64,000 nucleotides of DNA, taken from the sequence record DRR723986_585; one strand, written 5' to 3'. The translations under genes were made by a program, and so were the position numbers. Under the pieces are notes generated by a model that worked only from the letters and a program-made list of their open reading frames with translations, was not told the origin of the DNA and made no database searches. Shown piece after piece: positions 1 to 64,000 of the stretch (position 1 is the stretch's first letter; each line of letters begins with the position of its first letter).

Positions 1-2
1 TG

Positions 3-3000
3 AATAGAAACATTCGAAGGGATTTCTTCAAAGACATACATAGGATCAATGGTGATATTCACCTTTGTTTTGTATTGGTCAATAGCTTCGTATAACCAAT
101 AGTTTAACGGATGATTTCTTTCATCTGATGGAAATTGATCAATTGAGAATATCTTTTCAAAAAACGGAATAGAAAATGTTTGTAGAGAACCAATTGACTT
201 TAATTCATCCTCTAAGGTCATGTCTACCTCAATAGCGAAGTCATTTGTGAATCCGTCTAGGTTTTTAAGCTCATAATTCTTCACTTTAATATCACTTTCA
301 AAATATCCACTGCAGTAATCATCTACAGATTCTTTAGTTTCAACTTTAGACAGGTCAGCAAAATGCCAACGGTAGTCTGAAACTGTTTGTCCTTGAAGGT
401 TTACATTTGTTGACAATGCCATTTCTTCATCCGTAATTTTCACTTTAACAGTTCTGTCAATTACGTTTTCATGTAATCTCAATAAAGGGATGTGAATTAA
501 GTCTTTTCCTACTTTTGAATCTTCAGAATTTGGAATCACTAAAGCTTGAGCGTTGTATAAATAGTCCGGTTGAGTTCCAAACGGAAGCTTACTATCTGTT
601 AGCTCTTGATACAATGTATCCCCATCCATTTCAATTCTAATGATACAGTGATTGAAATTGACAGAAGGAATTTTCATGGTGTTTTCACCATTCTCTCTAG
701 TATTTACCAAAACCAAATTAGTTTTTAAATCTGCTTTCTGCGCTAAGGTGTAGAATAAAGTTGATAAATCCTTACAGTCTCCCAGTTTAGTACTGATAGT
801 TACCATTGGTTTTTGAGGCACGAAATTACTTTGTCTGAACGATACCGAACTATAGTTGATATTGTCGCACAAGTAAGCGTAAATGCTTTCGGCTTTTTCT
901 CTATCTGTTAAATTCTCTTTACCAGAAAATATTTCGTTGTACACCTTGTTCAAATTATAATCTTCTCTTGCCATAGGCATTGCTAAGTCTGCATACCAAT
1001 CAGAAATGGTCTCCCAAGATTCCATAGTAGTAATGAATAGGGTCTGCCCTATTTCACTCATTTCAGGCATGAAATTCTCTTCCTTTGTTTTTGGAATAAA
1101 CTTATGTCTGTACTCCGTACAATTGAATTCTTCAAACTCAAACTCTTTCTTCTTAGCAGAAGCGTCTAAGTTTTGTTCATTGATTTGAACTCTATAACTT
1201 TTAGGCGTGTAAATTCTGAACAATGAATTATGCGTTGGCACAAAATGAGAGAAGTTGTGTACTTCAGTCATTTCTTTTGCCAATTTACCCCCAGTGTAAA
1301 CATCTTTTCTGAACTCAAGATAAATAATATCACCTACTTCTAGTGTAGGGAATACGATCTGATTATAATTTCGTTCACCTTCTAATTTTTGCCCATTAGA
1401 TTTGTTTATTTCACCTTTAAAGATCACCAAATTGTCAGAGTAGTAATTGGTTGGAATCGAGATTTCTTTCCAAGCTTCAATTCCAGATTTGTTTAAGATT
1501 CTGATCCCCATACTCGTAAACTCGACTCCAGCACCTTCTTCAAATCTAACCATACTGTGCTCATAAAACACATAGTCGTATTGTTCGTCACCCTCATATT
1601 CTTCTTTAAAGCTATCTTCAATAATATCGTACGCATCTTTGTTCTCAAGAATCGTAGTCCAAGAATCTTTCTCCTTTAACATTCTAAGTTTTTCTCTCGA
1701 CTCAAATGAATTAGGGTTGTATTGAACAGCTAATCTGAAGTTTTCCATTGCCGCATCTACATCACCCAAAGCCAATAAAATGTAAGCTTTATTCCCGTAA
1801 TAACCAGAGTTAAAAGGAGCTATAGAAATCATTTTATTAATAATCCGTAGAGCCTCATTATAATTCTCTAAGTTGTACTCTAGTAAAAGTAAGCTGTTCA
1901 AATATTCAACTTCATCTGGGAAGTAGTCGATTGATTCTTGAATCATTTTCTTGGCCTTTTCTTTTTCACCAATTTCCTGATACTCCTTTATCATTAGATT
2001 CCTTATTTCATAACTATAAATTTTCTTGTTGTATTTTTTCAAATAAGGCAATGCTTTTACAATGGACTGTGATTTGTTTTTCTCTACTAAATATTTGAGT
2101 TCCAAAAATTTGATTTCATTCGGGTACAAGTCATAAGCCTCTTCTATAACCGTAAATAGTTCTTGATACTCTTTTAAAATTGAGTGCATTTCTATTTGAT
2201 AATTTAGATATTCAGCACTTCTTTCGCCTAAATCATCTTTGAAGCCCACCATTAATTCTGCCGCCTGATCATAGTTTTCATTGTCTTTAGCAACGGAGAA
2301 ATCATAAAGTTTCAAAAACAATAAATCCGGATTTATTTTTCTAAGATATTCCAGCTGCAGCATAAGCGCAGTTCTATCATCTATTTTAATGTAATTTTCA
2401 AGTAACTCAACGTTTAACAGCACATTTTCTTCATCAAGTTTTAATCCTAATTCAAGAATTTCAATGGCTAGATTGGTTTTTCGAGCTCTCGAATAGCAAC
2501 GAGCTAACATGATGTAGTCAACAATATTAGAAGAGTCTTTAGCGATTTTGTCTTGAAAATAGGTTTCAGCAAAATGAGGGATTTCCTTTACTTTAACTAC
2601 TGATTCAGGAGAATTGTAAGCTGAATGAACTGGATTAACAACAAGGTCTTCTAATGGTTTTGAAGTTTTAGGGTCTAAAATTCTTAAAAGGAAATTCTGA
2701 TAATTAGATTTTTGCGTGTGACTTAATTGAATTAAGATTCGGTTATTTCCTTTTGGAAGTTTAACAACCGCATTGTAATAGTCTAATTCAGTTCTATATT
2801 CTTCGGGTTCAGCAATGATGAGTTTGTCATTTACCCAAAGTTTAATAGCTCCTTCTCCACCTAAGGCTAACTGTACTTCTCTTTCAACCGGGTTTTCAAT
2901 AAATGTTTGTGCGAATGTAACCCCCTGATTAGTAGACAAATTATTAATGAAGGTAATCCATGGGTCGTCATCTCTTTCACCAGGAACAAACCATTTGATT

Positions 3001-3590
3001 TCAGCGTTTCTTTTTGAATAGAAAAATGCTGTTGGTTCTGGTTGTGAAATAGGATCATGTGCTTTGTCATATCCCGAACCTGAAGTATTGTCAAAAACAC
3101 CGGTGTATTGCCAATTTGTAATGGCACCCATTTTTTGATAGTATTCTGATTTCTTTTTTAGATCATGGGTAAGTACATAATGCTTTGCAAGTGCATAATA
3201 TAGGCTGGCTCTAACACTTTCATTGGTATTAGGATCTTCGATTAATTGATCTAGATAAGCCATTCTGCTTTTACTATTCACTCGAATTCCGTCAGCAACT
3301 GCAGAAGTATAGTAAAACGCAAATAAATATGGCGAAACATCCTTGGTGTTATTGATGATGTCAACCATTCTAAACCTACTTTTTTCTTCTTTACCGGTAA
3401 GTTCATTCAATAGAATAGATACGCATGAAGCGTCAACTACGGTATTTGGAGAAGTCTGAAGATTTGTTAATTCTATTTGAGCGTCTGTATAATTGTTTTC
3501 ACTAATTAACTTCCAAACCTTATCCATTTGAGAAAATGATAAAGTTGTAAAAAGGGTCAAAAAGAATGAGGCGAAAAATCCTATTTTCAT
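3..3590 (-). CDS. Exported TPR-repeat + DUF3857/transglutaminase-like protein, truncated by window edge (absent from ORF track)
   Basis: ATG at 3590 gives signal peptide MKIGFFASFFLTLFTTLSFSQ. The same frame reads KLGDCKDLS (around 761-788) and NFNHCII...YQELTDSKLPFG (around 575-659), with TPR-like helices centrally, and runs off the left edge. Confidence 0.85.
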   Translation of the reverse strand, partial: MKIGFFASFFLTLFTTLSFSQMDKVWKLISENNYTDAQIELTNLQTSPNTVVDASCVSILLNELTGKEEKSRFRMVDIINNTKDVSPYLFAFYYTSAVADGIRVNSKSRMAYLDQLIEDPNTNESVRASLYYALAKHYVLTHDLKKKSEYYQKMGAITNWQYTGVFDNTSGSGYDKAHDPISQPEPTAFFYSKRNAEIKWFVPGERDDDPWITFINNLSTNQGVTFAQTFIENPVEREVQLALGGEGAIKLWVNDKLIIAEPEEYRTELDYYNAVVKLPKGNNRILIQLSHTQKSNYQNFLLRILDPKTSKPLEDLVVNPVHSAYNSPESVVKVKEIPHFAETYFQDKIAKDSSNIVDYIMLARCYSRARKTNLAIEILELGLKLDEENVLLNVELLENYIKIDDRTALMLQLEYLRKINPDLLFLKLYDFSVAKDNENYDQAAELMVGFKDDLGERSAEYLNYQIEMHSILKEYQELFTVIEEAYDLYPNEIKFLELKYLVEKNKSQSIVKALPYLKKYNKKIYSYEIRNLMIKEYQEIGEKEKAKKMIQESIDYFPDEVEYLNSLLLLEYNLENYNEALRIINKMISIAPFNSGYYGNKAYILLALGDVDAAMENFRLAVQYNPNSFESREKLRMLKEKDSWTTILENKDAYDIIEDSFKEEYEGDEQYDYVFYEHSMVRFEEGAGVEFTSMGIRILNKSGIEAWKEISIPTNYYSDNLVIFKGEINKSNGQKLEGERNYNQIVFPTLEVGDIIYLEFRKDVYTGGKLAKEMTEVHNFSHFVPTHNSLFRIYTPKSYRVQINEQNLDASAKKKEFEFEEFNCTEYRHKFIPKTKEENFMPEMSEIGQTLFITTMESWETISDWYADLAMPMAREDYNLNKVYNEIFSGKENLTDREKAESIYAYLCDNINYSSVSFRQSNFVPQKPMVTISTKLGDCKDLSTLFYTLAQKADLKTNLVLVNTRENGENTMKIPSVNFNHCIIRIEMDGDTLYQELTDSKLPFGTQPDYLYNAQALVIPNSEDSKVGKDLIHIPLLRLHENVIDRTVKVKITDEEMALSTNVNLQGQTVSDYRWHFADLSKVETKESVDDYCSGYFESDIKVKNYELKNLDGFTNDFAIEVDMTLEDELKSIGSLQTFSIPFFEKIFSIDQFPSDERNHPLNYWLYEAIDQYKTKVNITIDPMYVFEEIPSNVSI

Positions 3591-3651
3591 AAGTTGGGTT
3601 TAATTTATTCCAACAAAATTATAAAAAAATCGATTTAGACTAACATTTTCG

Positions 3652-5931
3652 TTAAAGTTTAGCTATGGCCCTATCTAAAGAAACCAAGTATTCCTTGAGC
3701 ATTTCTACAATTGGAATGAGTTCTTCTGAATATTTGTCACCTGTAATCTTTTTAAGAGACTTTAAGGTCTGATTGACAATCTGCTTCGCTTCACCGTAGT
3801 TTTTTGCGTCACAGTTATCTGCTATCACTTTGAGGGCTTGATTGATTACAGCAACCGAATAGGTTTGTTTAAGCTTGTTGTCAGCAATGAGTTCTGCGTC
3901 CGTTTCATCCGTCCATTCAAGATGTGTCTTTTTAAGGATAGTGACTTCTTGTTGCTTGATTTGATCAAAATAATTGACTTCTATTTCAATTTCATTTTTT
4001 GCAATGTCTCTTGTAGGATTGTCAATTTTGAATTTGAGTAGCGCCATTTTATTCAACGAACTGTAGACTTTGTCTAATTTGAAAATCACTTTACCATCTG
4101 AATTTTTAAATTCCGGAACACCATACAACGTTTTATATATCAGTCGATTATTGTATCTTACTTGAACCGTTAAATCAGGAGCTAAAGGATACAATAGACT
4201 TTCAAATTCTTTATCTAGAGCTGTTGTAATTCCTTCAGATTGAATGACCTGATGTTCTAATCCGCCACTGTATTTACTAATAAGAGATAGCAAAGATTGA
4301 TTATAGCCATTCCCCACTCCAATGGTTGATACAGCAATTCCTTGTTTAAAATATGCTGCTGATTGTTCAAGAATAAAATCTACGGGTTTTGAACCGTATC
4401 CATCTGTTAGGAGGATAACGCGGTCAACAGAATTGCTGAGCTTATTTTTAGCAACTTGCTCATAACCTAACTTTAGTCCTTCATAGATATTGGTTCCTCC
4501 ACTCGCTTGAAGAGCGATAATAATGTCCTCTAAGTGATTATTGTCAATACCAGCTTTATCATAAGCCAATACGGGTTCATCATCAAAAAACACAATTGAA
4601 ATTCGATCTGTAGGACGCAATTTTTTAATAAAATCCGTCATGGCAGATTTCAAGAAATCCATCTTCTCTCCAGACATAGATCCGCTTTTATCCAGAACGA
4701 ATGCAATATTCAAAGGTGTTTTAACTACATTTTTAGTTGGAGGCTCTTTTGTAGAGAATCCAAGCTCTAAGAGCGCTTCTTTTGATCCAGAATTGATCTT
4801 GTTATTCCCCCACTTAACATGAACATTCACCAAATTATCATCATCTGTATCTGCGTATATTTTTGAATTATAATTATTAATGTCGTAAGAATTTACGTCC
4901 TCTTTGCTTGGTAGATAACGTTCAGGATATTGAAGTCTTGGATCAGGTTCATAATAAATACCTTGCGTCATCTGTCCTATTCCAAAAAATCTTGATAAAT
5001 CAATTGCTCCAGCAACATCCTGGTAATCAAAACTTACGGTGTAGGTTTGCTTTTTAGGTAGCAGAAATGCAATTTCACCATTAGCGTTAGTTTTACCCTT
5101 GTATTTCTTATTGCTATAATCTGTGTGGATATAGATGCTCTCGTTAGCCCCATCTTTGTCTCCACCTCTAACTTTCAGGGTTACCATGACCCTATTAGAA
5201 ATTGGTCGAGGCTCATCAATGAATAACTGATGGATGTACCCATCTTTTTGAACTTCTTCTTTAAAATTGATCTTCTCGTAAGTTAAGGTTATTCTTCTCC
5301 TGTAAGGTTTCGAGCCCGCATCATGATATTCAAAATTATCTTCTCCATCAAGGTCTATTTGGTAGGATTCGTTTAAAGGAATTTGAAATCTAGCTATCCC
5401 CTGTTCATCTGTATAAGCACTGTACGAAGTGTTTAAAGCGAAACAAGTCATTTTTACAGGTAATCCTTTGTAAGGTCTTCCTTTTTCTGATTCAACAGCA
5501 ATTTCCATGATTTCATGGGTTTTTGACGGCATAGCATTGTAATGAATTCGCTGAGGAATATCTTCCAGGTTCAATTTTGAGCGATCAACAGCTTTTTGAT
5601 TCAGCCGGTTCCAGCGAGCAACATCATAAGAAATAAGGGCCTGACCTTTTCCTGAACCGTTTTGAGGAACCCGTAGAATGGTATGACCTTTCATGTCTCC
5701 CACATTCATCATCCATTCATTCCCTTCAGATAAAACAATGGTCAACTGACCAGCAGCATTAGTTTTAAGGGCTTTACGTTCAAATGTGGTCGTTTCTACT
5801 AAAGTAATGGGCAAATTGGCTTTGGGTCTTGAACCTGGTTCATGTACTGTTATAGAGTATGTGAACGTTCCTTGAGAATAAGTTTGAGTGAATAGTAAGC
5901 ATGTAAAAACAATCAGTAATAATCTGTTCAT
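3652..5931 (-). CDS. Exported von Willebrand factor A (YfbK-like) domain protein
   Basis: Signal peptide; MIDAS DKSGS...GGT...LLTDG; three N-terminal beta-sandwich modules (KTNAAGQ, TDEQGIARF, KTNANGEIAF). Confidence 0.88.
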   Translation of the reverse strand: MNRLLLIVFTCLLFTQTYSQGTFTYSITVHEPGSRPKANLPITLVETTTFERKALKTNAAGQLTIVLSEGNEWMMNVGDMKGHTILRVPQNGSGKGQALISYDVARWNRLNQKAVDRSKLNLEDIPQRIHYNAMPSKTHEIMEIAVESEKGRPYKGLPVKMTCFALNTSYSAYTDEQGIARFQIPLNESYQIDLDGEDNFEYHDAGSKPYRRRITLTYEKINFKEEVQKDGYIHQLFIDEPRPISNRVMVTLKVRGGDKDGANESIYIHTDYSNKKYKGKTNANGEIAFLLPKKQTYTVSFDYQDVAGAIDLSRFFGIGQMTQGIYYEPDPRLQYPERYLPSKEDVNSYDINNYNSKIYADTDDDNLVNVHVKWGNNKINSGSKEALLELGFSTKEPPTKNVVKTPLNIAFVLDKSGSMSGEKMDFLKSAMTDFIKKLRPTDRISIVFFDDEPVLAYDKAGIDNNHLEDIIIALQASGGTNIYEGLKLGYEQVAKNKLSNSVDRVILLTDGYGSKPVDFILEQSAAYFKQGIAVSTIGVGNGYNQSLLSLISKYSGGLEHQVIQSEGITTALDKEFESLLYPLAPDLTVQVRYNNRLIYKTLYGVPEFKNSDGKVIFKLDKVYSSLNKMALLKFKIDNPTRDIAKNEIEIEVNYFDQIKQQEVTILKKTHLEWTDETDAELIADNKLKQTYSVAVINQALKVIADNCDAKNYGEAKQIVNQTLKSLKKITGDKYSEELIPIVEMLKEYLVSLDRAIAKL

Positions 5932-6041
5932 AGAAATAGGTTTTAATTGGTTGGTTAACTGAAGATTTATTGAAATCTATCTATGTAATGTTGAGATTAT
6001 GAAATAGTTACAAAACATCAAGTTTCAATTGTAACATTTAG

Positions 6042-6049
6042 TATATTTG
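6042..6049 (+). promoter_or_regulatory. Bacteroidota sigma70 -7 element (TATATTTG)
   Basis: Matches TAnnTTTG, 5 nt upstream of ATG 6055. Confidence 0.5.
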
Positions 6050-6054
6050 ATTGT

Positions 6055-8052
6055 ATGAGGAATCTATTATTAATCTTTTTGTGGCTGACGTCAAGCTTAG
6101 GGTTTAGCCAAAATCAATTAGAAGATTCACTTCAGCAAAAAATTAATCAAATTGACAATGCAGAGGAGCGTGTACGAGAAATAATTCTTGATGGATGGGT
6201 TGTTCTTAGAGAGGATCCTGCAAAATGCTTGTATTATGTTGAGTTCGCAGAAAAAGATGTGGATGAGATAGAATCTGTTTTTCTTTTAGATAGCATTTAT
6301 CGCTTAAAAGCCCATTGTTATGGAGATTTAAACATTCGGTCAAAAACACTGCAATCACATCTTAAAAGAATTGAAGTCCTAACAAAAATTGATAGTTCAA
6401 CGAAAAGTTTGGCTTCTGCATATTTTGAAGCAGCGCATGTTTTAAAGAGTCAAGGAAATGACAGTTTGGCCATCCCTTATTTTGAGAAATGCTTAGAAGA
6501 ATCAATTAAGACCGATTATGACACACAACGCGGACAAGTTTTAATGGACTTAGCGGATTATGATTTTCAGGCAGGAAATGCGGAACTGGCCATTGATCGC
6601 TTGGAAGAGGCTTCAGAAATATTTGAGCCTATAGAGCGACTATCTTTTATTGTTGGAGTAATCAAAGCGAGATTGGCGATTATTTTTACTAATCTGGGAA
6701 ATCGCGAACTGGCTCTTAAATATGTTGAAGAAGCATTACTCTTACCTGATACTTCTATTGCTCAATTTGTTGATTACTCTGCCGAAACCTATGCTTTAGC
6801 TGGACAAGTATATTTCAAAAATGGGATGTCACGAAAAGCGATAGCAGAATATGTAATTGCAAAAGGATTATACGAGCGGAATAATAAATTTTTCTATTTA
6901 CCAGGTATTTACAGAGATTTATCTATTGCTTACAAAGATATTAACCTTGATTCAGCATACACTTATTTGGAATGGTATGTGATTACAAACGATTCAGTTC
7001 TGAATCAAAAAAACAATGAGGCTATAGCTCAGTTGCGTTTCGAATTTGATGACGTCCAAAAGCAACAAGCCATTCAGTTTCTTGAAGATGAAAAAGCTAT
7101 TATTGAAGAGAATAGAGCGCTTTTAGAGTCAGATAACAATCGAAAATCTTTTCAAATCAAGTTAATCGTTGGCGCATTGGTAATTGTAGGGATACTTTTA
7201 TTCGTTGCCATTTATTTCTTCGTGTTATTAAGAAAAAAGAATCGTTTGGTTTCGGAGCAAAAGCAAATAGTTGAAGAGCACAATAAAGAGATCAATGATA
7301 GCATTGCGTATGCTGAAAGAATTCAAAGAGCTGTTGTCCCGGAACAGAATAGATTTCAGGAATTGTTTGGTGAATCATTTGTTTTGTATCTTCCAAAGGA
7401 CGTACTAAGCGGTGATTTTTATTGGGGATATAATGTCACAACCAATGACGGAGTTAAATTGAGACTGTTTGCCGTTGGCGATTGCACAGGACACGGAGTA
7501 CCAGGAGCACTATTGAGTATTTTAGGTGTGAATTATCTTAATTTAGGCTCAGTCTCTGAGAACATAAACAGCACGGGTGAGGCTTTAGATTATTTGAATC
7601 AAGGGATTATTTACACTTTTCAAAACAGCTCAGAGACGATAAGAGACGGAATGGACATTGTTATTGGTGCTATTAACCCCGTCAGCCTAGAAATGTATTA
7701 TTCTTGTGCGAAAAATAGTATTTACATTGTAAGAAATAAAGAGATTATTACGCTAAAAGGAGATTCAAAGGCTATTGGAAATGATGCTTTTGAAGATGAT
7801 TTTAAATTTTCTACCCAAACATTTCAGCTTCAAAAAAATGATATGATTTTCTCTTTGTCAGATGGATTTCAAGATCAATTCGGGGGTCCGAAAGGCAAGA
7901 AGTTTAAAATTAAAGCGCTAAAAGCTCTATTCATAAAAAACTCTGAAGAATCTGTCGCTCGCCAGCATGAGTTATTGAAAGAAGCTTTAGATGATTGGAT
8001 GAAAGGCTATGATCAAATTGATGACATTACCATCATGGGAATAAGAGTTTAA
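6055..8052 (+). CDS. Periplasmic TPR sensor, one TM helix, SpoIIE/RsbU-type PP2C phosphatase
   Basis: Signal peptide, TPR helices, TM LIVGALVIVGILLFVAIYFFVLL, then LSGDFY, GDCTGHGVPGA, DGMD, SDG, DDIT. Confidence 0.9.
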   Translation: MRNLLLIFLWLTSSLGFSQNQLEDSLQQKINQIDNAEERVREIILDGWVVLREDPAKCLYYVEFAEKDVDEIESVFLLDSIYRLKAHCYGDLNIRSKTLQSHLKRIEVLTKIDSSTKSLASAYFEAAHVLKSQGNDSLAIPYFEKCLEESIKTDYDTQRGQVLMDLADYDFQAGNAELAIDRLEEASEIFEPIERLSFIVGVIKARLAIIFTNLGNRELALKYVEEALLLPDTSIAQFVDYSAETYALAGQVYFKNGMSRKAIAEYVIAKGLYERNNKFFYLPGIYRDLSIAYKDINLDSAYTYLEWYVITNDSVLNQKNNEAIAQLRFEFDDVQKQQAIQFLEDEKAIIEENRALLESDNNRKSFQIKLIVGALVIVGILLFVAIYFFVLLRKKNRLVSEQKQIVEEHNKEINDSIAYAERIQRAVVPEQNRFQELFGESFVLYLPKDVLSGDFYWGYNVTTNDGVKLRLFAVGDCTGHGVPGALLSILGVNYLNLGSVSENINSTGEALDYLNQGIIYTFQNSSETIRDGMDIVIGAINPVSLEMYYSCAKNSIYIVRNKEIITLKGDSKAIGNDAFEDDFKFSTQTFQLQKNDMIFSLSDGFQDQFGGPKGKKFKIKALKALFIKNSEESVARQHELLKEALDDWMKGYDQIDDITIMGIRV

Positions 8053-8082
8053 AAAAAAGGGAAGCCTTTTGAGCTTCCCTTC
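8051..8082 (-). terminator. Intrinsic terminator between convergent genes
   Basis: aagggaagc-cttttga-gcttccctt hairpin with an A-run on its left (U-tract on minus strand). Confidence 0.75.
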
Positions 8083-8102
8083 GAATATTAAATTCTTATT
8101 TA

Positions 8103-8642
8103 CTATTCTTCTTCTCCCGATTTATCCTCAGAAGCTTCTTTATCTTCAGTGATTTCTTCAATTACATCATTTAAACCGTAGGCAGTAATCTTCTTAACTT
8201 TTACGGCAGCCATTCCTTTTTGTCCTGGCTCTAATTCGTAACTTACTTTATCACCTTCGTCAATTGGATCTTTACAATTGTTGATATGAACGAAATAAGA
8301 GTCTTGTGAATCTTTGTCTTTAATAAATCCGTAGCCTTTATCATTGTTAAAGAAAGTCACTTTTCCTTCGTGGATAAGATCTTTCTCATCTACATCTTCT
8401 TTCTTATACCCTAACTGAATGTTTTCAGCTTTGATTTCTTTTCTTTTCTTAGTCGGATCTGGCGGAGTATCAGTGATTATTCCATTCTCATCTACGTAAG
8501 CCATCATTGAATCAAGACCGTTTCCGCCCCCGTTCTCTGCCGCTTCTTTTCTAGCTAATTTTCTAGCCTCCTTCTCTTTCTTTTTCTGTTGTTTTTTCTT
8601 CTCTTTTTCTTTCTTTCCGAAAGTTTCACTTGATCTTGCCAT
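8103..8642 (-). CDS. Cold-shock domain protein (Bacteroidota type, Lys-rich N-terminus)
   Basis: GKVTFFNNDKGYGFI and YFVH (RNP1/RNP2); acidic C-terminal tail. Confidence 0.9.
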   Translation of the reverse strand: MARSSETFGKKEKEKKKQQKKKEKEARKLARKEAAENGGGNGLDSMMAYVDENGIITDTPPDPTKKRKEIKAENIQLGYKKEDVDEKDLIHEGKVTFFNNDKGYGFIKDKDSQDSYFVHINNCKDPIDEGDKVSYELEPGQKGMAAVKVKKITAYGLNDVIEEITEDKEASEDKSGEEE

Positions 8643-8719
8643 GTATTGATATTCCTTAAATGTCCTTTATTTATTTGTTGTGCGGACCCTGCAAAATTAC
8701 TAATTGTAAATGTTTTAAC

Positions 8720-10078
8720 CTATTTTTTGTTCCGTCTATTGTAATTCTTGTCTCCTTTAGTTTTAGGCTTTTTGTACTTTTTCTTGATTTTACGCTTGTA
8801 AGAACCGCCTAAGTTTTCTTTTTTATTCTTCTCCTTTTTTTCATGAAAACCGGCATCAGGATTAATCTTTTTAATATTTCTATTTGGATCATTTACTCCA
8901 TGTTCAACTGGTCGTTCTTCCGGAATCAGTTCTTTTGAAATCTCTATAGTATCAGGAAGTTCAAGAACGGGGATTTCATAATTCATCAAGGTTTCTACGC
9001 TTTCTTTGAGCTCATTCTCTTTAGAAGTAAACATCAGAATTGATTCTCCTTTCTTTTCAGCTCTACCAGTTCTACCAATACGGTGCATATAGTTTTCTGG
9101 AAAGGTCGGCACATCAAAATTAATGACATGTGAAACATTTTCTATATCAAGGCCTCTGGCCATAACGTCAGTGGCAATAAGAATTCTTTTTTCGCCTTTT
9201 GCAAACTGCTCAACTGATCTAAATCTATAATTCTGAGATTTATTCCCGTGTATGATGGCCATTTCACTTCCGAATCGCTCTTCTAAGTTTTCGTAAAGTC
9301 GATCAGCCATTTTTTTATGTGCAGCAAAAACCAATACTTTTTCAAAACGGTCTTTATCTTTTAATAAATCAGTAATGAGATTTACCTTGGTGTAAAAGTT
9401 TGGAACTTGATAACAGGTTTGAGAGATATTATCTAAAGGTGTTCCACTAACGGCTATAGAAATCTTTTGAGGAGTGATAAATACGTTTTCAATCAATTCA
9501 TCTACTTCTTCAGTCATGGTTGCTGAAAACATGATGTGCTGACGCTTTTCAGGCAAAATCTCAAAAATATTCGTCAACTGCGGTCTGAATCCTAAATCGA
9601 GCATGATATCAACTTCATCAATTACGACTTTTTTAATATCTCTCAATTTCAATGCGTTTGAAAGAGCCAAGTCATACAACCTGCCAGGTGTTGCCACTAG
9701 AATATCACAGCCCTGCATGACAGCCTGCATTTGTGTATTGATATTTGCTCCACCATACACACCGAGCACACGCACAGTCATGTAGGATGCATAGCTTTCT
9801 ATTTTTTCTACCACCTGAGTCACCAACTCCCTCGTTGGCACCATGACGAGTATTCTTGGCGCTACCTGCTTAGAAAATTTCAATTCATTTAGTAAAGGAA
9901 GCATGTAAGCAAAGGTTTTACCTGTTCCAGTTTGTGAAATGCTCACCATGTCTTTCCCAGACATAATCACGCTATAAGACTTAGACTGTACTGGAGTCGG
10001 CTTGTCAAAACCTAAATCAACCAAAGCATTTTTTAATGCTTTACTTAAGTTAAAGTCTTCGAAATTTTCCATTGGCAT
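8720..10078 (-). CDS. DEAD-box RNA helicase
   Basis: Q motif, QTGTGKT, PTREL, TPGRL, DEVD, SAT, ARGLD, HRIGRTGR; basic tail. Confidence 0.95.
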   Translation of the reverse strand: MPMENFEDFNLSKALKNALVDLGFDKPTPVQSKSYSVIMSGKDMVSISQTGTGKTFAYMLPLLNELKFSKQVAPRILVMVPTRELVTQVVEKIESYASYMTVRVLGVYGGANINTQMQAVMQGCDILVATPGRLYDLALSNALKLRDIKKVVIDEVDIMLDLGFRPQLTNIFEILPEKRQHIMFSATMTEEVDELIENVFITPQKISIAVSGTPLDNISQTCYQVPNFYTKVNLITDLLKDKDRFEKVLVFAAHKKMADRLYENLEERFGSEMAIIHGNKSQNYRFRSVEQFAKGEKRILIATDVMARGLDIENVSHVINFDVPTFPENYMHRIGRTGRAEKKGESILMFTSKENELKESVETLMNYEIPVLELPDTIEISKELIPEERPVEHGVNDPNRNIKKINPDAGFHEKKEKNKKENLGGSYKRKIKKKYKKPKTKGDKNYNRRNKK

Positions 10079-10237
10079 AAATTAACAGGGCAAAGGTAAT
10101 GAAACCTTTAGATTACCATTTATCAGTAATATTTGATATTCGAATTAGCTTTCGCCAAATTCTTGAACAGCTTTACTATCTTTATCGAAAGTTTTATTCC
10201 CTTAAAACGACAAAGCATTTTTAAACTAAAAACAAAT

Positions 10238-11086
10238 ATGAAAAAGATTTTATTTTCCTTAGTATTATTAGGAGCAGTAGCGACATCAAGTATGGCGCAA
10301 GTAAAAGCTCCTCAACCAAGTCCAGCTGCTAAAATTGAGCAAACTGTTGGATTAACAGATATTTCAATTGCTTATTCTCGTCCTGGTGTAAAAGGAAGAA
10401 CAATTTTTGGTGAATTGGTGCCCTACGACAAAATGTGGAGAACAGGTGCTAATAAAGCGGTTCAATTCTCAGCTAGTTCTGACTTCAAATTCGGCGGTAA
10501 AGATGTAAAAGCTGGTGATTACGCATTATTCACAATTCCTGGTAAAACAGAATGGGAAGTTATTTTATACAAAGAAACTGAGCATTGGGGAACACCTGAA
10601 ACGTGGGTTGATTCATTAGAAGCTGCTCGTGTTAAAGTAAAATCAAAAGCATTAACTGACAATGTTGAGTCATTTACTATTGCATTTGACAATGTAGTTG
10701 ACGGAAACAAAGCAGATTTAAACATCTCTTGGGCTAAAACCAAAGTAACTGTTGTAATTGAAACGCCAACTGAAGAGATTTCTATGGCAAGTATTGAGTC
10801 AACTATGGCTGGACCTTCAGCAAATGACTATTACAAAGCAGCTGTTTATTATTTCGAGAATGATAAAGACATCAATCAAGCTTATGAGTGGATTCAAAAA
10901 GCAACTGAAATGAGAGGTGACGAAGCTTTCTGGATGTTACGTCAACAATCATTGATGGAAGCGAAACTTGGTAAAAAGAAAGAGGCGATTGCAACTGCTA
11001 AAAGATCTTTAGCATCAGCTGAGAAAGCAGGTTACGATCACTATATCGAAATGAACAAGAAATCTATTGAAGAGTGGAGTAAATAG
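10238..11086 (+). CDS. DUF2911 domain protein with C-terminal TPR-like helices
   Basis: Signal peptide from ATG 10238 (MKKILFSLVLLG); PQPSP, YSRPGVKGRTIFG, WRTGAN. Confidence 0.88.
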   Translation: MKKILFSLVLLGAVATSSMAQVKAPQPSPAAKIEQTVGLTDISIAYSRPGVKGRTIFGELVPYDKMWRTGANKAVQFSASSDFKFGGKDVKAGDYALFTIPGKTEWEVILYKETEHWGTPETWVDSLEAARVKVKSKALTDNVESFTIAFDNVVDGNKADLNISWAKTKVTVVIETPTEEISMASIESTMAGPSANDYYKAAVYYFENDKDINQAYEWIQKATEMRGDEAFWMLRQQSLMEAKLGKKKEAIATAKRSLASAEKAGYDHYIEMNKKSIEEWSK

Positions 11087-11088
11087 TT

Positions 11089-11108
11089 CCTGCCTAGCGG
11101 CAGACAAG
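11089..11108. repeat. Short GC-rich palindromic REP-like element
   Basis: cctgcctagcggcagacaag with a ctgcc/ggcag stem just after a stop codon; single copy in the window. Confidence 0.35.
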
Positions 11109-11137
11109 CTTGATATAATTTTAAACTTGGATTTAAT

Positions 11138-11173
11138 AAAGAGAGGGAAGTTTTGCTTCACCTCTCTTTTTTT
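11138..11173 (+). terminator. Intrinsic terminator, possibly bidirectional
   Basis: aaagagagggaag-ttttg-cttcacctctcttt hairpin followed by a T-run, between convergent genes. Confidence 0.75.
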
Positions 11174-12881
11174 ATGCGTCAATAATTTCTTGTGAAGAAG
11201 GTGTTTTAACATCTGGTGTCAAGCTCTGCAACATTAACCCTACCAATATAACAACAGCAGAACCAATGACATTGTACCAGAGGTAGCCTAACTGAAATTG
11301 TTCGGGGAAATATACTGTTAAGAAATGTAGTGTTAAAACAGCAATCTGGGCTGTTAATCCTCCAATCAATGCAGCTTTTGCTTTTACACGTTTAAAGAAA
11401 AATGCTAACAAGAAAATACCCAAAATGGTTCCATAAAAAAGTGAGCCTAATATGTTCACCAATTGAATTAAATTCTCAAATAAACCTGCAGTCAGTGCAA
11501 TCAAAATCGCAAGTATCCCCCAGCCTACCGTCAATAATTTAGAGACACGGAGATCCTTTTTTTCATCATCTGATTTCGACCAGAATTTCTTATAAAAATC
11601 AATGGTGCTGGTTGAAGCTAAAGCGTTCAACTCTCCTGCCGTTGAAGACATAGCTGCAGAAAATATCACTGCTAAAAGTAGTCCAATCAATCCCGAAGGC
11701 AAGAAATTAAGGACAAAGGTTAAAAAGATGTAATCACTGTCTTTTTCTTCGTAGCCTGGATCGTAAGTTGTCAATTGTTGCTTGTATTCTTTTCGAAGTG
11801 AGTCCTGCTGATTTTGCAAGCCCGAGATCATTGAAAAATCTTGGGTCTCTGAGTCAGCTGCAGCAATAAGCACTTCTTTTTTCAATGAAAATATTGAATC
11901 GTATTCAGATTCTATTACGCTCAGTGATTCATACTGTTCCTCAGTTATATCAGCGGTTGACGCATTGAAAACAATTGGTGGTTTATTGAATTGAAAGGAA
12001 ACAAAGAGCATCACCCCAATAAATAGAATGAAAAATTGCATTGGGATTTTCATCAAACCGTTGAACATTAAACCCAACCTTGATTCTTTTAAGGTTTTTC
12101 CTCCTAAATACCGTTGTACTTGTGATTGATCGGTACCGAAATAAGACAAAAACAAAAACAATCCTCCGGTTAAACCAGTCAAAAGTGTGTATTTTTTGGA
12201 GAGATCTGGCTCTAAATCAATGATTTCCATTTTACCTAACTGACCTGCTATATCAATTCCTTCTGAAACACTTACTGTTTCTGGGAAACTTTGAAGCACG
12301 TAGTAGAAGGCTAAAAACATCCCGCCCATTATAATTCCCATTTGCCACTTTTGTGTCAAGGAAACAGCTCTTGAGCCTCCTGATACCGTGTAGACAATCA
12401 CTAACCCACCGATCAACAGACAAGTTAAGGTCAAGTCCCAATCTAAAAGAGTAGACATAATGATAGCAGGTGCGTAAATGGTGATCCCTGCTGCTAGCCC
12501 TCTTCCCATCAAAAATAGAAAAGCTGTGAAAGCTCGAACTCTTTGATCAAATCGCTCTTCCAAGTATTGATAAGCCGTATAGACTTTTAATCGATAATAA
12601 ATCGGTAAGAAAAAGACTGAAATAATGATCATTGCCAAAGGCAATCCAAAATAAAATTGAATAAAGCCCATTCCGCTTTCATAAGCCTGACCAGGAGTTG
12701 ATAGAAATGTGATGGCACTTGCTTGAGTCGCCATAATTGATAAACCAATTGTCATCCATCCCTCTGAGTTATTGCCTTTCAAATAACCTTCTAGATTACT
12801 ATTTTTTCTAGTTTTCCAAGACCCATAAAGCACTATGGTGCATAGGGTAAAAAGTAATACTGACCAATCTAACCAACCCAT
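11172..12881 (-). CDS. Sodium:solute symporter (SSS/SLC5 family)
   Basis: Many TM helices; SAITFLSTPG, GTDQSQVQRYL, AAMSST. Confidence 0.93.
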   Translation of the reverse strand: MGWLDWSVLLFTLCTIVLYGSWKTRKNSNLEGYLKGNNSEGWMTIGLSIMATQASAITFLSTPGQAYESGMGFIQFYFGLPLAMIIISVFFLPIYYRLKVYTAYQYLEERFDQRVRAFTAFLFLMGRGLAAGITIYAPAIIMSTLLDWDLTLTCLLIGGLVIVYTVSGGSRAVSLTQKWQMGIIMGGMFLAFYYVLQSFPETVSVSEGIDIAGQLGKMEIIDLEPDLSKKYTLLTGLTGGLFLFLSYFGTDQSQVQRYLGGKTLKESRLGLMFNGLMKIPMQFFILFIGVMLFVSFQFNKPPIVFNASTADITEEQYESLSVIESEYDSIFSLKKEVLIAAADSETQDFSMISGLQNQQDSLRKEYKQQLTTYDPGYEEKDSDYIFLTFVLNFLPSGLIGLLLAVIFSAAMSSTAGELNALASTSTIDFYKKFWSKSDDEKKDLRVSKLLTVGWGILAILIALTAGLFENLIQLVNILGSLFYGTILGIFLLAFFFKRVKAKAALIGGLTAQIAVLTLHFLTVYFPEQFQLGYLWYNVIGSAVVILVGLMLQSLTPDVKTPSSQEIIDA

Positions 12882-12991
12882 TATTTATACGAATTAGTTA
12901 TCATTAAATAAATCACAATCTGAATGGTCAGAAACAGCATTAGTCCAAGGTACCAGGCTTTCCAGTTGGTTGAGTCGTTGTCTTGATTCAT
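12881..12991 (-). CDS. 36-aa single-TM peptide, probable SSS-associated small protein (absent from ORF track)
   Basis: MNQDNDSTNWKAWYLGLMLFLTIQIVIYLMITNSYK; ATGA overlap with the upstream stop and TAATG overlap with the SSS start. Confidence 0.8.
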   Translation of the reverse strand: MNQDNDSTNWKAWYLGLMLFLTIQIVIYLMITNSYK

Positions 12992-15435
12992 GAGTCGTAG
13001 CTTAACATATTAGCGAATAATCGGTAAGCTCCTACTACACCGTTCGGCAACTCTCTAAAGAAGGAAATTCCAGTATAAATAAATTGACCTTTACCATATT
13101 TAGCAACGATAAAGGCGCCTGTTTGAGCGTCCTCTCCGTCATCATGCCATGAAAACAGGGTTTGATATTCCGAAGACCAGTTATCAGCAAAATACAATCC
13201 ACGTTCTTGCACCCAATGATCAAAATCTGCCACTGTTATTTGATTTGGTTCATTTAAAATGGGATGATCGGGTAATAAAAACTCAACTGCTGCATCTTCT
13301 TCAGTTACTCTATTTCTTGATAATTCAAAAGGAATTGGACCAAATTTTTGACCAGAAATTGAACGTGAAGCCGTGTTGTACTGCATAATCACATTCCCTC
13401 CTTTTTCAACATACTCCCAAAGCTTTTCATGATAATTCGTCAATTCAGGAAAAACATTATAGATTCTGATGCCAAGCACCACAGATTGAAAGTCTTTTAA
13501 TTCAAGAGTTGCTAAATCATTAACTTCAAACACTTCCAGTTCGAATCCTAATTGCTGAATGGCAGCAGGTACTGCATCATCAACACCTTTGATATAAGCT
13601 ACCTTACCCTCAACGATTTCAACATCTAAAGGAATGCATTTAAATGAAGTTTTATTCATCAGGATTTGAGTTGGAATATGGTCGTATTCAATTTCCTTGT
13701 ACGAATACAGCTCTTCACCAGCTTTGTTTTTAATACCTAAAGGACCAATAGTACTAGATTTAGACGGTTTTAAGGTTAAATCAAACCATTTTTCATCATG
13801 CTTGTTTTTGAGATTCACTGGGATTAAAGCAGGCTCAACCTTCCAACCCTCAGGGGCAGTTAAGTGAATTTCATCAGAAATATTCTCTGAAAAGGCATGT
13901 ACTTTTAATCGAATAACCTTTTCTTCTTTTGGCTTTACGGTAGCGATCTTCTCGTCAAAATTCACAGTGAATTCAGGTGTTGCAATAAGATCTCTTCGTT
14001 TTTCCCCATAAGATGGGATGCGCCATTTATATTCAACTGGCACTTCTAATTCTAAAGGAATTCCAACCATTTCTAAAAACAATCTCCCTGATAATGTCGG
14101 ATCTGATTCCGGTTTACCTAACATTCTAGGGTCATCAATAGTAAAGACGTTAGTAAAGCTATTCTTCAGCCAATATGGTCCTGATAAATCAGATTTAGGC
14201 AGGTAAGAAAACTCATACTCTATCACTTCATCTTCTTTTGATAAAGTCTTGATATTAAAAACATTATCATCATCCATTTGAACCTTTACTATATCTAAAT
14301 TTTCAAAATTCGAACGGTTCAGAACGGAAAGTTTTAGATGGACAGAGTCTCCTTTTACGAATGAATAATCATCTGCAGTAATTTCAACATAAATACCCAA
14401 ACAGTTTTTAATAATCTCGTTGCATAGGTCTAACTTTTCATCCTTAACAGTAGAAGGTTTCATGCTTTCAAGTCCTTTTCTCAAATCAACCAGCGCACCT
14501 AAATTATTTTCAAGGTGCACAAAGTCAAAATCATCTATCAATTTATTGAATTGATTTTCAAAGTCTTCGTTAATCTCTGTTGACCAACTTGTTGTGTTAT
14601 GCTCAAAGAATGATTCAGTCACTTTTTTTCCTCCCAAGTGCTCAAAATACTCAGTTCGTGAACCGCGCTCTACTATTGCGCCAAAGCCTTGACACTTGTG
14701 CTGTGATCTTGCTAAAGTTCCAATTTCATTATATGACATTCCGAGTTGACTATTGTAGCCTCCAATGTCTTGAACAAAGTACTTATCATTCGTTTTCGCA
14801 CTATCGGCAATGCTTTTATTCCACCAATAAGAGGTGTTCCAATAAATTGAAGATGTTTTCCAAGCACCAAATTCTTTAACTTGTTCAGGTAGAAAGTTTT
14901 CATCTGCAGCTTTATCAAATGCCTCTATTGCTAGCATTGCAGATGCCGTATGATGTCCATGCCCTCCCCTTTTATCTGGCGGAAATCTGGTAATAATAAC
15001 ATCTGGTTTGAATTGACGAATGACTCTGACAACATCTGACAGAATCTGGTCTTTCCCCCATTTTTCTAAAGTCTCAGTAGCGGATTTAGAGTATCCGAAA
15101 TCTACAGCTCTAGAAAAAAATTGACGACCGCCATCAATAGATCTAGCAGCAAGCAATTCCTGTGTTCTCAAAACACCAAGTTCTTCGCTCAATTCGTCTC
15201 CAATCAAGTTTTGACCTCCATCTCCACGAGTAAGAGACATGTACGCCGTTTGAGCTTTTTCACCCAATGAAAACCAAGCAATTGCTCTCGTGTTCTCATC
15301 ATCTGGATGGGCAGCTATATACAAGACACGTTTTAAGGAGTGCAATTTTTGGAGATCCAGGTAAATCTCTGAAGCCGTTTTATTTGAATAAACACTTGTA
15401 CTTAAAATTAGCAGTAAAGCCAGTAATCCTCTCAT
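12988..15435 (-). CDS. Exported PIG-L/LmbE family deacetylase with C-terminal GATase-like domain
   Basis: Signal peptide from ATG 15435; AAHPDDE, TRGDGGQN, HGHH; C-terminal ERGLYFA...FFRELP. Confidence 0.9.
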   Translation of the reverse strand: MRGLLALLLILSTSVYSNKTASEIYLDLQKLHSLKRVLYIAAHPDDENTRAIAWFSLGEKAQTAYMSLTRGDGGQNLIGDELSEELGVLRTQELLAARSIDGGRQFFSRAVDFGYSKSATETLEKWGKDQILSDVVRVIRQFKPDVIITRFPPDKRGGHGHHTASAMLAIEAFDKAADENFLPEQVKEFGAWKTSSIYWNTSYWWNKSIADSAKTNDKYFVQDIGGYNSQLGMSYNEIGTLARSQHKCQGFGAIVERGSRTEYFEHLGGKKVTESFFEHNTTSWSTEINEDFENQFNKLIDDFDFVHLENNLGALVDLRKGLESMKPSTVKDEKLDLCNEIIKNCLGIYVEITADDYSFVKGDSVHLKLSVLNRSNFENLDIVKVQMDDDNVFNIKTLSKEDEVIEYEFSYLPKSDLSGPYWLKNSFTNVFTIDDPRMLGKPESDPTLSGRLFLEMVGIPLELEVPVEYKWRIPSYGEKRRDLIATPEFTVNFDEKIATVKPKEEKVIRLKVHAFSENISDEIHLTAPEGWKVEPALIPVNLKNKHDEKWFDLTLKPSKSSTIGPLGIKNKAGEELYSYKEIEYDHIPTQILMNKTSFKCIPLDVEIVEGKVAYIKGVDDAVPAAIQQLGFELEVFEVNDLATLELKDFQSVVLGIRIYNVFPELTNYHEKLWEYVEKGGNVIMQYNTASRSISGQKFGPIPFELSRNRVTEEDAAVEFLLPDHPILNEPNQITVADFDHWVQERGLYFADNWSSEYQTLFSWHDDGEDAQTGAFIVAKYGKGQFIYTGISFFRELPNGVVGAYRLFANMLSYDS

Positions 15436-15594
15436 AATTGAAATATCTATTGCAAAAATAACGATTATAAAGTTCTCCCAATTTAAATTGTTGGAGATGG
15501 TCAAATAGCAGGATAAAAGTTTGTCACAACAGATGGTGAACATTATTCTTTGTAAGGACTGAAAAGACTAAGAATTCGTTCTAGTTTTGTAATT

Positions 15595-16935
15595 ATGACA
15601 CAAGAAAAGGCCTTATCCATACTAAAATCTGGAAGAAATGTTTTTCTTACAGGTTCTGCAGGAACAGGTAAAACCTATGTCTTGAATCAGTTTATACAAC
15701 ATTTAAAAGATGCGAAAATCGAAGTTTCGGTAACTGCATCAACCGGTATCGCTGCGACACACATCAAAGGAAGTACCATTCATTCATGGTCTGGGCTTGG
15801 TGTTAAACAAGAAGTTACTCGAAAAAATCTGGAGAAGATTAAGAAAACTAAATACTTGCGCGATCAATTTAGAAAAACGAAGGTGTTAATTATTGACGAA
15901 ATCTCCATGCTGCATAAAAAACAGCTGGAATCGCTACATGAAATACTTTCATTCTGTTTAGATAATCTCAAAGCTTTCGGAGGCATTCAGGTAGTGCTAT
16001 GTGGAGACTTCTTCCAACTACCTCCCATTGGTGTCTACGGCGAGCGCAGTAAGGATAAATTTGCCTTCATGGCTGAGGCATGGCTACATGCAGGTTTCGA
16101 AATTTGTTACCTCACTGAGCAGTATCGTCAATCTGAGAATGTTTTAACGGACATTTTGGATGAAATTAGAACAGGTTCGGTTTCAACTCAATCTAAAGAA
16201 CTTTTGCGTCAGGCCAAACATACCCTTTTCGAGTCTGGAATTGAACCGACTAAATTGTATACACACAATGAGGATGTTGACTTTATCAACAATCAACATT
16301 TAGCAGATTTACCTGGTAAAAGTCGCTTCTTTAAAGCAAAAACTAAAGGCGATAAGGCCTTAATAGACACCTTAAAAAAGACGGTATTAACTCAAGAGGA
16401 TATGCCTTTGCGCATAGGTGCTAAAGTGATGTTTGTGAAAAACAATCCTGATAAAGAGTATATCAATGGAACTTTGGGTGAAATAGTAGAATTTGCTTCA
16501 ATTGGATTCCCAGTGGTAAAAACCTTAGACGGCAATAAAATTACGGCGAGTTCAGAAGAATGGTCTATAGATGATGAGGCAGGACGCCAATTAGCCTCCT
16601 ACATACAAGTTCCGCTTCGCTTAGCCTGGGCAATTACTGTACATAAAAGCCAAGGCATGACTTTAGATGCTGCTGAGCTTGATTTAGGCAAGACGTTTGA
16701 ACGTGGGCAAGGATATGTCGCTCTATCGCGTTTAAGAAGCATTGAACGGCTCAGATTACTTGATTTTAATGAAATCGCTTTACAAGTTGACCCTCTTGCA
16801 TTAAAAGCGGATTTACGTTTTCAAGAATTATCTGAAGATTTAGACCAACAAACAACAGAAGAAGGTCTTAAAACAGAAGCGAAAGCCTTTATTAAAAAAT
16901 CAGGAGGACGTGTATTGACTCCATTGAAAAAATAG
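15595..16935 (+). CDS. PIF1/RecD-like SF1B DNA helicase
   Basis: GSAGTGKT, IIDEISM, GDFFQLPP, AITVHKSQGMTLD, YVALSR. Confidence 0.92.
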   Translation: MTQEKALSILKSGRNVFLTGSAGTGKTYVLNQFIQHLKDAKIEVSVTASTGIAATHIKGSTIHSWSGLGVKQEVTRKNLEKIKKTKYLRDQFRKTKVLIIDEISMLHKKQLESLHEILSFCLDNLKAFGGIQVVLCGDFFQLPPIGVYGERSKDKFAFMAEAWLHAGFEICYLTEQYRQSENVLTDILDEIRTGSVSTQSKELLRQAKHTLFESGIEPTKLYTHNEDVDFINNQHLADLPGKSRFFKAKTKGDKALIDTLKKTVLTQEDMPLRIGAKVMFVKNNPDKEYINGTLGEIVEFASIGFPVVKTLDGNKITASSEEWSIDDEAGRQLASYIQVPLRLAWAITVHKSQGMTLDAAELDLGKTFERGQGYVALSRLRSIERLRLLDFNEIALQVDPLALKADLRFQELSEDLDQQTTEEGLKTEAKAFIKKSGGRVLTPLKK

Positions 16936-16936
16936 C

Positions 16937-17893
16937 TTAGTCTATACAACTTGCAATAAATTTGCAAAGCTGATCTAAGCAATCCTCACAATAAAAGAAC
17001 CCAAGATGATCTTCACCCTCTAACGTGACGAGCTGGTTCTTGACCTTCACTTTATCTGCCTGTTGATGGATTAAACCGCTACCCTCAGTAGAAACATTTG
17101 TATCTCCAGCTTTACCAGTTGTGTACGGCACGGTATCATCCTCATTTCCATGAACAGAAAATAAAGGAGGTTCGCCAGCATCTACAAGTCTAGCTGAATA
17201 TAAGGAGCCTGCAATATTAATAACGCCCTTAATTTTAGTTGAATAACCAGGATTTCCACTTGTTCCCTCTTTGCCTCCGTTCTTTGCTACGTAGTTGAAC
17301 AAATCATTTCCACCCATTAATAGAATATCATTGGGTTCTGTGGCGTAAGCGTAATGCAAGCTAGTAATCGCTCCTGCAGAATATCCTCCAATGAAAATAT
17401 TATTTGTGTCAATTTTAAATTGATTTTTACCACTGGCATCTTTGTAGAAAAAACGCACCGCAGCTTTCATATCAGCTATAGCATCAATTGTCGCGTATTT
17501 GGGTGTTTTCACTGAATCGCCTTCAATGTCAATTAATCGGTAATCTATTGATACGGTAGCATATCCACGTTTAGCAAGCGCTATACATTCGGCTTCAAAA
17601 TCTGATTTATCACCAAACAAGAAAAAGCCGCCGTGCGCCAAAATTATTAGTGGTCTATGCTCAAGGTCGTCATTTTTAGGAGCGTAGAAATCTAAATTCA
17701 AATCGGCATTGACGCCTCCCTGACTGGTACTATTTCCAAAGGTCACATCCTTCTGAATGTCAACTTCCTCAAAAACATCTGATAAAAATCTGCTCCCGTC
17801 TTTTTGTCCTGAACTTATCCAACAGAAAAGAACAGCAGCACAAGTAGCTATGACTTTACTTAACTGCAAAGTGGATGTTTGCTTCCAACTCAT
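16937..17893 (-). CDS. Exported alpha/beta hydrolase (carboxylesterase-like); start uncertain
   Basis: HGGFF oxyanion hole, GYSAG nucleophile elbow, HGNEDDTVP, C-terminal His. Confidence 0.85.
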   Translation of the reverse strand: MSWKQTSTLQLSKVIATCAAVLFCWISSGQKDGSRFLSDVFEEVDIQKDVTFGNSTSQGGVNADLNLDFYAPKNDDLEHRPLIILAHGGFFLFGDKSDFEAECIALAKRGYATVSIDYRLIDIEGDSVKTPKYATIDAIADMKAAVRFFYKDASGKNQFKIDTNNIFIGGYSAGAITSLHYAYATEPNDILLMGGNDLFNYVAKNGGKEGTSGNPGYSTKIKGVINIAGSLYSARLVDAGEPPLFSVHGNEDDTVPYTTGKAGDTNVSTEGSGLIHQQADKVKVKNQLVTLEGEDHLGFFYCEDCLDQLCKFIASCID

Positions 17894-18779
17894 TTTCAGG
17901 CGTATCCATTGGGCTATTCAAATACTCTTCAACAGGATGGATTTTTTTGTTTTGTTTGAAAATTTTGGCTTGTACTCTACCCATTTGGGCGCTCCATGCA
18001 TTTCCTAAATGATCCATTTTTCCTTTATGATGAATGGTATGTACCTTTGTTGTAGGATAAGATCCTTCAATCATACCTGGAAGCATTTCTAATTTTCCAT
18101 TTACAGGAATTGCTGCCGTATATTCTACTTTTTTAGAAACAGGATCCCATTTGTGATAAATGGAAAAAGGATTCCCCGAAACTTTATCACTGTGGCCACC
18201 CTTAACGTGCTGCAGCAGTTTAGAGTAATCGCGCTTCATTGTCTCACCTATCTTATCAATAGTTGTAGAAGTCTTGATTCCGACATAGTCACAACCTTCT
18301 CTCGTACTCATTCCTTTAATATCTAGATTTGAGTCGATTTTACCATCTTCCACATATTCTTTCAACATCCCTAAGCCTCTGTTATAGTCCATGCCTATCA
18401 TTTCGGTCATCATGTTCTTCATCCAGAACATGAAAAAAGGAAGACTGCTGTCCATTTTCCAATGCACTTTGGTTCCTTGTCCATCTTCAGATAAGTCGAA
18501 CCATGTTTTAGCAGTTGATTTCCATGGTTTTAAAAAAGTAAGATCGATTTCGATTTTTTTATTCTCTACTTCATTGTAGATTTTCATATTGCCTTCACCG
18601 GTTACTTTCCCTTGCCATTCGTATGATTTATTGTCTGGAGCAACGGTTACCTTTGCATCAGGCTCAGTTATTAACCAAGGAGACCATGGTGTCCATTTAG
18701 AATAATCATTTAAGGTGTTATAAACCTCATTGATAGGTTTATTGATGGTGATAGATTTATCAACGTGAAATTTCGGCAT
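17856..18779 (-). CDS. SRPBCC domain + GyrI-like small-molecule-binding domain protein
   Basis: WSPW, FLKPWKS, GMDYNRGL; C-terminal H.G....L..AW and EEYLNSP. Confidence 0.85.
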   Translation of the reverse strand: MPKFHVDKSITINKPINEVYNTLNDYSKWTPWSPWLITEPDAKVTVAPDNKSYEWQGKVTGEGNMKIYNEVENKKIEIDLTFLKPWKSTAKTWFDLSEDGQGTKVHWKMDSSLPFFMFWMKNMMTEMIGMDYNRGLGMLKEYVEDGKIDSNLDIKGMSTREGCDYVGIKTSTTIDKIGETMKRDYSKLLQHVKGGHSDKVSGNPFSIYHKWDPVSKKVEYTAAIPVNGKLEMLPGMIEGSYPTTKVHTIHHKGKMDHLGNAWSAQMGRVQAKIFKQNKKIHPVEEYLNSPMDTPENELEANIHFAVK

Positions 18780-18873
18780 ATTAGTAGTTTTTATTGTGAT
18801 TAAAGATAAAAAAAATCAGGACAATAAAATAGAGTTGTTAAAGTATACTATCCCTTCTAATTAAAGATTTCAC

Positions 18874-19266
18874 CTATTTGGAATAATACGCCAACATGGG
18901 TTCGAAATAGTGAATTTTCCAACCATCTGAGTATTTTTTGGCATCTCCTATTTGAAGATTAGTTTGTTTTAGGCTTAATTTCGTTTTCTTCGGCTCAATT
19001 TCTTCAAAAGTTATTTCTAACAAAGAGTTAGGTGCATCTTCTGGGAACTCAACAGTTCGCCATTCTTGCTTAATGAATTTGTTTTGAATCAAGTCCAAAT
19101 TTTTACCCGAAATGTAATCGTCCCAGGCAGTGAAATAGTATCCAATTCTATTTTCTGCAGTTGCGGCACCTCCCGTCATGGCTGTATGCCCATCTGCTGA
19201 TAACCAGTCATTGTAAATAGTTCCAGCAGTAGCTGGTAAAGTAATTTCTAATTCAAGTTGTTCCAT
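18874..19266 (-). CDS. SRPBCC/AHSA1-like protein
   Basis: MTGG, FTAWDDYISG, QEWRT, GWKIHYFEPM. Confidence 0.85.
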   Translation of the reverse strand: MEQLELEITLPATAGTIYNDWLSADGHTAMTGGAATAENRIGYYFTAWDDYISGKNLDLIQNKFIKQEWRTVEFPEDAPNSLLEITFEEIEPKKTKLSLKQTNLQIGDAKKYSDGWKIHYFEPMLAYYSK

Positions 19267-19267
19267 A

Positions 19268-21379
19268 TTAATTTTTCATTGTTAACTGAATTCTTCCTCT
19301 CTCTAAATCTACTGATAAAACTTTAACTTCAACTTGCTGATTCAAAGAAACATAAGCTTGAACATCACTCACAAATTCATTGGCCAGTTCCGAAACATGC
19401 ACCAGTCCCGATTGTTTAAGGCCAATATCAACAAAAGCTCCGAAGTTAGTGATGTTGTTCACTGTTCCGTTCAATTTCATCCCCGGAATTAAATCTTCCA
19501 TAGCAGAAATGTCGTTGTAACGAGATTCTTTCAATGGCTTTCTTGGATCACGTGTTGGTTTTGATAGCTCTTGTACTACAAAGTCAATGGTGTATTGATC
19601 AAAATTCGCATTCAATTCAGACAATTTATCTTCATTGATGATCACTTCTTTTGCAAGCAACGCTTCTACATTGGTATCGTGTGCTTCCGCTATCTTCTTA
19701 ACGAGGGGGTATGATTCTGGATGAATAATGGTATTGTCTAATGGATTCTTTCCGTCTTGGATGCGAAGAAATCCGGCTGCTTGCTCAAAGGTTTTCTTTC
19801 CCATTTTAGGGACCTTCAACAGTTCTTTTCTTTCTTTAAAACCACCAATTTCATCACGATATGCCACGACATTCTTTGCTAAAGCTTCTCCCAAACCTGA
19901 GACATGGGACAAGATTGGATAGGTTGCTGTATTGAGTTCTACCCCAACGTGATTCACACAACTTTCAACTATTTCATCCAATTTTTGCTTGAGTAAAGGC
20001 TGATTGACATCATGTTGATATTGCCCCACCCCTATTGATTTAGGGTCAATCTTAACCAATTCTGCTAATGGATCCATTAATCTTCTACCAATTGAAATCG
20101 CACCTCTTACGGTTACGTCCAATGACGGGAATTCAGCACGTGCAATTTCTGAAGCAGAATAAATACTCGCACCTGCCTCGTTTACTGAAAACACTTGAAC
20201 ATCTGTATAGCTTAAGGCTTTTCTAACCATCTTCTCAGTTTCCAATCCGGCGGTTCCGTTTCCAATAGCAATGGCTTCAACCTTATAAGCTTCTACAAGG
20301 TTCTTAATTACTTGCATGGCTTCTTGACTCTTTTTTTGAGGAGGATGCGGGTAGATGGTTCTATTCTCTAAATATTCGCCGTTTGCGTTTAGCACAGCTA
20401 CTTTGCATCCCGTTCTAAATCCAGGATCGATAGCTATCATTGACTTGCCACCAAGCGGGGATTGTAACAACAATTGTCTTAGGTTTTCTGCAAATACTTT
20501 TATTGACTCAAGATCTGCGGATTCTTTGATTTCTTTTTTTATCTCAGATTCAAATGTTGGCTGTAAGACCCGCTTGTAAGCTTCTTTGAAAATTTTTTCT
20601 TTGTAAGAATTATCTGCATATCTATATCCTAAAATTCTATCAATATTTTGAATGGCTCTATCTTGATCCACTTCAATTTTAATGGATAAAAAGCCTTCTT
20701 TCTCAGCTCTAAAAATGGCGAGCGCTCTATGCGCAGCCACACGATCAACTCGTTGAGAATAATTGAAATAATCCTTGTATTTGCTGGCCTCAGCATCTTT
20801 CCCTCTTTTTACTGAAGACGACAAGGTGGCAAATCGTTGAAATTGATCTCTGATACGTTCCCTCACTTTTTCGTTTTCACTGATCCATTCTGATAAAATA
20901 TCAATAGCTCCAGATAAAGCATCTTTCTCAGATTTAACCTCTCCTTTTACATACGAGGATAATTGCTTTTCAATGTTCACATCAAAGGCCTCTTGCTGCA
21001 GCAAAAAAGCTAAGCCTTTCAAGCCTCTTTTAATGGCTTTCTGCCCTTTTGACTCCCTTTTTTGCTTGAAGGGCAAGTAGATATCTTCTAATTCTACGGT
21101 TGATACAGCTCCATCAATTTTTGCAGCTAGATCTGATGTCCATTTGTCCTGATCTTTGATAGACTTGATGATGGCTGCTTTTCGTTTCTCGAATTCTTTC
21201 CAATAGTGATGTTTTTCTTTAATTGCAAATAATTGCACTTCATCCAAATTACCCGTTGCCTCTTTTCGGTAACGAGCAACAAACGGTACAGTCCCTCCCT
21301 GCTCAAATAATTCAAGAACTTTGTTAACTGAATTAACTGAAATAGCTAATTCCTTGCTGATTAAATTGTTAATGTCCAT
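19268..21379 (-). CDS. tex: Tex family transcriptional accessory protein
   Basis: TVPFVARYRKEATG, DPGFRTGCK, GASIYSAS, IGVGQYQHDV, C-terminal S1 domain. Confidence 0.95.
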   Translation of the reverse strand: MDINNLISKELAISVNSVNKVLELFEQGGTVPFVARYRKEATGNLDEVQLFAIKEKHHYWKEFEKRKAAIIKSIKDQDKWTSDLAAKIDGAVSTVELEDIYLPFKQKRESKGQKAIKRGLKGLAFLLQQEAFDVNIEKQLSSYVKGEVKSEKDALSGAIDILSEWISENEKVRERIRDQFQRFATLSSSVKRGKDAEASKYKDYFNYSQRVDRVAAHRALAIFRAEKEGFLSIKIEVDQDRAIQNIDRILGYRYADNSYKEKIFKEAYKRVLQPTFESEIKKEIKESADLESIKVFAENLRQLLLQSPLGGKSMIAIDPGFRTGCKVAVLNANGEYLENRTIYPHPPQKKSQEAMQVIKNLVEAYKVEAIAIGNGTAGLETEKMVRKALSYTDVQVFSVNEAGASIYSASEIARAEFPSLDVTVRGAISIGRRLMDPLAELVKIDPKSIGVGQYQHDVNQPLLKQKLDEIVESCVNHVGVELNTATYPILSHVSGLGEALAKNVVAYRDEIGGFKERKELLKVPKMGKKTFEQAAGFLRIQDGKNPLDNTIIHPESYPLVKKIAEAHDTNVEALLAKEVIINEDKLSELNANFDQYTIDFVVQELSKPTRDPRKPLKESRYNDISAMEDLIPGMKLNGTVNNITNFGAFVDIGLKQSGLVHVSELANEFVSDVQAYVSLNQQVEVKVLSVDLERGRIQLTMKN

Positions 21380-21483
21380 CTAATAAAAATTGAACATTAA
21401 AAATACGAATTTGAATTCAAGAAGATGATAATATCTTCAGCTAAAAAGGCGAAAAACCTATTGATCAATCAAATGAGGGTTAT

Positions 21484-22242
21484 TTACTTGGTAATCTGAA
21501 AAATCCCAGCATCATAAACCGATTTGTTTGCCTTAATTTCAATCGTTGTGTCAATTTTAGAAAGTGAATTATCAGCAGTATTCAGGCTAAAGCAAAACAC
21601 TTTATAAGATCCTTTACTTAAACCGTTAAACGAGAACTTTCCGTTCTCACCAGTTCTAATTTCGTCATCATACAATTCGTTGTCTCCGTAAGAAATGTAG
21701 ATTTTCTCATCAATTAAAGGACTCTGCTCTGTCGATTCGCTATCTCTTCCTTGTTGCGCAATATTCACCTCAAATGGTGAACTTACCTTGTCTGCATCAG
21801 GAACTTCACCAACTGTTTTCGTAGATATTCTCAAAATATCGTTCAGTAATTCAATATCAAATTCCTGTGTATTATTATTCAATGCATCTAAGGTGTTTTG
21901 CGCAATATCAGTATTCGAATCAGAATAATTAAAACTTACTTCAATCCCTGTTCTCCCGTTTAATTGCGGGTCACCATTTGACACCCAACTTGGGTTGTTA
22001 TACCACACATAATAGTAGCTAGAAGTGCTTGTAGAATTCAAAATCCAATATTCGCCGTGTTCTAGTTCATTTCCGTTAGTAACAATCACCTCAGTAATTT
22101 CTGAGCGGGGATCTGAATAATCACTTCCAAAAATTTGTCCTTGAATAGAAGACGTTCCTCCAGGACCGACCTTATTGCAAGATGACATCAACATCAATGT
22201 TGAAATAAAAAGTACGCTACTTAGTTTTAATGATTTTTTCAT
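21484..22242 (-). CDS. Hypothetical lipoprotein
   Basis: Lipobox-like LMSSC; C-terminal RTGENGKFSFNGLSKGSYKV beta-sandwich signature. Confidence 0.75.
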   Translation of the reverse strand: MKKSLKLSSVLFISTLMLMSSCNKVGPGGTSSIQGQIFGSDYSDPRSEITEVIVTNGNELEHGEYWILNSTSTSSYYYVWYNNPSWVSNGDPQLNGRTGIEVSFNYSDSNTDIAQNTLDALNNNTQEFDIELLNDILRISTKTVGEVPDADKVSSPFEVNIAQQGRDSESTEQSPLIDEKIYISYGDNELYDDEIRTGENGKFSFNGLSKGSYKVFCFSLNTADNSLSKIDTTIEIKANKSVYDAGIFQITK

Positions 22243-24406
22243 TACCTATGAGTTCTGAGTTGTTATATATTCTGACAAAATACATCCCTGGTTGGTTTTC
22301 ATTCAAGGAAATTTCTTTTTGGTTGCTTAATAATATCTCTCCCGAGTAAATCAACTTACCACTGATATCAAGCACCTCAATTTTTCCGTTTTCAATGTTC
22401 GAACTGAATCTAATTGTTGTGTTATCATTAGTAGGATTGGGATACATGGCGTATTCGACTTTAGTCTGTGCAGCTAAATTAAGGTCAGTGCAAGACCCGA
22501 ACATATTCGCATCCAACCAGGTCAGTCTGTCCATTGTCCATGTTTTTAGATAATCTATTTCTTCAGTATAAGTGTTGCCAACAAAGTTATTCGGCCACAA
22601 ATAGGTTCCTAAAACTGGCCATTTGGTGAAATTTCTATCTGCAGCATCTGCCAGATACGTGTGCAAATTATCGATATAATCCATCAAAGTATCTTCATGA
22701 AGACTTGATAATCTAAGCTCTAGCCATCTACAATTCAAGGCATGTGTAAATTCAGGATCTTGTACCAATCTGTTCCAATGAAATGGATTGTTCAGGGCTC
22801 CACCTCCACCGCAAACGTCATTAAAATAGATTTCCCATCCGGTAGTTAAGCCTCCTTCACAGTAATTCGCATTTCCCCAAGCCAAGTTAAAATCCCAAAG
22901 TGGGCCAGCATGCAGCAAGCCTCCATCACTGATGTGCTGCTTGTGATAAAAGGTACTAATTCGGTATCCATCAACATTCTTACTGATTTCGTTCGCAATC
23001 ATGAAGTCAACGAAAGATCCCATATCGATATATGGTTGATATCCCAAGGCAGGGTCAGTAAAATTTGGTCCTTGAAGTGCGGTTTCAAATTCTGTTATAT
23101 AATTTTCAATATACGCCTCCTGAGCAGGGTTAATGGTATCAATAGCTGGATCATGAAGTTGATAAGCAATAGGACCTGTAGCAGGAGCTGCGGCGGCGTA
23201 AGGAGATGTCCATGAAATAATTCCACCCGAAGTAGTTTTATCGATTTTCACAATATATCCTCCCGTTAATTGATTAGAAACCGTATCAGAATAATTCATT
23301 TTATCAACAGCCACTCTACCTGGATTCACTTTAATTTTTTCCATAAAAACGTAAACACCAATATAGTCTCCGTTTAGAACTACCTCACATAATTGTGTAC
23401 GCGGAGCATAACGCCCCATATCTCTTCCAATTTTATACGTCAATACATTTCTGATCAATGATTTATCGGAGTAAGGTGCGTACAGAATCCAATCATTATC
23501 AGCCGGCCAGTTGAAAATTGACGTATTCAAATTAGACGAATCTGCCAAACGTGTTTCTAAGCCATAGGCTTTCTTGGCAAATCCACCAGAAGATGACCCT
23601 CGCGTTTCAATACCTATGTGACCGTAATATTCGTTATAAGGGTCTGTGATATAATTCACATTACCATCCCCATTGTTGATAATCCCCATCATGCCTGCGA
23701 CTTTAGGTTCATTAGGGATGTTCACAGAATTTACAGTATTGATGACTACTATGGGTAAGTTCGATTCTGTTAAAACTACAGGTGGAATGAACCATGTAGG
23801 CGTTGGAGCGTAATTACTCGTAGTTGATTTAATTCCCAGATGTAAAAAAGGTCTAGAACTCAAATCACTTGATGTATTTGATTCGTTATGAACTTGAACC
23901 GCTAAACAATTAATTCCGTTTAGGATGTTAGCGGCGATAAAGGATTTGTCTAATGAGTATTGATTGGGATAATTCCCCTGATACATTTGGGCCTCATGCA
24001 ATCCTGTTGACCAGTCATTCCATGCAGCCTGGCCGCTTGAAGACAGTAAATCTCGAGCAATTTCAACTCCGTTAAGGTAAGCAATGAAACTGTCGTCATA
24101 ATCTATATTAAAGCAAAGTGCTTCAATGTCTGAAGTATCTACAATGTTAAATTCAATGCGTTGAAAACAGGATGTGCTTCCATTTGGAATGACCGTATTA
24201 TCGTCTCCATCACCATAGCCAAATCCTCCAGAACCAGTGGACCAGCCAGTAGTGTTAAACCCCGTATTGACCCAATTTGTATTTACGTTTGATGATGGAA
24301 CGATATAATCCCATAGATCTGTCTCGAAAACAACAGTTTCCCAATGATCAATTTGACATTGTGCGTTAAAAGAAAAGGAGAGAAAGAAAATTGTTAACCA
24401 CTTCAT
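22217..24406 (-). CDS. CotH-family kinase with T9SS type-A C-terminal domain
   Basis: ETRGSSS, DKSLIRN, YIGVYVFMEKIK, NVDGYRIS, GPLWDFN; CTD MYPNPT...GMYFVRI...KIIK. Confidence 0.92.
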   Translation of the reverse strand: MKWLTIFFLSFSFNAQCQIDHWETVVFETDLWDYIVPSSNVNTNWVNTGFNTTGWSTGSGGFGYGDGDDNTVIPNGSTSCFQRIEFNIVDTSDIEALCFNIDYDDSFIAYLNGVEIARDLLSSSGQAAWNDWSTGLHEAQMYQGNYPNQYSLDKSFIAANILNGINCLAVQVHNESNTSSDLSSRPFLHLGIKSTTSNYAPTPTWFIPPVVLTESNLPIVVINTVNSVNIPNEPKVAGMMGIINNGDGNVNYITDPYNEYYGHIGIETRGSSSGGFAKKAYGLETRLADSSNLNTSIFNWPADNDWILYAPYSDKSLIRNVLTYKIGRDMGRYAPRTQLCEVVLNGDYIGVYVFMEKIKVNPGRVAVDKMNYSDTVSNQLTGGYIVKIDKTTSGGIISWTSPYAAAAPATGPIAYQLHDPAIDTINPAQEAYIENYITEFETALQGPNFTDPALGYQPYIDMGSFVDFMIANEISKNVDGYRISTFYHKQHISDGGLLHAGPLWDFNLAWGNANYCEGGLTTGWEIYFNDVCGGGGALNNPFHWNRLVQDPEFTHALNCRWLELRLSSLHEDTLMDYIDNLHTYLADAADRNFTKWPVLGTYLWPNNFVGNTYTEEIDYLKTWTMDRLTWLDANMFGSCTDLNLAAQTKVEYAMYPNPTNDNTTIRFSSNIENGKIEVLDISGKLIYSGEILLSNQKEISLNENQPGMYFVRIYNNSELIGNEKIIKTK

Positions 24407-24441
24407 ACCTTAATATGAAGTTAGTTAATATTATCTTAACA

Positions 24442-24813
24442 TTAGATTAACTTGAACATCTTGTTCACTCCTTTTGGAGAACCTGAACAGTTTAGATATC
24501 CTTTTTCACATAATTCAGAAAACTTGAATTGAATGATAACGGTTTCGTTTTCATATTCAAAAGTTACTAAACATAAGTCATCTGGGCTTTCCATGAATCC
24601 GTTTTTATAAAAACGTTGGAATTTAACGTTAGAAACCCCGTTCGGTAGTTCTAAACCAGCTTTATCATGCAAATTTAAATTTCCATGTCGAACATGTTCT
24701 TCAGCTTCGGGAAGGGGAATGACAATTTTATCCTCTGCTGCCACATTTAATGGCGCAAAAAACAGCCCTAAACCAAATAAGGCACTGTATACCAAAAAGT
24801 TTCGTCTGATCAT
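24442..24813 (-). CDS. Hypothetical exported protein with twin-arginine-like leader
   Basis: MIRRNFLVYSALFGLGLFF; start 1 nt after the pirin stop. Confidence 0.65.
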   Translation of the reverse strand: MIRRNFLVYSALFGLGLFFAPLNVAAEDKIVIPLPEAEEHVRHGNLNLHDKAGLELPNGVSNVKFQRFYKNGFMESPDDLCLVTFEYENETVIIQFKFSELCEKGYLNCSGSPKGVNKMFKLI

Positions 24814-24814
24814 T

Positions 24815-25681
24815 TTATTCAAATTCTTCGGTTAATATACCCATTTTTCCGCTTTGATAGTCAATAATTGCCTGTCTAATTTCATCCTCTGTATTCATAA
24901 CAAAAGGACCATATGTACTCAACTCCTCATTAATAGGGGCTCCTGACAACACAATTAATCTTGTCTCTTCTAATGACTTTAATGCAATTCTTGTTCCATC
25001 ATTATTAAAATGAATCATATTTTTCCCTTCAATCACTTGACCGTCTATTTCAATTTTCCCGTTCAACATGTAAACAAGTGAATTAAAATGTTCTGGTACC
25101 TCAATATTCAATGACCCATTGGTTTTTAAATTAGATCTTAAAATTTGAACTTCTGAATTAGGTTTTATTGGTCCTTTTTTACCCCCTAACTCACCAGCGA
25201 CTACGAATATTTCTGAAAGTCCATCATCACTTTTGATCACAGGCGTTTCATCAAGGCCTAATGGTTGGTATGAGGGGTCATCCATTTTGTGTTTAGCAGG
25301 GGCGTTCATCCAAAATTGTATAATTTCAAATTCACCTCCGTTTGCGGCTAAATCTTTAGCTGGCCTCTCTGAGTGAACAATTCCTTTTCCAGAATTCATC
25401 CATTGCGTTCCACCAGCATGAACAACCTCTGAAGTTCCTAGTGAATCTCTGTGATGAACACCTCCTTTAAATATAAATGTAACTGGTGAAAATCCTCTAT
25501 GTGGATGGGGCCCTACCCCTACTTTGCTTTGATGTTCACCACCTTTAAGTGTATCTGACCAGTGATGAATCAATAAAAAAGGATCAATTTGATCCACACC
25601 TCTAAATGGCAATGCTTGATCTAGAATTGTTCCGCCCATATTTACTTTAAAGGCTGGAACTACTTGATTTATCGTTCTCAT
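24815..25681 (-). CDS. Pirin family protein
   Basis: DPFLLIHH, HPHRGF, HRDSLG, GIVHSE, GPFVMNT. Confidence 0.95.
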   Translation of the reverse strand: MRTINQVVPAFKVNMGGTILDQALPFRGVDQIDPFLLIHHWSDTLKGGEHQSKVGVGPHPHRGFSPVTFIFKGGVHHRDSLGTSEVVHAGGTQWMNSGKGIVHSERPAKDLAANGGEFEIIQFWMNAPAKHKMDDPSYQPLGLDETPVIKSDDGLSEIFVVAGELGGKKGPIKPNSEVQILRSNLKTNGSLNIEVPEHFNSLVYMLNGKIEIDGQVIEGKNMIHFNNDGTRIALKSLEETRLIVLSGAPINEELSTYGPFVMNTEDEIRQAIIDYQSGKMGILTEEFE

Positions 25682-25732
25682 AACTAAATGTTTCTATAAA
25701 GATACAAAAAATAGATGTTTAAACATATAAGT

Positions 25733-26458
25733 TTAATCTTCTTTCGAAACTTCTTGTGATTTGGAGAGATAGAGATAATAACCTAGCGTAAAAACAGTGG
25801 CAACAGAAAATACATGCCATAAAAAGTGAGTTCCTTGTGGCAACCATTTATGGAAGTAATTCACCGAAGGATAGTCTAAAGACCTAAAAGCTAAAGCAAG
25901 TACCAACAACAATATGGTAGATACAATTAATTTCCATTGATAATATTTCCTTTTTTTTAGATCAATTAATAGCGGAACCAGAAATGCTGCTCCAACAAAA
26001 AGGTAAGAAACATTTGGTCCCCAATCTCCTATACTCTCCACTTCTTGAATTATCAATCTCATTCCCCAGCCCACAGCATAAAACAACAATACGGTTATTA
26101 ATGATTTTAGAATCTGATGAAATACTTTATTCCAGAAATACCAGGCTAAACTAAAACTCATTATCGCTGCGGGAAACACGTCCAAGAAAAAGAAAAACTG
26201 ACTCGATCGAAAAGCGTGATATAATGTTGATCCCATGCCGTTTAAAAAGAGTAAAGGCAATAGGGCGACAATTATTAAATGGGACTTATACTGCCCTCTG
26301 AGTTTAATCAACCAAAAAATTATTGGAACGAAAAAAAGCAACGAACTAATGGCATTCCAAGGTTCTTTAATCAATTCATGGGCAACAAACTCATTGTAAA
26401 AGGGTCCGCTGTCGTGGATTTGTTCAGTTCTAACCGCTATTTCTAAGCTATCTAGCAC
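25733..26458 (-). CDS. CREST-superfamily membrane hydrolase (alkaline ceramidase-like)
   Basis: EPWNAISS, GSTLYHA (SxxxH), conserved Asp, HFLWH (HxxxH); about 7 TM. Confidence 0.75.
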   Translation of the reverse strand: MLDSLEIAVRTEQIHDSGPFYNEFVAHELIKEPWNAISSLLFFVPIIFWLIKLRGQYKSHLIIVALLPLLFLNGMGSTLYHAFRSSQFFFFLDVFPAAIMSFSLAWYFWNKVFHQILKSLITVLLFYAVGWGMRLIIQEVESIGDWGPNVSYLFVGAAFLVPLLIDLKKRKYYQWKLIVSTILLLVLALAFRSLDYPSVNYFHKWLPQGTHFLWHVFSVATVFTLGYYLYLSKSQEVSKED

Positions 26459-26515
26459 AGTTCAAATATATTCAGCTTCGTTTAAAAGTTAAGATTATTA
26501 TTATAATATTTGAAT

Positions 26516-27037
26516 ATGGAATTCAGTTTTAAGTCAACAATTGGAAATGTTTCTGACAGTAATTTAATGTGGAATTACAGAATTAATCTTCCTGATGATA
26601 TCGTTCAACAATTTATTTCAACTGACAAGCGAATTATTGTAAGAATTAATAACTCTGCAGAAGTTCACTGCGCCATGATGTCAAATGGTGACGGTACCTA
26701 TTACGTCATGATGAATAAAGGATTTAGAAAAGCCAATAAATTGAATGAAGGAGATGAAGTGATTGTTTACCTCAAAAAAGACGACTCAAAATACGGGATG
26801 GGTGTTCCAGATTTTTTTGAAGAACTATGTTATCAAGATCCTGAAGCAGATCAGTTCTTTCATCAACTAACACCTGGAAAACAAAGAAGTCTTCTGCATA
26901 TAGTGGGTAAAATAAAATCAGAAGAAAAGCAACTTGAAAAATGCCTAATCATCTTTGATTATCTCAAAAGTGTAAATGGAAACTTAGATTTTAAGGAATT
27001 GAACGAGGCTTTTAAAACCAGCAGATTCAGAAAGTGA
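26516..27037 (+). CDS. DUF1905 / YdeI-OmpD-associated family protein
   Basis: DDSKYGMGVP, FHQLTPGKQRSL; ATG 26516 preferred over TTG 26510. Confidence 0.8.
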   Translation: MEFSFKSTIGNVSDSNLMWNYRINLPDDIVQQFISTDKRIIVRINNSAEVHCAMMSNGDGTYYVMMNKGFRKANKLNEGDEVIVYLKKDDSKYGMGVPDFFEELCYQDPEADQFFHQLTPGKQRSLLHIVGKIKSEEKQLEKCLIIFDYLKSVNGNLDFKELNEAFKTSRFRK

Positions 27038-29332
27038 CTAGTAAACTCTAATTTCGCACCTTCTATTCAAGGCATCATTGTTTTCGTCAACCAAGCCTGC
27101 CTCACCGTATGCATTAACAATGAATCGATTTTTTGGAATACCTTTCTTTACAAAATAAGCGACCACCCAATCCCCTCTTTTTCCAGATAAAATTAGATTG
27201 TAGTCATCAGAATTTCTGGCATCAGCATAGGCGTTTACCTCAATTTTAAGATTGCTATCGCTCTTTAATTCTGCCAACAATTTTGAGAGTTTATTTAAGT
27301 CTGAATTTTTTACATTGCTCTTATTCGAGTCAAAATAAACAGTTACGATATCATGATCTGTATTTATTGAAATATTGATATCTAACGAATCTTCCGAAAC
27401 GTGAGTCAATGTTGAATTTTCAAATCCTAAAGGCTTGAAAATAAAGTAATCGTTTTGACCTCTTTTTAATTGAGCGATTCTTTTACCATTTCTATCAAAT
27501 ATATAAAGGGTAAAGTCATCTAATTCAAGGTTTTCATCCTTTTCATCAACCTTAAACAATAAATTATCATCCAGCGGTAAACTTCTAAATCTAAAATTAC
27601 CTTTTTTATCTGTGACAGTTTCCTCAATTAACAATCCATCTTCAGTATATGCCTGAACTTTCAAGCCGTTTTTGAACTCGTTATCTATGTTTTGATACTC
27701 AAAATATCCCGAAATTGTCTGTGATTCCAATTCAAACATTTCTTCATTTTCTTCGATAACAGCTAATGAATTAGCATAAGTTGGTTTTAGTTTTCTGTAA
27801 GTAAACTGTCCCGTTTCACTTCCTTTCAACTGCGCAACTACATTACCTTTTTGGTCAAAAATCAACAAAATTAGATCATCAGAACCCTCTGGAACTTTTA
27901 AGATATAATTCTCTTCCATATCCAGTTTTCTAAAATCAAAGTTTCCGTTTTCATCCGTGAAGGTTGTAAACTTCATTTTTCCATCCTCATCCTCGAGAAT
28001 CACATTCAACTTATCTGGATACTGTCCTGGGATATTTTCATAAATGAATTGACCTGACAAGTGTCCTTGATTCAATTTCATGTCAATCATATCTTCTGGG
28101 ACTAGAGAAAGCGTACCTGATTTTTCATAACTCAATTTTTTATAAGTAAATCCTCCTTTTTCGTCCGTTACCAAATCAGCAATAGGATTTCCGTCTTTAT
28201 CGTAAATTGTTAGATACAAATCTTCTTCTGATTTCGTGGTAATCTTATATTTCCCATCATAATCAATGTTATTGAATTGAAATTCACCTTTGTTATCAGT
28301 TTCAGTCTCAAAAAGAAGTTCATCTTCTTCACCAGTAACCATCACTTTTAAACCTGAAGGATTACCCTCAAGATTTCTATAGGTGAATTTACCCGCCAAT
28401 TGATTTTTTACGGTAACCTTTTTCTCCATTTTGAAATAAAAAATATCATCATTACCATTGATATTCGAGGCATAGAATCCTTTCTTCATTCCAGGCATAA
28501 CATAGATACCAAAATCATCTTCAACTGAATTTAGACCTTCAACGGGTTTAGGTTCATCTAATTCTTGTTCTATAACTTTCCAATAAAGATCTAAACCTCC
28601 AGTGGTTCCAGTTCTATTTGAAGAGAAAAACAAAAATCCATCAATGAAATAAGGAAACACTTCATCAAGTTCAGAATTTACTGATTCTACGTTAACTGGG
28701 TCTGACCATTGTCCTTGCTTAATTTCTGAAAAGTAAATGTCTTTACCACCTTTTCCTCCGGCTCTGTCAGATGCAAAATACAAGCGTTTATTTTTATCAT
28801 CATAAGAAGGATGTCCAAATGAAAAATTAGGATCGTTAAAAGGTAATGGAATCGGATCATCCCAATCACCTCCTACTTTCAAAGACATAAACAATTGAGG
28901 TCTGAATTTATCTTTCTTGTTTTTTCTAGCTTTTTTATCGATTGCCAACACTTGCGTAAAAAACATAGTATCTCCTGACTGAGATATTGTCATTGGCCCA
29001 GTATGATTATCTGCCATTAATTTTTGCGAGACAATGTTAAAGGTCTTTACCTCAATATCTTCACTCACATCTCCTTTAATTTTTGCTTTAAAAATATTCA
29101 GATAACCCGCATTCTTCCAATTGTTCTCTCCGAGGTTAAATTTGTCAAACTCTCTGGATGAAGTCATATAAAATTCTCCATTACTGATGAATGGTGCAAA
29201 ATCAGAGCCCTTTGAATTTATTCCAGATACTGGTTTTGATTCACAAGAAATATCAACCTCAATAATTTGATAGGTTTGTGACCAACCTAGAAGTGAAAAG
29301 CATAATATGTAGAAAAACAGACTGAGTTTCAT
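27038..29332 (-). CDS. PD40-repeat + OmpA-like peptidoglycan-binding protein (PorE-like)
   Basis: LYFASDRAGGKGGKDIY, FFSSNR; C-terminal YFD, ADAR...YN..LS..R, NRRCEI. Confidence 0.88.
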   Translation of the reverse strand: MKLSLFFYILCFSLLGWSQTYQIIEVDISCESKPVSGINSKGSDFAPFISNGEFYMTSSREFDKFNLGENNWKNAGYLNIFKAKIKGDVSEDIEVKTFNIVSQKLMADNHTGPMTISQSGDTMFFTQVLAIDKKARKNKKDKFRPQLFMSLKVGGDWDDPIPLPFNDPNFSFGHPSYDDKNKRLYFASDRAGGKGGKDIYFSEIKQGQWSDPVNVESVNSELDEVFPYFIDGFLFFSSNRTGTTGGLDLYWKVIEQELDEPKPVEGLNSVEDDFGIYVMPGMKKGFYASNINGNDDIFYFKMEKKVTVKNQLAGKFTYRNLEGNPSGLKVMVTGEEDELLFETETDNKGEFQFNNIDYDGKYKITTKSEEDLYLTIYDKDGNPIADLVTDEKGGFTYKKLSYEKSGTLSLVPEDMIDMKLNQGHLSGQFIYENIPGQYPDKLNVILEDEDGKMKFTTFTDENGNFDFRKLDMEENYILKVPEGSDDLILLIFDQKGNVVAQLKGSETGQFTYRKLKPTYANSLAVIEENEEMFELESQTISGYFEYQNIDNEFKNGLKVQAYTEDGLLIEETVTDKKGNFRFRSLPLDDNLLFKVDEKDENLELDDFTLYIFDRNGKRIAQLKRGQNDYFIFKPLGFENSTLTHVSEDSLDINISINTDHDIVTVYFDSNKSNVKNSDLNKLSKLLAELKSDSNLKIEVNAYADARNSDDYNLILSGKRGDWVVAYFVKKGIPKNRFIVNAYGEAGLVDENNDALNRRCEIRVY

Positions 29333-29334
29333 TG

Positions 29335-30255
29335 CTATAAGTATCTAGGCGATATAGTTTGTGTATTTTTCAAGTTGAAGTCGAATCCTAAGAATACTTC
29401 ATGAGACCCTTTGTTATAACCTCCTAATTTATTGTAGTTAATGTCATAAGCATAACCAACTCTCATATAATCGGTGATATTAATATCCGTCATTAATACT
29501 ATACTGGATTGATTTCTCACACCTATACCAAGCCAGAACCTTTTGTAAAATAAGGCAGATACGTTCAAATCTAAATTTACTGGGGCACCTGGAACAGCTT
29601 TCAACATAGCTGAAGGTTTCAAAACAAAATTTCTCTTGATTTCCCAAACGTAACCAGCATTAATCATAATATGTCTTCTTAAAGCCATATTAGTAACCGT
29701 AGTATCTGGATAATCTTTAAAATTAAAAGTATGTTTAGTAAGATGGTTAATAGCTAAACCAACAAAAAACTTTGTTTTATAGTAATAAGCACCAAAATCA
29801 AAAGAAGGAACCATGGCACCTTCTTTTCCACCAATATCCAATTGGTCAAAATCTTCTTTAAAGTTAAGCTTAGACCTGTCTAATACAGTGTTATATATTC
29901 CAGCCCTTAAACCAAATGCAAGTTTACTTTTATCAAACTTGATAATGTAAGCACCGGTTGCGGCCGCAACGATATTTCTTGATGGACCTATTTGATCATG
30001 AGCGAAATTTATTCCCCAAGCAATTCCAGACTTCGCAGCTGGGGCATGAACGGCAAAACTTTGAGTTGACGGTGCACCAGGCATTCCAACCCATTGACTT
30101 CTGTGTAAAAGCACGGCACTGTACGAATTTCGAGAGCCAGCGTAGGCAGGGTTTATGGCAAATGGATTAAACATATATTGGCTATATATTGCATCCTGCT
30201 GACCATAAGAATGACCTGCTAAAACAATCATTAGAAATAGAAATGCCTTTTTCAT
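29335..30255 (-). CDS. T9SS outer-membrane protein, PorP/SprF family
   Basis: QQDAIYSQYMFN...INPAYAG, RSQWVG, GYAYD, GSHEV, SPRYL. Confidence 0.95.
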   Translation of the reverse strand: MKKAFLFLMIVLAGHSYGQQDAIYSQYMFNPFAINPAYAGSRNSYSAVLLHRSQWVGMPGAPSTQSFAVHAPAAKSGIAWGINFAHDQIGPSRNIVAAATGAYIIKFDKSKLAFGLRAGIYNTVLDRSKLNFKEDFDQLDIGGKEGAMVPSFDFGAYYYKTKFFVGLAINHLTKHTFNFKDYPDTTVTNMALRRHIMINAGYVWEIKRNFVLKPSAMLKAVPGAPVNLDLNVSALFYKRFWLGIGVRNQSSIVLMTDINITDYMRVGYAYDINYNKLGGYNKGSHEVFLGFDFNLKNTQTISPRYL

Positions 30256-30374
30256 AATTTCTGGAATGCGTCTCAATTCAAGTAGTGTGAATTAAAGACT
30301 GGTTCAAATATATAGAATATTGCTTTCAAATTGACAAGATTCTGGGTTGGCTGGTAGTTTTTTTTTAACATAAG

Positions 30375-33300
30375 TTATTTAACCAATTGAATCCAACCAG
30401 CTTGATTCTGAGTCCCTCCTACTTCAACTACATAAAAATAAGTTCCTGCAGGCAATGGTTTATTTGCCTTGTTATTGCCCTCCCAATAAACTGTTGAATT
30501 GTCGTAATTGGTGAATTGAACCAGAATATCTCCCCAACGATTGTACACATAAACCATATTTTCAGGGAAGCCTTCTATTCCGTCAATTAACCAAATATCA
30601 TTAGTACCGTCTCCATTTGGAGAAAAAGCATTATATACCTCGACAAAACAGCTATCAGAAGGCAGAAAAGTTACTCTTAACGTGTCTTGAACTGAGCAAT
30701 TATATGCATCAATTATTTCAACATAAAAATCAGTTTCAAAGTTAACTGTAGCTTCTGGGTTCACAATGTCTACGTCTGTAATTATTTGGGTATCCATGTC
30801 CCATAAATAATTCACTCCACCACTCGCACCAAGTTGAATAGTTGATGATAAACAAGTCTCAATATCTGGATCTGCCATCATACCAGATATATCAGACAAA
30901 TAATAATTCATACTATCAGCTTCTGAAACACATCCGTCTATTGTAGTGGTGATCAAATAAAAATAATTATCTCCTGGATTTAGAGATAGCGGTGTAAAAT
31001 CAACAGTATTGGACACAACATTAGATTGATCGGCTGTATCAAACCATGTATATGAATCTGCTACCGTAGTTGTAGATAACTGATCGAAATTTTGACCAGG
31101 ACAATAAATTGAATCAGTGCTTGTAATCACAGGAGCTGCAGGCTGATCAAATATCTCAACTGAAGCGGTATGGGAACTAGGACATGTCCCATTTGTTGTG
31201 TAAGTTACTGAATGTGTTCCGGCAGCACCGGTCATGATTCCCGAAGTGGCGTCAATAGTGACTCCAGGACTAGCACTTGTCCATGTCCCACCAGGAGTTG
31301 CAGGTGAAATGTTAGGTGTTGAACCATTACAAAAATCATCATATACAAAAGACGAATCATCTACTGCGGCAGCAAGTACATAAACAGTTGAAGATTCATT
31401 ACAAATTCCAACTGTATATATTACCTCATAGGTAGTACCAATAGTTGTTCCAGACAATTCACCTGTCGTATTATTGATAGTGCCATTAGTGCACATCCAT
31501 GAACCACCAGGTTCGGCTATGTTATAAGGTAAAGGTGTATCTCCTGGACAAAAATCATCAAATGAAAAAGATTCATCAACAACATCTGTAATTTCTGGAA
31601 CTGTGAATGATTCGATTTGCGAGAAACATCCTAATTGATTATCAACAAGTCCAATATTATAAGTACCGGTGGTAATATTCAATGTGTCAATTTGCCCGTT
31701 ATAAGCGGCTCCATTACTGAATGAATAAGAATAATCATTGCTACCACCACCTGCATTTGTAGAGACCGTATCAATTGTAATTGACCCCAGCCCTAAACCG
31801 CAGGTGTCAGGAACAACTGTATATTGGAATGGCAATGCTGGACCTGCATTGATAGTCACAGATTCAGTTAAAACACAACCATTCACATAAGTTGCCTCTA
31901 CATTGTGAGTCCCGGTTGTAGTAAAAATGGTGTCTGGTAATACTATATTAGTTATCCCTCCATCAACTGAAGCAGTTAAAGGCTGAATATCATTCACCAC
32001 TATATATCCATTATTTGCGCCGAAGCAAGATTCATCCACTACATTGGTAACAGAGAATGTTGGGGCCGCTGTCACCGTATCATTTAACGAAAATTCTGAG
32101 GTGTTTGCAGCAGTTCCTGTCATTGTAGCAGCAATTATAGTCCCCACCGGTAGCACCACCCCTAAATCTAAATCAATGGTATCATAAGGATTTGAAGGAT
32201 TAAAGGTATAACTTCCTATAAAGATCTCACCTTCACCGTAACCATTTGCGTCAGGCACGGTGTTTTCATAAACATCAATTCTATACGTACCAATGGCGTT
32301 AGAAGAAAAATATTTAAATGCAATGTGAGTTGTGCCTCCACCGCCACAATTCCATGCTTCAAAAATTTCGGGGGCATCAATTAAACCATTGTTATCAAAA
32401 TTAAAGTTATTCGTGTCATTAGGAAGAATCATATTATCTCCATGAATATCAATGCCTAAATGTGTATTGTTATAAATTGAATTCCCGATTATTGGACAAC
32501 CATACGAAGATCCTATACCAAACCAATCAGTAACATCTACTCCGCCATCACAATTTGTAATCACATTTGCTGAATCTGTACCAACCGATAGACCACCAAC
32601 ATACGTTCCATTTGAATTTTGAATACTGATTCCAACGGAGTCAATAGCACCACTTGTTCCATTAGGTTTGATCCCTATTTCGTTTCCAAAAATTCGATTA
32701 TTAGGTGCATTTGCTAACAAAATACCGTAGCTGTTTAAGCCAACGATTGTGTTACCTTCATTTGGAAGGCCTCCACCTACAACATTATACTCCGCATTTT
32801 GAAGTATAGATACACCAACTCCGGCATTCGCATATATAGTATTACCATCTAAACCTAATCCAATAAAATTTCCTTCTACGTGATTGGAGTCTGTGTCTGC
32901 TCCATAAATCTTAACATAATCTGTAATATCTCCTCCAAAAATGTTTCTTTCAGAGGAGAGTGATCCACCAATAAAATTGTTGTTTGCACCATTCAAAATA
33001 TAAACTCCTGCAGATGCTGTGGAATAACCTACTGAGCCATCAAAGTCAACGCCAATATGATTGGCCTGAATTGTATTCTGTTTAGTTCCCGGTCCTTTAA
33101 TAACAATTTCAGAGTTTGAGTTTCCAGCAACAATGTTTTTTCCAATGATGAAATTACCTACTGAAGCTGTATCCAATACGACACCATCTAACTGATTGTT
33201 GGCTGCAGGATTACTCACTGAACCCTGACCTCCGAGTTCATCATTACCGATATAATTGTTTTCAATAATATTTGAAGATGAATTCTTCACATAAACCCCC

Positions 33301-36300
33301 GCATTTCCATTAGCAGTTATAACGTTTTCAAAGCCAATTCCAGGTGATCCAATGAAGTTGCCTGTTGAAGAACCATCAATACTGATCCCATTATTGCCAT
33401 TAGGAATATAGACGTTATTATCTTTCGATAGGCCAAAATTATTTCCTTCTATAAAATTACCAGATGAAGAATTTATCCAAAGTCCATCTTCAGTATTTCC
33501 GGCAACAACGTTACCTTCATTCATTTGCCAGTCACCACCAAAATTATTGCTTGAACTCCCAATAATAAACATTCCTGTTTCATTCCCGAATCCGGCCGGA
33601 GATGAGTTACCTGAAGTATCTGTTCCAATAAAATTGTTCTCAAAAACATTTCCATTAGAATTATTTTCAAGAATAATTCCTGCAACTTCATTTCCTGAGA
33701 TAATATTTCTTTCACCTGTTGAAGAATTTCCAATTTGATTAGTTGTAGAATTATCAAGGTACACTCCTATCAAATTTGGCGTTGGTATTGTTCCGGTTGC
33801 ATCTAAACCAATAAAATTCCCAATTACCGTGTTTCCTCCTGAGGACTGAAACCCTACTCCTATTGAGTCATTTCCAGAAATCACATTTCTTTGTCCGATA
33901 AGTGCCCCACCGACTGTATTACCAGTTGCTCCGTTTAAGAGAATTACTCCGTAAACATTACCGTTTTCTGGTCCTACTGAATTTCCATACACAAAATTGT
34001 TCTGAGCATTTCCAATTGCCACACCGAAGAAATTTCCAGAAACAATATTACCTTCATTAGTGCTTCCGCCTCCTACTACATTTCCTTGAGCGCTATTATT
34101 AATCCCAACTCCAACATTATTTGGAATGGAGTCACCCAAAACCGCATCCAATCCAATCACATTATTGATAACACTATTGCCGTTAGTGAAATTATCTTCG
34201 ATTCGAACTCCGTAATCATTTCCTGAAATTACGTTACGTTGAAAAGGGTTTACTCCTCCAACAATATTAGATATTGATCCGTTAGAAATTTCTATCCCAG
34301 CGTCTGTATTTCCTCTAGGGAACAGACCAGAAGTATCTGTACCAATCAGATTATTAACTATGCTTTGATTGAAACTTCCATCTATTAATACACCAACCAT
34401 ATTAGCACTAATTACATTATGTGCCCCTGAAGAACTAACACCGATTGGACTATTGCCAGCGGTAGAAGTAATTTCAACCCCTATTGGTTGTTGAATTGAA
34501 CCGGAAAAGCTATTCAAACTATCTAAACCAATTACATTCGAGGATATCGCATTATTGTTGGCGCCATTTTCTATCCTGATTCCAGCTTCATTATTTTGAT
34601 AAACAATGTTCCCAAAGGTACTCAATGGCATTTCGCCAATTATATTATTGGTAGTTGTTGCTCCTCTTAAAACCATTCCGACTTTTTGTAATGGAGAAGC
34701 CAAGGCATCTGCACCAATTACATTACCACCTACCAAATTTCCGTTTGCATGATCTATCAGGATACCTGTTGAATCGTTACCAGCAATATGATTAACATAC
34801 ATCCATCTCTCTCCTCCAATTTCATTCCCTTTTGCTCCTCCTTTGATTCCAATTCCAATATTTTGAGCGCCCATTCCGGAGATGTTTGCACCGGTCAAAC
34901 CTATAATATTTCCAGAAACATGATTCGAGTCGGCTTGATCTATCAAAACGCCATAGTTAACGTTTGATGAAATAGTATTCCCTAAATTCAAGGAAATGTC
35001 ACCCCCAATTTCGTTTTGTTCAGATCCTCCTGTGATTTCGATTCCAATAGCATTACTTGCAGGACTATTAGCTGTCACATTGACGCCTATGTAGTTAAAA
35101 GCCACTTGATTTAAGTCACTTCCTTGATCTATTAGAATCCCTTGATTAGTATTATTAGAAATGTAGTTCCTATTTCCGACACCAGCTGCACTGTATCCGA
35201 TAGTATTATTGTCAGAGTTTTCTAAAAGTACTCCGATTCCATTTGGAATTATAGCATTCCCGCTGTTAATACCAATGTAATTTGACCTTAAAACGTTATT
35301 GTCAGTACCATTTAAATAAATTCCGGAATTAGTATTTCCACCAATTATGTTGTGATTAGGTAACGCAAGGTCTCCTATTTCGTTCTGACCTGAAGGCCCG
35401 TCTATCTGAATTCCATGGACATTCGCCAAAAGTGCGTTTCCTGAGGTATTCCCGATTATATTTTTTAGAATTTGATTATTAAAAGCTGTCCCCGTTATGT
35501 GAACGCCAATTGGACTTGCTACAATAGTGTTGGATTCCGAACCGATTATATTGTCGTCTCCATCATTGATATGAATTCCAGACACATTGTTACCCGCTAT
35601 AGTACCGGCATTGGTGATACCTATGCTTGTAAATCCAACTTCCACATTATCAGACACATCTCCATTGATATAAATCCCGCTTTGACCGTTATTAACGATA
35701 ATATTTTCAGGAGCACTTGTCATACCAATATGAACTGTTGGAGCTTGAACTAGAATTCCATTAAGTGTATTCCCCATTCCTGATGTTACATCACTCGTTC
35801 CTACTCCAATTAAAAATCCATCCATTACCACATTAGGTGATAGAATATGAACACCGTTTTCTACACTTGCACAGATATAGTTTTCGGTTCCAGTAGCACC
35901 AGTTCCTAGTATTACATCATGATCATCAGTTATTCTTATTCCTGTTTGATTTCCTATTGGCGCACTTCCTGTTTTATCAGTTCCAATATAATTATTTTCA
36001 AATACCGTGTTGAATCCCGAAAACTCGCAGAACACTCCTGTATTCCCTGCCCCTGTATGACCAGATATGATATTTGCGAATGCGCCTGATCCTCCAACGA
36101 TAGTATTTGAAACGTTCTCAATTTTTAATCCATTCAATCCATTAGGAATAGCTGAGATACCATCTGCCCTCAAACCAATGTAATTCCCAAAAATATCAGT
36201 TGTACTCGCAAAATCTGTTATTAATATTCCATTCGTAGAATTCCCTGAAATAATATTCCCTTGACCTGCCAGAGAATCGCCTCCAATTACGTTATTAGAC

Positions 36301-38798
36301 CCTCCTTCAATTACAATACCAATCCCGTTCGCTAATTGATTTGAACCATTTTCATCCAAACCAATAATGTTACCTTGAATGACTTGTGAATTTGCACTAT
36401 CAATAAAAATTCCTGCTGTTGAGTTATCTGAAATTAAATTTCCTTGATTTGGACCTCCTATTGAACAACTGCTGGCATTTAATCCAATATATACTCCGAT
36501 ATTATTTCCAACAGTTCCCGACCCATTGTGATCAGTTCCTATAAAATTGTCAAAGACAAAGACTTGACCACCACTGGCTGGGATTGAAATGCCTTGGACA
36601 TTTCCGGAAATTATATTACGTCCATCATTGGTGCCATCTCCAATATTAACAGAATTAATGGCGGCCCCGTCTATAAGAATCCCATAGTTTGTAGTGCCTA
36701 AAGATGCAGTTCCTGTAGATTCTAAACCAATGTAATTTCCGTTAACAAATTCGTCACTTCCGTCAGCAAAATGGATATTTGCAAAGGTATTGGATGTAAT
36801 AATATTTCTTGTCGCATCTCCCAAGTTCCCTCCAATTTGGATACTTGAACCTCCATCTATTCTAATTCCTGTCTGGTTCGGTTGAGCTGAATTCCCTTCG
36901 AAATCCGTCCCAATTTTATTATGAATAATCACGGTTGAACCTGAAAAATATTCTAATATTCCAAAGCTTGAATTTCCACTAATGGTATTTCCTTGCAAAG
37001 GTGCGTGTCCTCCAATTTGATTATCTGACCCCCCATTTCTTATTCCACCAGCTCCTACAATCCCTCCAGAAATAAATGAAAAACCACTGGTATCAAGACC
37101 AATGATATTCCCCATAATTTTATTACTGGAGCCTAAAAGATCAACATTCACGCTATCTAATGCTCCACCAACACCATTACCTGAAATGACATTTCTATCC
37201 GAATTTAAAAATCCTCCAATGATACAGTCGGAGGCAGTAATTCTCACGCCAGTAGATTGATTTGGTTTGGCATTTTGATTTTGATCAATTCCAATCTGGC
37301 ATCCGATCATTTGGGTATTACTAGCAGCCAATAAAACACCGGAATCATTAAAATCTGTGATCCTAACTCCACTTAACACAGAGCCAGGCACTCCGACCAT
37401 TTGCACCCCAAAAGTATGCCCTAAAGTGTTGACAATATTCACTTCAATATGACCTCCGTTTAATCCCGTACCAGAATTTGATTTTGGTCCAGGTATTCTT
37501 GTGCCTGTTAGTGAATAGCCATCAATGTAAGTTGGAAATCCTGTTTCCAGAATTGGTTGTACAGGGTGAATTTCAAAACCAAGCGGTAAATCAAATTCAA
37601 CATAATTTTCTGGATTATAATTTTGAGCAACAGCCCATGGCAGCCTGCCTGGAACATTGTTATCACCTCCTGGATTTGTTACCCTCAACAGAGTGTATTC
37701 ACAGGCTCCGGCATCTCCGAATGGATTAAAATCAACACCTGCAGGGGTGTTGGAACTCAATTGACGCGGAGCACGTCTTGCATCTTTTAATGGTGCGGCA
37801 AGCCCCGTGTTTGGCACAATTCCACAATATGAAGAGGCTGAATCTACAATGGTAAAATATTTCAATCCATAACCATCTTCTACAATTGTAGCATGCAAAA
37901 AAGGCTGAACACTTGATGAGTTATCTCCAGGAGCACAACATCCCCATGGCATTGGTTCAGTGGTTCCATTATTTGGGGCAATAACATTTCCACCTTGACT
38001 TATAAAACCTGGGCCATCAAACTGGTTAATCCCTGGAGATCCATTTATGGCTCCTGCATTTCCTTTCATGTCCACATTTCCTCCTCCTGTTAACATTACT
38101 ACACAGGAACCATCTTGACTTGAGTTGTTATCCTTAAACGTGTTATGAACAAAGTTACTCTCTACATAACTTGTATTAATAGCAACGGCTCCACCGGAAA
38201 AGCCTGCACTCATGGCAGAATTATTGAAATAGGTACAGTTTGCCGATTTTAAAACGCCCTCTTGCACATATATCGCTCCTCCATATTGATCGGAAGAGTT
38301 ATTAATAAAAGAGCAAGCCAACAGCAGTAAGGGAGACACATTATCTCCTAAATAAAAGATAGCCCCACCATCAGAACCCGTCATTTGAAAATTTTCAAAA
38401 AGACAATTTTCAATATATACTTGACCTGTATTACCAACTATTCTCAGGGCCCTGTGTCCTGAACCACTCCCTTTAAATCCGATATTTTCAATTTTTAAAT
38501 TATTGGAGTTGGTAATATCAATTAAACTACCAGCAAAACCATTTCCAGAAATATTAAAGTAGGCGGGGTAAGGACCGATTACGGTGACATTTGTGGCAGA
38601 AAGAACCATTGTTGTGTTCAAAACCAAATTTCCAGCAACATTAACTATAACGGTATCACCAGAATTTGCACTATTTATTTCACCTTCAAAAGACCCAGGA
38701 CCATTAATGTTAAGGTTATTGACTACCTTAATTATTGAAAATCCCGATAACGAAAAGAATAATAGACATATAAATGTCAGGAATTGTAGTTTTTTCAT
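30375..38798 (-). CDS. 2807-aa beta-helix-repeat surface protein with T9SS type-B (gliding-motility-associated) CTD
   Basis: Signal peptide; many GN.IG.D..G / IGG...N.ISGN repeats; CTD NAFSPNGDGTND...YNRWG...GTYFY. Confidence 0.92.
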   Translation of the reverse strand: MKKLQFLTFICLLFFSLSGFSIIKVVNNLNINGPGSFEGEINSANSGDTVIVNVAGNLVLNTTMVLSATNVTVIGPYPAYFNISGNGFAGSLIDITNSNNLKIENIGFKGSGSGHRALRIVGNTGQVYIENCLFENFQMTGSDGGAIFYLGDNVSPLLLLACSFINNSSDQYGGAIYVQEGVLKSANCTYFNNSAMSAGFSGGAVAINTSYVESNFVHNTFKDNNSSQDGSCVVMLTGGGNVDMKGNAGAINGSPGINQFDGPGFISQGGNVIAPNNGTTEPMPWGCCAPGDNSSSVQPFLHATIVEDGYGLKYFTIVDSASSYCGIVPNTGLAAPLKDARRAPRQLSSNTPAGVDFNPFGDAGACEYTLLRVTNPGGDNNVPGRLPWAVAQNYNPENYVEFDLPLGFEIHPVQPILETGFPTYIDGYSLTGTRIPGPKSNSGTGLNGGHIEVNIVNTLGHTFGVQMVGVPGSVLSGVRITDFNDSGVLLAASNTQMIGCQIGIDQNQNAKPNQSTGVRITASDCIIGGFLNSDRNVISGNGVGGALDSVNVDLLGSSNKIMGNIIGLDTSGFSFISGGIVGAGGIRNGGSDNQIGGHAPLQGNTISGNSSFGILEYFSGSTVIIHNKIGTDFEGNSAQPNQTGIRIDGGSSIQIGGNLGDATRNIITSNTFANIHFADGSDEFVNGNYIGLESTGTASLGTTNYGILIDGAAINSVNIGDGTNDGRNIISGNVQGISIPASGGQVFVFDNFIGTDHNGSGTVGNNIGVYIGLNASSCSIGGPNQGNLISDNSTAGIFIDSANSQVIQGNIIGLDENGSNQLANGIGIVIEGGSNNVIGGDSLAGQGNIISGNSTNGILITDFASTTDIFGNYIGLRADGISAIPNGLNGLKIENVSNTIVGGSGAFANIISGHTGAGNTGVFCEFSGFNTVFENNYIGTDKTGSAPIGNQTGIRITDDHDVILGTGATGTENYICASVENGVHILSPNVVMDGFLIGVGTSDVTSGMGNTLNGILVQAPTVHIGMTSAPENIIVNNGQSGIYINGDVSDNVEVGFTSIGITNAGTIAGNNVSGIHINDGDDNIIGSESNTIVASPIGVHITGTAFNNQILKNIIGNTSGNALLANVHGIQIDGPSGQNEIGDLALPNHNIIGGNTNSGIYLNGTDNNVLRSNYIGINSGNAIIPNGIGVLLENSDNNTIGYSAAGVGNRNYISNNTNQGILIDQGSDLNQVAFNYIGVNVTANSPASNAIGIEITGGSEQNEIGGDISLNLGNTISSNVNYGVLIDQADSNHVSGNIIGLTGANISGMGAQNIGIGIKGGAKGNEIGGERWMYVNHIAGNDSTGILIDHANGNLVGGNVIGADALASPLQKVGMVLRGATTTNNIIGEMPLSTFGNIVYQNNEAGIRIENGANNNAISSNVIGLDSLNSFSGSIQQPIGVEITSTAGNSPIGVSSSGAHNVISANMVGVLIDGSFNQSIVNNLIGTDTSGLFPRGNTDAGIEISNGSISNIVGGVNPFQRNVISGNDYGVRIEDNFTNGNSVINNVIGLDAVLGDSIPNNVGVGINNSAQGNVVGGGSTNEGNIVSGNFFGVAIGNAQNNFVYGNSVGPENGNVYGVILLNGATGNTVGGALIGQRNVISGNDSIGVGFQSSGGNTVIGNFIGLDATGTIPTPNLIGVYLDNSTTNQIGNSSTGERNIISGNEVAGIILENNSNGNVFENNFIGTDTSGNSSPAGFGNETGMFIIGSSSNNFGGDWQMNEGNVVAGNTEDGLWINSSSGNFIEGNNFGLSKDNNVYIPNGNNGISIDGSSTGNFIGSPGIGFENVITANGNAGVYVKNSSSNIIENNYIGNDELGGQGSVSNPAANNQLDGVVLDTASVGNFIIGKNIVAGNSNSEIVIKGPGTKQNTIQANHIGVDFDGSVGYSTASAGVYILNGANNNFIGGSLSSERNIFGGDITDYVKIYGADTDSNHVEGNFIGLGLDGNTIYANAGVGVSILQNAEYNVVGGGLPNEGNTIVGLNSYGILLANAPNNRIFGNEIGIKPNGTSGAIDSVGISIQNSNGTYVGGLSVGTDSANVITNCDGGVDVTDWFGIGSSYGCPIIGNSIYNNTHLGIDIHGDNMILPNDTNNFNFDNNGLIDAPEIFEAWNCGGGGTTHIAFKYFSSNAIGTYRIDVYENTVPDANGYGEGEIFIGSYTFNPSNPYDTIDLDLGVVLPVGTIIAATMTGTAANTSEFSLNDTVTAAPTFSVTNVVDESCFGANNGYIVVNDIQPLTASVDGGITNIVLPDTIFTTTGTHNVEATYVNGCVLTESVTINAGPALPFQYTVVPDTCGLGLGSITIDTVSTNAGGGSNDYSYSFSNGAAYNGQIDTLNITTGTYNIGLVDNQLGCFSQIESFTVPEITDVVDESFSFDDFCPGDTPLPYNIAEPGGSWMCTNGTINNTTGELSGTTIGTTYEVIYTVGICNESSTVYVLAAAVDDSSFVYDDFCNGSTPNISPATPGGTWTSASPGVTIDATSGIMTGAAGTHSVTYTTNGTCPSSHTASVEIFDQPAAPVITSTDSIYCPGQNFDQLSTTTVADSYTWFDTADQSNVVSNTVDFTPLSLNPGDNYFYLITTTIDGCVSEADSMNYYLSDISGMMADPDIETCLSSTIQLGASGGVNYLWDMDTQIITDVDIVNPEATVNFETDFYVEIIDAYNCSVQDTLRVTFLPSDSCFVEVYNAFSPNGDGTNDIWLIDGIEGFPENMVYVYNRWGDILVQFTNYDNSTVYWEGNNKANKPLPAGTYFYVVEVGGTQNQAGWIQLVK

Positions 38799-38822
38799 GT
38801 TTAAATAGGCTTACAAACAATT

Positions 38823-38847
38823 GACGTCTAACTGACTTCAAAAGTTG
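38823..38847 (-). promoter_or_regulatory. Possible ECF-sigma promoter of the adhesin gene
   Basis: Minus strand CAAC-N17-CGTC, ending 24 nt before ATG 38798. Confidence 0.35.
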
Positions 38848-38907
38848 GGGCATCAATATAATAATCTTGAAATGTACGGATTTTAATTTTTTTATTTAAA
38901 ATTTCTG

Positions 38908-39837
38908 TTATTCAGGATTCCTCTGCTTTTCATTCATCCGAAGAATCCCTTTAAAAACTTGATTGATTACTAATGCCATTTTATTCAAGTCAAGGGTTTC
39001 AATGGTGTCTGATTTCTTATGATAGTGTGGATTACGATAAAACCCGGTATTCGTCACCATTACGGCACTATAATCAAACAGCCAATAATTCAAATGATCC
39101 GAAAAATCTATACCTGTCAATTTTGCCGGAGCCGTGAAATTTTTAGTTTTAATTAACTCCTTTTTATTGAAAGCTCGCTTAAATTTCTTGGCCATTTTTC
39201 CAGGCCCGAACTTTTTAACTAAAGTGATATAATCTCCGCGTCCTCCATAGAACATTTTTAATAAGCCTATGGGGTAATTTTGGGATTTTTTTTCATCTGA
39301 AAAATAGCCGATCATTTCGAGACAAATCATTCCAAATACCTCTTCATTATTATCTAACAAAGATTTAGCATGCACATAACTCCCCATCTTTTCAGATCTA
39401 AAAAAGGGAGGCTCTTCTAAGGTATATGCCACCAATTCAATTTGTAAATTGAGTTCAACACCTTTTAACATTCTGGCTATTTCAAGTAACCCAACTACTC
39501 CACTTGCATTATCATCTGCACCGTCTTGTCCACCACAAACATCATAGTGCGCACCTACCACTAATTTTGGATCTTCTTTTTTACCAAATCTGGCAATTAC
39601 ATTTTTATACTCATTGCCCTGTGCTTGATAATTTTGAAAACTTACATCCTCAGAATATTTGCCGAACTCATCATGGATATATTGAGCACATCCGTTCAAT
39701 GAACTCAAATTCAAATAATTTCTATTTGGAAAGTCATGAACAATGTTATTCATATGCTTTGAAACAGACAAAGAGTCGGCATCTTGTGCTAAACTGTTCA
39801 AAGTAAATGTCGTTATTAAAATTAAAAAAAATCTCAT
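38908..39837 (-). CDS. M28 family peptidase
   Basis: GAHYD, GADDNASG, EEPP, LEMIG, SDH, YHKKSD. Confidence 0.92.
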   Translation of the reverse strand: MRFFLILITTFTLNSLAQDADSLSVSKHMNNIVHDFPNRNYLNLSSLNGCAQYIHDEFGKYSEDVSFQNYQAQGNEYKNVIARFGKKEDPKLVVGAHYDVCGGQDGADDNASGVVGLLEIARMLKGVELNLQIELVAYTLEEPPFFRSEKMGSYVHAKSLLDNNEEVFGMICLEMIGYFSDEKKSQNYPIGLLKMFYGGRGDYITLVKKFGPGKMAKKFKRAFNKKELIKTKNFTAPAKLTGIDFSDHLNYWLFDYSAVMVTNTGFYRNPHYHKKSDTIETLDLNKMALVINQVFKGILRMNEKQRNPE

Positions 39838-40370
39838 CCAATAAATACCTCGGTAGCGCCACCCATTCCATATTCTGTATAGGCTGCATCCGCGTATTCT
39901 ATTTTTAATTCATGATAAACTGACAACTTGTTTAAGTAAGTATGAATTTCTGTTTTAAGCACGCCTTGTCCTTTGCCATGAATTAGAACAACACGTCTTT
40001 TATTACTATCTATAGCTCTTTGTATGAACTGCTTACAAGTTGACATTTGTTTCATGAGAATTTCATGATTTGTCATATCGCCGTGATAATCCACTAATTC
40101 CTCTATATGCAGATCAATTTCGTTTTTTCTGAGATTAGATTTAGGCGGCTTTATTACCCCTTTAATTTTTGACAAATTATCTTTCTCCAAACTAAGTCGC
40201 TTTAACTTATAAGCTTCTTCATCAGAACGTTTTGTTAATTCTGTGTTCCGATAAGATCTTTTAAACCCTTCTGAATCAATTAAGGTCACCAGCTGATTTT
40301 CAACTCGCTCTATTACTCCAATTATTGATTCATGAATAACGCTTACTTTATCGCCTACCTTAAAGTCCAT
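39834..40370 (-). CDS. Smr domain protein
   Basis: N-terminal FKVGDKV, IDLHIEEL, IHGKGQGVLK, GATEV. Confidence 0.9.
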   Translation of the reverse strand: MDFKVGDKVSVIHESIIGVIERVENQLVTLIDSEGFKRSYRNTELTKRSDEEAYKLKRLSLEKDNLSKIKGVIKPPKSNLRKNEIDLHIEELVDYHGDMTNHEILMKQMSTCKQFIQRAIDSNKRRVVLIHGKGQGVLKTEIHTYLNKLSVYHELKIEYADAAYTEYGMGGATEVFIG

Positions 40371-41325
40371 CCTTAAATAAGAAAGTTTCTATAATTGGCC
40401 AGTTAGCATACATTAGAACAAGCGGTATAGTCAAAAGCGCAATAAAAAGTATTGTCAATAGAATTTTTTGAGCACTATTTAAATCAATTTTAATCTCAGC
40501 TCTTAGCAGTTGTCGAATCTGTTCAACCAAGAGTTTTTCATTTTCCCACAACTCCATTTCATTCGGAATAATTTCTCTAATTTTTGGATTAGACTCTAAA
40601 AACACCCGCCGAATAGTCCAATATTCTTTATTCGATAATGCGTTATAAGGTTTTCGATAATCAAAATCTATCTCCTCTAAACTATCATGAATTTTTTGGT
40701 TTTTTTGAAACCCTCTTACTTTAAACGCCATGAAAAAGCCGAATAACATCAGGATGAAAAAATCAAGATAAAATCCCAGGCCTATCACTATAAATGAACT
40801 AATCAAAGTGAAATACATCTTCATTTGATCGTTGTTTGGGAAGTACAAAGCTTCAACAAAATGGCCGCCATCTAAGGGGTCTATTGGAATTAAGTTTGCC
40901 ACATTAATACATAATAATAACAATGACAATTCTAATATCAATTCATTTTCTGGATTCGATAGAAAATAAAGTAAGATGCCAATTCCTAAAACTATTCCTG
41001 GTAATGGTCCCATTAAGGAAACAATTGATTTATGTTTTTGAGAAATAGTTTTGGTTTCATTTTTAGATAATGTGCCTAAAAAAGGCACGAAAATCATATT
41101 CATTGACTGATATCCATAATACTTCATCATCAAGTAATGCCCCAATTCATGGACCAATAATATGGCTACAACTTCTATCACGAAGATGTAATTCTCAGAA
41201 AAAACAGATAAAAACAATGCAAGAAATAACACAATAGAAAGTACAAACTTACTCGACTTGGTTTTTGAGTTCTCAGCTTTTAAAACTGGCTTGGTTGGAA
41301 AAATACTTTCGTCTACTTCGTACAT
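40360..41325 (-). CDS. Site-2 protease (M50) family protein
   Basis: HELGH, MGPLPG, NLIPIDPLDGG within TM segments. Confidence 0.9.
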   Translation of the reverse strand: MYEVDESIFPTKPVLKAENSKTKSSKFVLSIVLFLALFLSVFSENYIFVIEVVAILLVHELGHYLMMKYYGYQSMNMIFVPFLGTLSKNETKTISQKHKSIVSLMGPLPGIVLGIGILLYFLSNPENELILELSLLLLCINVANLIPIDPLDGGHFVEALYFPNNDQMKMYFTLISSFIVIGLGFYLDFFILMLFGFFMAFKVRGFQKNQKIHDSLEEIDFDYRKPYNALSNKEYWTIRRVFLESNPKIREIIPNEMELWENEKLLVEQIRQLLRAEIKIDLNSAQKILLTILFIALLTIPLVLMYANWPIIETFLFKDGL

Positions 41326-41375
41326 CTAAATACAAAAATACGGAGATTTTGTGAAATCTGTTTAATTTTAACCCA

Positions 41376-42026
41376 ATGTTAGTAGCAAAAGATATTTATA
41401 AAAGTTACGGTGAGCTTCCTATATTGAAAGGAATTGATTTGGAGGTGAACAGAAAGGAAATAGCCTGTATTGTTGGTGCCTCTGGAGCTGGAAAAACCAC
41501 TCTTTTGCAAATACTTGGAACCTTAGACAAACCAGATAAAGGAACTATCCATCTTGGTGATACCAATTTAAGTGAATTATCAGGTAAAAAACTAGCCACT
41601 TTTAGAAACAAGAAACTTGGATTTATTTTTCAATTTCATCAATTGCTTCCAGAATTTACAGCAGTTGAAAATGTGATTTTACCGGCTTTACTCGGTGGAA
41701 TATCTAAATCCAACGCCATTTCAGAAGCCGAAAAATTGGTAGATTTTTTAGGATTAAAAGATCGTTTAGACCATAAACCTTCACAACTATCCGGTGGAGA
41801 ACAGCAAAGAATTGCAGTTGCTCGAGCTCTAATAAACAAACCTGAAATAATTTTTGCTGATGAGCCATCTGGAAACTTAGATTCTAAAAATTCAGGAGAA
41901 CTGCACGATCTCTTTTTTAGATTAAAGGAAGAAATGGATCAGACCTTTGTGATAGTAACTCACAATACCGAATTAGCTAAAATGGCAGATGTGAAATTTG
42001 AAATGAAAGACGGAAATTTAATTTAG
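41376..42026 (+). CDS. lolD: ABC transporter ATPase, LolD-like
   Basis: GASGAGKT, GFIFQFHQLLPEFTA, LSGGEQQR, ADEPSGNLD, VTH. Confidence 0.8.
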   Translation: MLVAKDIYKSYGELPILKGIDLEVNRKEIACIVGASGAGKTTLLQILGTLDKPDKGTIHLGDTNLSELSGKKLATFRNKKLGFIFQFHQLLPEFTAVENVILPALLGGISKSNAISEAEKLVDFLGLKDRLDHKPSQLSGGEQQRIAVARALINKPEIIFADEPSGNLDSKNSGELHDLFFRLKEEMDQTFVIVTHNTELAKMADVKFEMKDGNLI

Positions 42027-42773
42027 ATGAATTCAGATCAAATCAAGGATTATCTGGATGAGAAGGCCGATCAATACAATCAACAGAGTTTTATAGCAGA
42101 TGATCCAGTTTGCATCCCCCATCAGTTTGCTAAAAAGGAAGATATTGAAATCATTGGTTTTTTAGTGGCCACTATCGCCTGGGGAAATCGAAAATCCATC
42201 ATTAAAAATGCTAAAAAACTGGTTGAGTTAATGGAGAACCAACCTTATCAGTTTATTTTGAACTATTCTTCTTCTAATGAATTGAACTTTGTACACAGAA
42301 CATTTAATGCAGTTGATTTAGACTTCTTCTTTCGATCTCTTAGAAACCTATATGAAAATCATGGTGGCCTTGAGCACGCATTTCCTGCTGGCGGAACAAC
42401 ATTTGAAAGAATCATCTCATTTAGGAATAAGTTCACAGGAACAGAACATGAAATTCGATCCTTAAAACACCTTGCAAATCCAGCATCTGGATCTTCAGCA
42501 AAAAGAATCAACATGTTTTTACGTTGGATGATTAGGAATGATAAAAGAGGAGTAGATTTCGGGATATGGTCAAAACACGCTATGTCCGAATTGTATGTCC
42601 CGCTGGATGTGCATACTGGAATTTCAGCTAGAAAACTTGGGTTAATTAACAGAAAAGCTAATGATTGGAAAAGTTTAGAAGAACTGATGTCGCACTTAAA
42701 AACCTTCTGTCCTGAAGACCCTTGCAAGTATGATTTCGCTCTCTTCGGCCTTAGTGTAAATAAAGAAATTTAA
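42027..42773 (+). CDS. TIGR02757 (DUF2400) family protein
   Basis: FIADDP, IAWGNR, KRINMFLRWM, PLDVH, DPCKYDFALFG. Confidence 0.92.
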   Translation: MNSDQIKDYLDEKADQYNQQSFIADDPVCIPHQFAKKEDIEIIGFLVATIAWGNRKSIIKNAKKLVELMENQPYQFILNYSSSNELNFVHRTFNAVDLDFFFRSLRNLYENHGGLEHAFPAGGTTFERIISFRNKFTGTEHEIRSLKHLANPASGSSAKRINMFLRWMIRNDKRGVDFGIWSKHAMSELYVPLDVHTGISARKLGLINRKANDWKSLEELMSHLKTFCPEDPCKYDFALFGLSVNKEI

Positions 42774-42810
42774 GTGCTGAATTTCTGCCTAAAAATGCGA
42801 TATTTGTAAT

Positions 42811-44859
42811 ATGAGTTTTGTTTACCCTAATTTCTTATGGGCTTACTTCTTGATTGCAATACCAATTGTCATCCATCTCTTTAATTTTAGAAGATACAAA
42901 ACCGTTTATTTTTCAAGAGTTGCCTTTTTAAAGGAAGTTACTGAAGACTCAAAATCTGGGACTAAACTCAAGCATTTACTCATCTTATTAAGTAGAATTC
43001 TAGCCATTCTAGCGTTGGTGACTGCTTTCGCACAACCTTTCGTTCCGGTAGATGATTCTAAAACTACCAGCTCGGCAACATCAATTTATATCGACAACAG
43101 TTTTAGCATGCAAGCTGAAGGGCCGGATGGGAACCTATTGAATGAAACTAAAAATCAGGCCATTGAACTCGTTAAATCGTTTGATCCTAACGAGAAAATC
43201 AATCTACTTAGTGCAGACTTGCTTTCAAAACATCAACGGTTTTATACTAAATCTGAAGTCATTGAGATGATCAAAGAACTTGACTTCTCTTCAAAGTCAA
43301 CTAGTTTAGAGAACGCAATGAATCTCCAAATGGATTTATTGAATGGATTAGGAGAAGAAAACAACAAAAGACTCTTTATTTTTAGTGACTTTCAGAAGAA
43401 AACATCTGACCTAACAAATTGGACAAGGCCAGAGGTCAGCACCTATTATTATCAAGCTATACCCGAGCAAAAAGGAAATATTTACATTGATTCGGTATGG
43501 TTCGAGAGCCCTGTGCACAAAGCAAACACTCCGCAAATTTTAAATTTTAGAATCTATAACTTGACGGATATTGATCAGAAAGATTTACCAATAAACCTGA
43601 AAATCAATGGCAGTAATCCTGGTCCTAAAAGAGTATCCATATCAGCCAATTCTTTTGTAGACGAGCAAATAACATTCACGGATGTGACTCCTGGATTAAA
43701 GCAAGGTGAGCTTACAGTTGCAACTTCTCAACTATTCTTTGACGACTCCTATTTCTTTTCCTATGAGATAAAAGAAGAAGTGAAAATTTTGCTAATTACT
43801 AATGGTACCGGAACAAACAAAAACATAGAACAACTTTACTCATTAGACAACTATTACAATGCTACGGTAAGAACTATAAATGAAGTATCCCAAGAAGATT
43901 TTGAAGGTCAGGAATTGGTCTTATTCCAGAATGTGAATAACATTCCTTCAGGTTTAGCAGATCTTTCAGAAGGCATATTAAAAGCTGGAGGTTCAGTAGT
44001 TTTAATCCCGGGAGATGATATAGATTTAGAGAGTTGGAATAACCTCATGCTAAAGAACAACTTACCCACTTATGGCCTTTCAGATTCGATTAATGCTGCT
44101 GTGAATTATTTTAATTCAGTTGATCCACTTTATTCAGGTGTATTCGAAAGCACACCCACTAACTATCAATACCCTAAAATCTACGCAGGTTACAACTTCA
44201 ACATCAGCAGTGAGAACAATTTCATAACACTGTTTGGTACAAATGAGGTCAATCCCTACCCTTTTTTGTTTTATTCTAAAAGGTTGAACGGTAGAATTGT
44301 AGCTATGAGATCACCTTTGCTTCCTGGTTTTACCAACTTTCAAAACCATGCCTTATTTGCCGCTACTTTCCTGAGAATTGCGGAAACAGCAACTTTTGAC
44401 AAACCCTTATTTTTAGAAATCGGTGAGCTTAAAAACTTTCCAGTTAACGTTGAGTTGGATGACAAAAATCCAATCCATATGATGAATTCAACATTTGAAG
44501 TTGATGCGATACCTCAAATAATTAATGTCAATTCCACGCGCTCTATTTCTTTCAACCATTTGGAAGACATTATTAATAATGCAGGAGTTTATGAATTAAC
44601 TGACTCAAAAAATTTCAACGAAAACATAGCCATTAATTATAACCGGAACGAGTCTCTAATTGAGCCATTTACATCTATTGAAATTGAAAACATGTTCAAA
44701 GATATCGGCTGGAAAAAGGCCAAAGAATTGACTCTAAATGATTCTGGATCAATTGAAATAAAAACGTATAAAGCCAAGGAATACTGGAGAATTCTACTAA
44801 TTTTGGCTTTAGTTTTTATCGCGATTGAAATTGCATTACTAAAATTCTGGAAAAGCTAA
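42811..44859 (+). CDS. BatA N-terminal domain / vWA membrane protein
   Basis: IPIVIHLFNFRR, AFAQP, IDNSFSM, FSDFQ, C-terminal TM. Confidence 0.9.
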   Translation: MSFVYPNFLWAYFLIAIPIVIHLFNFRRYKTVYFSRVAFLKEVTEDSKSGTKLKHLLILLSRILAILALVTAFAQPFVPVDDSKTTSSATSIYIDNSFSMQAEGPDGNLLNETKNQAIELVKSFDPNEKINLLSADLLSKHQRFYTKSEVIEMIKELDFSSKSTSLENAMNLQMDLLNGLGEENNKRLFIFSDFQKKTSDLTNWTRPEVSTYYYQAIPEQKGNIYIDSVWFESPVHKANTPQILNFRIYNLTDIDQKDLPINLKINGSNPGPKRVSISANSFVDEQITFTDVTPGLKQGELTVATSQLFFDDSYFFSYEIKEEVKILLITNGTGTNKNIEQLYSLDNYYNATVRTINEVSQEDFEGQELVLFQNVNNIPSGLADLSEGILKAGGSVVLIPGDDIDLESWNNLMLKNNLPTYGLSDSINAAVNYFNSVDPLYSGVFESTPTNYQYPKIYAGYNFNISSENNFITLFGTNEVNPYPFLFYSKRLNGRIVAMRSPLLPGFTNFQNHALFAATFLRIAETATFDKPLFLEIGELKNFPVNVELDDKNPIHMMNSTFEVDAIPQIINVNSTRSISFNHLEDIINNAGVYELTDSKNFNENIAINYNRNESLIEPFTSIEIENMFKDIGWKKAKELTLNDSGSIEIKTYKAKEYWRILLILALVFIAIEIALLKFWKS

Positions 44860-44878
44860 AAACAAAAGATAAGGCATC

Positions 44879-46138
44879 ATGAAGATTTTAATTAAATCTT
44901 GTAAAATACTGGACCGAACTTCACCATTTAATGGTGTTAAAAAAGACGTTTTAGTTGAAGATGGGATCATTACTAAGATTCAGGATAATATTGATTCAGA
45001 AGTTGACCAAGAAATTTCATTCAAAGATCTACATGTGTCAGTTGGATGGTATGATGCCAACGTTAACTTCTGTGATCCAGGATTTGAAATTAAAGAAGAT
45101 GTAATTTCAGGACTTAAAGCTGCACAATCAGGAGGATTTACAGCTGTCTCTGTTCTACCAGATACGCAGCCGAGTTTGTCTAACAAGGCTCAAATCGAAT
45201 ATGTTTTAAAAAACGCAGCTTTTTCTTCTGTGGATATCCATCCCTTTGGCTCAATAACTGAAAATCTCAAAGGAGAACAATTGGCTGAGCTTTACGATAT
45301 GTCAGAATCGGGAGCAATAGCTTTTACTGATGCTAAAAAAGATGTATCATCCGGAATCCTTTACCGAGCTTTGCTCTATGCTCAGAATTTCGGGGGCAAA
45401 ATTATCAGTTTCCCTTATGACCAAAATCTATTTGGCAAAGGTCAGGTGAATGAAGGAAAAGTGAGTGTGATGACAGGATTAAAGTCCATCCCTTCATTAG
45501 CAGAGCACATTCGAGTTCAAAGAGATTTAAGTTTGCTGGCCTACACAAATGGCTCACTACATTTCACTGGAATATCAACCAAAGAAAGTGTTGATTTGAT
45601 TCGGGATGCGAAGGCAAAAGGACTCAATGTAACCGCAGATTCATATATCATCAATGTACTTTTAAATGATGAAGAGATGCTTAGCTTTAATCAAAATTTA
45701 AAAGTGTTGCCTCCATTGCGGTCAGAAGCAGATCGCCTAGCGCTGATTCAGGGGCTGAAGGATGGCACGATAGACTTCATTTGTTCAAATCACTCTCCTG
45801 AAAATATAGAGAATAAAGATTTAGAGTTTGATTTAGCCGAGTTTGGAACAATTGGATTACAGACACTGTTCGGGCTACTTTGCGAAATTTCTGATCTGAC
45901 AATTGAAGATAAAATCGAACTAATTTCTGCGAATCCACGAAAAACTTTTGGACTAAAAGAACTATCGATAAATGAAGGTGAAATGGCCAATTTAACCTTG
46001 TTTTCACCTAGTTTAGAATGGACTTTTACCGAAGATCAAATTCTTTCTAAATCTAAAAACTCTCCTTTTATAGGTAAAACCTTTAAAGGGAAAGCAGTTG
46101 GAACAATTAATAATGGCCTTTTAACTTTAGCAGATTAA
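44879..46138 (+). CDS. Dihydroorotase-like protein, probably catalytically inactive
   Basis: AAQSGGFT, KVLPPLR, SKSKNSPF fold motifs retained; metal ligands replaced (DANVN, HFTG, SNHSP). Confidence 0.85.
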   Translation: MKILIKSCKILDRTSPFNGVKKDVLVEDGIITKIQDNIDSEVDQEISFKDLHVSVGWYDANVNFCDPGFEIKEDVISGLKAAQSGGFTAVSVLPDTQPSLSNKAQIEYVLKNAAFSSVDIHPFGSITENLKGEQLAELYDMSESGAIAFTDAKKDVSSGILYRALLYAQNFGGKIISFPYDQNLFGKGQVNEGKVSVMTGLKSIPSLAEHIRVQRDLSLLAYTNGSLHFTGISTKESVDLIRDAKAKGLNVTADSYIINVLLNDEEMLSFNQNLKVLPPLRSEADRLALIQGLKDGTIDFICSNHSPENIENKDLEFDLAEFGTIGLQTLFGLLCEISDLTIEDKIELISANPRKTFGLKELSINEGEMANLTLFSPSLEWTFTEDQILSKSKNSPFIGKTFKGKAVGTINNGLLTLAD

Positions 46139-46710
46139 TGGCTGAAAAAAGACACAACAGAAGATTTTTAAGCACGTTTTTTTCTGAAAGGAAACAAGTT
46201 GGTGCAGTGGCTCCTAGCGGGAAGTTTTTAGTGAACTCAATGTGCAATAAAATTGACTTTGGAAATGCAGATATAATTTTAGAACTAGGACCTGGAACAG
46301 GTGTTTTTACTACAGAAATACTCAAACGCGCAAAGAAAGACACTAAGATAATTCTATTCGAATTGAATGAAGAGTTTTATCAATTGCTGGTGGAGAAATT
46401 TGATGATCCTAGATTAGAAATTTTGTACAGATCAGCTGATGAAATTGAAGATGTTTTGAAGGAACGAAATATCAATAAAGTTGATGCAATTTTATCTTCT
46501 TTACCGCTAACGGTTATTCCGAAAGAAATTAAAGAAAAAATAGTACAACAATCATTTAATTCACTGAAAGAAAAAGGAATTTACGTTCAGTATCAATATT
46601 CGCTCAACGCTAAAAAACTGCTTGAATCAACTTTTGGCAAATTAAAATTGGGCTTTGTTCCAATTAATGTTCCTCCGGCTTTTGTTTATTTAGCTCAAAA
46701 GAACTCCTAA
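46138..46710 (+). CDS. Class I SAM methyltransferase, phospholipid N-methyltransferase (PmtA)-like
   Basis: VGAVAPSG, LELGPGTGVFT, ILSSLP, QYQY, NVPPAFVY. Confidence 0.8.
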   Translation: MAEKRHNRRFLSTFFSERKQVGAVAPSGKFLVNSMCNKIDFGNADIILELGPGTGVFTTEILKRAKKDTKIILFELNEEFYQLLVEKFDDPRLEILYRSADEIEDVLKERNINKVDAILSSLPLTVIPKEIKEKIVQQSFNSLKEKGIYVQYQYSLNAKKLLESTFGKLKLGFVPINVPPAFVYLAQKNS

Positions 46711-47687
46711 AAATCAAAAGTTCTTGAAAATTGGGTTCCTCCCCACTCTACAATAGTGAATCCACTTCTATTGAATGAAGTTAAGCTTGGATTATTTATT
46801 TGGTAGACTGACTTTCCAACTTCATCTCCTTCAAACAATAAATAAACGCGTCTTTCATTGTCTGGTTGAGGATCAATGATTAAATCTCCAATTGCTTCGT
46901 CATAATCTTCATCCACTAAAAATTGAATTGTGGCGAAGGATTTACGTTGTACTCGAGGGCCCCAGTAGGTGATAAAATCTGTGATTTCTGTTTGGTTCAA
47001 ACCTAATTGCAAAAGACTATTTTCGAAGAAACTAATAGCTGTATCTGTTTTAATGTAAAACCCATCAATTTCTCCCTCTGAGGATTTGAAATTGAGGTTG
47101 TTTTTTTCTCCTTTCCAGAAAAGGTAGGGATACTGAATTCCATCAATATTAAAACCAGGTTCGTCTTTATCAAGATTTACCATCCAACCGTCTTGATAAG
47201 CTGGATAAGTAAAGGTCAAATCATTAGAATTCTCCAATATTAACGAAGCGCTTAGTGATGTTTCTGAATAACCGTAAATCACGGGCTTTTCTTCCATATA
47301 CATCATCCCATCAGGTAATTTCTCACTGCAAACAAAATCCATTACTACATGATGTCCTCCTTTAAAATTATAATTCCAGCATACGATTTCGACATAACTT
47401 TCATGATAGAAGAAAATAGCAGTGTCCTTTGATGAAATCGTTAATTCAAAATCTCCATTTTCATCTGTTATACAAGATACTGTTCTGTTTAAATTTGAAA
47501 TAATGCCGCCCTGAACTCCAGATTCTGAAAAGGCCTCATAGACATTTCCAGTAATTAAACATAGGTTCTCTTTGATGTCAGATTGTTTTTCATCAGATCT
47601 AACGATCCAGATATCTCTTGGGATTGATTCAGCATAAGTGAGTAGACTTGAGCTGAACAAAATTGTAAATAAGATCGATTTAATCAT
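46707..47687 (-). CDS. Exported KPVIY-domain protein, paralogue 4
   Basis: Signal peptide; KPVIYGY, TFTYP, YPYLFWKG, DFITYWGP, GFTIVEWGG. Confidence 0.85.
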   Translation of the reverse strand: MIKSILFTILFSSSLLTYAESIPRDIWIVRSDEKQSDIKENLCLITGNVYEAFSESGVQGGIISNLNRTVSCITDENGDFELTISSKDTAIFFYHESYVEIVCWNYNFKGGHHVVMDFVCSEKLPDGMMYMEEKPVIYGYSETSLSASLILENSNDLTFTYPAYQDGWMVNLDKDEPGFNIDGIQYPYLFWKGEKNNLNFKSSEGEIDGFYIKTDTAISFFENSLLQLGLNQTEITDFITYWGPRVQRKSFATIQFLVDEDYDEAIGDLIIDPQPDNERRVYLLFEGDEVGKSVYQINNPSLTSFNRSGFTIVEWGGTQFSRTFDF

Positions 47688-48646
47688 AGTTTTAATATTG
47701 TTTGATTCAATTCAGTCCCACCCCATTCAATTAGGGTAAATCCTTCTCTTTTAATTGTTTCAAATTGTTGAGGAACGCATTGAATATTTTGACGACTATC
47801 AAAAGTTTTGAATAACATATAAACTCTTTTTTGAACGTCAGGAGCTGGATTAACTTCTAAACTGCCTAAATTATCATCAACTTCATCATCCACCAAAAAC
47901 TGAATAAATGCAAAGGGTTTAGTCGTTAATTTTGGTCCCCAAAAAGTGATGAAATCTGATTTTTCTTTCTGATTGAGTCCCATTTCAGACAGACTTTTTT
48001 CTAAGTAGGCAATAACTTCGACAGCCTCTAATTCTTTACCATAGAGAACATCATCCTTATGAACAAAATCTAAGTCATTCATCTCACCCTCCCAAAACAG
48101 GTACGGATAAGTCTTCTTTGAGTTGACATCAACAATCTGATTGTCAACAATCTCAACATTCCAAGCATCATTCAATTCAGGATATGTAAAGGTTAAATCA
48201 CCTTTAAAATTAGGTTTTGCAGAAACAGAAATATCCTGTTCTGAATATAAATAGATGACCGGTTTATCAACTTCAAGCATCATTTGATCATCACCTGCAT
48301 AAAAATCAATATGTACTTCATGCCCAGATTTAAAATTGTATGACCAAATAACTTGTTCGCTAAATCCCTCTTTAAAAAAGAAGATTGCAGTATCCATTGA
48401 AGAAAGCATAAAAGAGTACTTTCCTTCATGGTTGGTCACTCCACTTCTTGACCGATCTAAATTACTTATTAATGCATTTTGAAGTACAGCTCCTCCGTTA
48501 TAAACATTCCCCTTAATTCTACAAGAACCCTTAGGAATATCTTTTGAAGGTTTATCAGAAACAACGATATAAGTGTTCTGAAGATACGATTTAGCCTGAA
48601 TTCCAGTCAGAAAGGTTGAAAAGAAAATAAATAGTACCAATTTCAT
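47684..48646 (-). CDS. Exported KPVIYLY-domain protein, paralogue 3
   Basis: ATG 48646 (ATGA overlap); KPVIYLY, YPYLFWEG, DFITFWGP, GFTLIEWGG. Confidence 0.85.
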   Translation of the reverse strand: MKLVLFIFFSTFLTGIQAKSYLQNTYIVVSDKPSKDIPKGSCRIKGNVYNGGAVLQNALISNLDRSRSGVTNHEGKYSFMLSSMDTAIFFFKEGFSEQVIWSYNFKSGHEVHIDFYAGDDQMMLEVDKPVIYLYSEQDISVSAKPNFKGDLTFTYPELNDAWNVEIVDNQIVDVNSKKTYPYLFWEGEMNDLDFVHKDDVLYGKELEAVEVIAYLEKSLSEMGLNQKEKSDFITFWGPKLTTKPFAFIQFLVDDEVDDNLGSLEVNPAPDVQKRVYMLFKTFDSRQNIQCVPQQFETIKREGFTLIEWGGTELNQTILKL

Positions 48647-49611
48647 AATGAGGTAGATTTTGAATTTAGTGGAATTATAGTTCCACCCCATTCTACAACC
48701 GTGAATCCAGAACGTTCAAAATTTATTACATTTTGTTTTTTCACCTTGATTGAATTCTCACTCAAAGGACTAGCAAGTAAATACAGACGTCTGATAGCGT
48801 CCGGTTGTGGATCTATTTTTAATTCGGCAATAGTTTCATCATATTGGTCATCTATCAACCACTGAACAAAAACAAATTTTTCATCTAAAAGCTGAGGAGC
48901 CCAAAATGTGATGAAATCACTGCGCTCTTTGAAGTTTAGGCCGTATAGAGACAGTCGATTCTCAAAATAGTTCACGAGAGAATCAGAGTCAACAACTTCT
49001 CCTAATAATTCTCCCTCTTCTTCCATATACCTTACATTTCCTTCTCCTTCCCAAAATAGATAGGGATATGCTGCACCTTCAAATTCGGGTAAATGATCGG
49101 GACCTAAAGAAACATTCCAAACATCATCTTTTTGTGGATAGGTAAAAGTCAAATCCCCATTAGGAATAATATCAACAGTGCAATCCATTTCTTCGTTGGC
49201 ATACAAATAAATCACTGGCTTTTTCATTGGCCTAATGGTATGCGCTGGTTGAAGATAAAAATCAATGACAATGTGGTGTTGAGAAATGAACTCGTAGTTT
49301 TTTATGATAAGTTCTTTTTTAGCTTGTGGATGATAACAAAAGATAAAAGTACTATCCGTTAACTTAAAGGTAATTTCATATTCTCCATTAGTCTTAGCTC
49401 GTGTTTCATCTTGACTGTTCCCATTCGAAATTAAAGCATTAGGCCTAGGCATTCCATCTAGCAAAACCTTCCCTGACACTTTAATAAATCCTTCATTTAA
49501 GGTAGAATCAAAATCATCAGATCTTACCTGATAATCTACAAATAAGCCCTCTTTGAACGAAAAACTGCAAAAGGTTGAGCAACTGACTATGAATGCAAGA
49601 AAAAAACGCAT
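48643..49611 (-). CDS. Exported KPVIYLY-domain protein, paralogue 2
   Basis: ATG 49611 (TGATG overlap); KPVIYLY, YPYLFWEG, DFITFWAP, GFTVVEWGG. Confidence 0.85.
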   Translation of the reverse strand: MRFFLAFIVSCSTFCSFSFKEGLFVDYQVRSDDFDSTLNEGFIKVSGKVLLDGMPRPNALISNGNSQDETRAKTNGEYEITFKLTDSTFIFCYHPQAKKELIIKNYEFISQHHIVIDFYLQPAHTIRPMKKPVIYLYANEEMDCTVDIIPNGDLTFTYPQKDDVWNVSLGPDHLPEFEGAAYPYLFWEGEGNVRYMEEEGELLGEVVDSDSLVNYFENRLSLYGLNFKERSDFITFWAPQLLDEKFVFVQWLIDDQYDETIAELKIDPQPDAIRRLYLLASPLSENSIKVKKQNVINFERSGFTVVEWGGTIIPLNSKSTSL

Positions 49612-50594
49612 CAATGACCGATATTGTTAAAATCAATCGTGCTCCCGCCCCACTCAACTACCGTAAATCCTTCTCGATTAAAAGAACTGAACGACTGAGG
49701 GTTTACTTCAACGCCAATTTCGTCATTTGCTAAAGTGGAACACAAAATAAATACTCTTCTCAGGTTATCAGGTTTAGGCTCAACTTGCAGTTCCGCTACT
49801 TCAGATTGGTAATTATCATCTATCAAAAACTGAATAAAAGCGAATTTATCCTGCTGTAAAATCGGCCCCCAATAAGTGATGAAATCTGTTTTTTCAATTT
49901 GATTGAATCCTAAATCATTTAAACTAGCTTCTAAAAAATCAACCGCTTTTTCTGATTCGATTAAAAAGCCATCTATGGCATTATGAGTGAACGAATAATT
50001 CAAACTTGGAGATTTTGCCTCCCAAAATAAGTACGGATACGACTTTCCATCAACCGTCATTTGATTTTGTGCGTCAATTTCAACTTCCCATTTATCCTGA
50101 TAATTGGGATAGGTAAAAGTAAAATCTCCTTTCGGATCAATCTTGACTGTTGCAGTTAATGGTTCTTCCGAATATAGATAAATAACCGGTTTTCTTTTAA
50201 TCATTTGGTTATCGGCTCTTTCTTGAACCAGATAAACATCCATCTTAATATGATGACCGCCTTTGAATTCGTAATCCTCAATCACCAATTCATTCCATCC
50301 TTTCAAATAAAAATAAACCCGTTGGTCGGTATTTTTTAAAACGATACTGAAATTTCCTTCTTGATCACTTTTAGTCCAGGTTCCAGAGGATGTGCAGCCT
50401 ACTAATACATTCTCAATTGGACTTAAACTCGAAAACATCTGGATTTTACCTTCGAGTAAATAGGTTTCTTTATCAACTGAGTCATCCTTCTCATCTGAGA
50501 TGATATTATAATATTGAGGAAGAATTCTTAATTCATCTTCTGCCATAACAAAACCGGTAAAAAGTGTAAGAAATAGGAGGAATGTTTTTTTCAT
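49611..50594 (-). CDS. Exported KPVIYLY-domain protein, paralogue 1
   Basis: ATG 50594 MKKTFLLF signal; KPVIYLY, YPYLFWEA, DFITYWGP, GFTVVEWGG. Confidence 0.85.
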   Translation of the reverse strand: MKKTFLLFLTLFTGFVMAEDELRILPQYYNIISDEKDDSVDKETYLLEGKIQMFSSLSPIENVLVGCTSSGTWTKSDQEGNFSIVLKNTDQRVYFYLKGWNELVIEDYEFKGGHHIKMDVYLVQERADNQMIKRKPVIYLYSEEPLTATVKIDPKGDFTFTYPNYQDKWEVEIDAQNQMTVDGKSYPYLFWEAKSPSLNYSFTHNAIDGFLIESEKAVDFLEASLNDLGFNQIEKTDFITYWGPILQQDKFAFIQFLIDDNYQSEVAELQVEPKPDNLRRVFILCSTLANDEIGVEVNPQSFSSFNREGFTVVEWGGSTIDFNNIGH

Positions 50595-50642
50595 GCTGCA
50601 AGTTTTCATGAGACTGTACAAGAACTAATACAAAACGTTCAA

Positions 50643-51368
50643 TTAAAACCCTTCTTTAATTCTTTTGAAGTGTTCGAACTTTTCTTGAATATAACTAATT
50701 AACTCATAATCAGTAGCCATTTTAAGAAAATCTACATTCAGATTTAAGAAAACAATGAACTCATCATAGTCGGCTGAACTTAAATCAATGATGTCATTGT
50801 GCACGTATACTCGAAGGATTTCTTTTACAATATCATCTTGTTGATCTTGATATTCCATTTCGGCAACTTTCCTTTTAGTTTTCTCACGCTTGCTAAAAGC
50901 CACGTACAGGGCAGTTATTGGACTTTGGATGGCATTTGAAATGGTCACAACAGGTACTTCTCTTTTGGCAATCGCTGCACGTTCCTCTTTGAGTTGATCC
51001 AAGGTTTTTAATGGTTTAACAATCACCTCCTCTGAAGAAGTAAATTCAAGTGTCTCCACATATAAATCGATACGATAACTAGGTCTATACAAACTATCTT
51101 TGAATGAGAAGTAGATCGTTTGATAGCCTACCACAGAAACGCCAATCTGGTCAGATTTTCGCAGGGTGATTGAAAATGATCCATCATATTCTCCAAATAT
51201 TCCTTTACCCAAAGTTTTATTGACAACCACTAAATTGTAAAACCCTACGTTATAAGTGGTATCGTGCACTTGTCCATGCACTGTAATCAGTGAATCTGAA
51301 TAATTCGCCTTTTGGCTAAATCCAATTGAACAAAGTCCAACCAATACGATTAATAAAGCTAGTTTCAT
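50643..51368 (-). CDS. Exported protein with carboxypeptidase-regulatory-like N-terminal domain
   Basis: Signal peptide; VHGQVHD...DGSFSI...VSVVGYQT; SPITALY..FSK. Confidence 0.75.
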   Translation of the reverse strand: MKLALLIVLVGLCSIGFSQKANYSDSLITVHGQVHDTTYNVGFYNLVVVNKTLGKGIFGEYDGSFSITLRKSDQIGVSVVGYQTIYFSFKDSLYRPSYRIDLYVETLEFTSSEEVIVKPLKTLDQLKEERAAIAKREVPVVTISNAIQSPITALYVAFSKREKTKRKVAEMEYQDQQDDIVKEILRVYVHNDIIDLSSADYDEFIVFLNLNVDFLKMATDYELISYIQEKFEHFKRIKEGF

Positions 51369-51466
51369 TTGAATTTATAAAGTAACAAAAATTACTCCAA
51401 AGTTTATCCTAAAGAATGTTAAGCAAAAAATGTCTTTGATACAAAATGATTGAATAAATTTGTGCC

Positions 51467-52642
51467 ATGCAAACGGTCGTTGTAGGATTATCTGGAGGAG
51501 TAGACTCAAGTGTAGCAGCTTTTTTAATGAAAGAGGCAGGCTATAATGTCATTGGAATTTTTATGAAAAATTGGCATGACGAGTCGGTGACAATTTCTGA
51601 TGAATGTCCATGGATTGAGGATAGTCAGGACGCTTTATTAGTGGCCCAAAAATTAGGCATTCCTTTTCAAACGCTAGATTTAAGCGAAGATTATAAAGAT
51701 CGCATAGTCGATTATATGTTCAATGAATATGAGCAAGGAAGAACACCTAACCCGGATGTACTTTGTAACCGAGAAATAAAATTCGATATCTTTTTAAAGG
51801 AAGCTGAAAAATTAGGAGCTGACTTTGTTGCTACCGGGCATTATTGTCAAAAAGGTAAGCTTGATAACGGCATGTATCAATTGCTTGCGGGAGCTGATAA
51901 AAATAAAGATCAAAGCTATTTTTTATGTCAGTTATCACAAGAGCAACTGGCAAAAGCATTATTCCCAATTGGCGGCATGCAAAAATCGGAAGTTAGAAAA
52001 ATTGCTGCCGAACAAGATCTTATTACTGCCGATAAAAAAGACTCACAAGGCCTTTGCTTTATAGGAAAAGTAAAGCTTCCGACTTTTTTACAACAGCAAC
52101 TTCAACCAAAAAAGGGCGATATTGTTGAATTATCAGAAGATTTGGAGGAGCTGGTTAATTATCAATCTAAGTTAGATTCAGGAGATTATAAATTCTTATC
52201 GCAGCCATTTAACTTTAAGAAAACAGACGGAAAGGTAGTAGGACAGCACCAAGGCGCTCATTATTTTACTAATGGTCAACGGAAAGGATTAGGTGTTGGT
52301 GGTACTCCTCTCCCATTATTTGTTCTGCACCGTGATGTTTCTGAAAATGTAATTTATACTGGTCAAGGAGAACATCATCCCGGCTTGAATAAAAAAGCAT
52401 TATTCATTAAGAACTCTGAAATTCATTGGTTACGACCAGATTTAACTTTAGAAACCGGTGAAAACGCCGAGTATTTAGTTAGAATTAGGTACAGACAAGA
52501 TCTTGTTAAAGCCACCTTGTATAAAGAAGAAGATGGTTTATATATTTTGTTTGATGAATTGATGACTGGAATAGCTGCTGGACAGTTTGCAGCTTGGTAT
52601 TTAGAAAACGAAACAATAGGTTCAGGCGTCATTACCCATTAA
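51467..52642 (+). CDS. mnmA: tRNA 2-thiouridine(34) synthase MnmA
   Basis: [49 protein letters not shown]. Confidence 0.97.
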
Positions 52643-52670
52643 AAAAAGCCGCCCTAAAAAAGGACGGCTT
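52641..52670 (-). terminator. Intrinsic terminator between convergent genes
   Basis: aagccgccct-aaaa-aggacggctt hairpin with an A-run on its left. Confidence 0.7.
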
Positions 52671-52697
52671 AATTATAACCAAATAGCAATTAAACTG

Positions 52698-52889
52698 CTA
52701 ATTCAAACTTATTCTTCCGATCAAATGATCTGGTGTGATTCTTGCTTCATCAGCCATACCGTTAACAATGTCGTGTAATTCTGCAACCTGCGATATACTT
52801 AAATTAGATTGAGAACCTAAATGCTTATGTCTCTGCAATTTCAATTGCGCCGACTTAATAATTGTATTTCTAATTTCTTCTAAATTCAT
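52698..52889 (-). CDS. Small hypothetical protein (63 aa)
   Basis: Fills an otherwise empty gap; ATG with A-rich leader; downstream terminator oriented for it. Confidence 0.6.
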   Translation of the reverse strand: MNLEEIRNTIIKSAQLKLQRHKHLGSQSNLSISQVAELHDIVNGMADEARITPDHLIGRISLN

Positions 52890-52980
52890 GACTTTCAGTT
52901 TTACTTATGACTGCTCCAAATCTTACGGTAGACTTTTTGAAAAGGTTCGAATAAATCATAAGAAATTTCGAATATGGGAG

Positions 52981-52997
52981 TTCAAAAGCTGTGCCAA
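52981..52997 (-). promoter_or_regulatory. Putative sigma54 -24/-12 promoter
   Basis: Minus strand TTGGCACAGCTTTTGAA (GG-N10-GA), upstream of the 63-aa gene. Confidence 0.5.
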
Positions 52998-53119
52998 ACC
53001 TGGTCAACCCGCATAAAATCAAAGAATAACGAACTGAATTACAGTCACTTAATTTACTCTACCATTTCCATAGAATTTGAGTAAATAAATACTTATATTT
53101 GGGGGAATTCACTTACTTC

Positions 53120-56100
53120 ATGATTCTTACTCAAGAAGAAATAGCGACCATTGATCTGAGCAACTTAGAGGCTTGGAAAATTGTTCGTACCGATCCTACG
53201 AAAACGGTACTCATTGCTAAAGAGAATCTTAAACGTTCACAAGAATTAGAATACGCAAAAGGAATCGCTTGGTCATATGGCAACTTGGGTGCGGCAAACG
53301 TGTGGTTAAGTGATTATGAAAAAGCTTTATCCTATTGTTTTCAGGCAGTTGACTTATTAAATCAATGTGGTGAGTTTAAACAAGAGGTTCAACTCCACTA
53401 TTATCTTTCAATTGTATTTTATTTCTTAGGAGATAGCGCTAAACAGCTAGAGCATGCTGAACGATCATTGGCTCGTGCTAGTGATATTGATGACCTACAT
53501 GGCCAGGCCAATGCCTTTAACGGAATTGGTACTGTTCATTATACCAACGGTGACAATGAAGCCGCAATTGAGAATTTAAATAAAGGACTTGAATTAGCAA
53601 TACAGGGTGAAGATTTGGCCTTGTTGGCAAGAATTTATGATGGTTTAGGTAACAGCTATACCAACCTAGAAAAATATGACGAGGCGCTTGAATACATGAA
53701 TAAGGCCCTTGAGATTCTTGAGAAAATTGATGTCAAACAAACGCTCTCCTATGCGCATGATGGAACCGGAACCATTTATGCAAAACTGAAGAACTATCCT
53801 AAAGCATTAGAACATTTTACTATTTCTTTCAAACTAAGAGAAGAAATGGGATTCAAAGATGGTATGGGTACCACCAAATTGCATATGGGAGAAACCTACT
53901 CTCTTGCTGGTGACAATCTATCGGCGGTTCAAAGTTTTAAAGATGCGCTTGAAATTGGAAATGAACTGGGATCATTTGAACTCATTTACAAATCGCACGA
54001 AGGATTGTCAGAGTTGTACGAGGACATGGGGAATTTGACCTTATTCGTAAAACATTTCAAAGCTTTTCATTCAGCAAAACAAAGCTTTTTTAACGAAGCT
54101 GAAGATAAAAAGATAAAAGCCTTTGAGTTAAAAGGACGACTGGATCAAATCCAAAAAGAGAAAGACGATTTAGAACGTAAAAATGCACAACTAGAAAATT
54201 ACTTCAAGGATGTTCAAACCCTAAGTAGTATAGGTCAAGAGATCACTTCTACCCTTGACATTGAAGCAATTTTCCAAATTATCTATGAGCGCATTAACTC
54301 TTTAATGGATGCGCAAGGGATTTTTATCGGTGTTTGTAATTATGATGAAAATAAGCTTGAAGTTAAGCTAGCTATTGATGGTGGTACAAGGGATGCCTAT
54401 TTTGAATATTCACTTGATGATCGAAAATTATCTAACTATACGGTAAAAACGGGCAAACATGTACATATAGGTGATTATCAAAATGAGGTCACTAAATACA
54501 TAAAAGAAGGTGAAGTATTGTTGCATAACGCACCAGAGTCTGTAATTGTATTACCCCTGTCAGTTAAAGAAACAACGATTGGGATACTTTATGCGCAAAG
54601 TGATAAAAAGAATGCCTTTACGAAACATCACCTAAATATTCTAACCAGTTTTGCTTCTTACCTTTCAATTGCAATTGATAACGCTGATCTCTATGAAAAG
54701 ATGGATGCCAAAGTTCAAGAGCGAACTGTTGAACTCCAAAAAACATACGAGAATTCAGAACTACTGAATAAAATTGGACAAGAGTTAATTTCTACCCTTG
54801 ATTTTGAAAGTGTTTTTGAAAGATTGTATCAAAATGTAAATAAATTAATGGACGCCTCAGTATTTGGGGTGAGATTAGTTGACTTTGAAAGAGCTGTCAT
54901 TGAGTATCCCTTTGAATATGAAAAAGGAGTTCGATTAGAGCCAGGAGAGGCTGACTTCAATAATGAGAATAATTACTCAGCCGTTTGCATTAAAAAGAAT
55001 GAACCGATTCTAATCAATGATAACCGCGCCGAATATTCAAAATGGGTAAATGAAATCTTTGTCGTTGATGGAGAAATGCCTGAGTCGTTAATATTCTACC
55101 CGCTTGAGGTAGATGGAAAAGTAATAGGATGTATCAGTTCGCAATCTTTTGCGAAGAACGCCTATACTCCTTACCACTTGACGATTGTTAAAACGCTTGC
55201 TCAATATACCTCGCTAGCACTTAAAAATGCTAAAAATTATGAGGTAATGGAAGACAAAGTTCGTGAAAGAACAAAAGAAATTACAAAAACCTATGAAGAC
55301 TCAAAATTACTGAGTGAAATAGGAAAATCAATTACTTCTCAATTAAGTGTTGAAGCAATTATCGAAGTAGCATACAAAAACATTAACCAGTTAATGGATG
55401 CTGAAGGATTTGGAATTGGAATCTATAAAGAAGATGCAAATGCTCTTGCTTTCCCAGGCTACATTGAAAGTGGTCAACGATTGGATGGCGCAGATTATGA
55501 TTTAAATGACATGGACCGTATGGCCTGTGTTTGCTTCAATAGAGATGAAGAATTGATCCTAAATGACTTTGAAAATGACTATTATAAATACATCAATAAG
55601 TATTTGGAACCTAGAGTTGGAAGATCTGTTTCTTCTTTGATTTATTTGCCATTGAAAGCAAAAGGAAGAAAAATTGGAGTAATTACGGTTCAAAGTTTTA
55701 AAACAAACTCTTATTCTGAATATCAGGTGAACATGCTCCGTTCGATAGCTTTGTACACAGGAATTGGAATGGATAATGCCAGTCTCTATGAGCAAATGGA
55801 CGAAAAAGTTCAGGCTAGAACCGCTGAACTTCAAACAACCTACGACAATTCAGAACTTCTTAATAAAATTGGTCAAGAATTAATTTCCTCTCTAGACTTT
55901 GAAAATGTATTTGAAAGATTATACGCTAACGTAAATAAATTGATGGATGCCACTGTATTTGGAGTCCGAATTTATGACAAAGAAGCCAACATGATCCGCT
56001 ATCCTTTTGAATATGAAAAAGGCAGAAGATTAGGGGTTATGGAGGCTACAATGGATAATGACAACAATTATTCAGTAGTTTGTATTAAGAAAGATGAACC

Positions 56101-58258
56101 CATTTTGATCAATGATAATGTCACAGAATATAAAAAATGGGTGAATGAGATTGTTGTGATGGACGGGGAAATGCCAAGTTCATTAATCTTTTTCCCACTT
56201 CGCGGAAAGGATGGCGTTTTAGGTGTCATCTCAGTTCAATCTTTTGATAAAAATGCCTATTCACCTTATCACCTTACTATTGTGCAAACTCTCGCTCAAT
56301 ACACAGTTCTGGCTTTGGAAAACGCTAGAAGTTTTGAAGTGATGGAAGAAAAGGTGAAAGAAAGAACGGCTGAAATTCAAAAGGCCTTTGAAAACACTGA
56401 CTTATTGAGTCGAATTTCGAAAGAAATTGCTGCGGAATTATCAGTTGAAGATATCATTTCAAAAGTATATTCCAACGTGAATAATTTAATGGACGCTGAA
56501 GTTTTTGGAATTGCTATTCACCGACCAGAATCGGATGATTTATTCTTCCAAGGCGCAATGGAGAAAGGCACACGATTGTCTGATTTTAGTTATCCTTTAT
56601 CAGATGAAAAAATATCTACCATTTCCTTTAAACAGAATAAAGAAATTCTCATCAATGATTGGAAAAATGAGTATCAACAATATTTAGAAGAGGATTACCA
56701 AGCAGTTGAAGGAGATATGCCTGAATCAATGATTTACATCCCATTATCTTCAAAAGGAAACTTGATTGGGGTATTAACGGTACAAAGTTTTGAAGTTGAC
56801 GCTTACTCTGATAATGACCTTAATATTTTACGTGCAATATCTGTAAGTATAGGCTCAGCAATTGAAAATGCTAATCTTTATAAAGGTTTAGAAGACCGGG
56901 TAAAAGAAAGAACAGAGGAAATTAATCAGGCTTATCAGAACACGAAATTGATGAGCCAGATATCGAAAGATATCGCACAGTCCTTGGAAATTGAAACCAT
57001 TATCAGCTCAGTATATAAAAACATCAATACCCTGATGGATGCCACCTGCTTTGGTGTGGGTATTTTTGATCCTGAGAAGAAAAGAATCTCTATGCCTGGA
57101 TTCATAGAAAATGGCGCAAAAATGGAAGAGTTTGGGTACGAACTTTCTGATGAGAGACTGGCGACTTACTGCTTTAACAACAACGAGGAAATCGTGATTT
57201 CAAATTATTTTGAGGAATACTCGAAATATATAAAAGGACTGCAAGCCCCTGTTTCAGGTAAAGACTCTACCTCTATCGTCTATATACCAATTAGTTTAAA
57301 GGATAAAATAGTGGGATTGTTGACAGTTCAAAGTTATGAAGTAGCAGCCTACACAGAATATCATGTAGATATTTTAAGAAGTTTGGCAACAACTATTGGC
57401 GCTGCTCTAGAAAATTCTAGACTCTATGAGAACATGGAAGATAAAGTAAGGGAAAGAACAGCTGAGCTTTATCAACAAAAAGAGATCATTGAAGAAAAAA
57501 ATAAACACATCACTGACAGTATCATCTATGCCAAACGAATTCAAGATGCTACGCTGCCAAGTGCAGGATTAGTAAGATCTCATTTGCCTGAATCGTTCGT
57601 GTTGTTTAAACCAAAAGATATCGTTTCTGGAGATTTTTATTGGATAAGTGCTGTTGGAGACGAAGTGTTGTTTTCAGTAGTAGATTGTACTGGACATGGT
57701 GTTCCTGGAGCATTTTTAAGCTTAATTGGTCATAACAGCTTGAATCAGATTGTGAATGAATTATCAATTACACAACCGTCTGAAATACTGTATACTTTAG
57801 ATAAAATTGTTTACAAGACCTTGCAGAACAATCTTGAAACTACCAATATTAAGGATGGCATGGATATGTCCATCTGTAGTTATAATAAAATCACCAAAAA
57901 ACTACAATTCTCTGGTGCCTACAATCCACTTTACTTAGTGAGAGAAGGTGAATTAACCGAAATTAAAGGAGATAAGATTGCTATTGGATCGGGACAAACT
58001 GAAAAGAAATACACGAATAACGAAATTCAATTAGAATCTGGAGATTGTATTTACTTGTCTTCTGACGGCTATGCTGATCAATTTGGAGGTGAAAAAGGTA
58101 AGAAATTCAAATACTCAAATTTCAAAAAATTGTTGGTAATGAATCATCTTCAATCCATGTCAAGACAGCATGACATTTTAGAAATGACAATTGATGAATG
58201 GCAAGGTGATCTTGAGCAACTAGATGACGTTTGCGTCATTGGCGTAAGAATTGACTAA
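53120..58258 (+). CDS. Soluble TPR + six GAF + SpoIIE/RsbU-type PP2C phosphatase
   Basis: N-terminal TPRs; six units of about 182 aa ending N..Y/F..(M/L)..(K/R)V..RT; VSGDFY, DCTGHGVPGA, DGMD, SDG, DDVC. ATG 53120 follows TATATTTG at 53094. Confidence 0.92.
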   Translation: MILTQEEIATIDLSNLEAWKIVRTDPTKTVLIAKENLKRSQELEYAKGIAWSYGNLGAANVWLSDYEKALSYCFQAVDLLNQCGEFKQEVQLHYYLSIVFYFLGDSAKQLEHAERSLARASDIDDLHGQANAFNGIGTVHYTNGDNEAAIENLNKGLELAIQGEDLALLARIYDGLGNSYTNLEKYDEALEYMNKALEILEKIDVKQTLSYAHDGTGTIYAKLKNYPKALEHFTISFKLREEMGFKDGMGTTKLHMGETYSLAGDNLSAVQSFKDALEIGNELGSFELIYKSHEGLSELYEDMGNLTLFVKHFKAFHSAKQSFFNEAEDKKIKAFELKGRLDQIQKEKDDLERKNAQLENYFKDVQTLSSIGQEITSTLDIEAIFQIIYERINSLMDAQGIFIGVCNYDENKLEVKLAIDGGTRDAYFEYSLDDRKLSNYTVKTGKHVHIGDYQNEVTKYIKEGEVLLHNAPESVIVLPLSVKETTIGILYAQSDKKNAFTKHHLNILTSFASYLSIAIDNADLYEKMDAKVQERTVELQKTYENSELLNKIGQELISTLDFESVFERLYQNVNKLMDASVFGVRLVDFERAVIEYPFEYEKGVRLEPGEADFNNENNYSAVCIKKNEPILINDNRAEYSKWVNEIFVVDGEMPESLIFYPLEVDGKVIGCISSQSFAKNAYTPYHLTIVKTLAQYTSLALKNAKNYEVMEDKVRERTKEITKTYEDSKLLSEIGKSITSQLSVEAIIEVAYKNINQLMDAEGFGIGIYKEDANALAFPGYIESGQRLDGADYDLNDMDRMACVCFNRDEELILNDFENDYYKYINKYLEPRVGRSVSSLIYLPLKAKGRKIGVITVQSFKTNSYSEYQVNMLRSIALYTGIGMDNASLYEQMDEKVQARTAELQTTYDNSELLNKIGQELISSLDFENVFERLYANVNKLMDATVFGVRIYDKEANMIRYPFEYEKGRRLGVMEATMDNDNNYSVVCIKKDEPILINDNVTEYKKWVNEIVVMDGEMPSSLIFFPLRGKDGVLGVISVQSFDKNAYSPYHLTIVQTLAQYTVLALENARSFEVMEEKVKERTAEIQKAFENTDLLSRISKEIAAELSVEDIISKVYSNVNNLMDAEVFGIAIHRPESDDLFFQGAMEKGTRLSDFSYPLSDEKISTISFKQNKEILINDWKNEYQQYLEEDYQAVEGDMPESMIYIPLSSKGNLIGVLTVQSFEVDAYSDNDLNILRAISVSIGSAIENANLYKGLEDRVKERTEEINQAYQNTKLMSQISKDIAQSLEIETIISSVYKNINTLMDATCFGVGIFDPEKKRISMPGFIENGAKMEEFGYELSDERLATYCFNNNEEIVISNYFEEYSKYIKGLQAPVSGKDSTSIVYIPISLKDKIVGLLTVQSYEVAAYTEYHVDILRSLATTIGAALENSRLYENMEDKVRERTAELYQQKEIIEEKNKHITDSIIYAKRIQDATLPSAGLVRSHLPESFVLFKPKDIVSGDFYWISAVGDEVLFSVVDCTGHGVPGAFLSLIGHNSLNQIVNELSITQPSEILYTLDKIVYKTLQNNLETTNIKDGMDMSICSYNKITKKLQFSGAYNPLYLVREGELTEIKGDKIAIGSGQTEKKYTNNEIQLESGDCIYLSSDGYADQFGGEKGKKFKYSNFKKLLVMNHLQSMSRQHDILEMTIDEWQGDLEQLDDVCVIGVRID

Positions 58259-58342
58259 GCCAATTACGCAATAAATCAGTTTAGACTGAGCGTGGACAAA
58301 GTGAGTCGAAGTCTTTACGTCTTTGGTGTAAGAATCGACTAA
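58230..58342 (+). repeat. 29-bp imperfect direct repeat (25/29) flanking a REP-like element
   Basis: tttgcgtcattggcgtaagaattgactaa (58230-58258) vs tttacgtctttggtgtaagaatcgactaa (58314-58342); insert contains gtttagactgagcg...agtcgaagtc. Confidence 0.8.
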
Positions 58343-58344
58343 AC

Positions 58345-59160
58345 TTATCTATACTTATAAGCATTCTCCTTCATATCTTTTCGGATACGATCTGCCCAAT
58401 CAACTGTCAAATAAGGAATTATGATGGAATCACATTGACACATTGATACTGGAATAATCGAAAAACTCTGGGTCCCTTCACTGTGTTGAATTCTAAATTC
58501 ATGATCTTGGCCACCTTCTTTAAATTTTATTGTCTTGTAGCCCCTTGAAATATTGATTGCGTCTGCCCTATTCAATGACATGGTTTGATCATTGATAAAT
58601 TGAATATTTTGATAAGGTTTAAAATTCAATGAGTCAATATCAGAAAATCCATTGTATAATTCAGTGTGAAAAGTATCCAATTCAAAAAGGTGAGTAATTG
58701 AAGACGGGTTGAAACCATAATCATCCAACTCTTTCAAGGTAGCATAATCAACTTCCATCCTATCTGTTATTGAAGTCACCCTAGAATACATTTTAACGAA
58801 GGTTTTATTGATAAAATGCATGGTAAAAACTAATGTATCATATTTATCATTGGTGAATGAATAATTAGTTTCTAGTTTCTTTTTGCCCACTATGTAGGTG
58901 ATTTGTCTATCATCAATTTTAACATCAAATTCATCTGATTTTGAATAAGGATAAAAGTAAATGCTGATGTTATTGGGAGTAATAACTAAGAATTCCTCAT
59001 TGGGAAGAAAATAGTTTTTACCGTCATAAGAGTCTTGATCTTGATACAAATCAATTCCCATCCAATTTCCTGGTAGATTTTTCTGGGCCTCACCAGTTTG
59101 TGCAAGGGATTGAAATGAAGATAAAATTGCAATTACAAGGCAAATTCGAGCAAAAGTCAT
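58345..59160 (-). CDS. Hypothetical exported protein
   Basis: Signal peptide from ATG 59160; LPGNW lipocalin-like start. Confidence 0.75.
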   Translation of the reverse strand: MTFARICLVIAILSSFQSLAQTGEAQKNLPGNWMGIDLYQDQDSYDGKNYFLPNEEFLVITPNNISIYFYPYSKSDEFDVKIDDRQITYIVGKKKLETNYSFTNDKYDTLVFTMHFINKTFVKMYSRVTSITDRMEVDYATLKELDDYGFNPSSITHLFELDTFHTELYNGFSDIDSLNFKPYQNIQFINDQTMSLNRADAINISRGYKTIKFKEGGQDHEFRIQHSEGTQSFSIIPVSMCQCDSIIIPYLTVDWADRIRKDMKENAYKYR

Positions 59161-59211
59161 CTTTTTTTCATCAAATATAATGCAAACATCATTAAATGAT
59201 GTCAAATAAGT

Positions 59212-59907
59212 TTACTTGCTTTCTTTTTTCAAAATTTGAGATAAAAACATACCATAGTTCTCTTTATACTCAGATATCCAAGCGTTTTTGAACGAACCTT
59301 TCACCAAATTAAAGTAGAAAAACCTTGGTTTCATTCCATCCTTAATATGGATATGTTCATGTGCCCCTCTTGACTTGGAACCCAAGAGTAAATGTATTCT
59401 TTGGTCATCAATAAACTCGTAAGAATGGTAAGTTAACCCATGTACAATGAACTCAGAATCGTTTAGAGATATTGGGTAACCCGAAATTGATTGATGATAT
59501 CCAAGTAAACCGAATAAATAAATGGTATTAGATTGTGAGAGTGAGTAATTCTCATCACGATCTTCCATTCTCAACCAATAGGTAGAAATTGAAATAAACT
59601 TTTGATCACCAATTGATTCTAAATCAGATTCGGTAACCCTGAAACCACTAGCTCCTAGCCTGTTTGCCTTTTCCTTTAATTCTTTAAAACATTCACCAAT
59701 CATTCCTGGGATAATGGTATCGAATTCAACGGTGATGTCTGCCACCCAAACGAGTTTCGTTGAATCAAAATCATCATGTATATAATCAAATACCGTAGTG
59801 CTGCGATACTTTTCAAAATCTCGGTTAAAGGCATTGACTCTCGTTTTCTGTGAAAAAGAATTGACAGAAAATAAGACAAAACAAAAGAATGCAATTTTAT
59901 TAAACAC
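59212..59907 (-). CDS. Hypothetical exported protein
   Basis: GTG start and signal peptide; LKEKANRLGA resembles YbjQ-like motifs. Confidence 0.75.
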   Translation of the reverse strand: MFNKIAFFCFVLFSVNSFSQKTRVNAFNRDFEKYRSTTVFDYIHDDFDSTKLVWVADITVEFDTIIPGMIGECFKELKEKANRLGASGFRVTESDLESIGDQKFISISTYWLRMEDRDENYSLSQSNTIYLFGLLGYHQSISGYPISLNDSEFIVHGLTYHSYEFIDDQRIHLLLGSKSRGAHEHIHIKDGMKPRFFYFNLVKGSFKNAWISEYKENYGMFLSQILKKESK

Positions 59908-59935
59908 TGTGAGTAGCTGTTTTTAATTGAAGTTA

Positions 59936-59952
59936 AACGAAAATTGTGCCAA
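59936..59952 (-). promoter_or_regulatory. Putative sigma54 -24/-12 promoter
   Basis: Minus strand TTGGCACAATTTTCGTT (GG-N10-GT), 28 nt upstream of GTG 59907. Confidence 0.4.
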
Positions 59953-60011
59953 ATGGTTCACTAATTCTATGAATCTGGGCTATTTCTAGATGATTGATAT
60001 CATTGCCAAGA

Positions 60012-60605
60012 CTATTCAACTTTTCCTTTTAATGCTATAATGGCATCATAGGGTCCATCTACAATAAACATATTGATAATCCAAGTTGGTAAGCTTCCAC
60101 CTGGATCTGCCAAGAATTGATAATGCAACTCAGTTTTTGTTTCGCTAATTGAAGTCAATTTCCAAAATCCATCTGCAGCCGGCATTCGCACCACTCCACT
60201 AACATTAGGTTTACCGGTCGATTTTGTGAAATTTAGTACCGTTATCCCTTTGTCATTATCAACATCCACAGAAAGCAACATCACGGCGTCTCTGTCTGAA
60301 GCTGGCCATGGCAAATCTAAACGATAATAATACTTGCGTTGAGTTGAACTTATTTTCTCAACCAACTTAGCATCAGAACAATCTGGAAACCAATTAGGAT
60401 AATCTGTCACACGAGCAATTACTTTGGCAATAGCCAATCTAGATGCGTTAATGGTTGAAATGGCTTTAAATTCTAAAATGTCTGTACCAGCAGATTTGCG
60501 GGTATACACTTTAATTCCATCTTCATTTTTTTCGAGGGTCCAATCAGAACAGAAACTAAGCGAACAATAAAAAACAAAACAAACAGAAAGAAAAAATCTG
60601 TGCAT
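60012..60605 (-). CDS. Exported START domain protein
   Basis: WTLEKNEDGIKVY, LPWPASDRD, DPGGSLPTW. Confidence 0.9.
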   Translation of the reverse strand: MHRFFLSVCFVFYCSLSFCSDWTLEKNEDGIKVYTRKSAGTDILEFKAISTINASRLAIAKVIARVTDYPNWFPDCSDAKLVEKISSTQRKYYYRLDLPWPASDRDAVMLLSVDVDNDKGITVLNFTKSTGKPNVSGVVRMPAADGFWKLTSISETKTELHYQFLADPGGSLPTWIINMFIVDGPYDAIIALKGKVE

Positions 60606-60723
60606 ATAATGACAATGTTATTGTTATCTCCTCATAAAATTAAAACAATTTAAAACTGAATCAACTAAAATCTACAGTTAAATAACCTGCTCCCAATAAA
60701 TCACAAGTTTTTACCATTTTTTT

Positions 60724-60791
60724 TACGTATTTACCCTGATTCGTCTCAGTATAAATACTGATGCTATTTTAAATGTGTCTGGCTAGTTTTG
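60724..60791 (+). promoter_or_regulatory. 7-2-7 operator sites plus -7 promoter element of the ETR-like operon
   Basis: Perfect TCAGTAT-AA-ATACTGA at 60746-60761; degenerate 16-mer tacgtatttaccctga at 60724-60739; TAGTTTTG at 60784-60791. Confidence 0.55.
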
Positions 60792-60807
60792 AAACTTTTC
60801 CTACACT

Positions 60808-61308
60808 ATGAATGAACTTACCGAATTCTTCACCAAATTATTAGAAGTAGAAGCATGGCCACCGAGATGGTATTGTGGGACCTGGACCTCATTCCACGGT
60901 TGGTTATACATACTGAGTGATCTTGCCATTTGGTTGGCTTATTTTTTTATTCCGGTTATTATCATTTTGTTCATTCAAAAAAGACCAAACATCCCATTTT
61001 TACCGGTATTTTGGTTATTCGGGGCGTTCATCCTATTGTGCGGCATGACGCATGTTATAGATGCTATTATTTTTTGGTGGCCTGCCTACGGACTCAGTGC
61101 TCTGGTCAAATTTTTTACCGCAATTGTCAGTTTTGTTACTGTTTTTGCCCTTATTAGAGATTTACCGAAGCTCTTAGATATCACAACAAGACATAAACCC
61201 AATCCTACTGAAGAAGATGTAAAAAGCATTCAAGATCAGCTAGATTTAAAAGATATGCAGATTGAATCTCTTCAAAAAGAACTGGACCGTCTGAACAGAA
61301 AAGGCTGA
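60808..61308 (+). CDS. Stand-alone ethylene-receptor-type (ETR1 N-terminal) three-TM sensor
   Basis: SDLAIWLAYFFIP and FGAFILLCGMTH align to ETR1 SDFFIAIAYFSIP and FGAFIVLCGATH; short C-terminal coiled coil; no output domain. Confidence 0.88.
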   Translation: MNELTEFFTKLLEVEAWPPRWYCGTWTSFHGWLYILSDLAIWLAYFFIPVIIILFIQKRPNIPFLPVFWLFGAFILLCGMTHVIDAIIFWWPAYGLSALVKFFTAIVSFVTVFALIRDLPKLLDITTRHKPNPTEEDVKSIQDQLDLKDMQIESLQKELDRLNRKG

Positions 61309-61349
61309 AAAATATAGGACAAAATATCGCCCTGTTAGCCCTGGCCCTG

Positions 61350-62789
61350 ATGCTCACGGCAATGATTTATTTATTGGACTTCAAAGCACCGAATAATGTT
61401 GCCTCTGGTGTTGCTTATGCAATTGTAATTTTCTATAGCTGGCTATTACCATGGAAACATTCCACCATTGTATTCGGTGTTTTTTGTACTGTTCTACTCA
61501 TCATCAGTTATCAGACCGGAGCTAAAGACGGAGTAGAAACAAATACGGCCATCCTTAATGTAGTTTTTTCGATAATCGCCATTTGGTCTTGCGCTCTAGT
61601 TGTTTTGATTGGACGCAAATCATTAGATTCAACTGAGAAAGCAAAAATTAACTTGGCTAAACAAGTTGAAATTAGAACGCGTGATCTCAAATACAGTGAG
61701 CAGCGTCTAAAAGAAAGTGAACAAATCTATAGAAATCTGTATGAACACGGGAACGAAATGTTCTTTTCTATTGATGCTAAAGATCATTCAATCATCAAGT
61801 GCAATAAGACTTTAACGAATTGGTTTGGAATTGATAAGGAAGATATTTTGGGTAAACCAATTTCTAAACTATTTGATGAGCTAAACGCAGATAAAATTAT
61901 CAATAACGTGGTTTCCAAAAAAGATCCATATCAAGATCTACAATTGCATATTAAAAACAAATTAGGCAACACTAGAGATGTGGCCTTTCATTTCACATCA
62001 GTAAAAACTGAAATTGATTCATATTTCATGTGCAGCTTAACCGACATAAGTCAACAAATTGAAGACGCACGCAAAATTCAGGTTCAGAATGAATTACTTA
62101 TTAATAAAAATGCCGAGCTAGAACAGTTTGCTTATGTAGCTTCGCATGATCTTCAAGAGCCTCTTAGAACCGCTTCAAGCTTCATTGGTCTTGTATTGGA
62201 AAAATACTCTGATGGAATAGACGAAAACGGAAAAGCATTTTTGCGCCGAATTGTTGGAGCCAACAATCGAATGAAAAATTTAATTCAAAGCATTTTGGAT
62301 TATTCAAGAATCGGAAAAAACACGCAAATAGCGGAGATCGATTTGAATAAAATAGTAAACGAAATTCTGCAAGACTTCCATTCCATCATTTCAGAATCAG
62401 ATGCAGACATACACGTCCAACAACTTCCTAAAATCAACGGTTCTTACAACGAAATTCGAATTCTTTTTCAAAACTTAATTTCAAACGCTTTAAAATTCAA
62501 ATCAGACAATCGTCCTGTTAAAATTGAAATAAGTAGCGAGATTCAAGATCGTAATTTCTTTATTCATGTAAAAGACAATGGAATTGGTGTCGAGCCTCAA
62601 TTTAAAAAGCGAATATTCTTGATTTTTCAACGATTGCATACCAGAGATGAGTACGAAGGAACAGGAATTGGACTCGCACAGGTCAATAAAATAGCCCAAT
62701 TTCATGAGGGGTCCATCAAACTTGAAACAGAATTAGGCAAAGGATCAACTTTTTCCCTGCAGCTACCGATTAGTCGTTTGGTGAGCTAA
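61350..62789 (+). CDS. Membrane PAS-domain sensor histidine kinase (true start may be upstream, e.g. CTG 61305)
   Basis: N-terminal TM helices, PAS (CNK...FG...EDILGK), H-box ASHDLQEPLR, NLISNALKF, DNGIG, GTGIGL, GKGSTF. Confidence 0.93.
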   Translation: MLTAMIYLLDFKAPNNVASGVAYAIVIFYSWLLPWKHSTIVFGVFCTVLLIISYQTGAKDGVETNTAILNVVFSIIAIWSCALVVLIGRKSLDSTEKAKINLAKQVEIRTRDLKYSEQRLKESEQIYRNLYEHGNEMFFSIDAKDHSIIKCNKTLTNWFGIDKEDILGKPISKLFDELNADKIINNVVSKKDPYQDLQLHIKNKLGNTRDVAFHFTSVKTEIDSYFMCSLTDISQQIEDARKIQVQNELLINKNAELEQFAYVASHDLQEPLRTASSFIGLVLEKYSDGIDENGKAFLRRIVGANNRMKNLIQSILDYSRIGKNTQIAEIDLNKIVNEILQDFHSIISESDADIHVQQLPKINGSYNEIRILFQNLISNALKFKSDNRPVKIEISSEIQDRNFFIHVKDNGIGVEPQFKKRIFLIFQRLHTRDEYEGTGIGLAQVNKIAQFHEGSIKLETELGKGSTFSLQLPISRLVS

Positions 62790-62791
62790 AT

Positions 62792-63907
62792 TCAATCAAA
62801 ATTTTCAATTCGTTTTTCTCCCTGCTCATCCCAGTACTGCCACTCTCCTATTTGCTTGCCGACCTTGTATTTGCCTTGCATTTTCTTCTTACCGTTTTCG
62901 TAATAATCAATGCGTTCTCCATCTAACTCTCCATTTAACCAGTTCGCTTTGACTTCAAGTTTACCAGATTCATAATTTCTGAAATACGGCCCTGATGAAA
63001 GTCCATCAACCTTTGTTTGCTGAAAATGAATGTTTCCATTTTCATAATAGGCCGTACATACCCCAGCATATTCTCCTTTGTGCTTTTTACCCGATTCTTT
63101 CTTATTACCGTTTTTGTAATAAACCACATATTCGCCTTCCAACGTGTCATTTACAAAATTCCCTGTGGTATGTAAAGTTCCGTCTTCGTAATAATTCTTA
63201 GCTGAGCCTTCTTTTAATCCATCAATATTTTCACCTTCGTAACGTATGTTTCCATTCGGATGATACCAAATCTCAGGACCAGATAATTGACCCAAAAAGT
63301 AATTCAAACGCTTTAATAGTGTGTCGTTATAATAGATTTTATACTCTCCGTGATATTGACCGAGCATGCTAAAGTTTTCTCTTGTAATACTATCTTCTGA
63401 TGAGTACTCGATTGATTCACCCATAGGAAAACCACTGAAATATTTAGAGTCAATAATGGTTTTACCATTTTCATCTTTCACAATTTCATGCTCAATAAGC
63501 AAGTCTTTTTTCCAACTGATAAACACCTCATTATCAGACTCTAGATAATCATTCAAATTAGATTTTTTCTTCGGCAATTTTACGGTTAATGTTACAGCAA
63601 TTCCTGACTCCGCAACATCCACTTTTGAAATGGTAACACCCACTTCTTCGTGAATAGTAGAAAGATTTCCCTTTTTATCTTCAACGCCTTGATGAATAAT
63701 TAAAGTAGCTGGAGTACCGTCAGTCGGTTGATAAGACTTTTCGCATACAAACATAAGCTTCACTTCATCAGATTGAAGGTCTACAACGGCTGCACCAAAC
63801 AATAGGTCAGTTTGCTCAACAGCCGAGGTCATATCAGCAGTTTGAGAAAAACTAAGCGTTTGAAAAAATAAGAAAAGGCAAAATAGAAATTGTGAGTTTT
63901 TAATCAT
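62792..63907 (-). CDS. Exported MORN-variant repeat (YwqK-like) protein
   Basis: Signal peptide from ATG 63907; repeats G....YYE(N/D)G in the C-terminal half. Confidence 0.85.
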   Translation of the reverse strand: MIKNSQFLFCLFLFFQTLSFSQTADMTSAVEQTDLLFGAAVVDLQSDEVKLMFVCEKSYQPTDGTPATLIIHQGVEDKKGNLSTIHEEVGVTISKVDVAESGIAVTLTVKLPKKKSNLNDYLESDNEVFISWKKDLLIEHEIVKDENGKTIIDSKYFSGFPMGESIEYSSEDSITRENFSMLGQYHGEYKIYYNDTLLKRLNYFLGQLSGPEIWYHPNGNIRYEGENIDGLKEGSAKNYYEDGTLHTTGNFVNDTLEGEYVVYYKNGNKKESGKKHKGEYAGVCTAYYENGNIHFQQTKVDGLSSGPYFRNYESGKLEVKANWLNGELDGERIDYYENGKKKMQGKYKVGKQIGEWQYWDEQGEKRIENFD

Positions 63908-64000
63908 GTTACTAAAATAATAGAAATTCAGAAAAGAAAGACTTTTCCTAAATTCCTCCAACCTATTAGAAGAGAAAATCGTGATACTGTTTAGACCCAA

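Follow-up and report, generated by a model that had tools for sequence, protein, structure and literature searches.

AzoEtr1 of Azospirillum brasilense is a single polypeptide of 525 aa, in which a three-helix N-terminal domain with seven residues shared with ETR1 is followed by a PAS domain and a histidine kinase, and it is encoded in a two-component operon with an adjoining regulator gene; residues 1–130 of the protein, containing these seven residues, show saturable ethylene binding (PMC11819568). According to the same paper, SynEtr1 (Slr1212/UirS) of Synechocystis also has an ethylene-binding domain and histidine-kinase phosphotransfer to a response regulator; this cyanobacterial receptor is a single protein fused to phytochrome-like and kinase domains, and senses light as well. 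Arabidopsis ETR1 belongs to the same ETR1_N family; its three helices lead into a helical linker, beyond which come GAF, kinase and receiver domains, and its signal passes through CTR1. Fused ETR1_N kinases are also common in Bacteroidota, for example P0121 (378 aa) and those of Mucilaginibacter and Spirosoma, in which a covalent link ties the domain to HisKA/HATPase, in some cases together with PAS, GAF or receiver domains. It is still debated how the plant receptors turn the binding of a ligand in the membrane into a change of output, and a truncated etr1(1-349) can signal in trans through other receptors, which offers a functional analogy to the small protein described here. Intramembrane-sensing kinases that work with an accessory membrane protein are known from the pairs BceS/BceAB, LiaS/LiaF and WalK/YycHI.

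In the window, which is the whole stretch of 64,000 nt that was analysed, the corresponding parts are found on two separate proteins. The first ORF (60808–61308, plus strand) encodes a product of 166 aa, here called the sensor, and unlike the one-polypeptide layout of SynEtr1 and AzoEtr1 it ends at a stop codon (61306–61308) without an output domain. The kinase that follows has a four-helix membrane domain of its own, found neither in AzoEtr1 nor in the fused Bacteroidota kinases, and has no neighbouring regulator gene, in contrast to AzoEtr1.

The sensor gene is indicated by its translation, by relatives of near-equal length, by the helices of a structure model and by a match of residues 30–124 to positions 2–96 of the 97 in the Pfam profile ETR1_N (PF25487; E 2.3e-35, 121.2 bits, cut-off 27). 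No GAF, HisKA or HATPase domain, nor any output domain, was detected in it by the Pfam scan, and the NCBIfam scan gave no match. In the AlphaFold2 model (mean pLDDT 78.9), residues 2–13, 29–58, 65–88, 92–127 and 135–165 form helices. Three of these are predicted membrane helices: helix 1 (residues 29–58, 60892–60981) holds D38, Y45, I48 and P49, helix 2 (residues 65–88, 61000–61071) holds I75 as well as C78 and H82, the putative Cu(I) ligands, and helix 3 (residues 92–127, 61081–61188) holds K101 and T104, the first two being supported by conservation as well as by the model. The C-terminal helix or coiled coil (residues 135–165, 61210–61302), predicted to be cytoplasmic, is modelled with pLDDT 93–97 and aligns without gaps to the linker preceding the H-box in P0121. 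Residues K58/R59 and R117/K121 suggest, by the positive-inside rule, a topology with the N-terminus outside and the C-terminus inside. A PDB sequence search with the sensor found nothing significant, the best hit being ThiT with E 0.12, and Foldseek found no match between the model and the PDB at E≤0.001. The original prediction of an ETR1-type sensor with three transmembrane helices, a terminal coiled coil and no GAF or kinase domain is thus borne out by profile, model and Pfam scan, and its claim of seven ETR1-type residues at an offset of +13 agrees with our reading of the translation.

These residues, D38, Y45, I48, P49, I75, C78 and H82, are all present with the spacing 7-3-1-26-3-4 of ETR1 D25, Y32, I35, P36, I62, C65 and H69, and the offset is constant. 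Four of the ETR1 residues, Y32, I35, P36 and I62, were reportedly found by Wang et al. in 2006 to be needed for ethylene binding. The Cys/His pair of copper ligands one turn apart in helix 2 (C78, H82) and the Asp in helix 1 (D38) are kept. In the paired stand-alone relatives D38, Y45, P49, I75, C78 and H82 are each found in 29/29 and I48 in 28/29, and in the fused relatives I75, C78 and H82 are each found in 49/49. Position 101 is K in the sensor and basic in 28/29 paired relatives (R in 21, K in 7, L in one); K101 is presumably the equivalent of ETR1 Lys91. PMC10266040 names ETR1 D25, C65, H69 and K91, with Cys65 and His69 coordinating the copper and Asp25 and Lys91 forming a polar bridge, and equivalents of all four are found in the sensor. 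What the comparison shows is conservation of residues and not the identity of a ligand, and the same architecture, still acting on the kinase in trans, might serve another signal, such as copper or silver availability, redox or a different Cu(I) ligand (alkene, CO or NO). We regard this as unlikely, as the sensor retains every one of the seven residues that in ETR1 cannot be replaced by alanine without loss of ethylene binding, and a bacterial domain with the same seven residues, that of AzoEtr1, binds ethylene (PMC11819568).

A conserved segment from W17 to Y34 (WPPRWyCGtWtsFHGWLY, 60856–60909) precedes helix 1 and falls outside the Pfam ETR1_N model. P18, W21, C23, G24, W26 and H30 are identical in 29/29 paired stand-alone and 49/49 fused relatives, and they are invariant in alignment A1 too; the confidence of the structure model is low at residues 16–24 (pLDDT <50). 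Where ETR1 has the dimer pair Cys4/Cys6, the sensor has the single invariant Cys23 in its WPPRWxCG motif, which is shared by the fused Bacteroidota kinases, and by analogy C23 might form a dimer disulfide. With C23 and H30 the motif could also add a metal site, a point in favour of a signal other than ethylene.

At least 299 database proteins of 91–291 aa match the sensor at E≤1e-3, and the 120 relatives listed among them are 151–181 aa long and all contain PF25487. The fused Bacteroidota kinases show 46–65% identity to the sensor in the binding domain. In the tree, the 28 paired loci and the window are all on one side of a branch, and the label stand-alone or fused changes twice, compared with a mean of 25.4 times when the labels are shuffled. 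The sensor belongs to a conserved stand-alone clade and is therefore not a truncated kinase, which answers the concern, raised with the original prediction, that it might be a truncated copy of a fused protein. Full-text literature searches on ethylene-binding domains that stand alone or come from Bacteroidota returned no description of this arrangement, and output-less proteins may be mentioned in reviews or supplements. Viral contigs, too, encode short stand-alone ETR1_N proteins, there without a kinase in the vicinity.

The carriers are by record title mostly marine or aquatic Bacteroidota and not plant associates, and include Maribacter, Algoriphagus, Marivirga, Cyclobacterium and Crocinitomicaceae; sequencing runs X3–X19, with shares <0.2, were left out of the habitat inference. 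We know of no studies of ethylene signalling in these groups. Such a distribution lends some weight to a signal other than ethylene, but surface seawater contains ethylene, and ethylene perception remains our preferred reading.

Gene neighbourhoods were compared in the best 80 of at least 578 loci, which were picked by likeness to the stand-alone profile, are in many cases mutually related, and are therefore not an unbiased sample. In 29/31 stand-alone loci of other genomes the sensor gene is followed by a kinase gene on the same strand, whose product has a homologous N-terminal membrane domain. The distance between the two genes is 9 nt or less in 27/29 loci, and the start of the kinase overlaps the stop of the sensor in 19/29 (−8 to −1 nt). 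A survey of neighbours had been proposed with the original prediction, which would have been refuted by a lack of conserved linkage; the linkage is conserved, and the PAS histidine kinase that it placed next to the sensor is confirmed, the next ORF carrying PAS_9, HisKA and HATPase_c. The membrane protein and the kinase are thus conserved same-strand neighbours, as expected of an accessory sensor. In BceS, LiaS and WalK systems the loops between the kinase membrane helices are likewise short and the accessory membrane protein, the presumed deliverer of the signal, is likewise encoded in the operon of the kinase, but those accessory proteins are unrelated to ETR1_N, and the interaction is demonstrated there whereas here we infer it.

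After the kinase a receiver-only regulator is encoded in 21/28 loci. The usual module is three genes with this regulator as the third, and the lineage of the window is without it at the locus. A profile of 20 operon regulators detected no receiver domain in the 52 ORFs of at least 80 aa in the window, while the same profile picks up 21 such domains in the nearest genome (G001), and BLASTP with six regulators found none in the window either; the original prediction had likewise seen no response regulator there.

The kinase gene (plus strand, from the open frame and alignments) ends at 62789 and begins either at ATG 61350, giving 479 aa, or at the proposed CTG 61305. Numbered from the ATG, PAS_9 covers residues 137–235 (61758–62054; Pfam E 2.9e-11), and the catalytic core consists of HisKA (residues 257–322) and HATPase_c (residues 367–474; together 62118–62771, E 2.1e-09 and 3.1e-22). 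The start is probably the CTG, which would overlap the TGA of the sensor in a CTGA junction (61305–61308). This start would add 15 codons, completing the first membrane helix of the kinase, and in the alignment it falls on the ATG at which the kinase of locus L003 begins. Compared with locus L002, the 15 upstream codons show four synonymous and one non-synonymous differences (3/3 and 0/5 in the other frames). In the best 150 database relatives the membrane domain mostly begins at residue 10–45 and not at residue 1. The kinase very probably starts upstream of ATG 61350, and the intergenic gap of 41 nt is therefore probably not real.

The close junction also bears on whether the sensor ORF is a truncated or pseudogenised leftover of a fused ETR1_N kinase, or the two ORFs a single frameshifted gene. 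The frame of the kinase is open back to 61266, that is 14 codons before the sensor stop, the identity of fused relatives to the sensor is as high as 57% along its full length, and a fusion is topologically possible. Contigs from three other samples, however, are free of indels at the junction, the two-ORF layout is repeated in the 29/31 loci, in most with the kinase ATG over the sensor stop, the stand-alone length is kept among the 120 relatives listed, and the binding residues are invariant. We consider a remnant or a frameshift very improbable and largely refuted, and the two ORFs are treated below as two genes.

The N-terminal membrane domain of the kinase, about 110 aa with four predicted helices (61305–61634), has no conserved Cys or His in alignment A2. 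No Pfam match above the cut-off was found for it in 28 members, and the matches below threshold are to MASE6, MASE1 and PilS-type domains only. The domain is widespread, with 2217 representative proteins at E≤1e-3. That it could be a diverged ETR1_N was considered and rejected, as hhalign against the sensor family gave 25% probability over 19 columns. ETR1_N fused to the four-helix domain was not found in the eight proteins, among the 150 listed, whose four-helix domain begins no earlier than residue 41. The three partner kinases tested (372–385 aa) consist of the membrane domain, HisKA and HATPase only, with no other sensor domain, and across the partner kinases the membrane domain is constant whereas the number of PAS domains in the cytoplasmic part ranges from 0 to 3. 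Six inspected kinases with the membrane domain (L084–L087, L089 and L092) have no ETR1_N gene directly upstream; the kinase family is therefore not dependent on the sensor in general, and may itself sense. In the window kinase, the four-helix domain could sense something, and the PAS domain could carry an input of its own.

The kinase core of the window is 45% identical to that of P0121. Compared with 48 fused ETR1_N kinases its median identity is 34.6%, and with 12 unrelated flanking kinases it is 28.1%. A gene-fission origin was not accepted on this likeness, which is not specific, single unrelated kinases reaching 40–46%.

The presence of the membrane domain elsewhere without a sensor is one reason to ask if the small protein is a sensor for the kinase at all. 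It might anchor or scaffold other proteins in the membrane, work constitutively as an inhibitor or activator, or form a cation-permeable oligomer, and the kinase would then rely on its own membrane domain or PAS domain. The rice ethylene receptors OsERS1/2 are claimed to conduct cations, for which the N-terminal Cys pair is needed and Cys65 is not (PMC13261662), and the copies on viral contigs that lack a kinase would also fit a role outside signalling. In the window and its relatives, on the other hand, the Cu and ethylene residues, dispensable for the rice conduction according to that source, are invariant, which argues for selection on ligand binding, and the frequent stop/start overlap is more in keeping with a signalling partner than with a channel. 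A role without sensing is thus judged quite improbable.

The sensor and the kinase together look like a single unit for signalling, a bacterial ethylene receptor in two pieces. We give about an even chance that the sensor is a Cu(I)-dependent ethylene co-sensor acting in trans on the kinase. It is possible, though somewhat short of an even chance, that such a trans-acting copper protein perceives ethylene in the membrane and signals, by contacts between helices or coiled coils, to a kinase that has no other input. The 166-aa protein would then be an inner-membrane ethylene-binding domain that may dimerise by way of Cys23, which is invariant and would be periplasmic, and of the cytoplasmic coiled coil, with Cu(I) presumably held between helices 1 and 2 by D38, C78 and H82 and ethylene bound there. 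Ligand binding would be relayed in trans to the co-translated kinase by contacts of the membrane helices with the four-helix domain, by the juxtamembrane coiled coils, or by both. The relay would alter autophosphorylation and phosphotransfer to the receiver-only regulator, a change whose direction we infer; the regulator would be the third operon gene in most relatives and, in this lineage, would be encoded elsewhere or have been lost. A complex prediction of the sensor with residues 1–125 of the kinase scored 0.00, with the alignments unused, and speaks neither way.

Should the co-sensor reading be true, ethylene sensing in marine Bacteroidota would use a three-component system, and ethylene perception would extend to marine and aquatic members of the phylum, suggesting algal or photochemical ethylene as the cue; relatives of the stand-alone domain would also have been taken up by phages. 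Two small proteins that can be separated would then give access to the output step of an ethylene-binding domain. A conserved stand-alone domain of 160 aa with a dedicated kinase would be a minimal separable system for work on structure, for Cu and ethylene binding and for reconstitution of signal transfer, and if ethylene is not bound there is still a conserved module of accessory protein and kinase.

A contig of a close relative from a metatranscriptome library (829 nt, 20 differences) covers 60922–61750 and spans the junction. It bridges the sensor and the kinase, and a single transcript is not thereby proven, as carry-over of DNA is possible; RNA-library contigs leave the flanking genes uncovered, which was not used as evidence. 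Scans for promoters and terminators between 60400 and 63100 gave no more than expected from shuffled sequence. The Bacteroidota −33/−7 pattern has two matches in the window against 5.2 expected, neither of them upstream of the sensor, where a single weak −7-like element, TAGTTTTG, is located at 60784–60791.

The ORF at 60808–61308 (+) encodes a protein of 166 aa, here called the sensor, whose translation contains D38, Y45, I48, P49, I75, C78 and H82 with the same spacing as D25, Y32, I35, P36, I62, C65 and H69 of ETR1, as claimed in the original prediction, where the residues were placed at a constant offset. The residue numbers Y32, I35, P36 and I62 are reportedly those of Wang et al. 2006. 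Residues D25, C65, H69 and K91 of ETR1 are named in a passage of PMC10266040. The Pfam family ETR1_N (PF25487) matches sensor residues 30–124 with an E-value of 2.3e-35 and 121.2 bits (cut-off 27), which answers the proposed HMM check, no NCBIfam model matches, and Pfam finds no output domain, in line with the expected lack of a GAF or kinase domain. The AlphaFold2 model (28 relatives, mean pLDDT 78.9) has helices at residues 2–13, 29–58, 65–88, 92–127 and 135–165, the last four of which are consistent with the predicted three transmembrane helices and terminal helix. By every sequence test the sensor is a member of the ETR1_N family. D38, Y45, P49, I75, C78 and H82 are each found in 29/29 paired stand-alone relatives, and I48 in 28/29, with K or R at position 101 in 28/29. 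Conservation in 49 fused relatives follows the same pattern. A motif WPPRWxCGxWxxFHGW with invariant C23 and H30 precedes sensor helix 1, is common to both the stand-alone and the fused class, and is not covered by the Pfam model.

A search among proteins of 91–291 aa gave 346 candidates, at least 299 of them relatives with E≤1e-3. The 120 listed are 151–181 aa long and 54–96% identical, all contain PF25487, and they are annotated as 'hypothetical protein' or 'Ethylene receptor 1-like N-terminal domain-containing protein', with Maribacter, Algoriphagus, Gramella, Tenacibaculum, Reichenbachiella, Cyclobacteriaceae and Chitinophagales among the source names. Longer proteins gave 1203 candidates and at least 489 relatives, and the 120 listed (373–867 aa, 46–65% identity) have ETR1_N fused to HisKA/HATPase, some with additional PAS, GAF or receiver domains, indicating that fused kinases are common in Bacteroidota by sequence and that the stand-alone proteins make up a separate, conserved class. 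That the sensor is a truncated copy of a fused relative is not borne out, with at least 299 short relatives and conserved lengths among the 120 listed; a decaying fragment, or a gene that is in truth fused and split by a frameshift, is very improbable. No insertion or deletion, and no change at the CTGA junction between the two genes, is seen in contigs from three sequencing libraries: X1, a metatranscriptome in which 44% of the sampled words are present, with one contig spanning 60922–61750 across the junction (829 nt, 20 differences) and another covering 61721–62755; X2, a seawater metagenome, covering 60884–61652; and X3, covering 61141–61386 with zero differences. The X1 contigs suggest, though weakly, that the pair is transcribed in a close relative.

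The whole sensor aligns without gaps to P0121, an uncharacterised fused kinase of 378 aa from Bacteroidota, with 57% identity over residues 1–161, and P0121 residues 134–375 are 45% identical to the core of the kinase in the window, indicating that the terminal helix of the sensor is, at the level of the alignments, the counterpart of the linker into the phospho-acceptor helix of fused kinases. A quick maximum-likelihood tree built from 130 columns of the binding domains places the window together with 28 paired loci on the same side of a branch (SH-aLRT 68), and a branch uniting 28 of these rows, the window among them, has a support of 85; this stand-alone clade covers Flavobacteriales, Cytophagales and Chitinophagales by record title, loci L023, L036 and L037 group with fused forms, and 2 changes suffice to explain the stand-alone label, compared with an average of 25.4 after shuffling. 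The module has a sparse and scattered distribution: ETR1_N is present in 1/61 sampled genomes of the family of the nearest genome and in 21/401 of the phylum, where 2/25 places over the cut-off are in an open frame below 260 aa. A fused kinase in L049, a record titled uncultured Bifidobacteriaceae, carries an Actinomycetota label and is nested among Bacteroidota on the tree, probably because the record is misbinned or mislabelled and not because the gene was transferred. Locus L102 of genome G144 contains tandem ETR1_N genes, at 1414–2091 (225 aa, with only a partial HisKA match) and 2209–3288 (ETR1_N, PAS_3 and HisKA), and shows another way in which a short ETR1_N protein can arise.

The next ORF, 61350–62789 (+), encodes the predicted PAS histidine kinase (479 aa; PAS_9, HisKA and HATPase_c by Pfam). 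Using one genome per species, at least 600 pattern matches were obtained, at least 578 of which were confirmed by tblastn, and among the best 80 loci, a sample biased towards the stand-alone profile with many loci being kin, the ETR1_N ORF is below 260 aa in 31 and fused in 49. A same-strand kinase is found directly downstream in 28 of the 31 by BLASTP, with an N-terminal region matching residues 1–110 of the window kinase at 24–91% identity, L023 has the same layout on inspection (a membrane-PAS ORF and then a split catalytic ORF), and L036 and L037 (190 aa) have no kinase, so that the pairing holds for 29/31 stand-alone loci of this sample and the suggested survey of neighbours speaks for conserved linkage. 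Measured from the sensor stop, the longest kinase ORF starts at -8 nt in one locus, -4 nt in 5, -1 nt in 13, 0 to 9 nt in 8, 26 nt in one and 41 nt in one, the last being L002, a near twin of the window. The cytoplasmic part of the partner kinases varies while the membrane domain is constant; HisKA and HATPase are the sole Pfam domains in 3/3 tested kinases of 372–385 aa, and others carry one to three PAS domains. A START-domain protein with a signal-peptide-like N-terminus is encoded divergently from the sensor at 60012–60605 (-) (Pfam E 4.5e-11), and among the other loci only the near-identical L001 and L002 keep it there, which places it outside the sensor–kinase module.

The membrane domain of the kinase (61305–61634) has conserved D10, Y23, Y29-S30-W31, P34, N70 and W79 in the alignment, where no Cys or His is conserved, and no Pfam family is above its cut-off. 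A relationship to ETR1_N was considered and is not detectable (hhalign probability 25%). Among 1.84 billion representatives, the profile of the membrane domain matches 2217 proteins at E≤1e-3, of which 308 reach E≤1e-10 and 31 reach E≤1e-30, and in the phylum sample it matches 17/401 genomes at E≤1e-3. The domain is usually found at the extreme N-terminus of PAS/HisKA kinases and often has no ETR1_N neighbour. Six loci with near-full-length matches (L084–L087, L089 and L092) have no ETR1_N gene upstream, and together with the size of the family this indicates a wider unnamed kinase module, of which, judging from these matches, one subfamily only is paired with the sensor. The domain starts at residue 10–45 in most of the 150 best matches, after a hydrophobic helix that in the window would be cut by a start at ATG 61350. 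Ahead of that ATG the frame stays open as far back as 61266, encoding KNIGQNIALLALAL, and a CTG at 61305–61307, overlapping the sensor TGA at 61306–61308, aligns with the ATG start of the kinase in L003. Compared with L002, the 15 upstream codons have 4 synonymous and one non-synonymous differences in the kinase frame, against 3/3 and 0/5 in the other two frames. The kinase therefore probably starts at the CTG or close to it, through termination-reinitiation or initiation at a near-cognate codon, and would then have four membrane helices and two cytoplasmic termini.

Downstream of the kinase, 21/28 loci have a third conserved gene (about 140 aa), and 2 of the 7 loci without it stop at a contig edge; the six ORFs scanned are all receiver-only proteins. 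The regulator is absent beside the kinase in the window, L002, L003, L010, L013 and L018, and in line with the stated lack of a response regulator, no receiver domain is found in the window, either by BLASTP with six operon regulators or by a profile of 20, which finds 21 in the nearest genome, G001, where the sensor is 97% identical. One match in G001 is outstanding (76.8 bits against 42.1 for the next best), a Pfam-confirmed orphan receiver-only gene of 131 aa (L136, 1498–1893, -) with no adjacent kinase, and is a candidate partner for the window kinase.

The layout of sensor and kinase resembles that of intramembrane-sensing kinases that depend on accessory proteins. SynEtr1 and AzoEtr1 have the ethylene-binding domain and the kinase in one polypeptide whereas the window has two ORFs, and the sensor is outside the defining architecture of these characterised bacterial receptors; the full texts searched yielded no account of a stand-alone ethylene-binding domain paired with a kinase, be it for Bacteroidota or for other groups. 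A split ethylene receptor is the best-supported reading, at about even chances, because the ligand-binding residues are strictly conserved, the gene order is conserved with mostly overlapping genes, many partner kinases have no other input domain, and a 130-aa bacterial domain with these residues, that of AzoEtr1, binds ethylene according to a part of PMC11819568. A copper-bearing ethylene-binding dimer would sit in the membrane and modulate the co-translated kinase in trans, and the kinase would signal on to the receiver-only regulator. The same architecture could instead respond to copper, redox state or another Cu(I)-binding ligand, which we consider rather unlikely.

ETR1_N relatives are also encoded by 12 IMG/VR contigs, four of them as short stand-alone forms above the Pfam cut-off (128–269 aa, 63–103 bits; L131:5001–5384, L128:4944–5636, L134:4974–5438 and L130:4782–5588). 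In L131 the gene lies between those for the terminase large subunit (phrog_979, E 1.9e-158) and the portal (phrog_2662, E 1.4e-70), in L128 it directly follows the portal gene, and in L128 and L134 the position of Asp38 is occupied by Asn. All four appear to be ethylene-binding-domain proteins carried by phages, with no kinase encoded close by, and the Atlas clusters agree. Such copies favour a sensor that is a non-sensing scaffold, a modulator or a cation channel, the last modelled on a report on rice OsERS1/2 (in a part of PMC13261662); set against the conserved residues and kinase linkage that favour the split receptor, this is improbable.

Two large ORFs are present elsewhere in the window. 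The one at 53099–58258 (+), about 2.5 kb upstream of the sensor, encodes a protein of 1719 aa with TPR repeats, six GAF_2 stretches and a C-terminal SpoIIE/PP2C phosphatase domain, and the other, 30375–38798 (-), encodes 2807 aa with a C-terminal CHU_C type IX secretion signal as its sole Pfam match and is presumably a giant secreted or surface protein.
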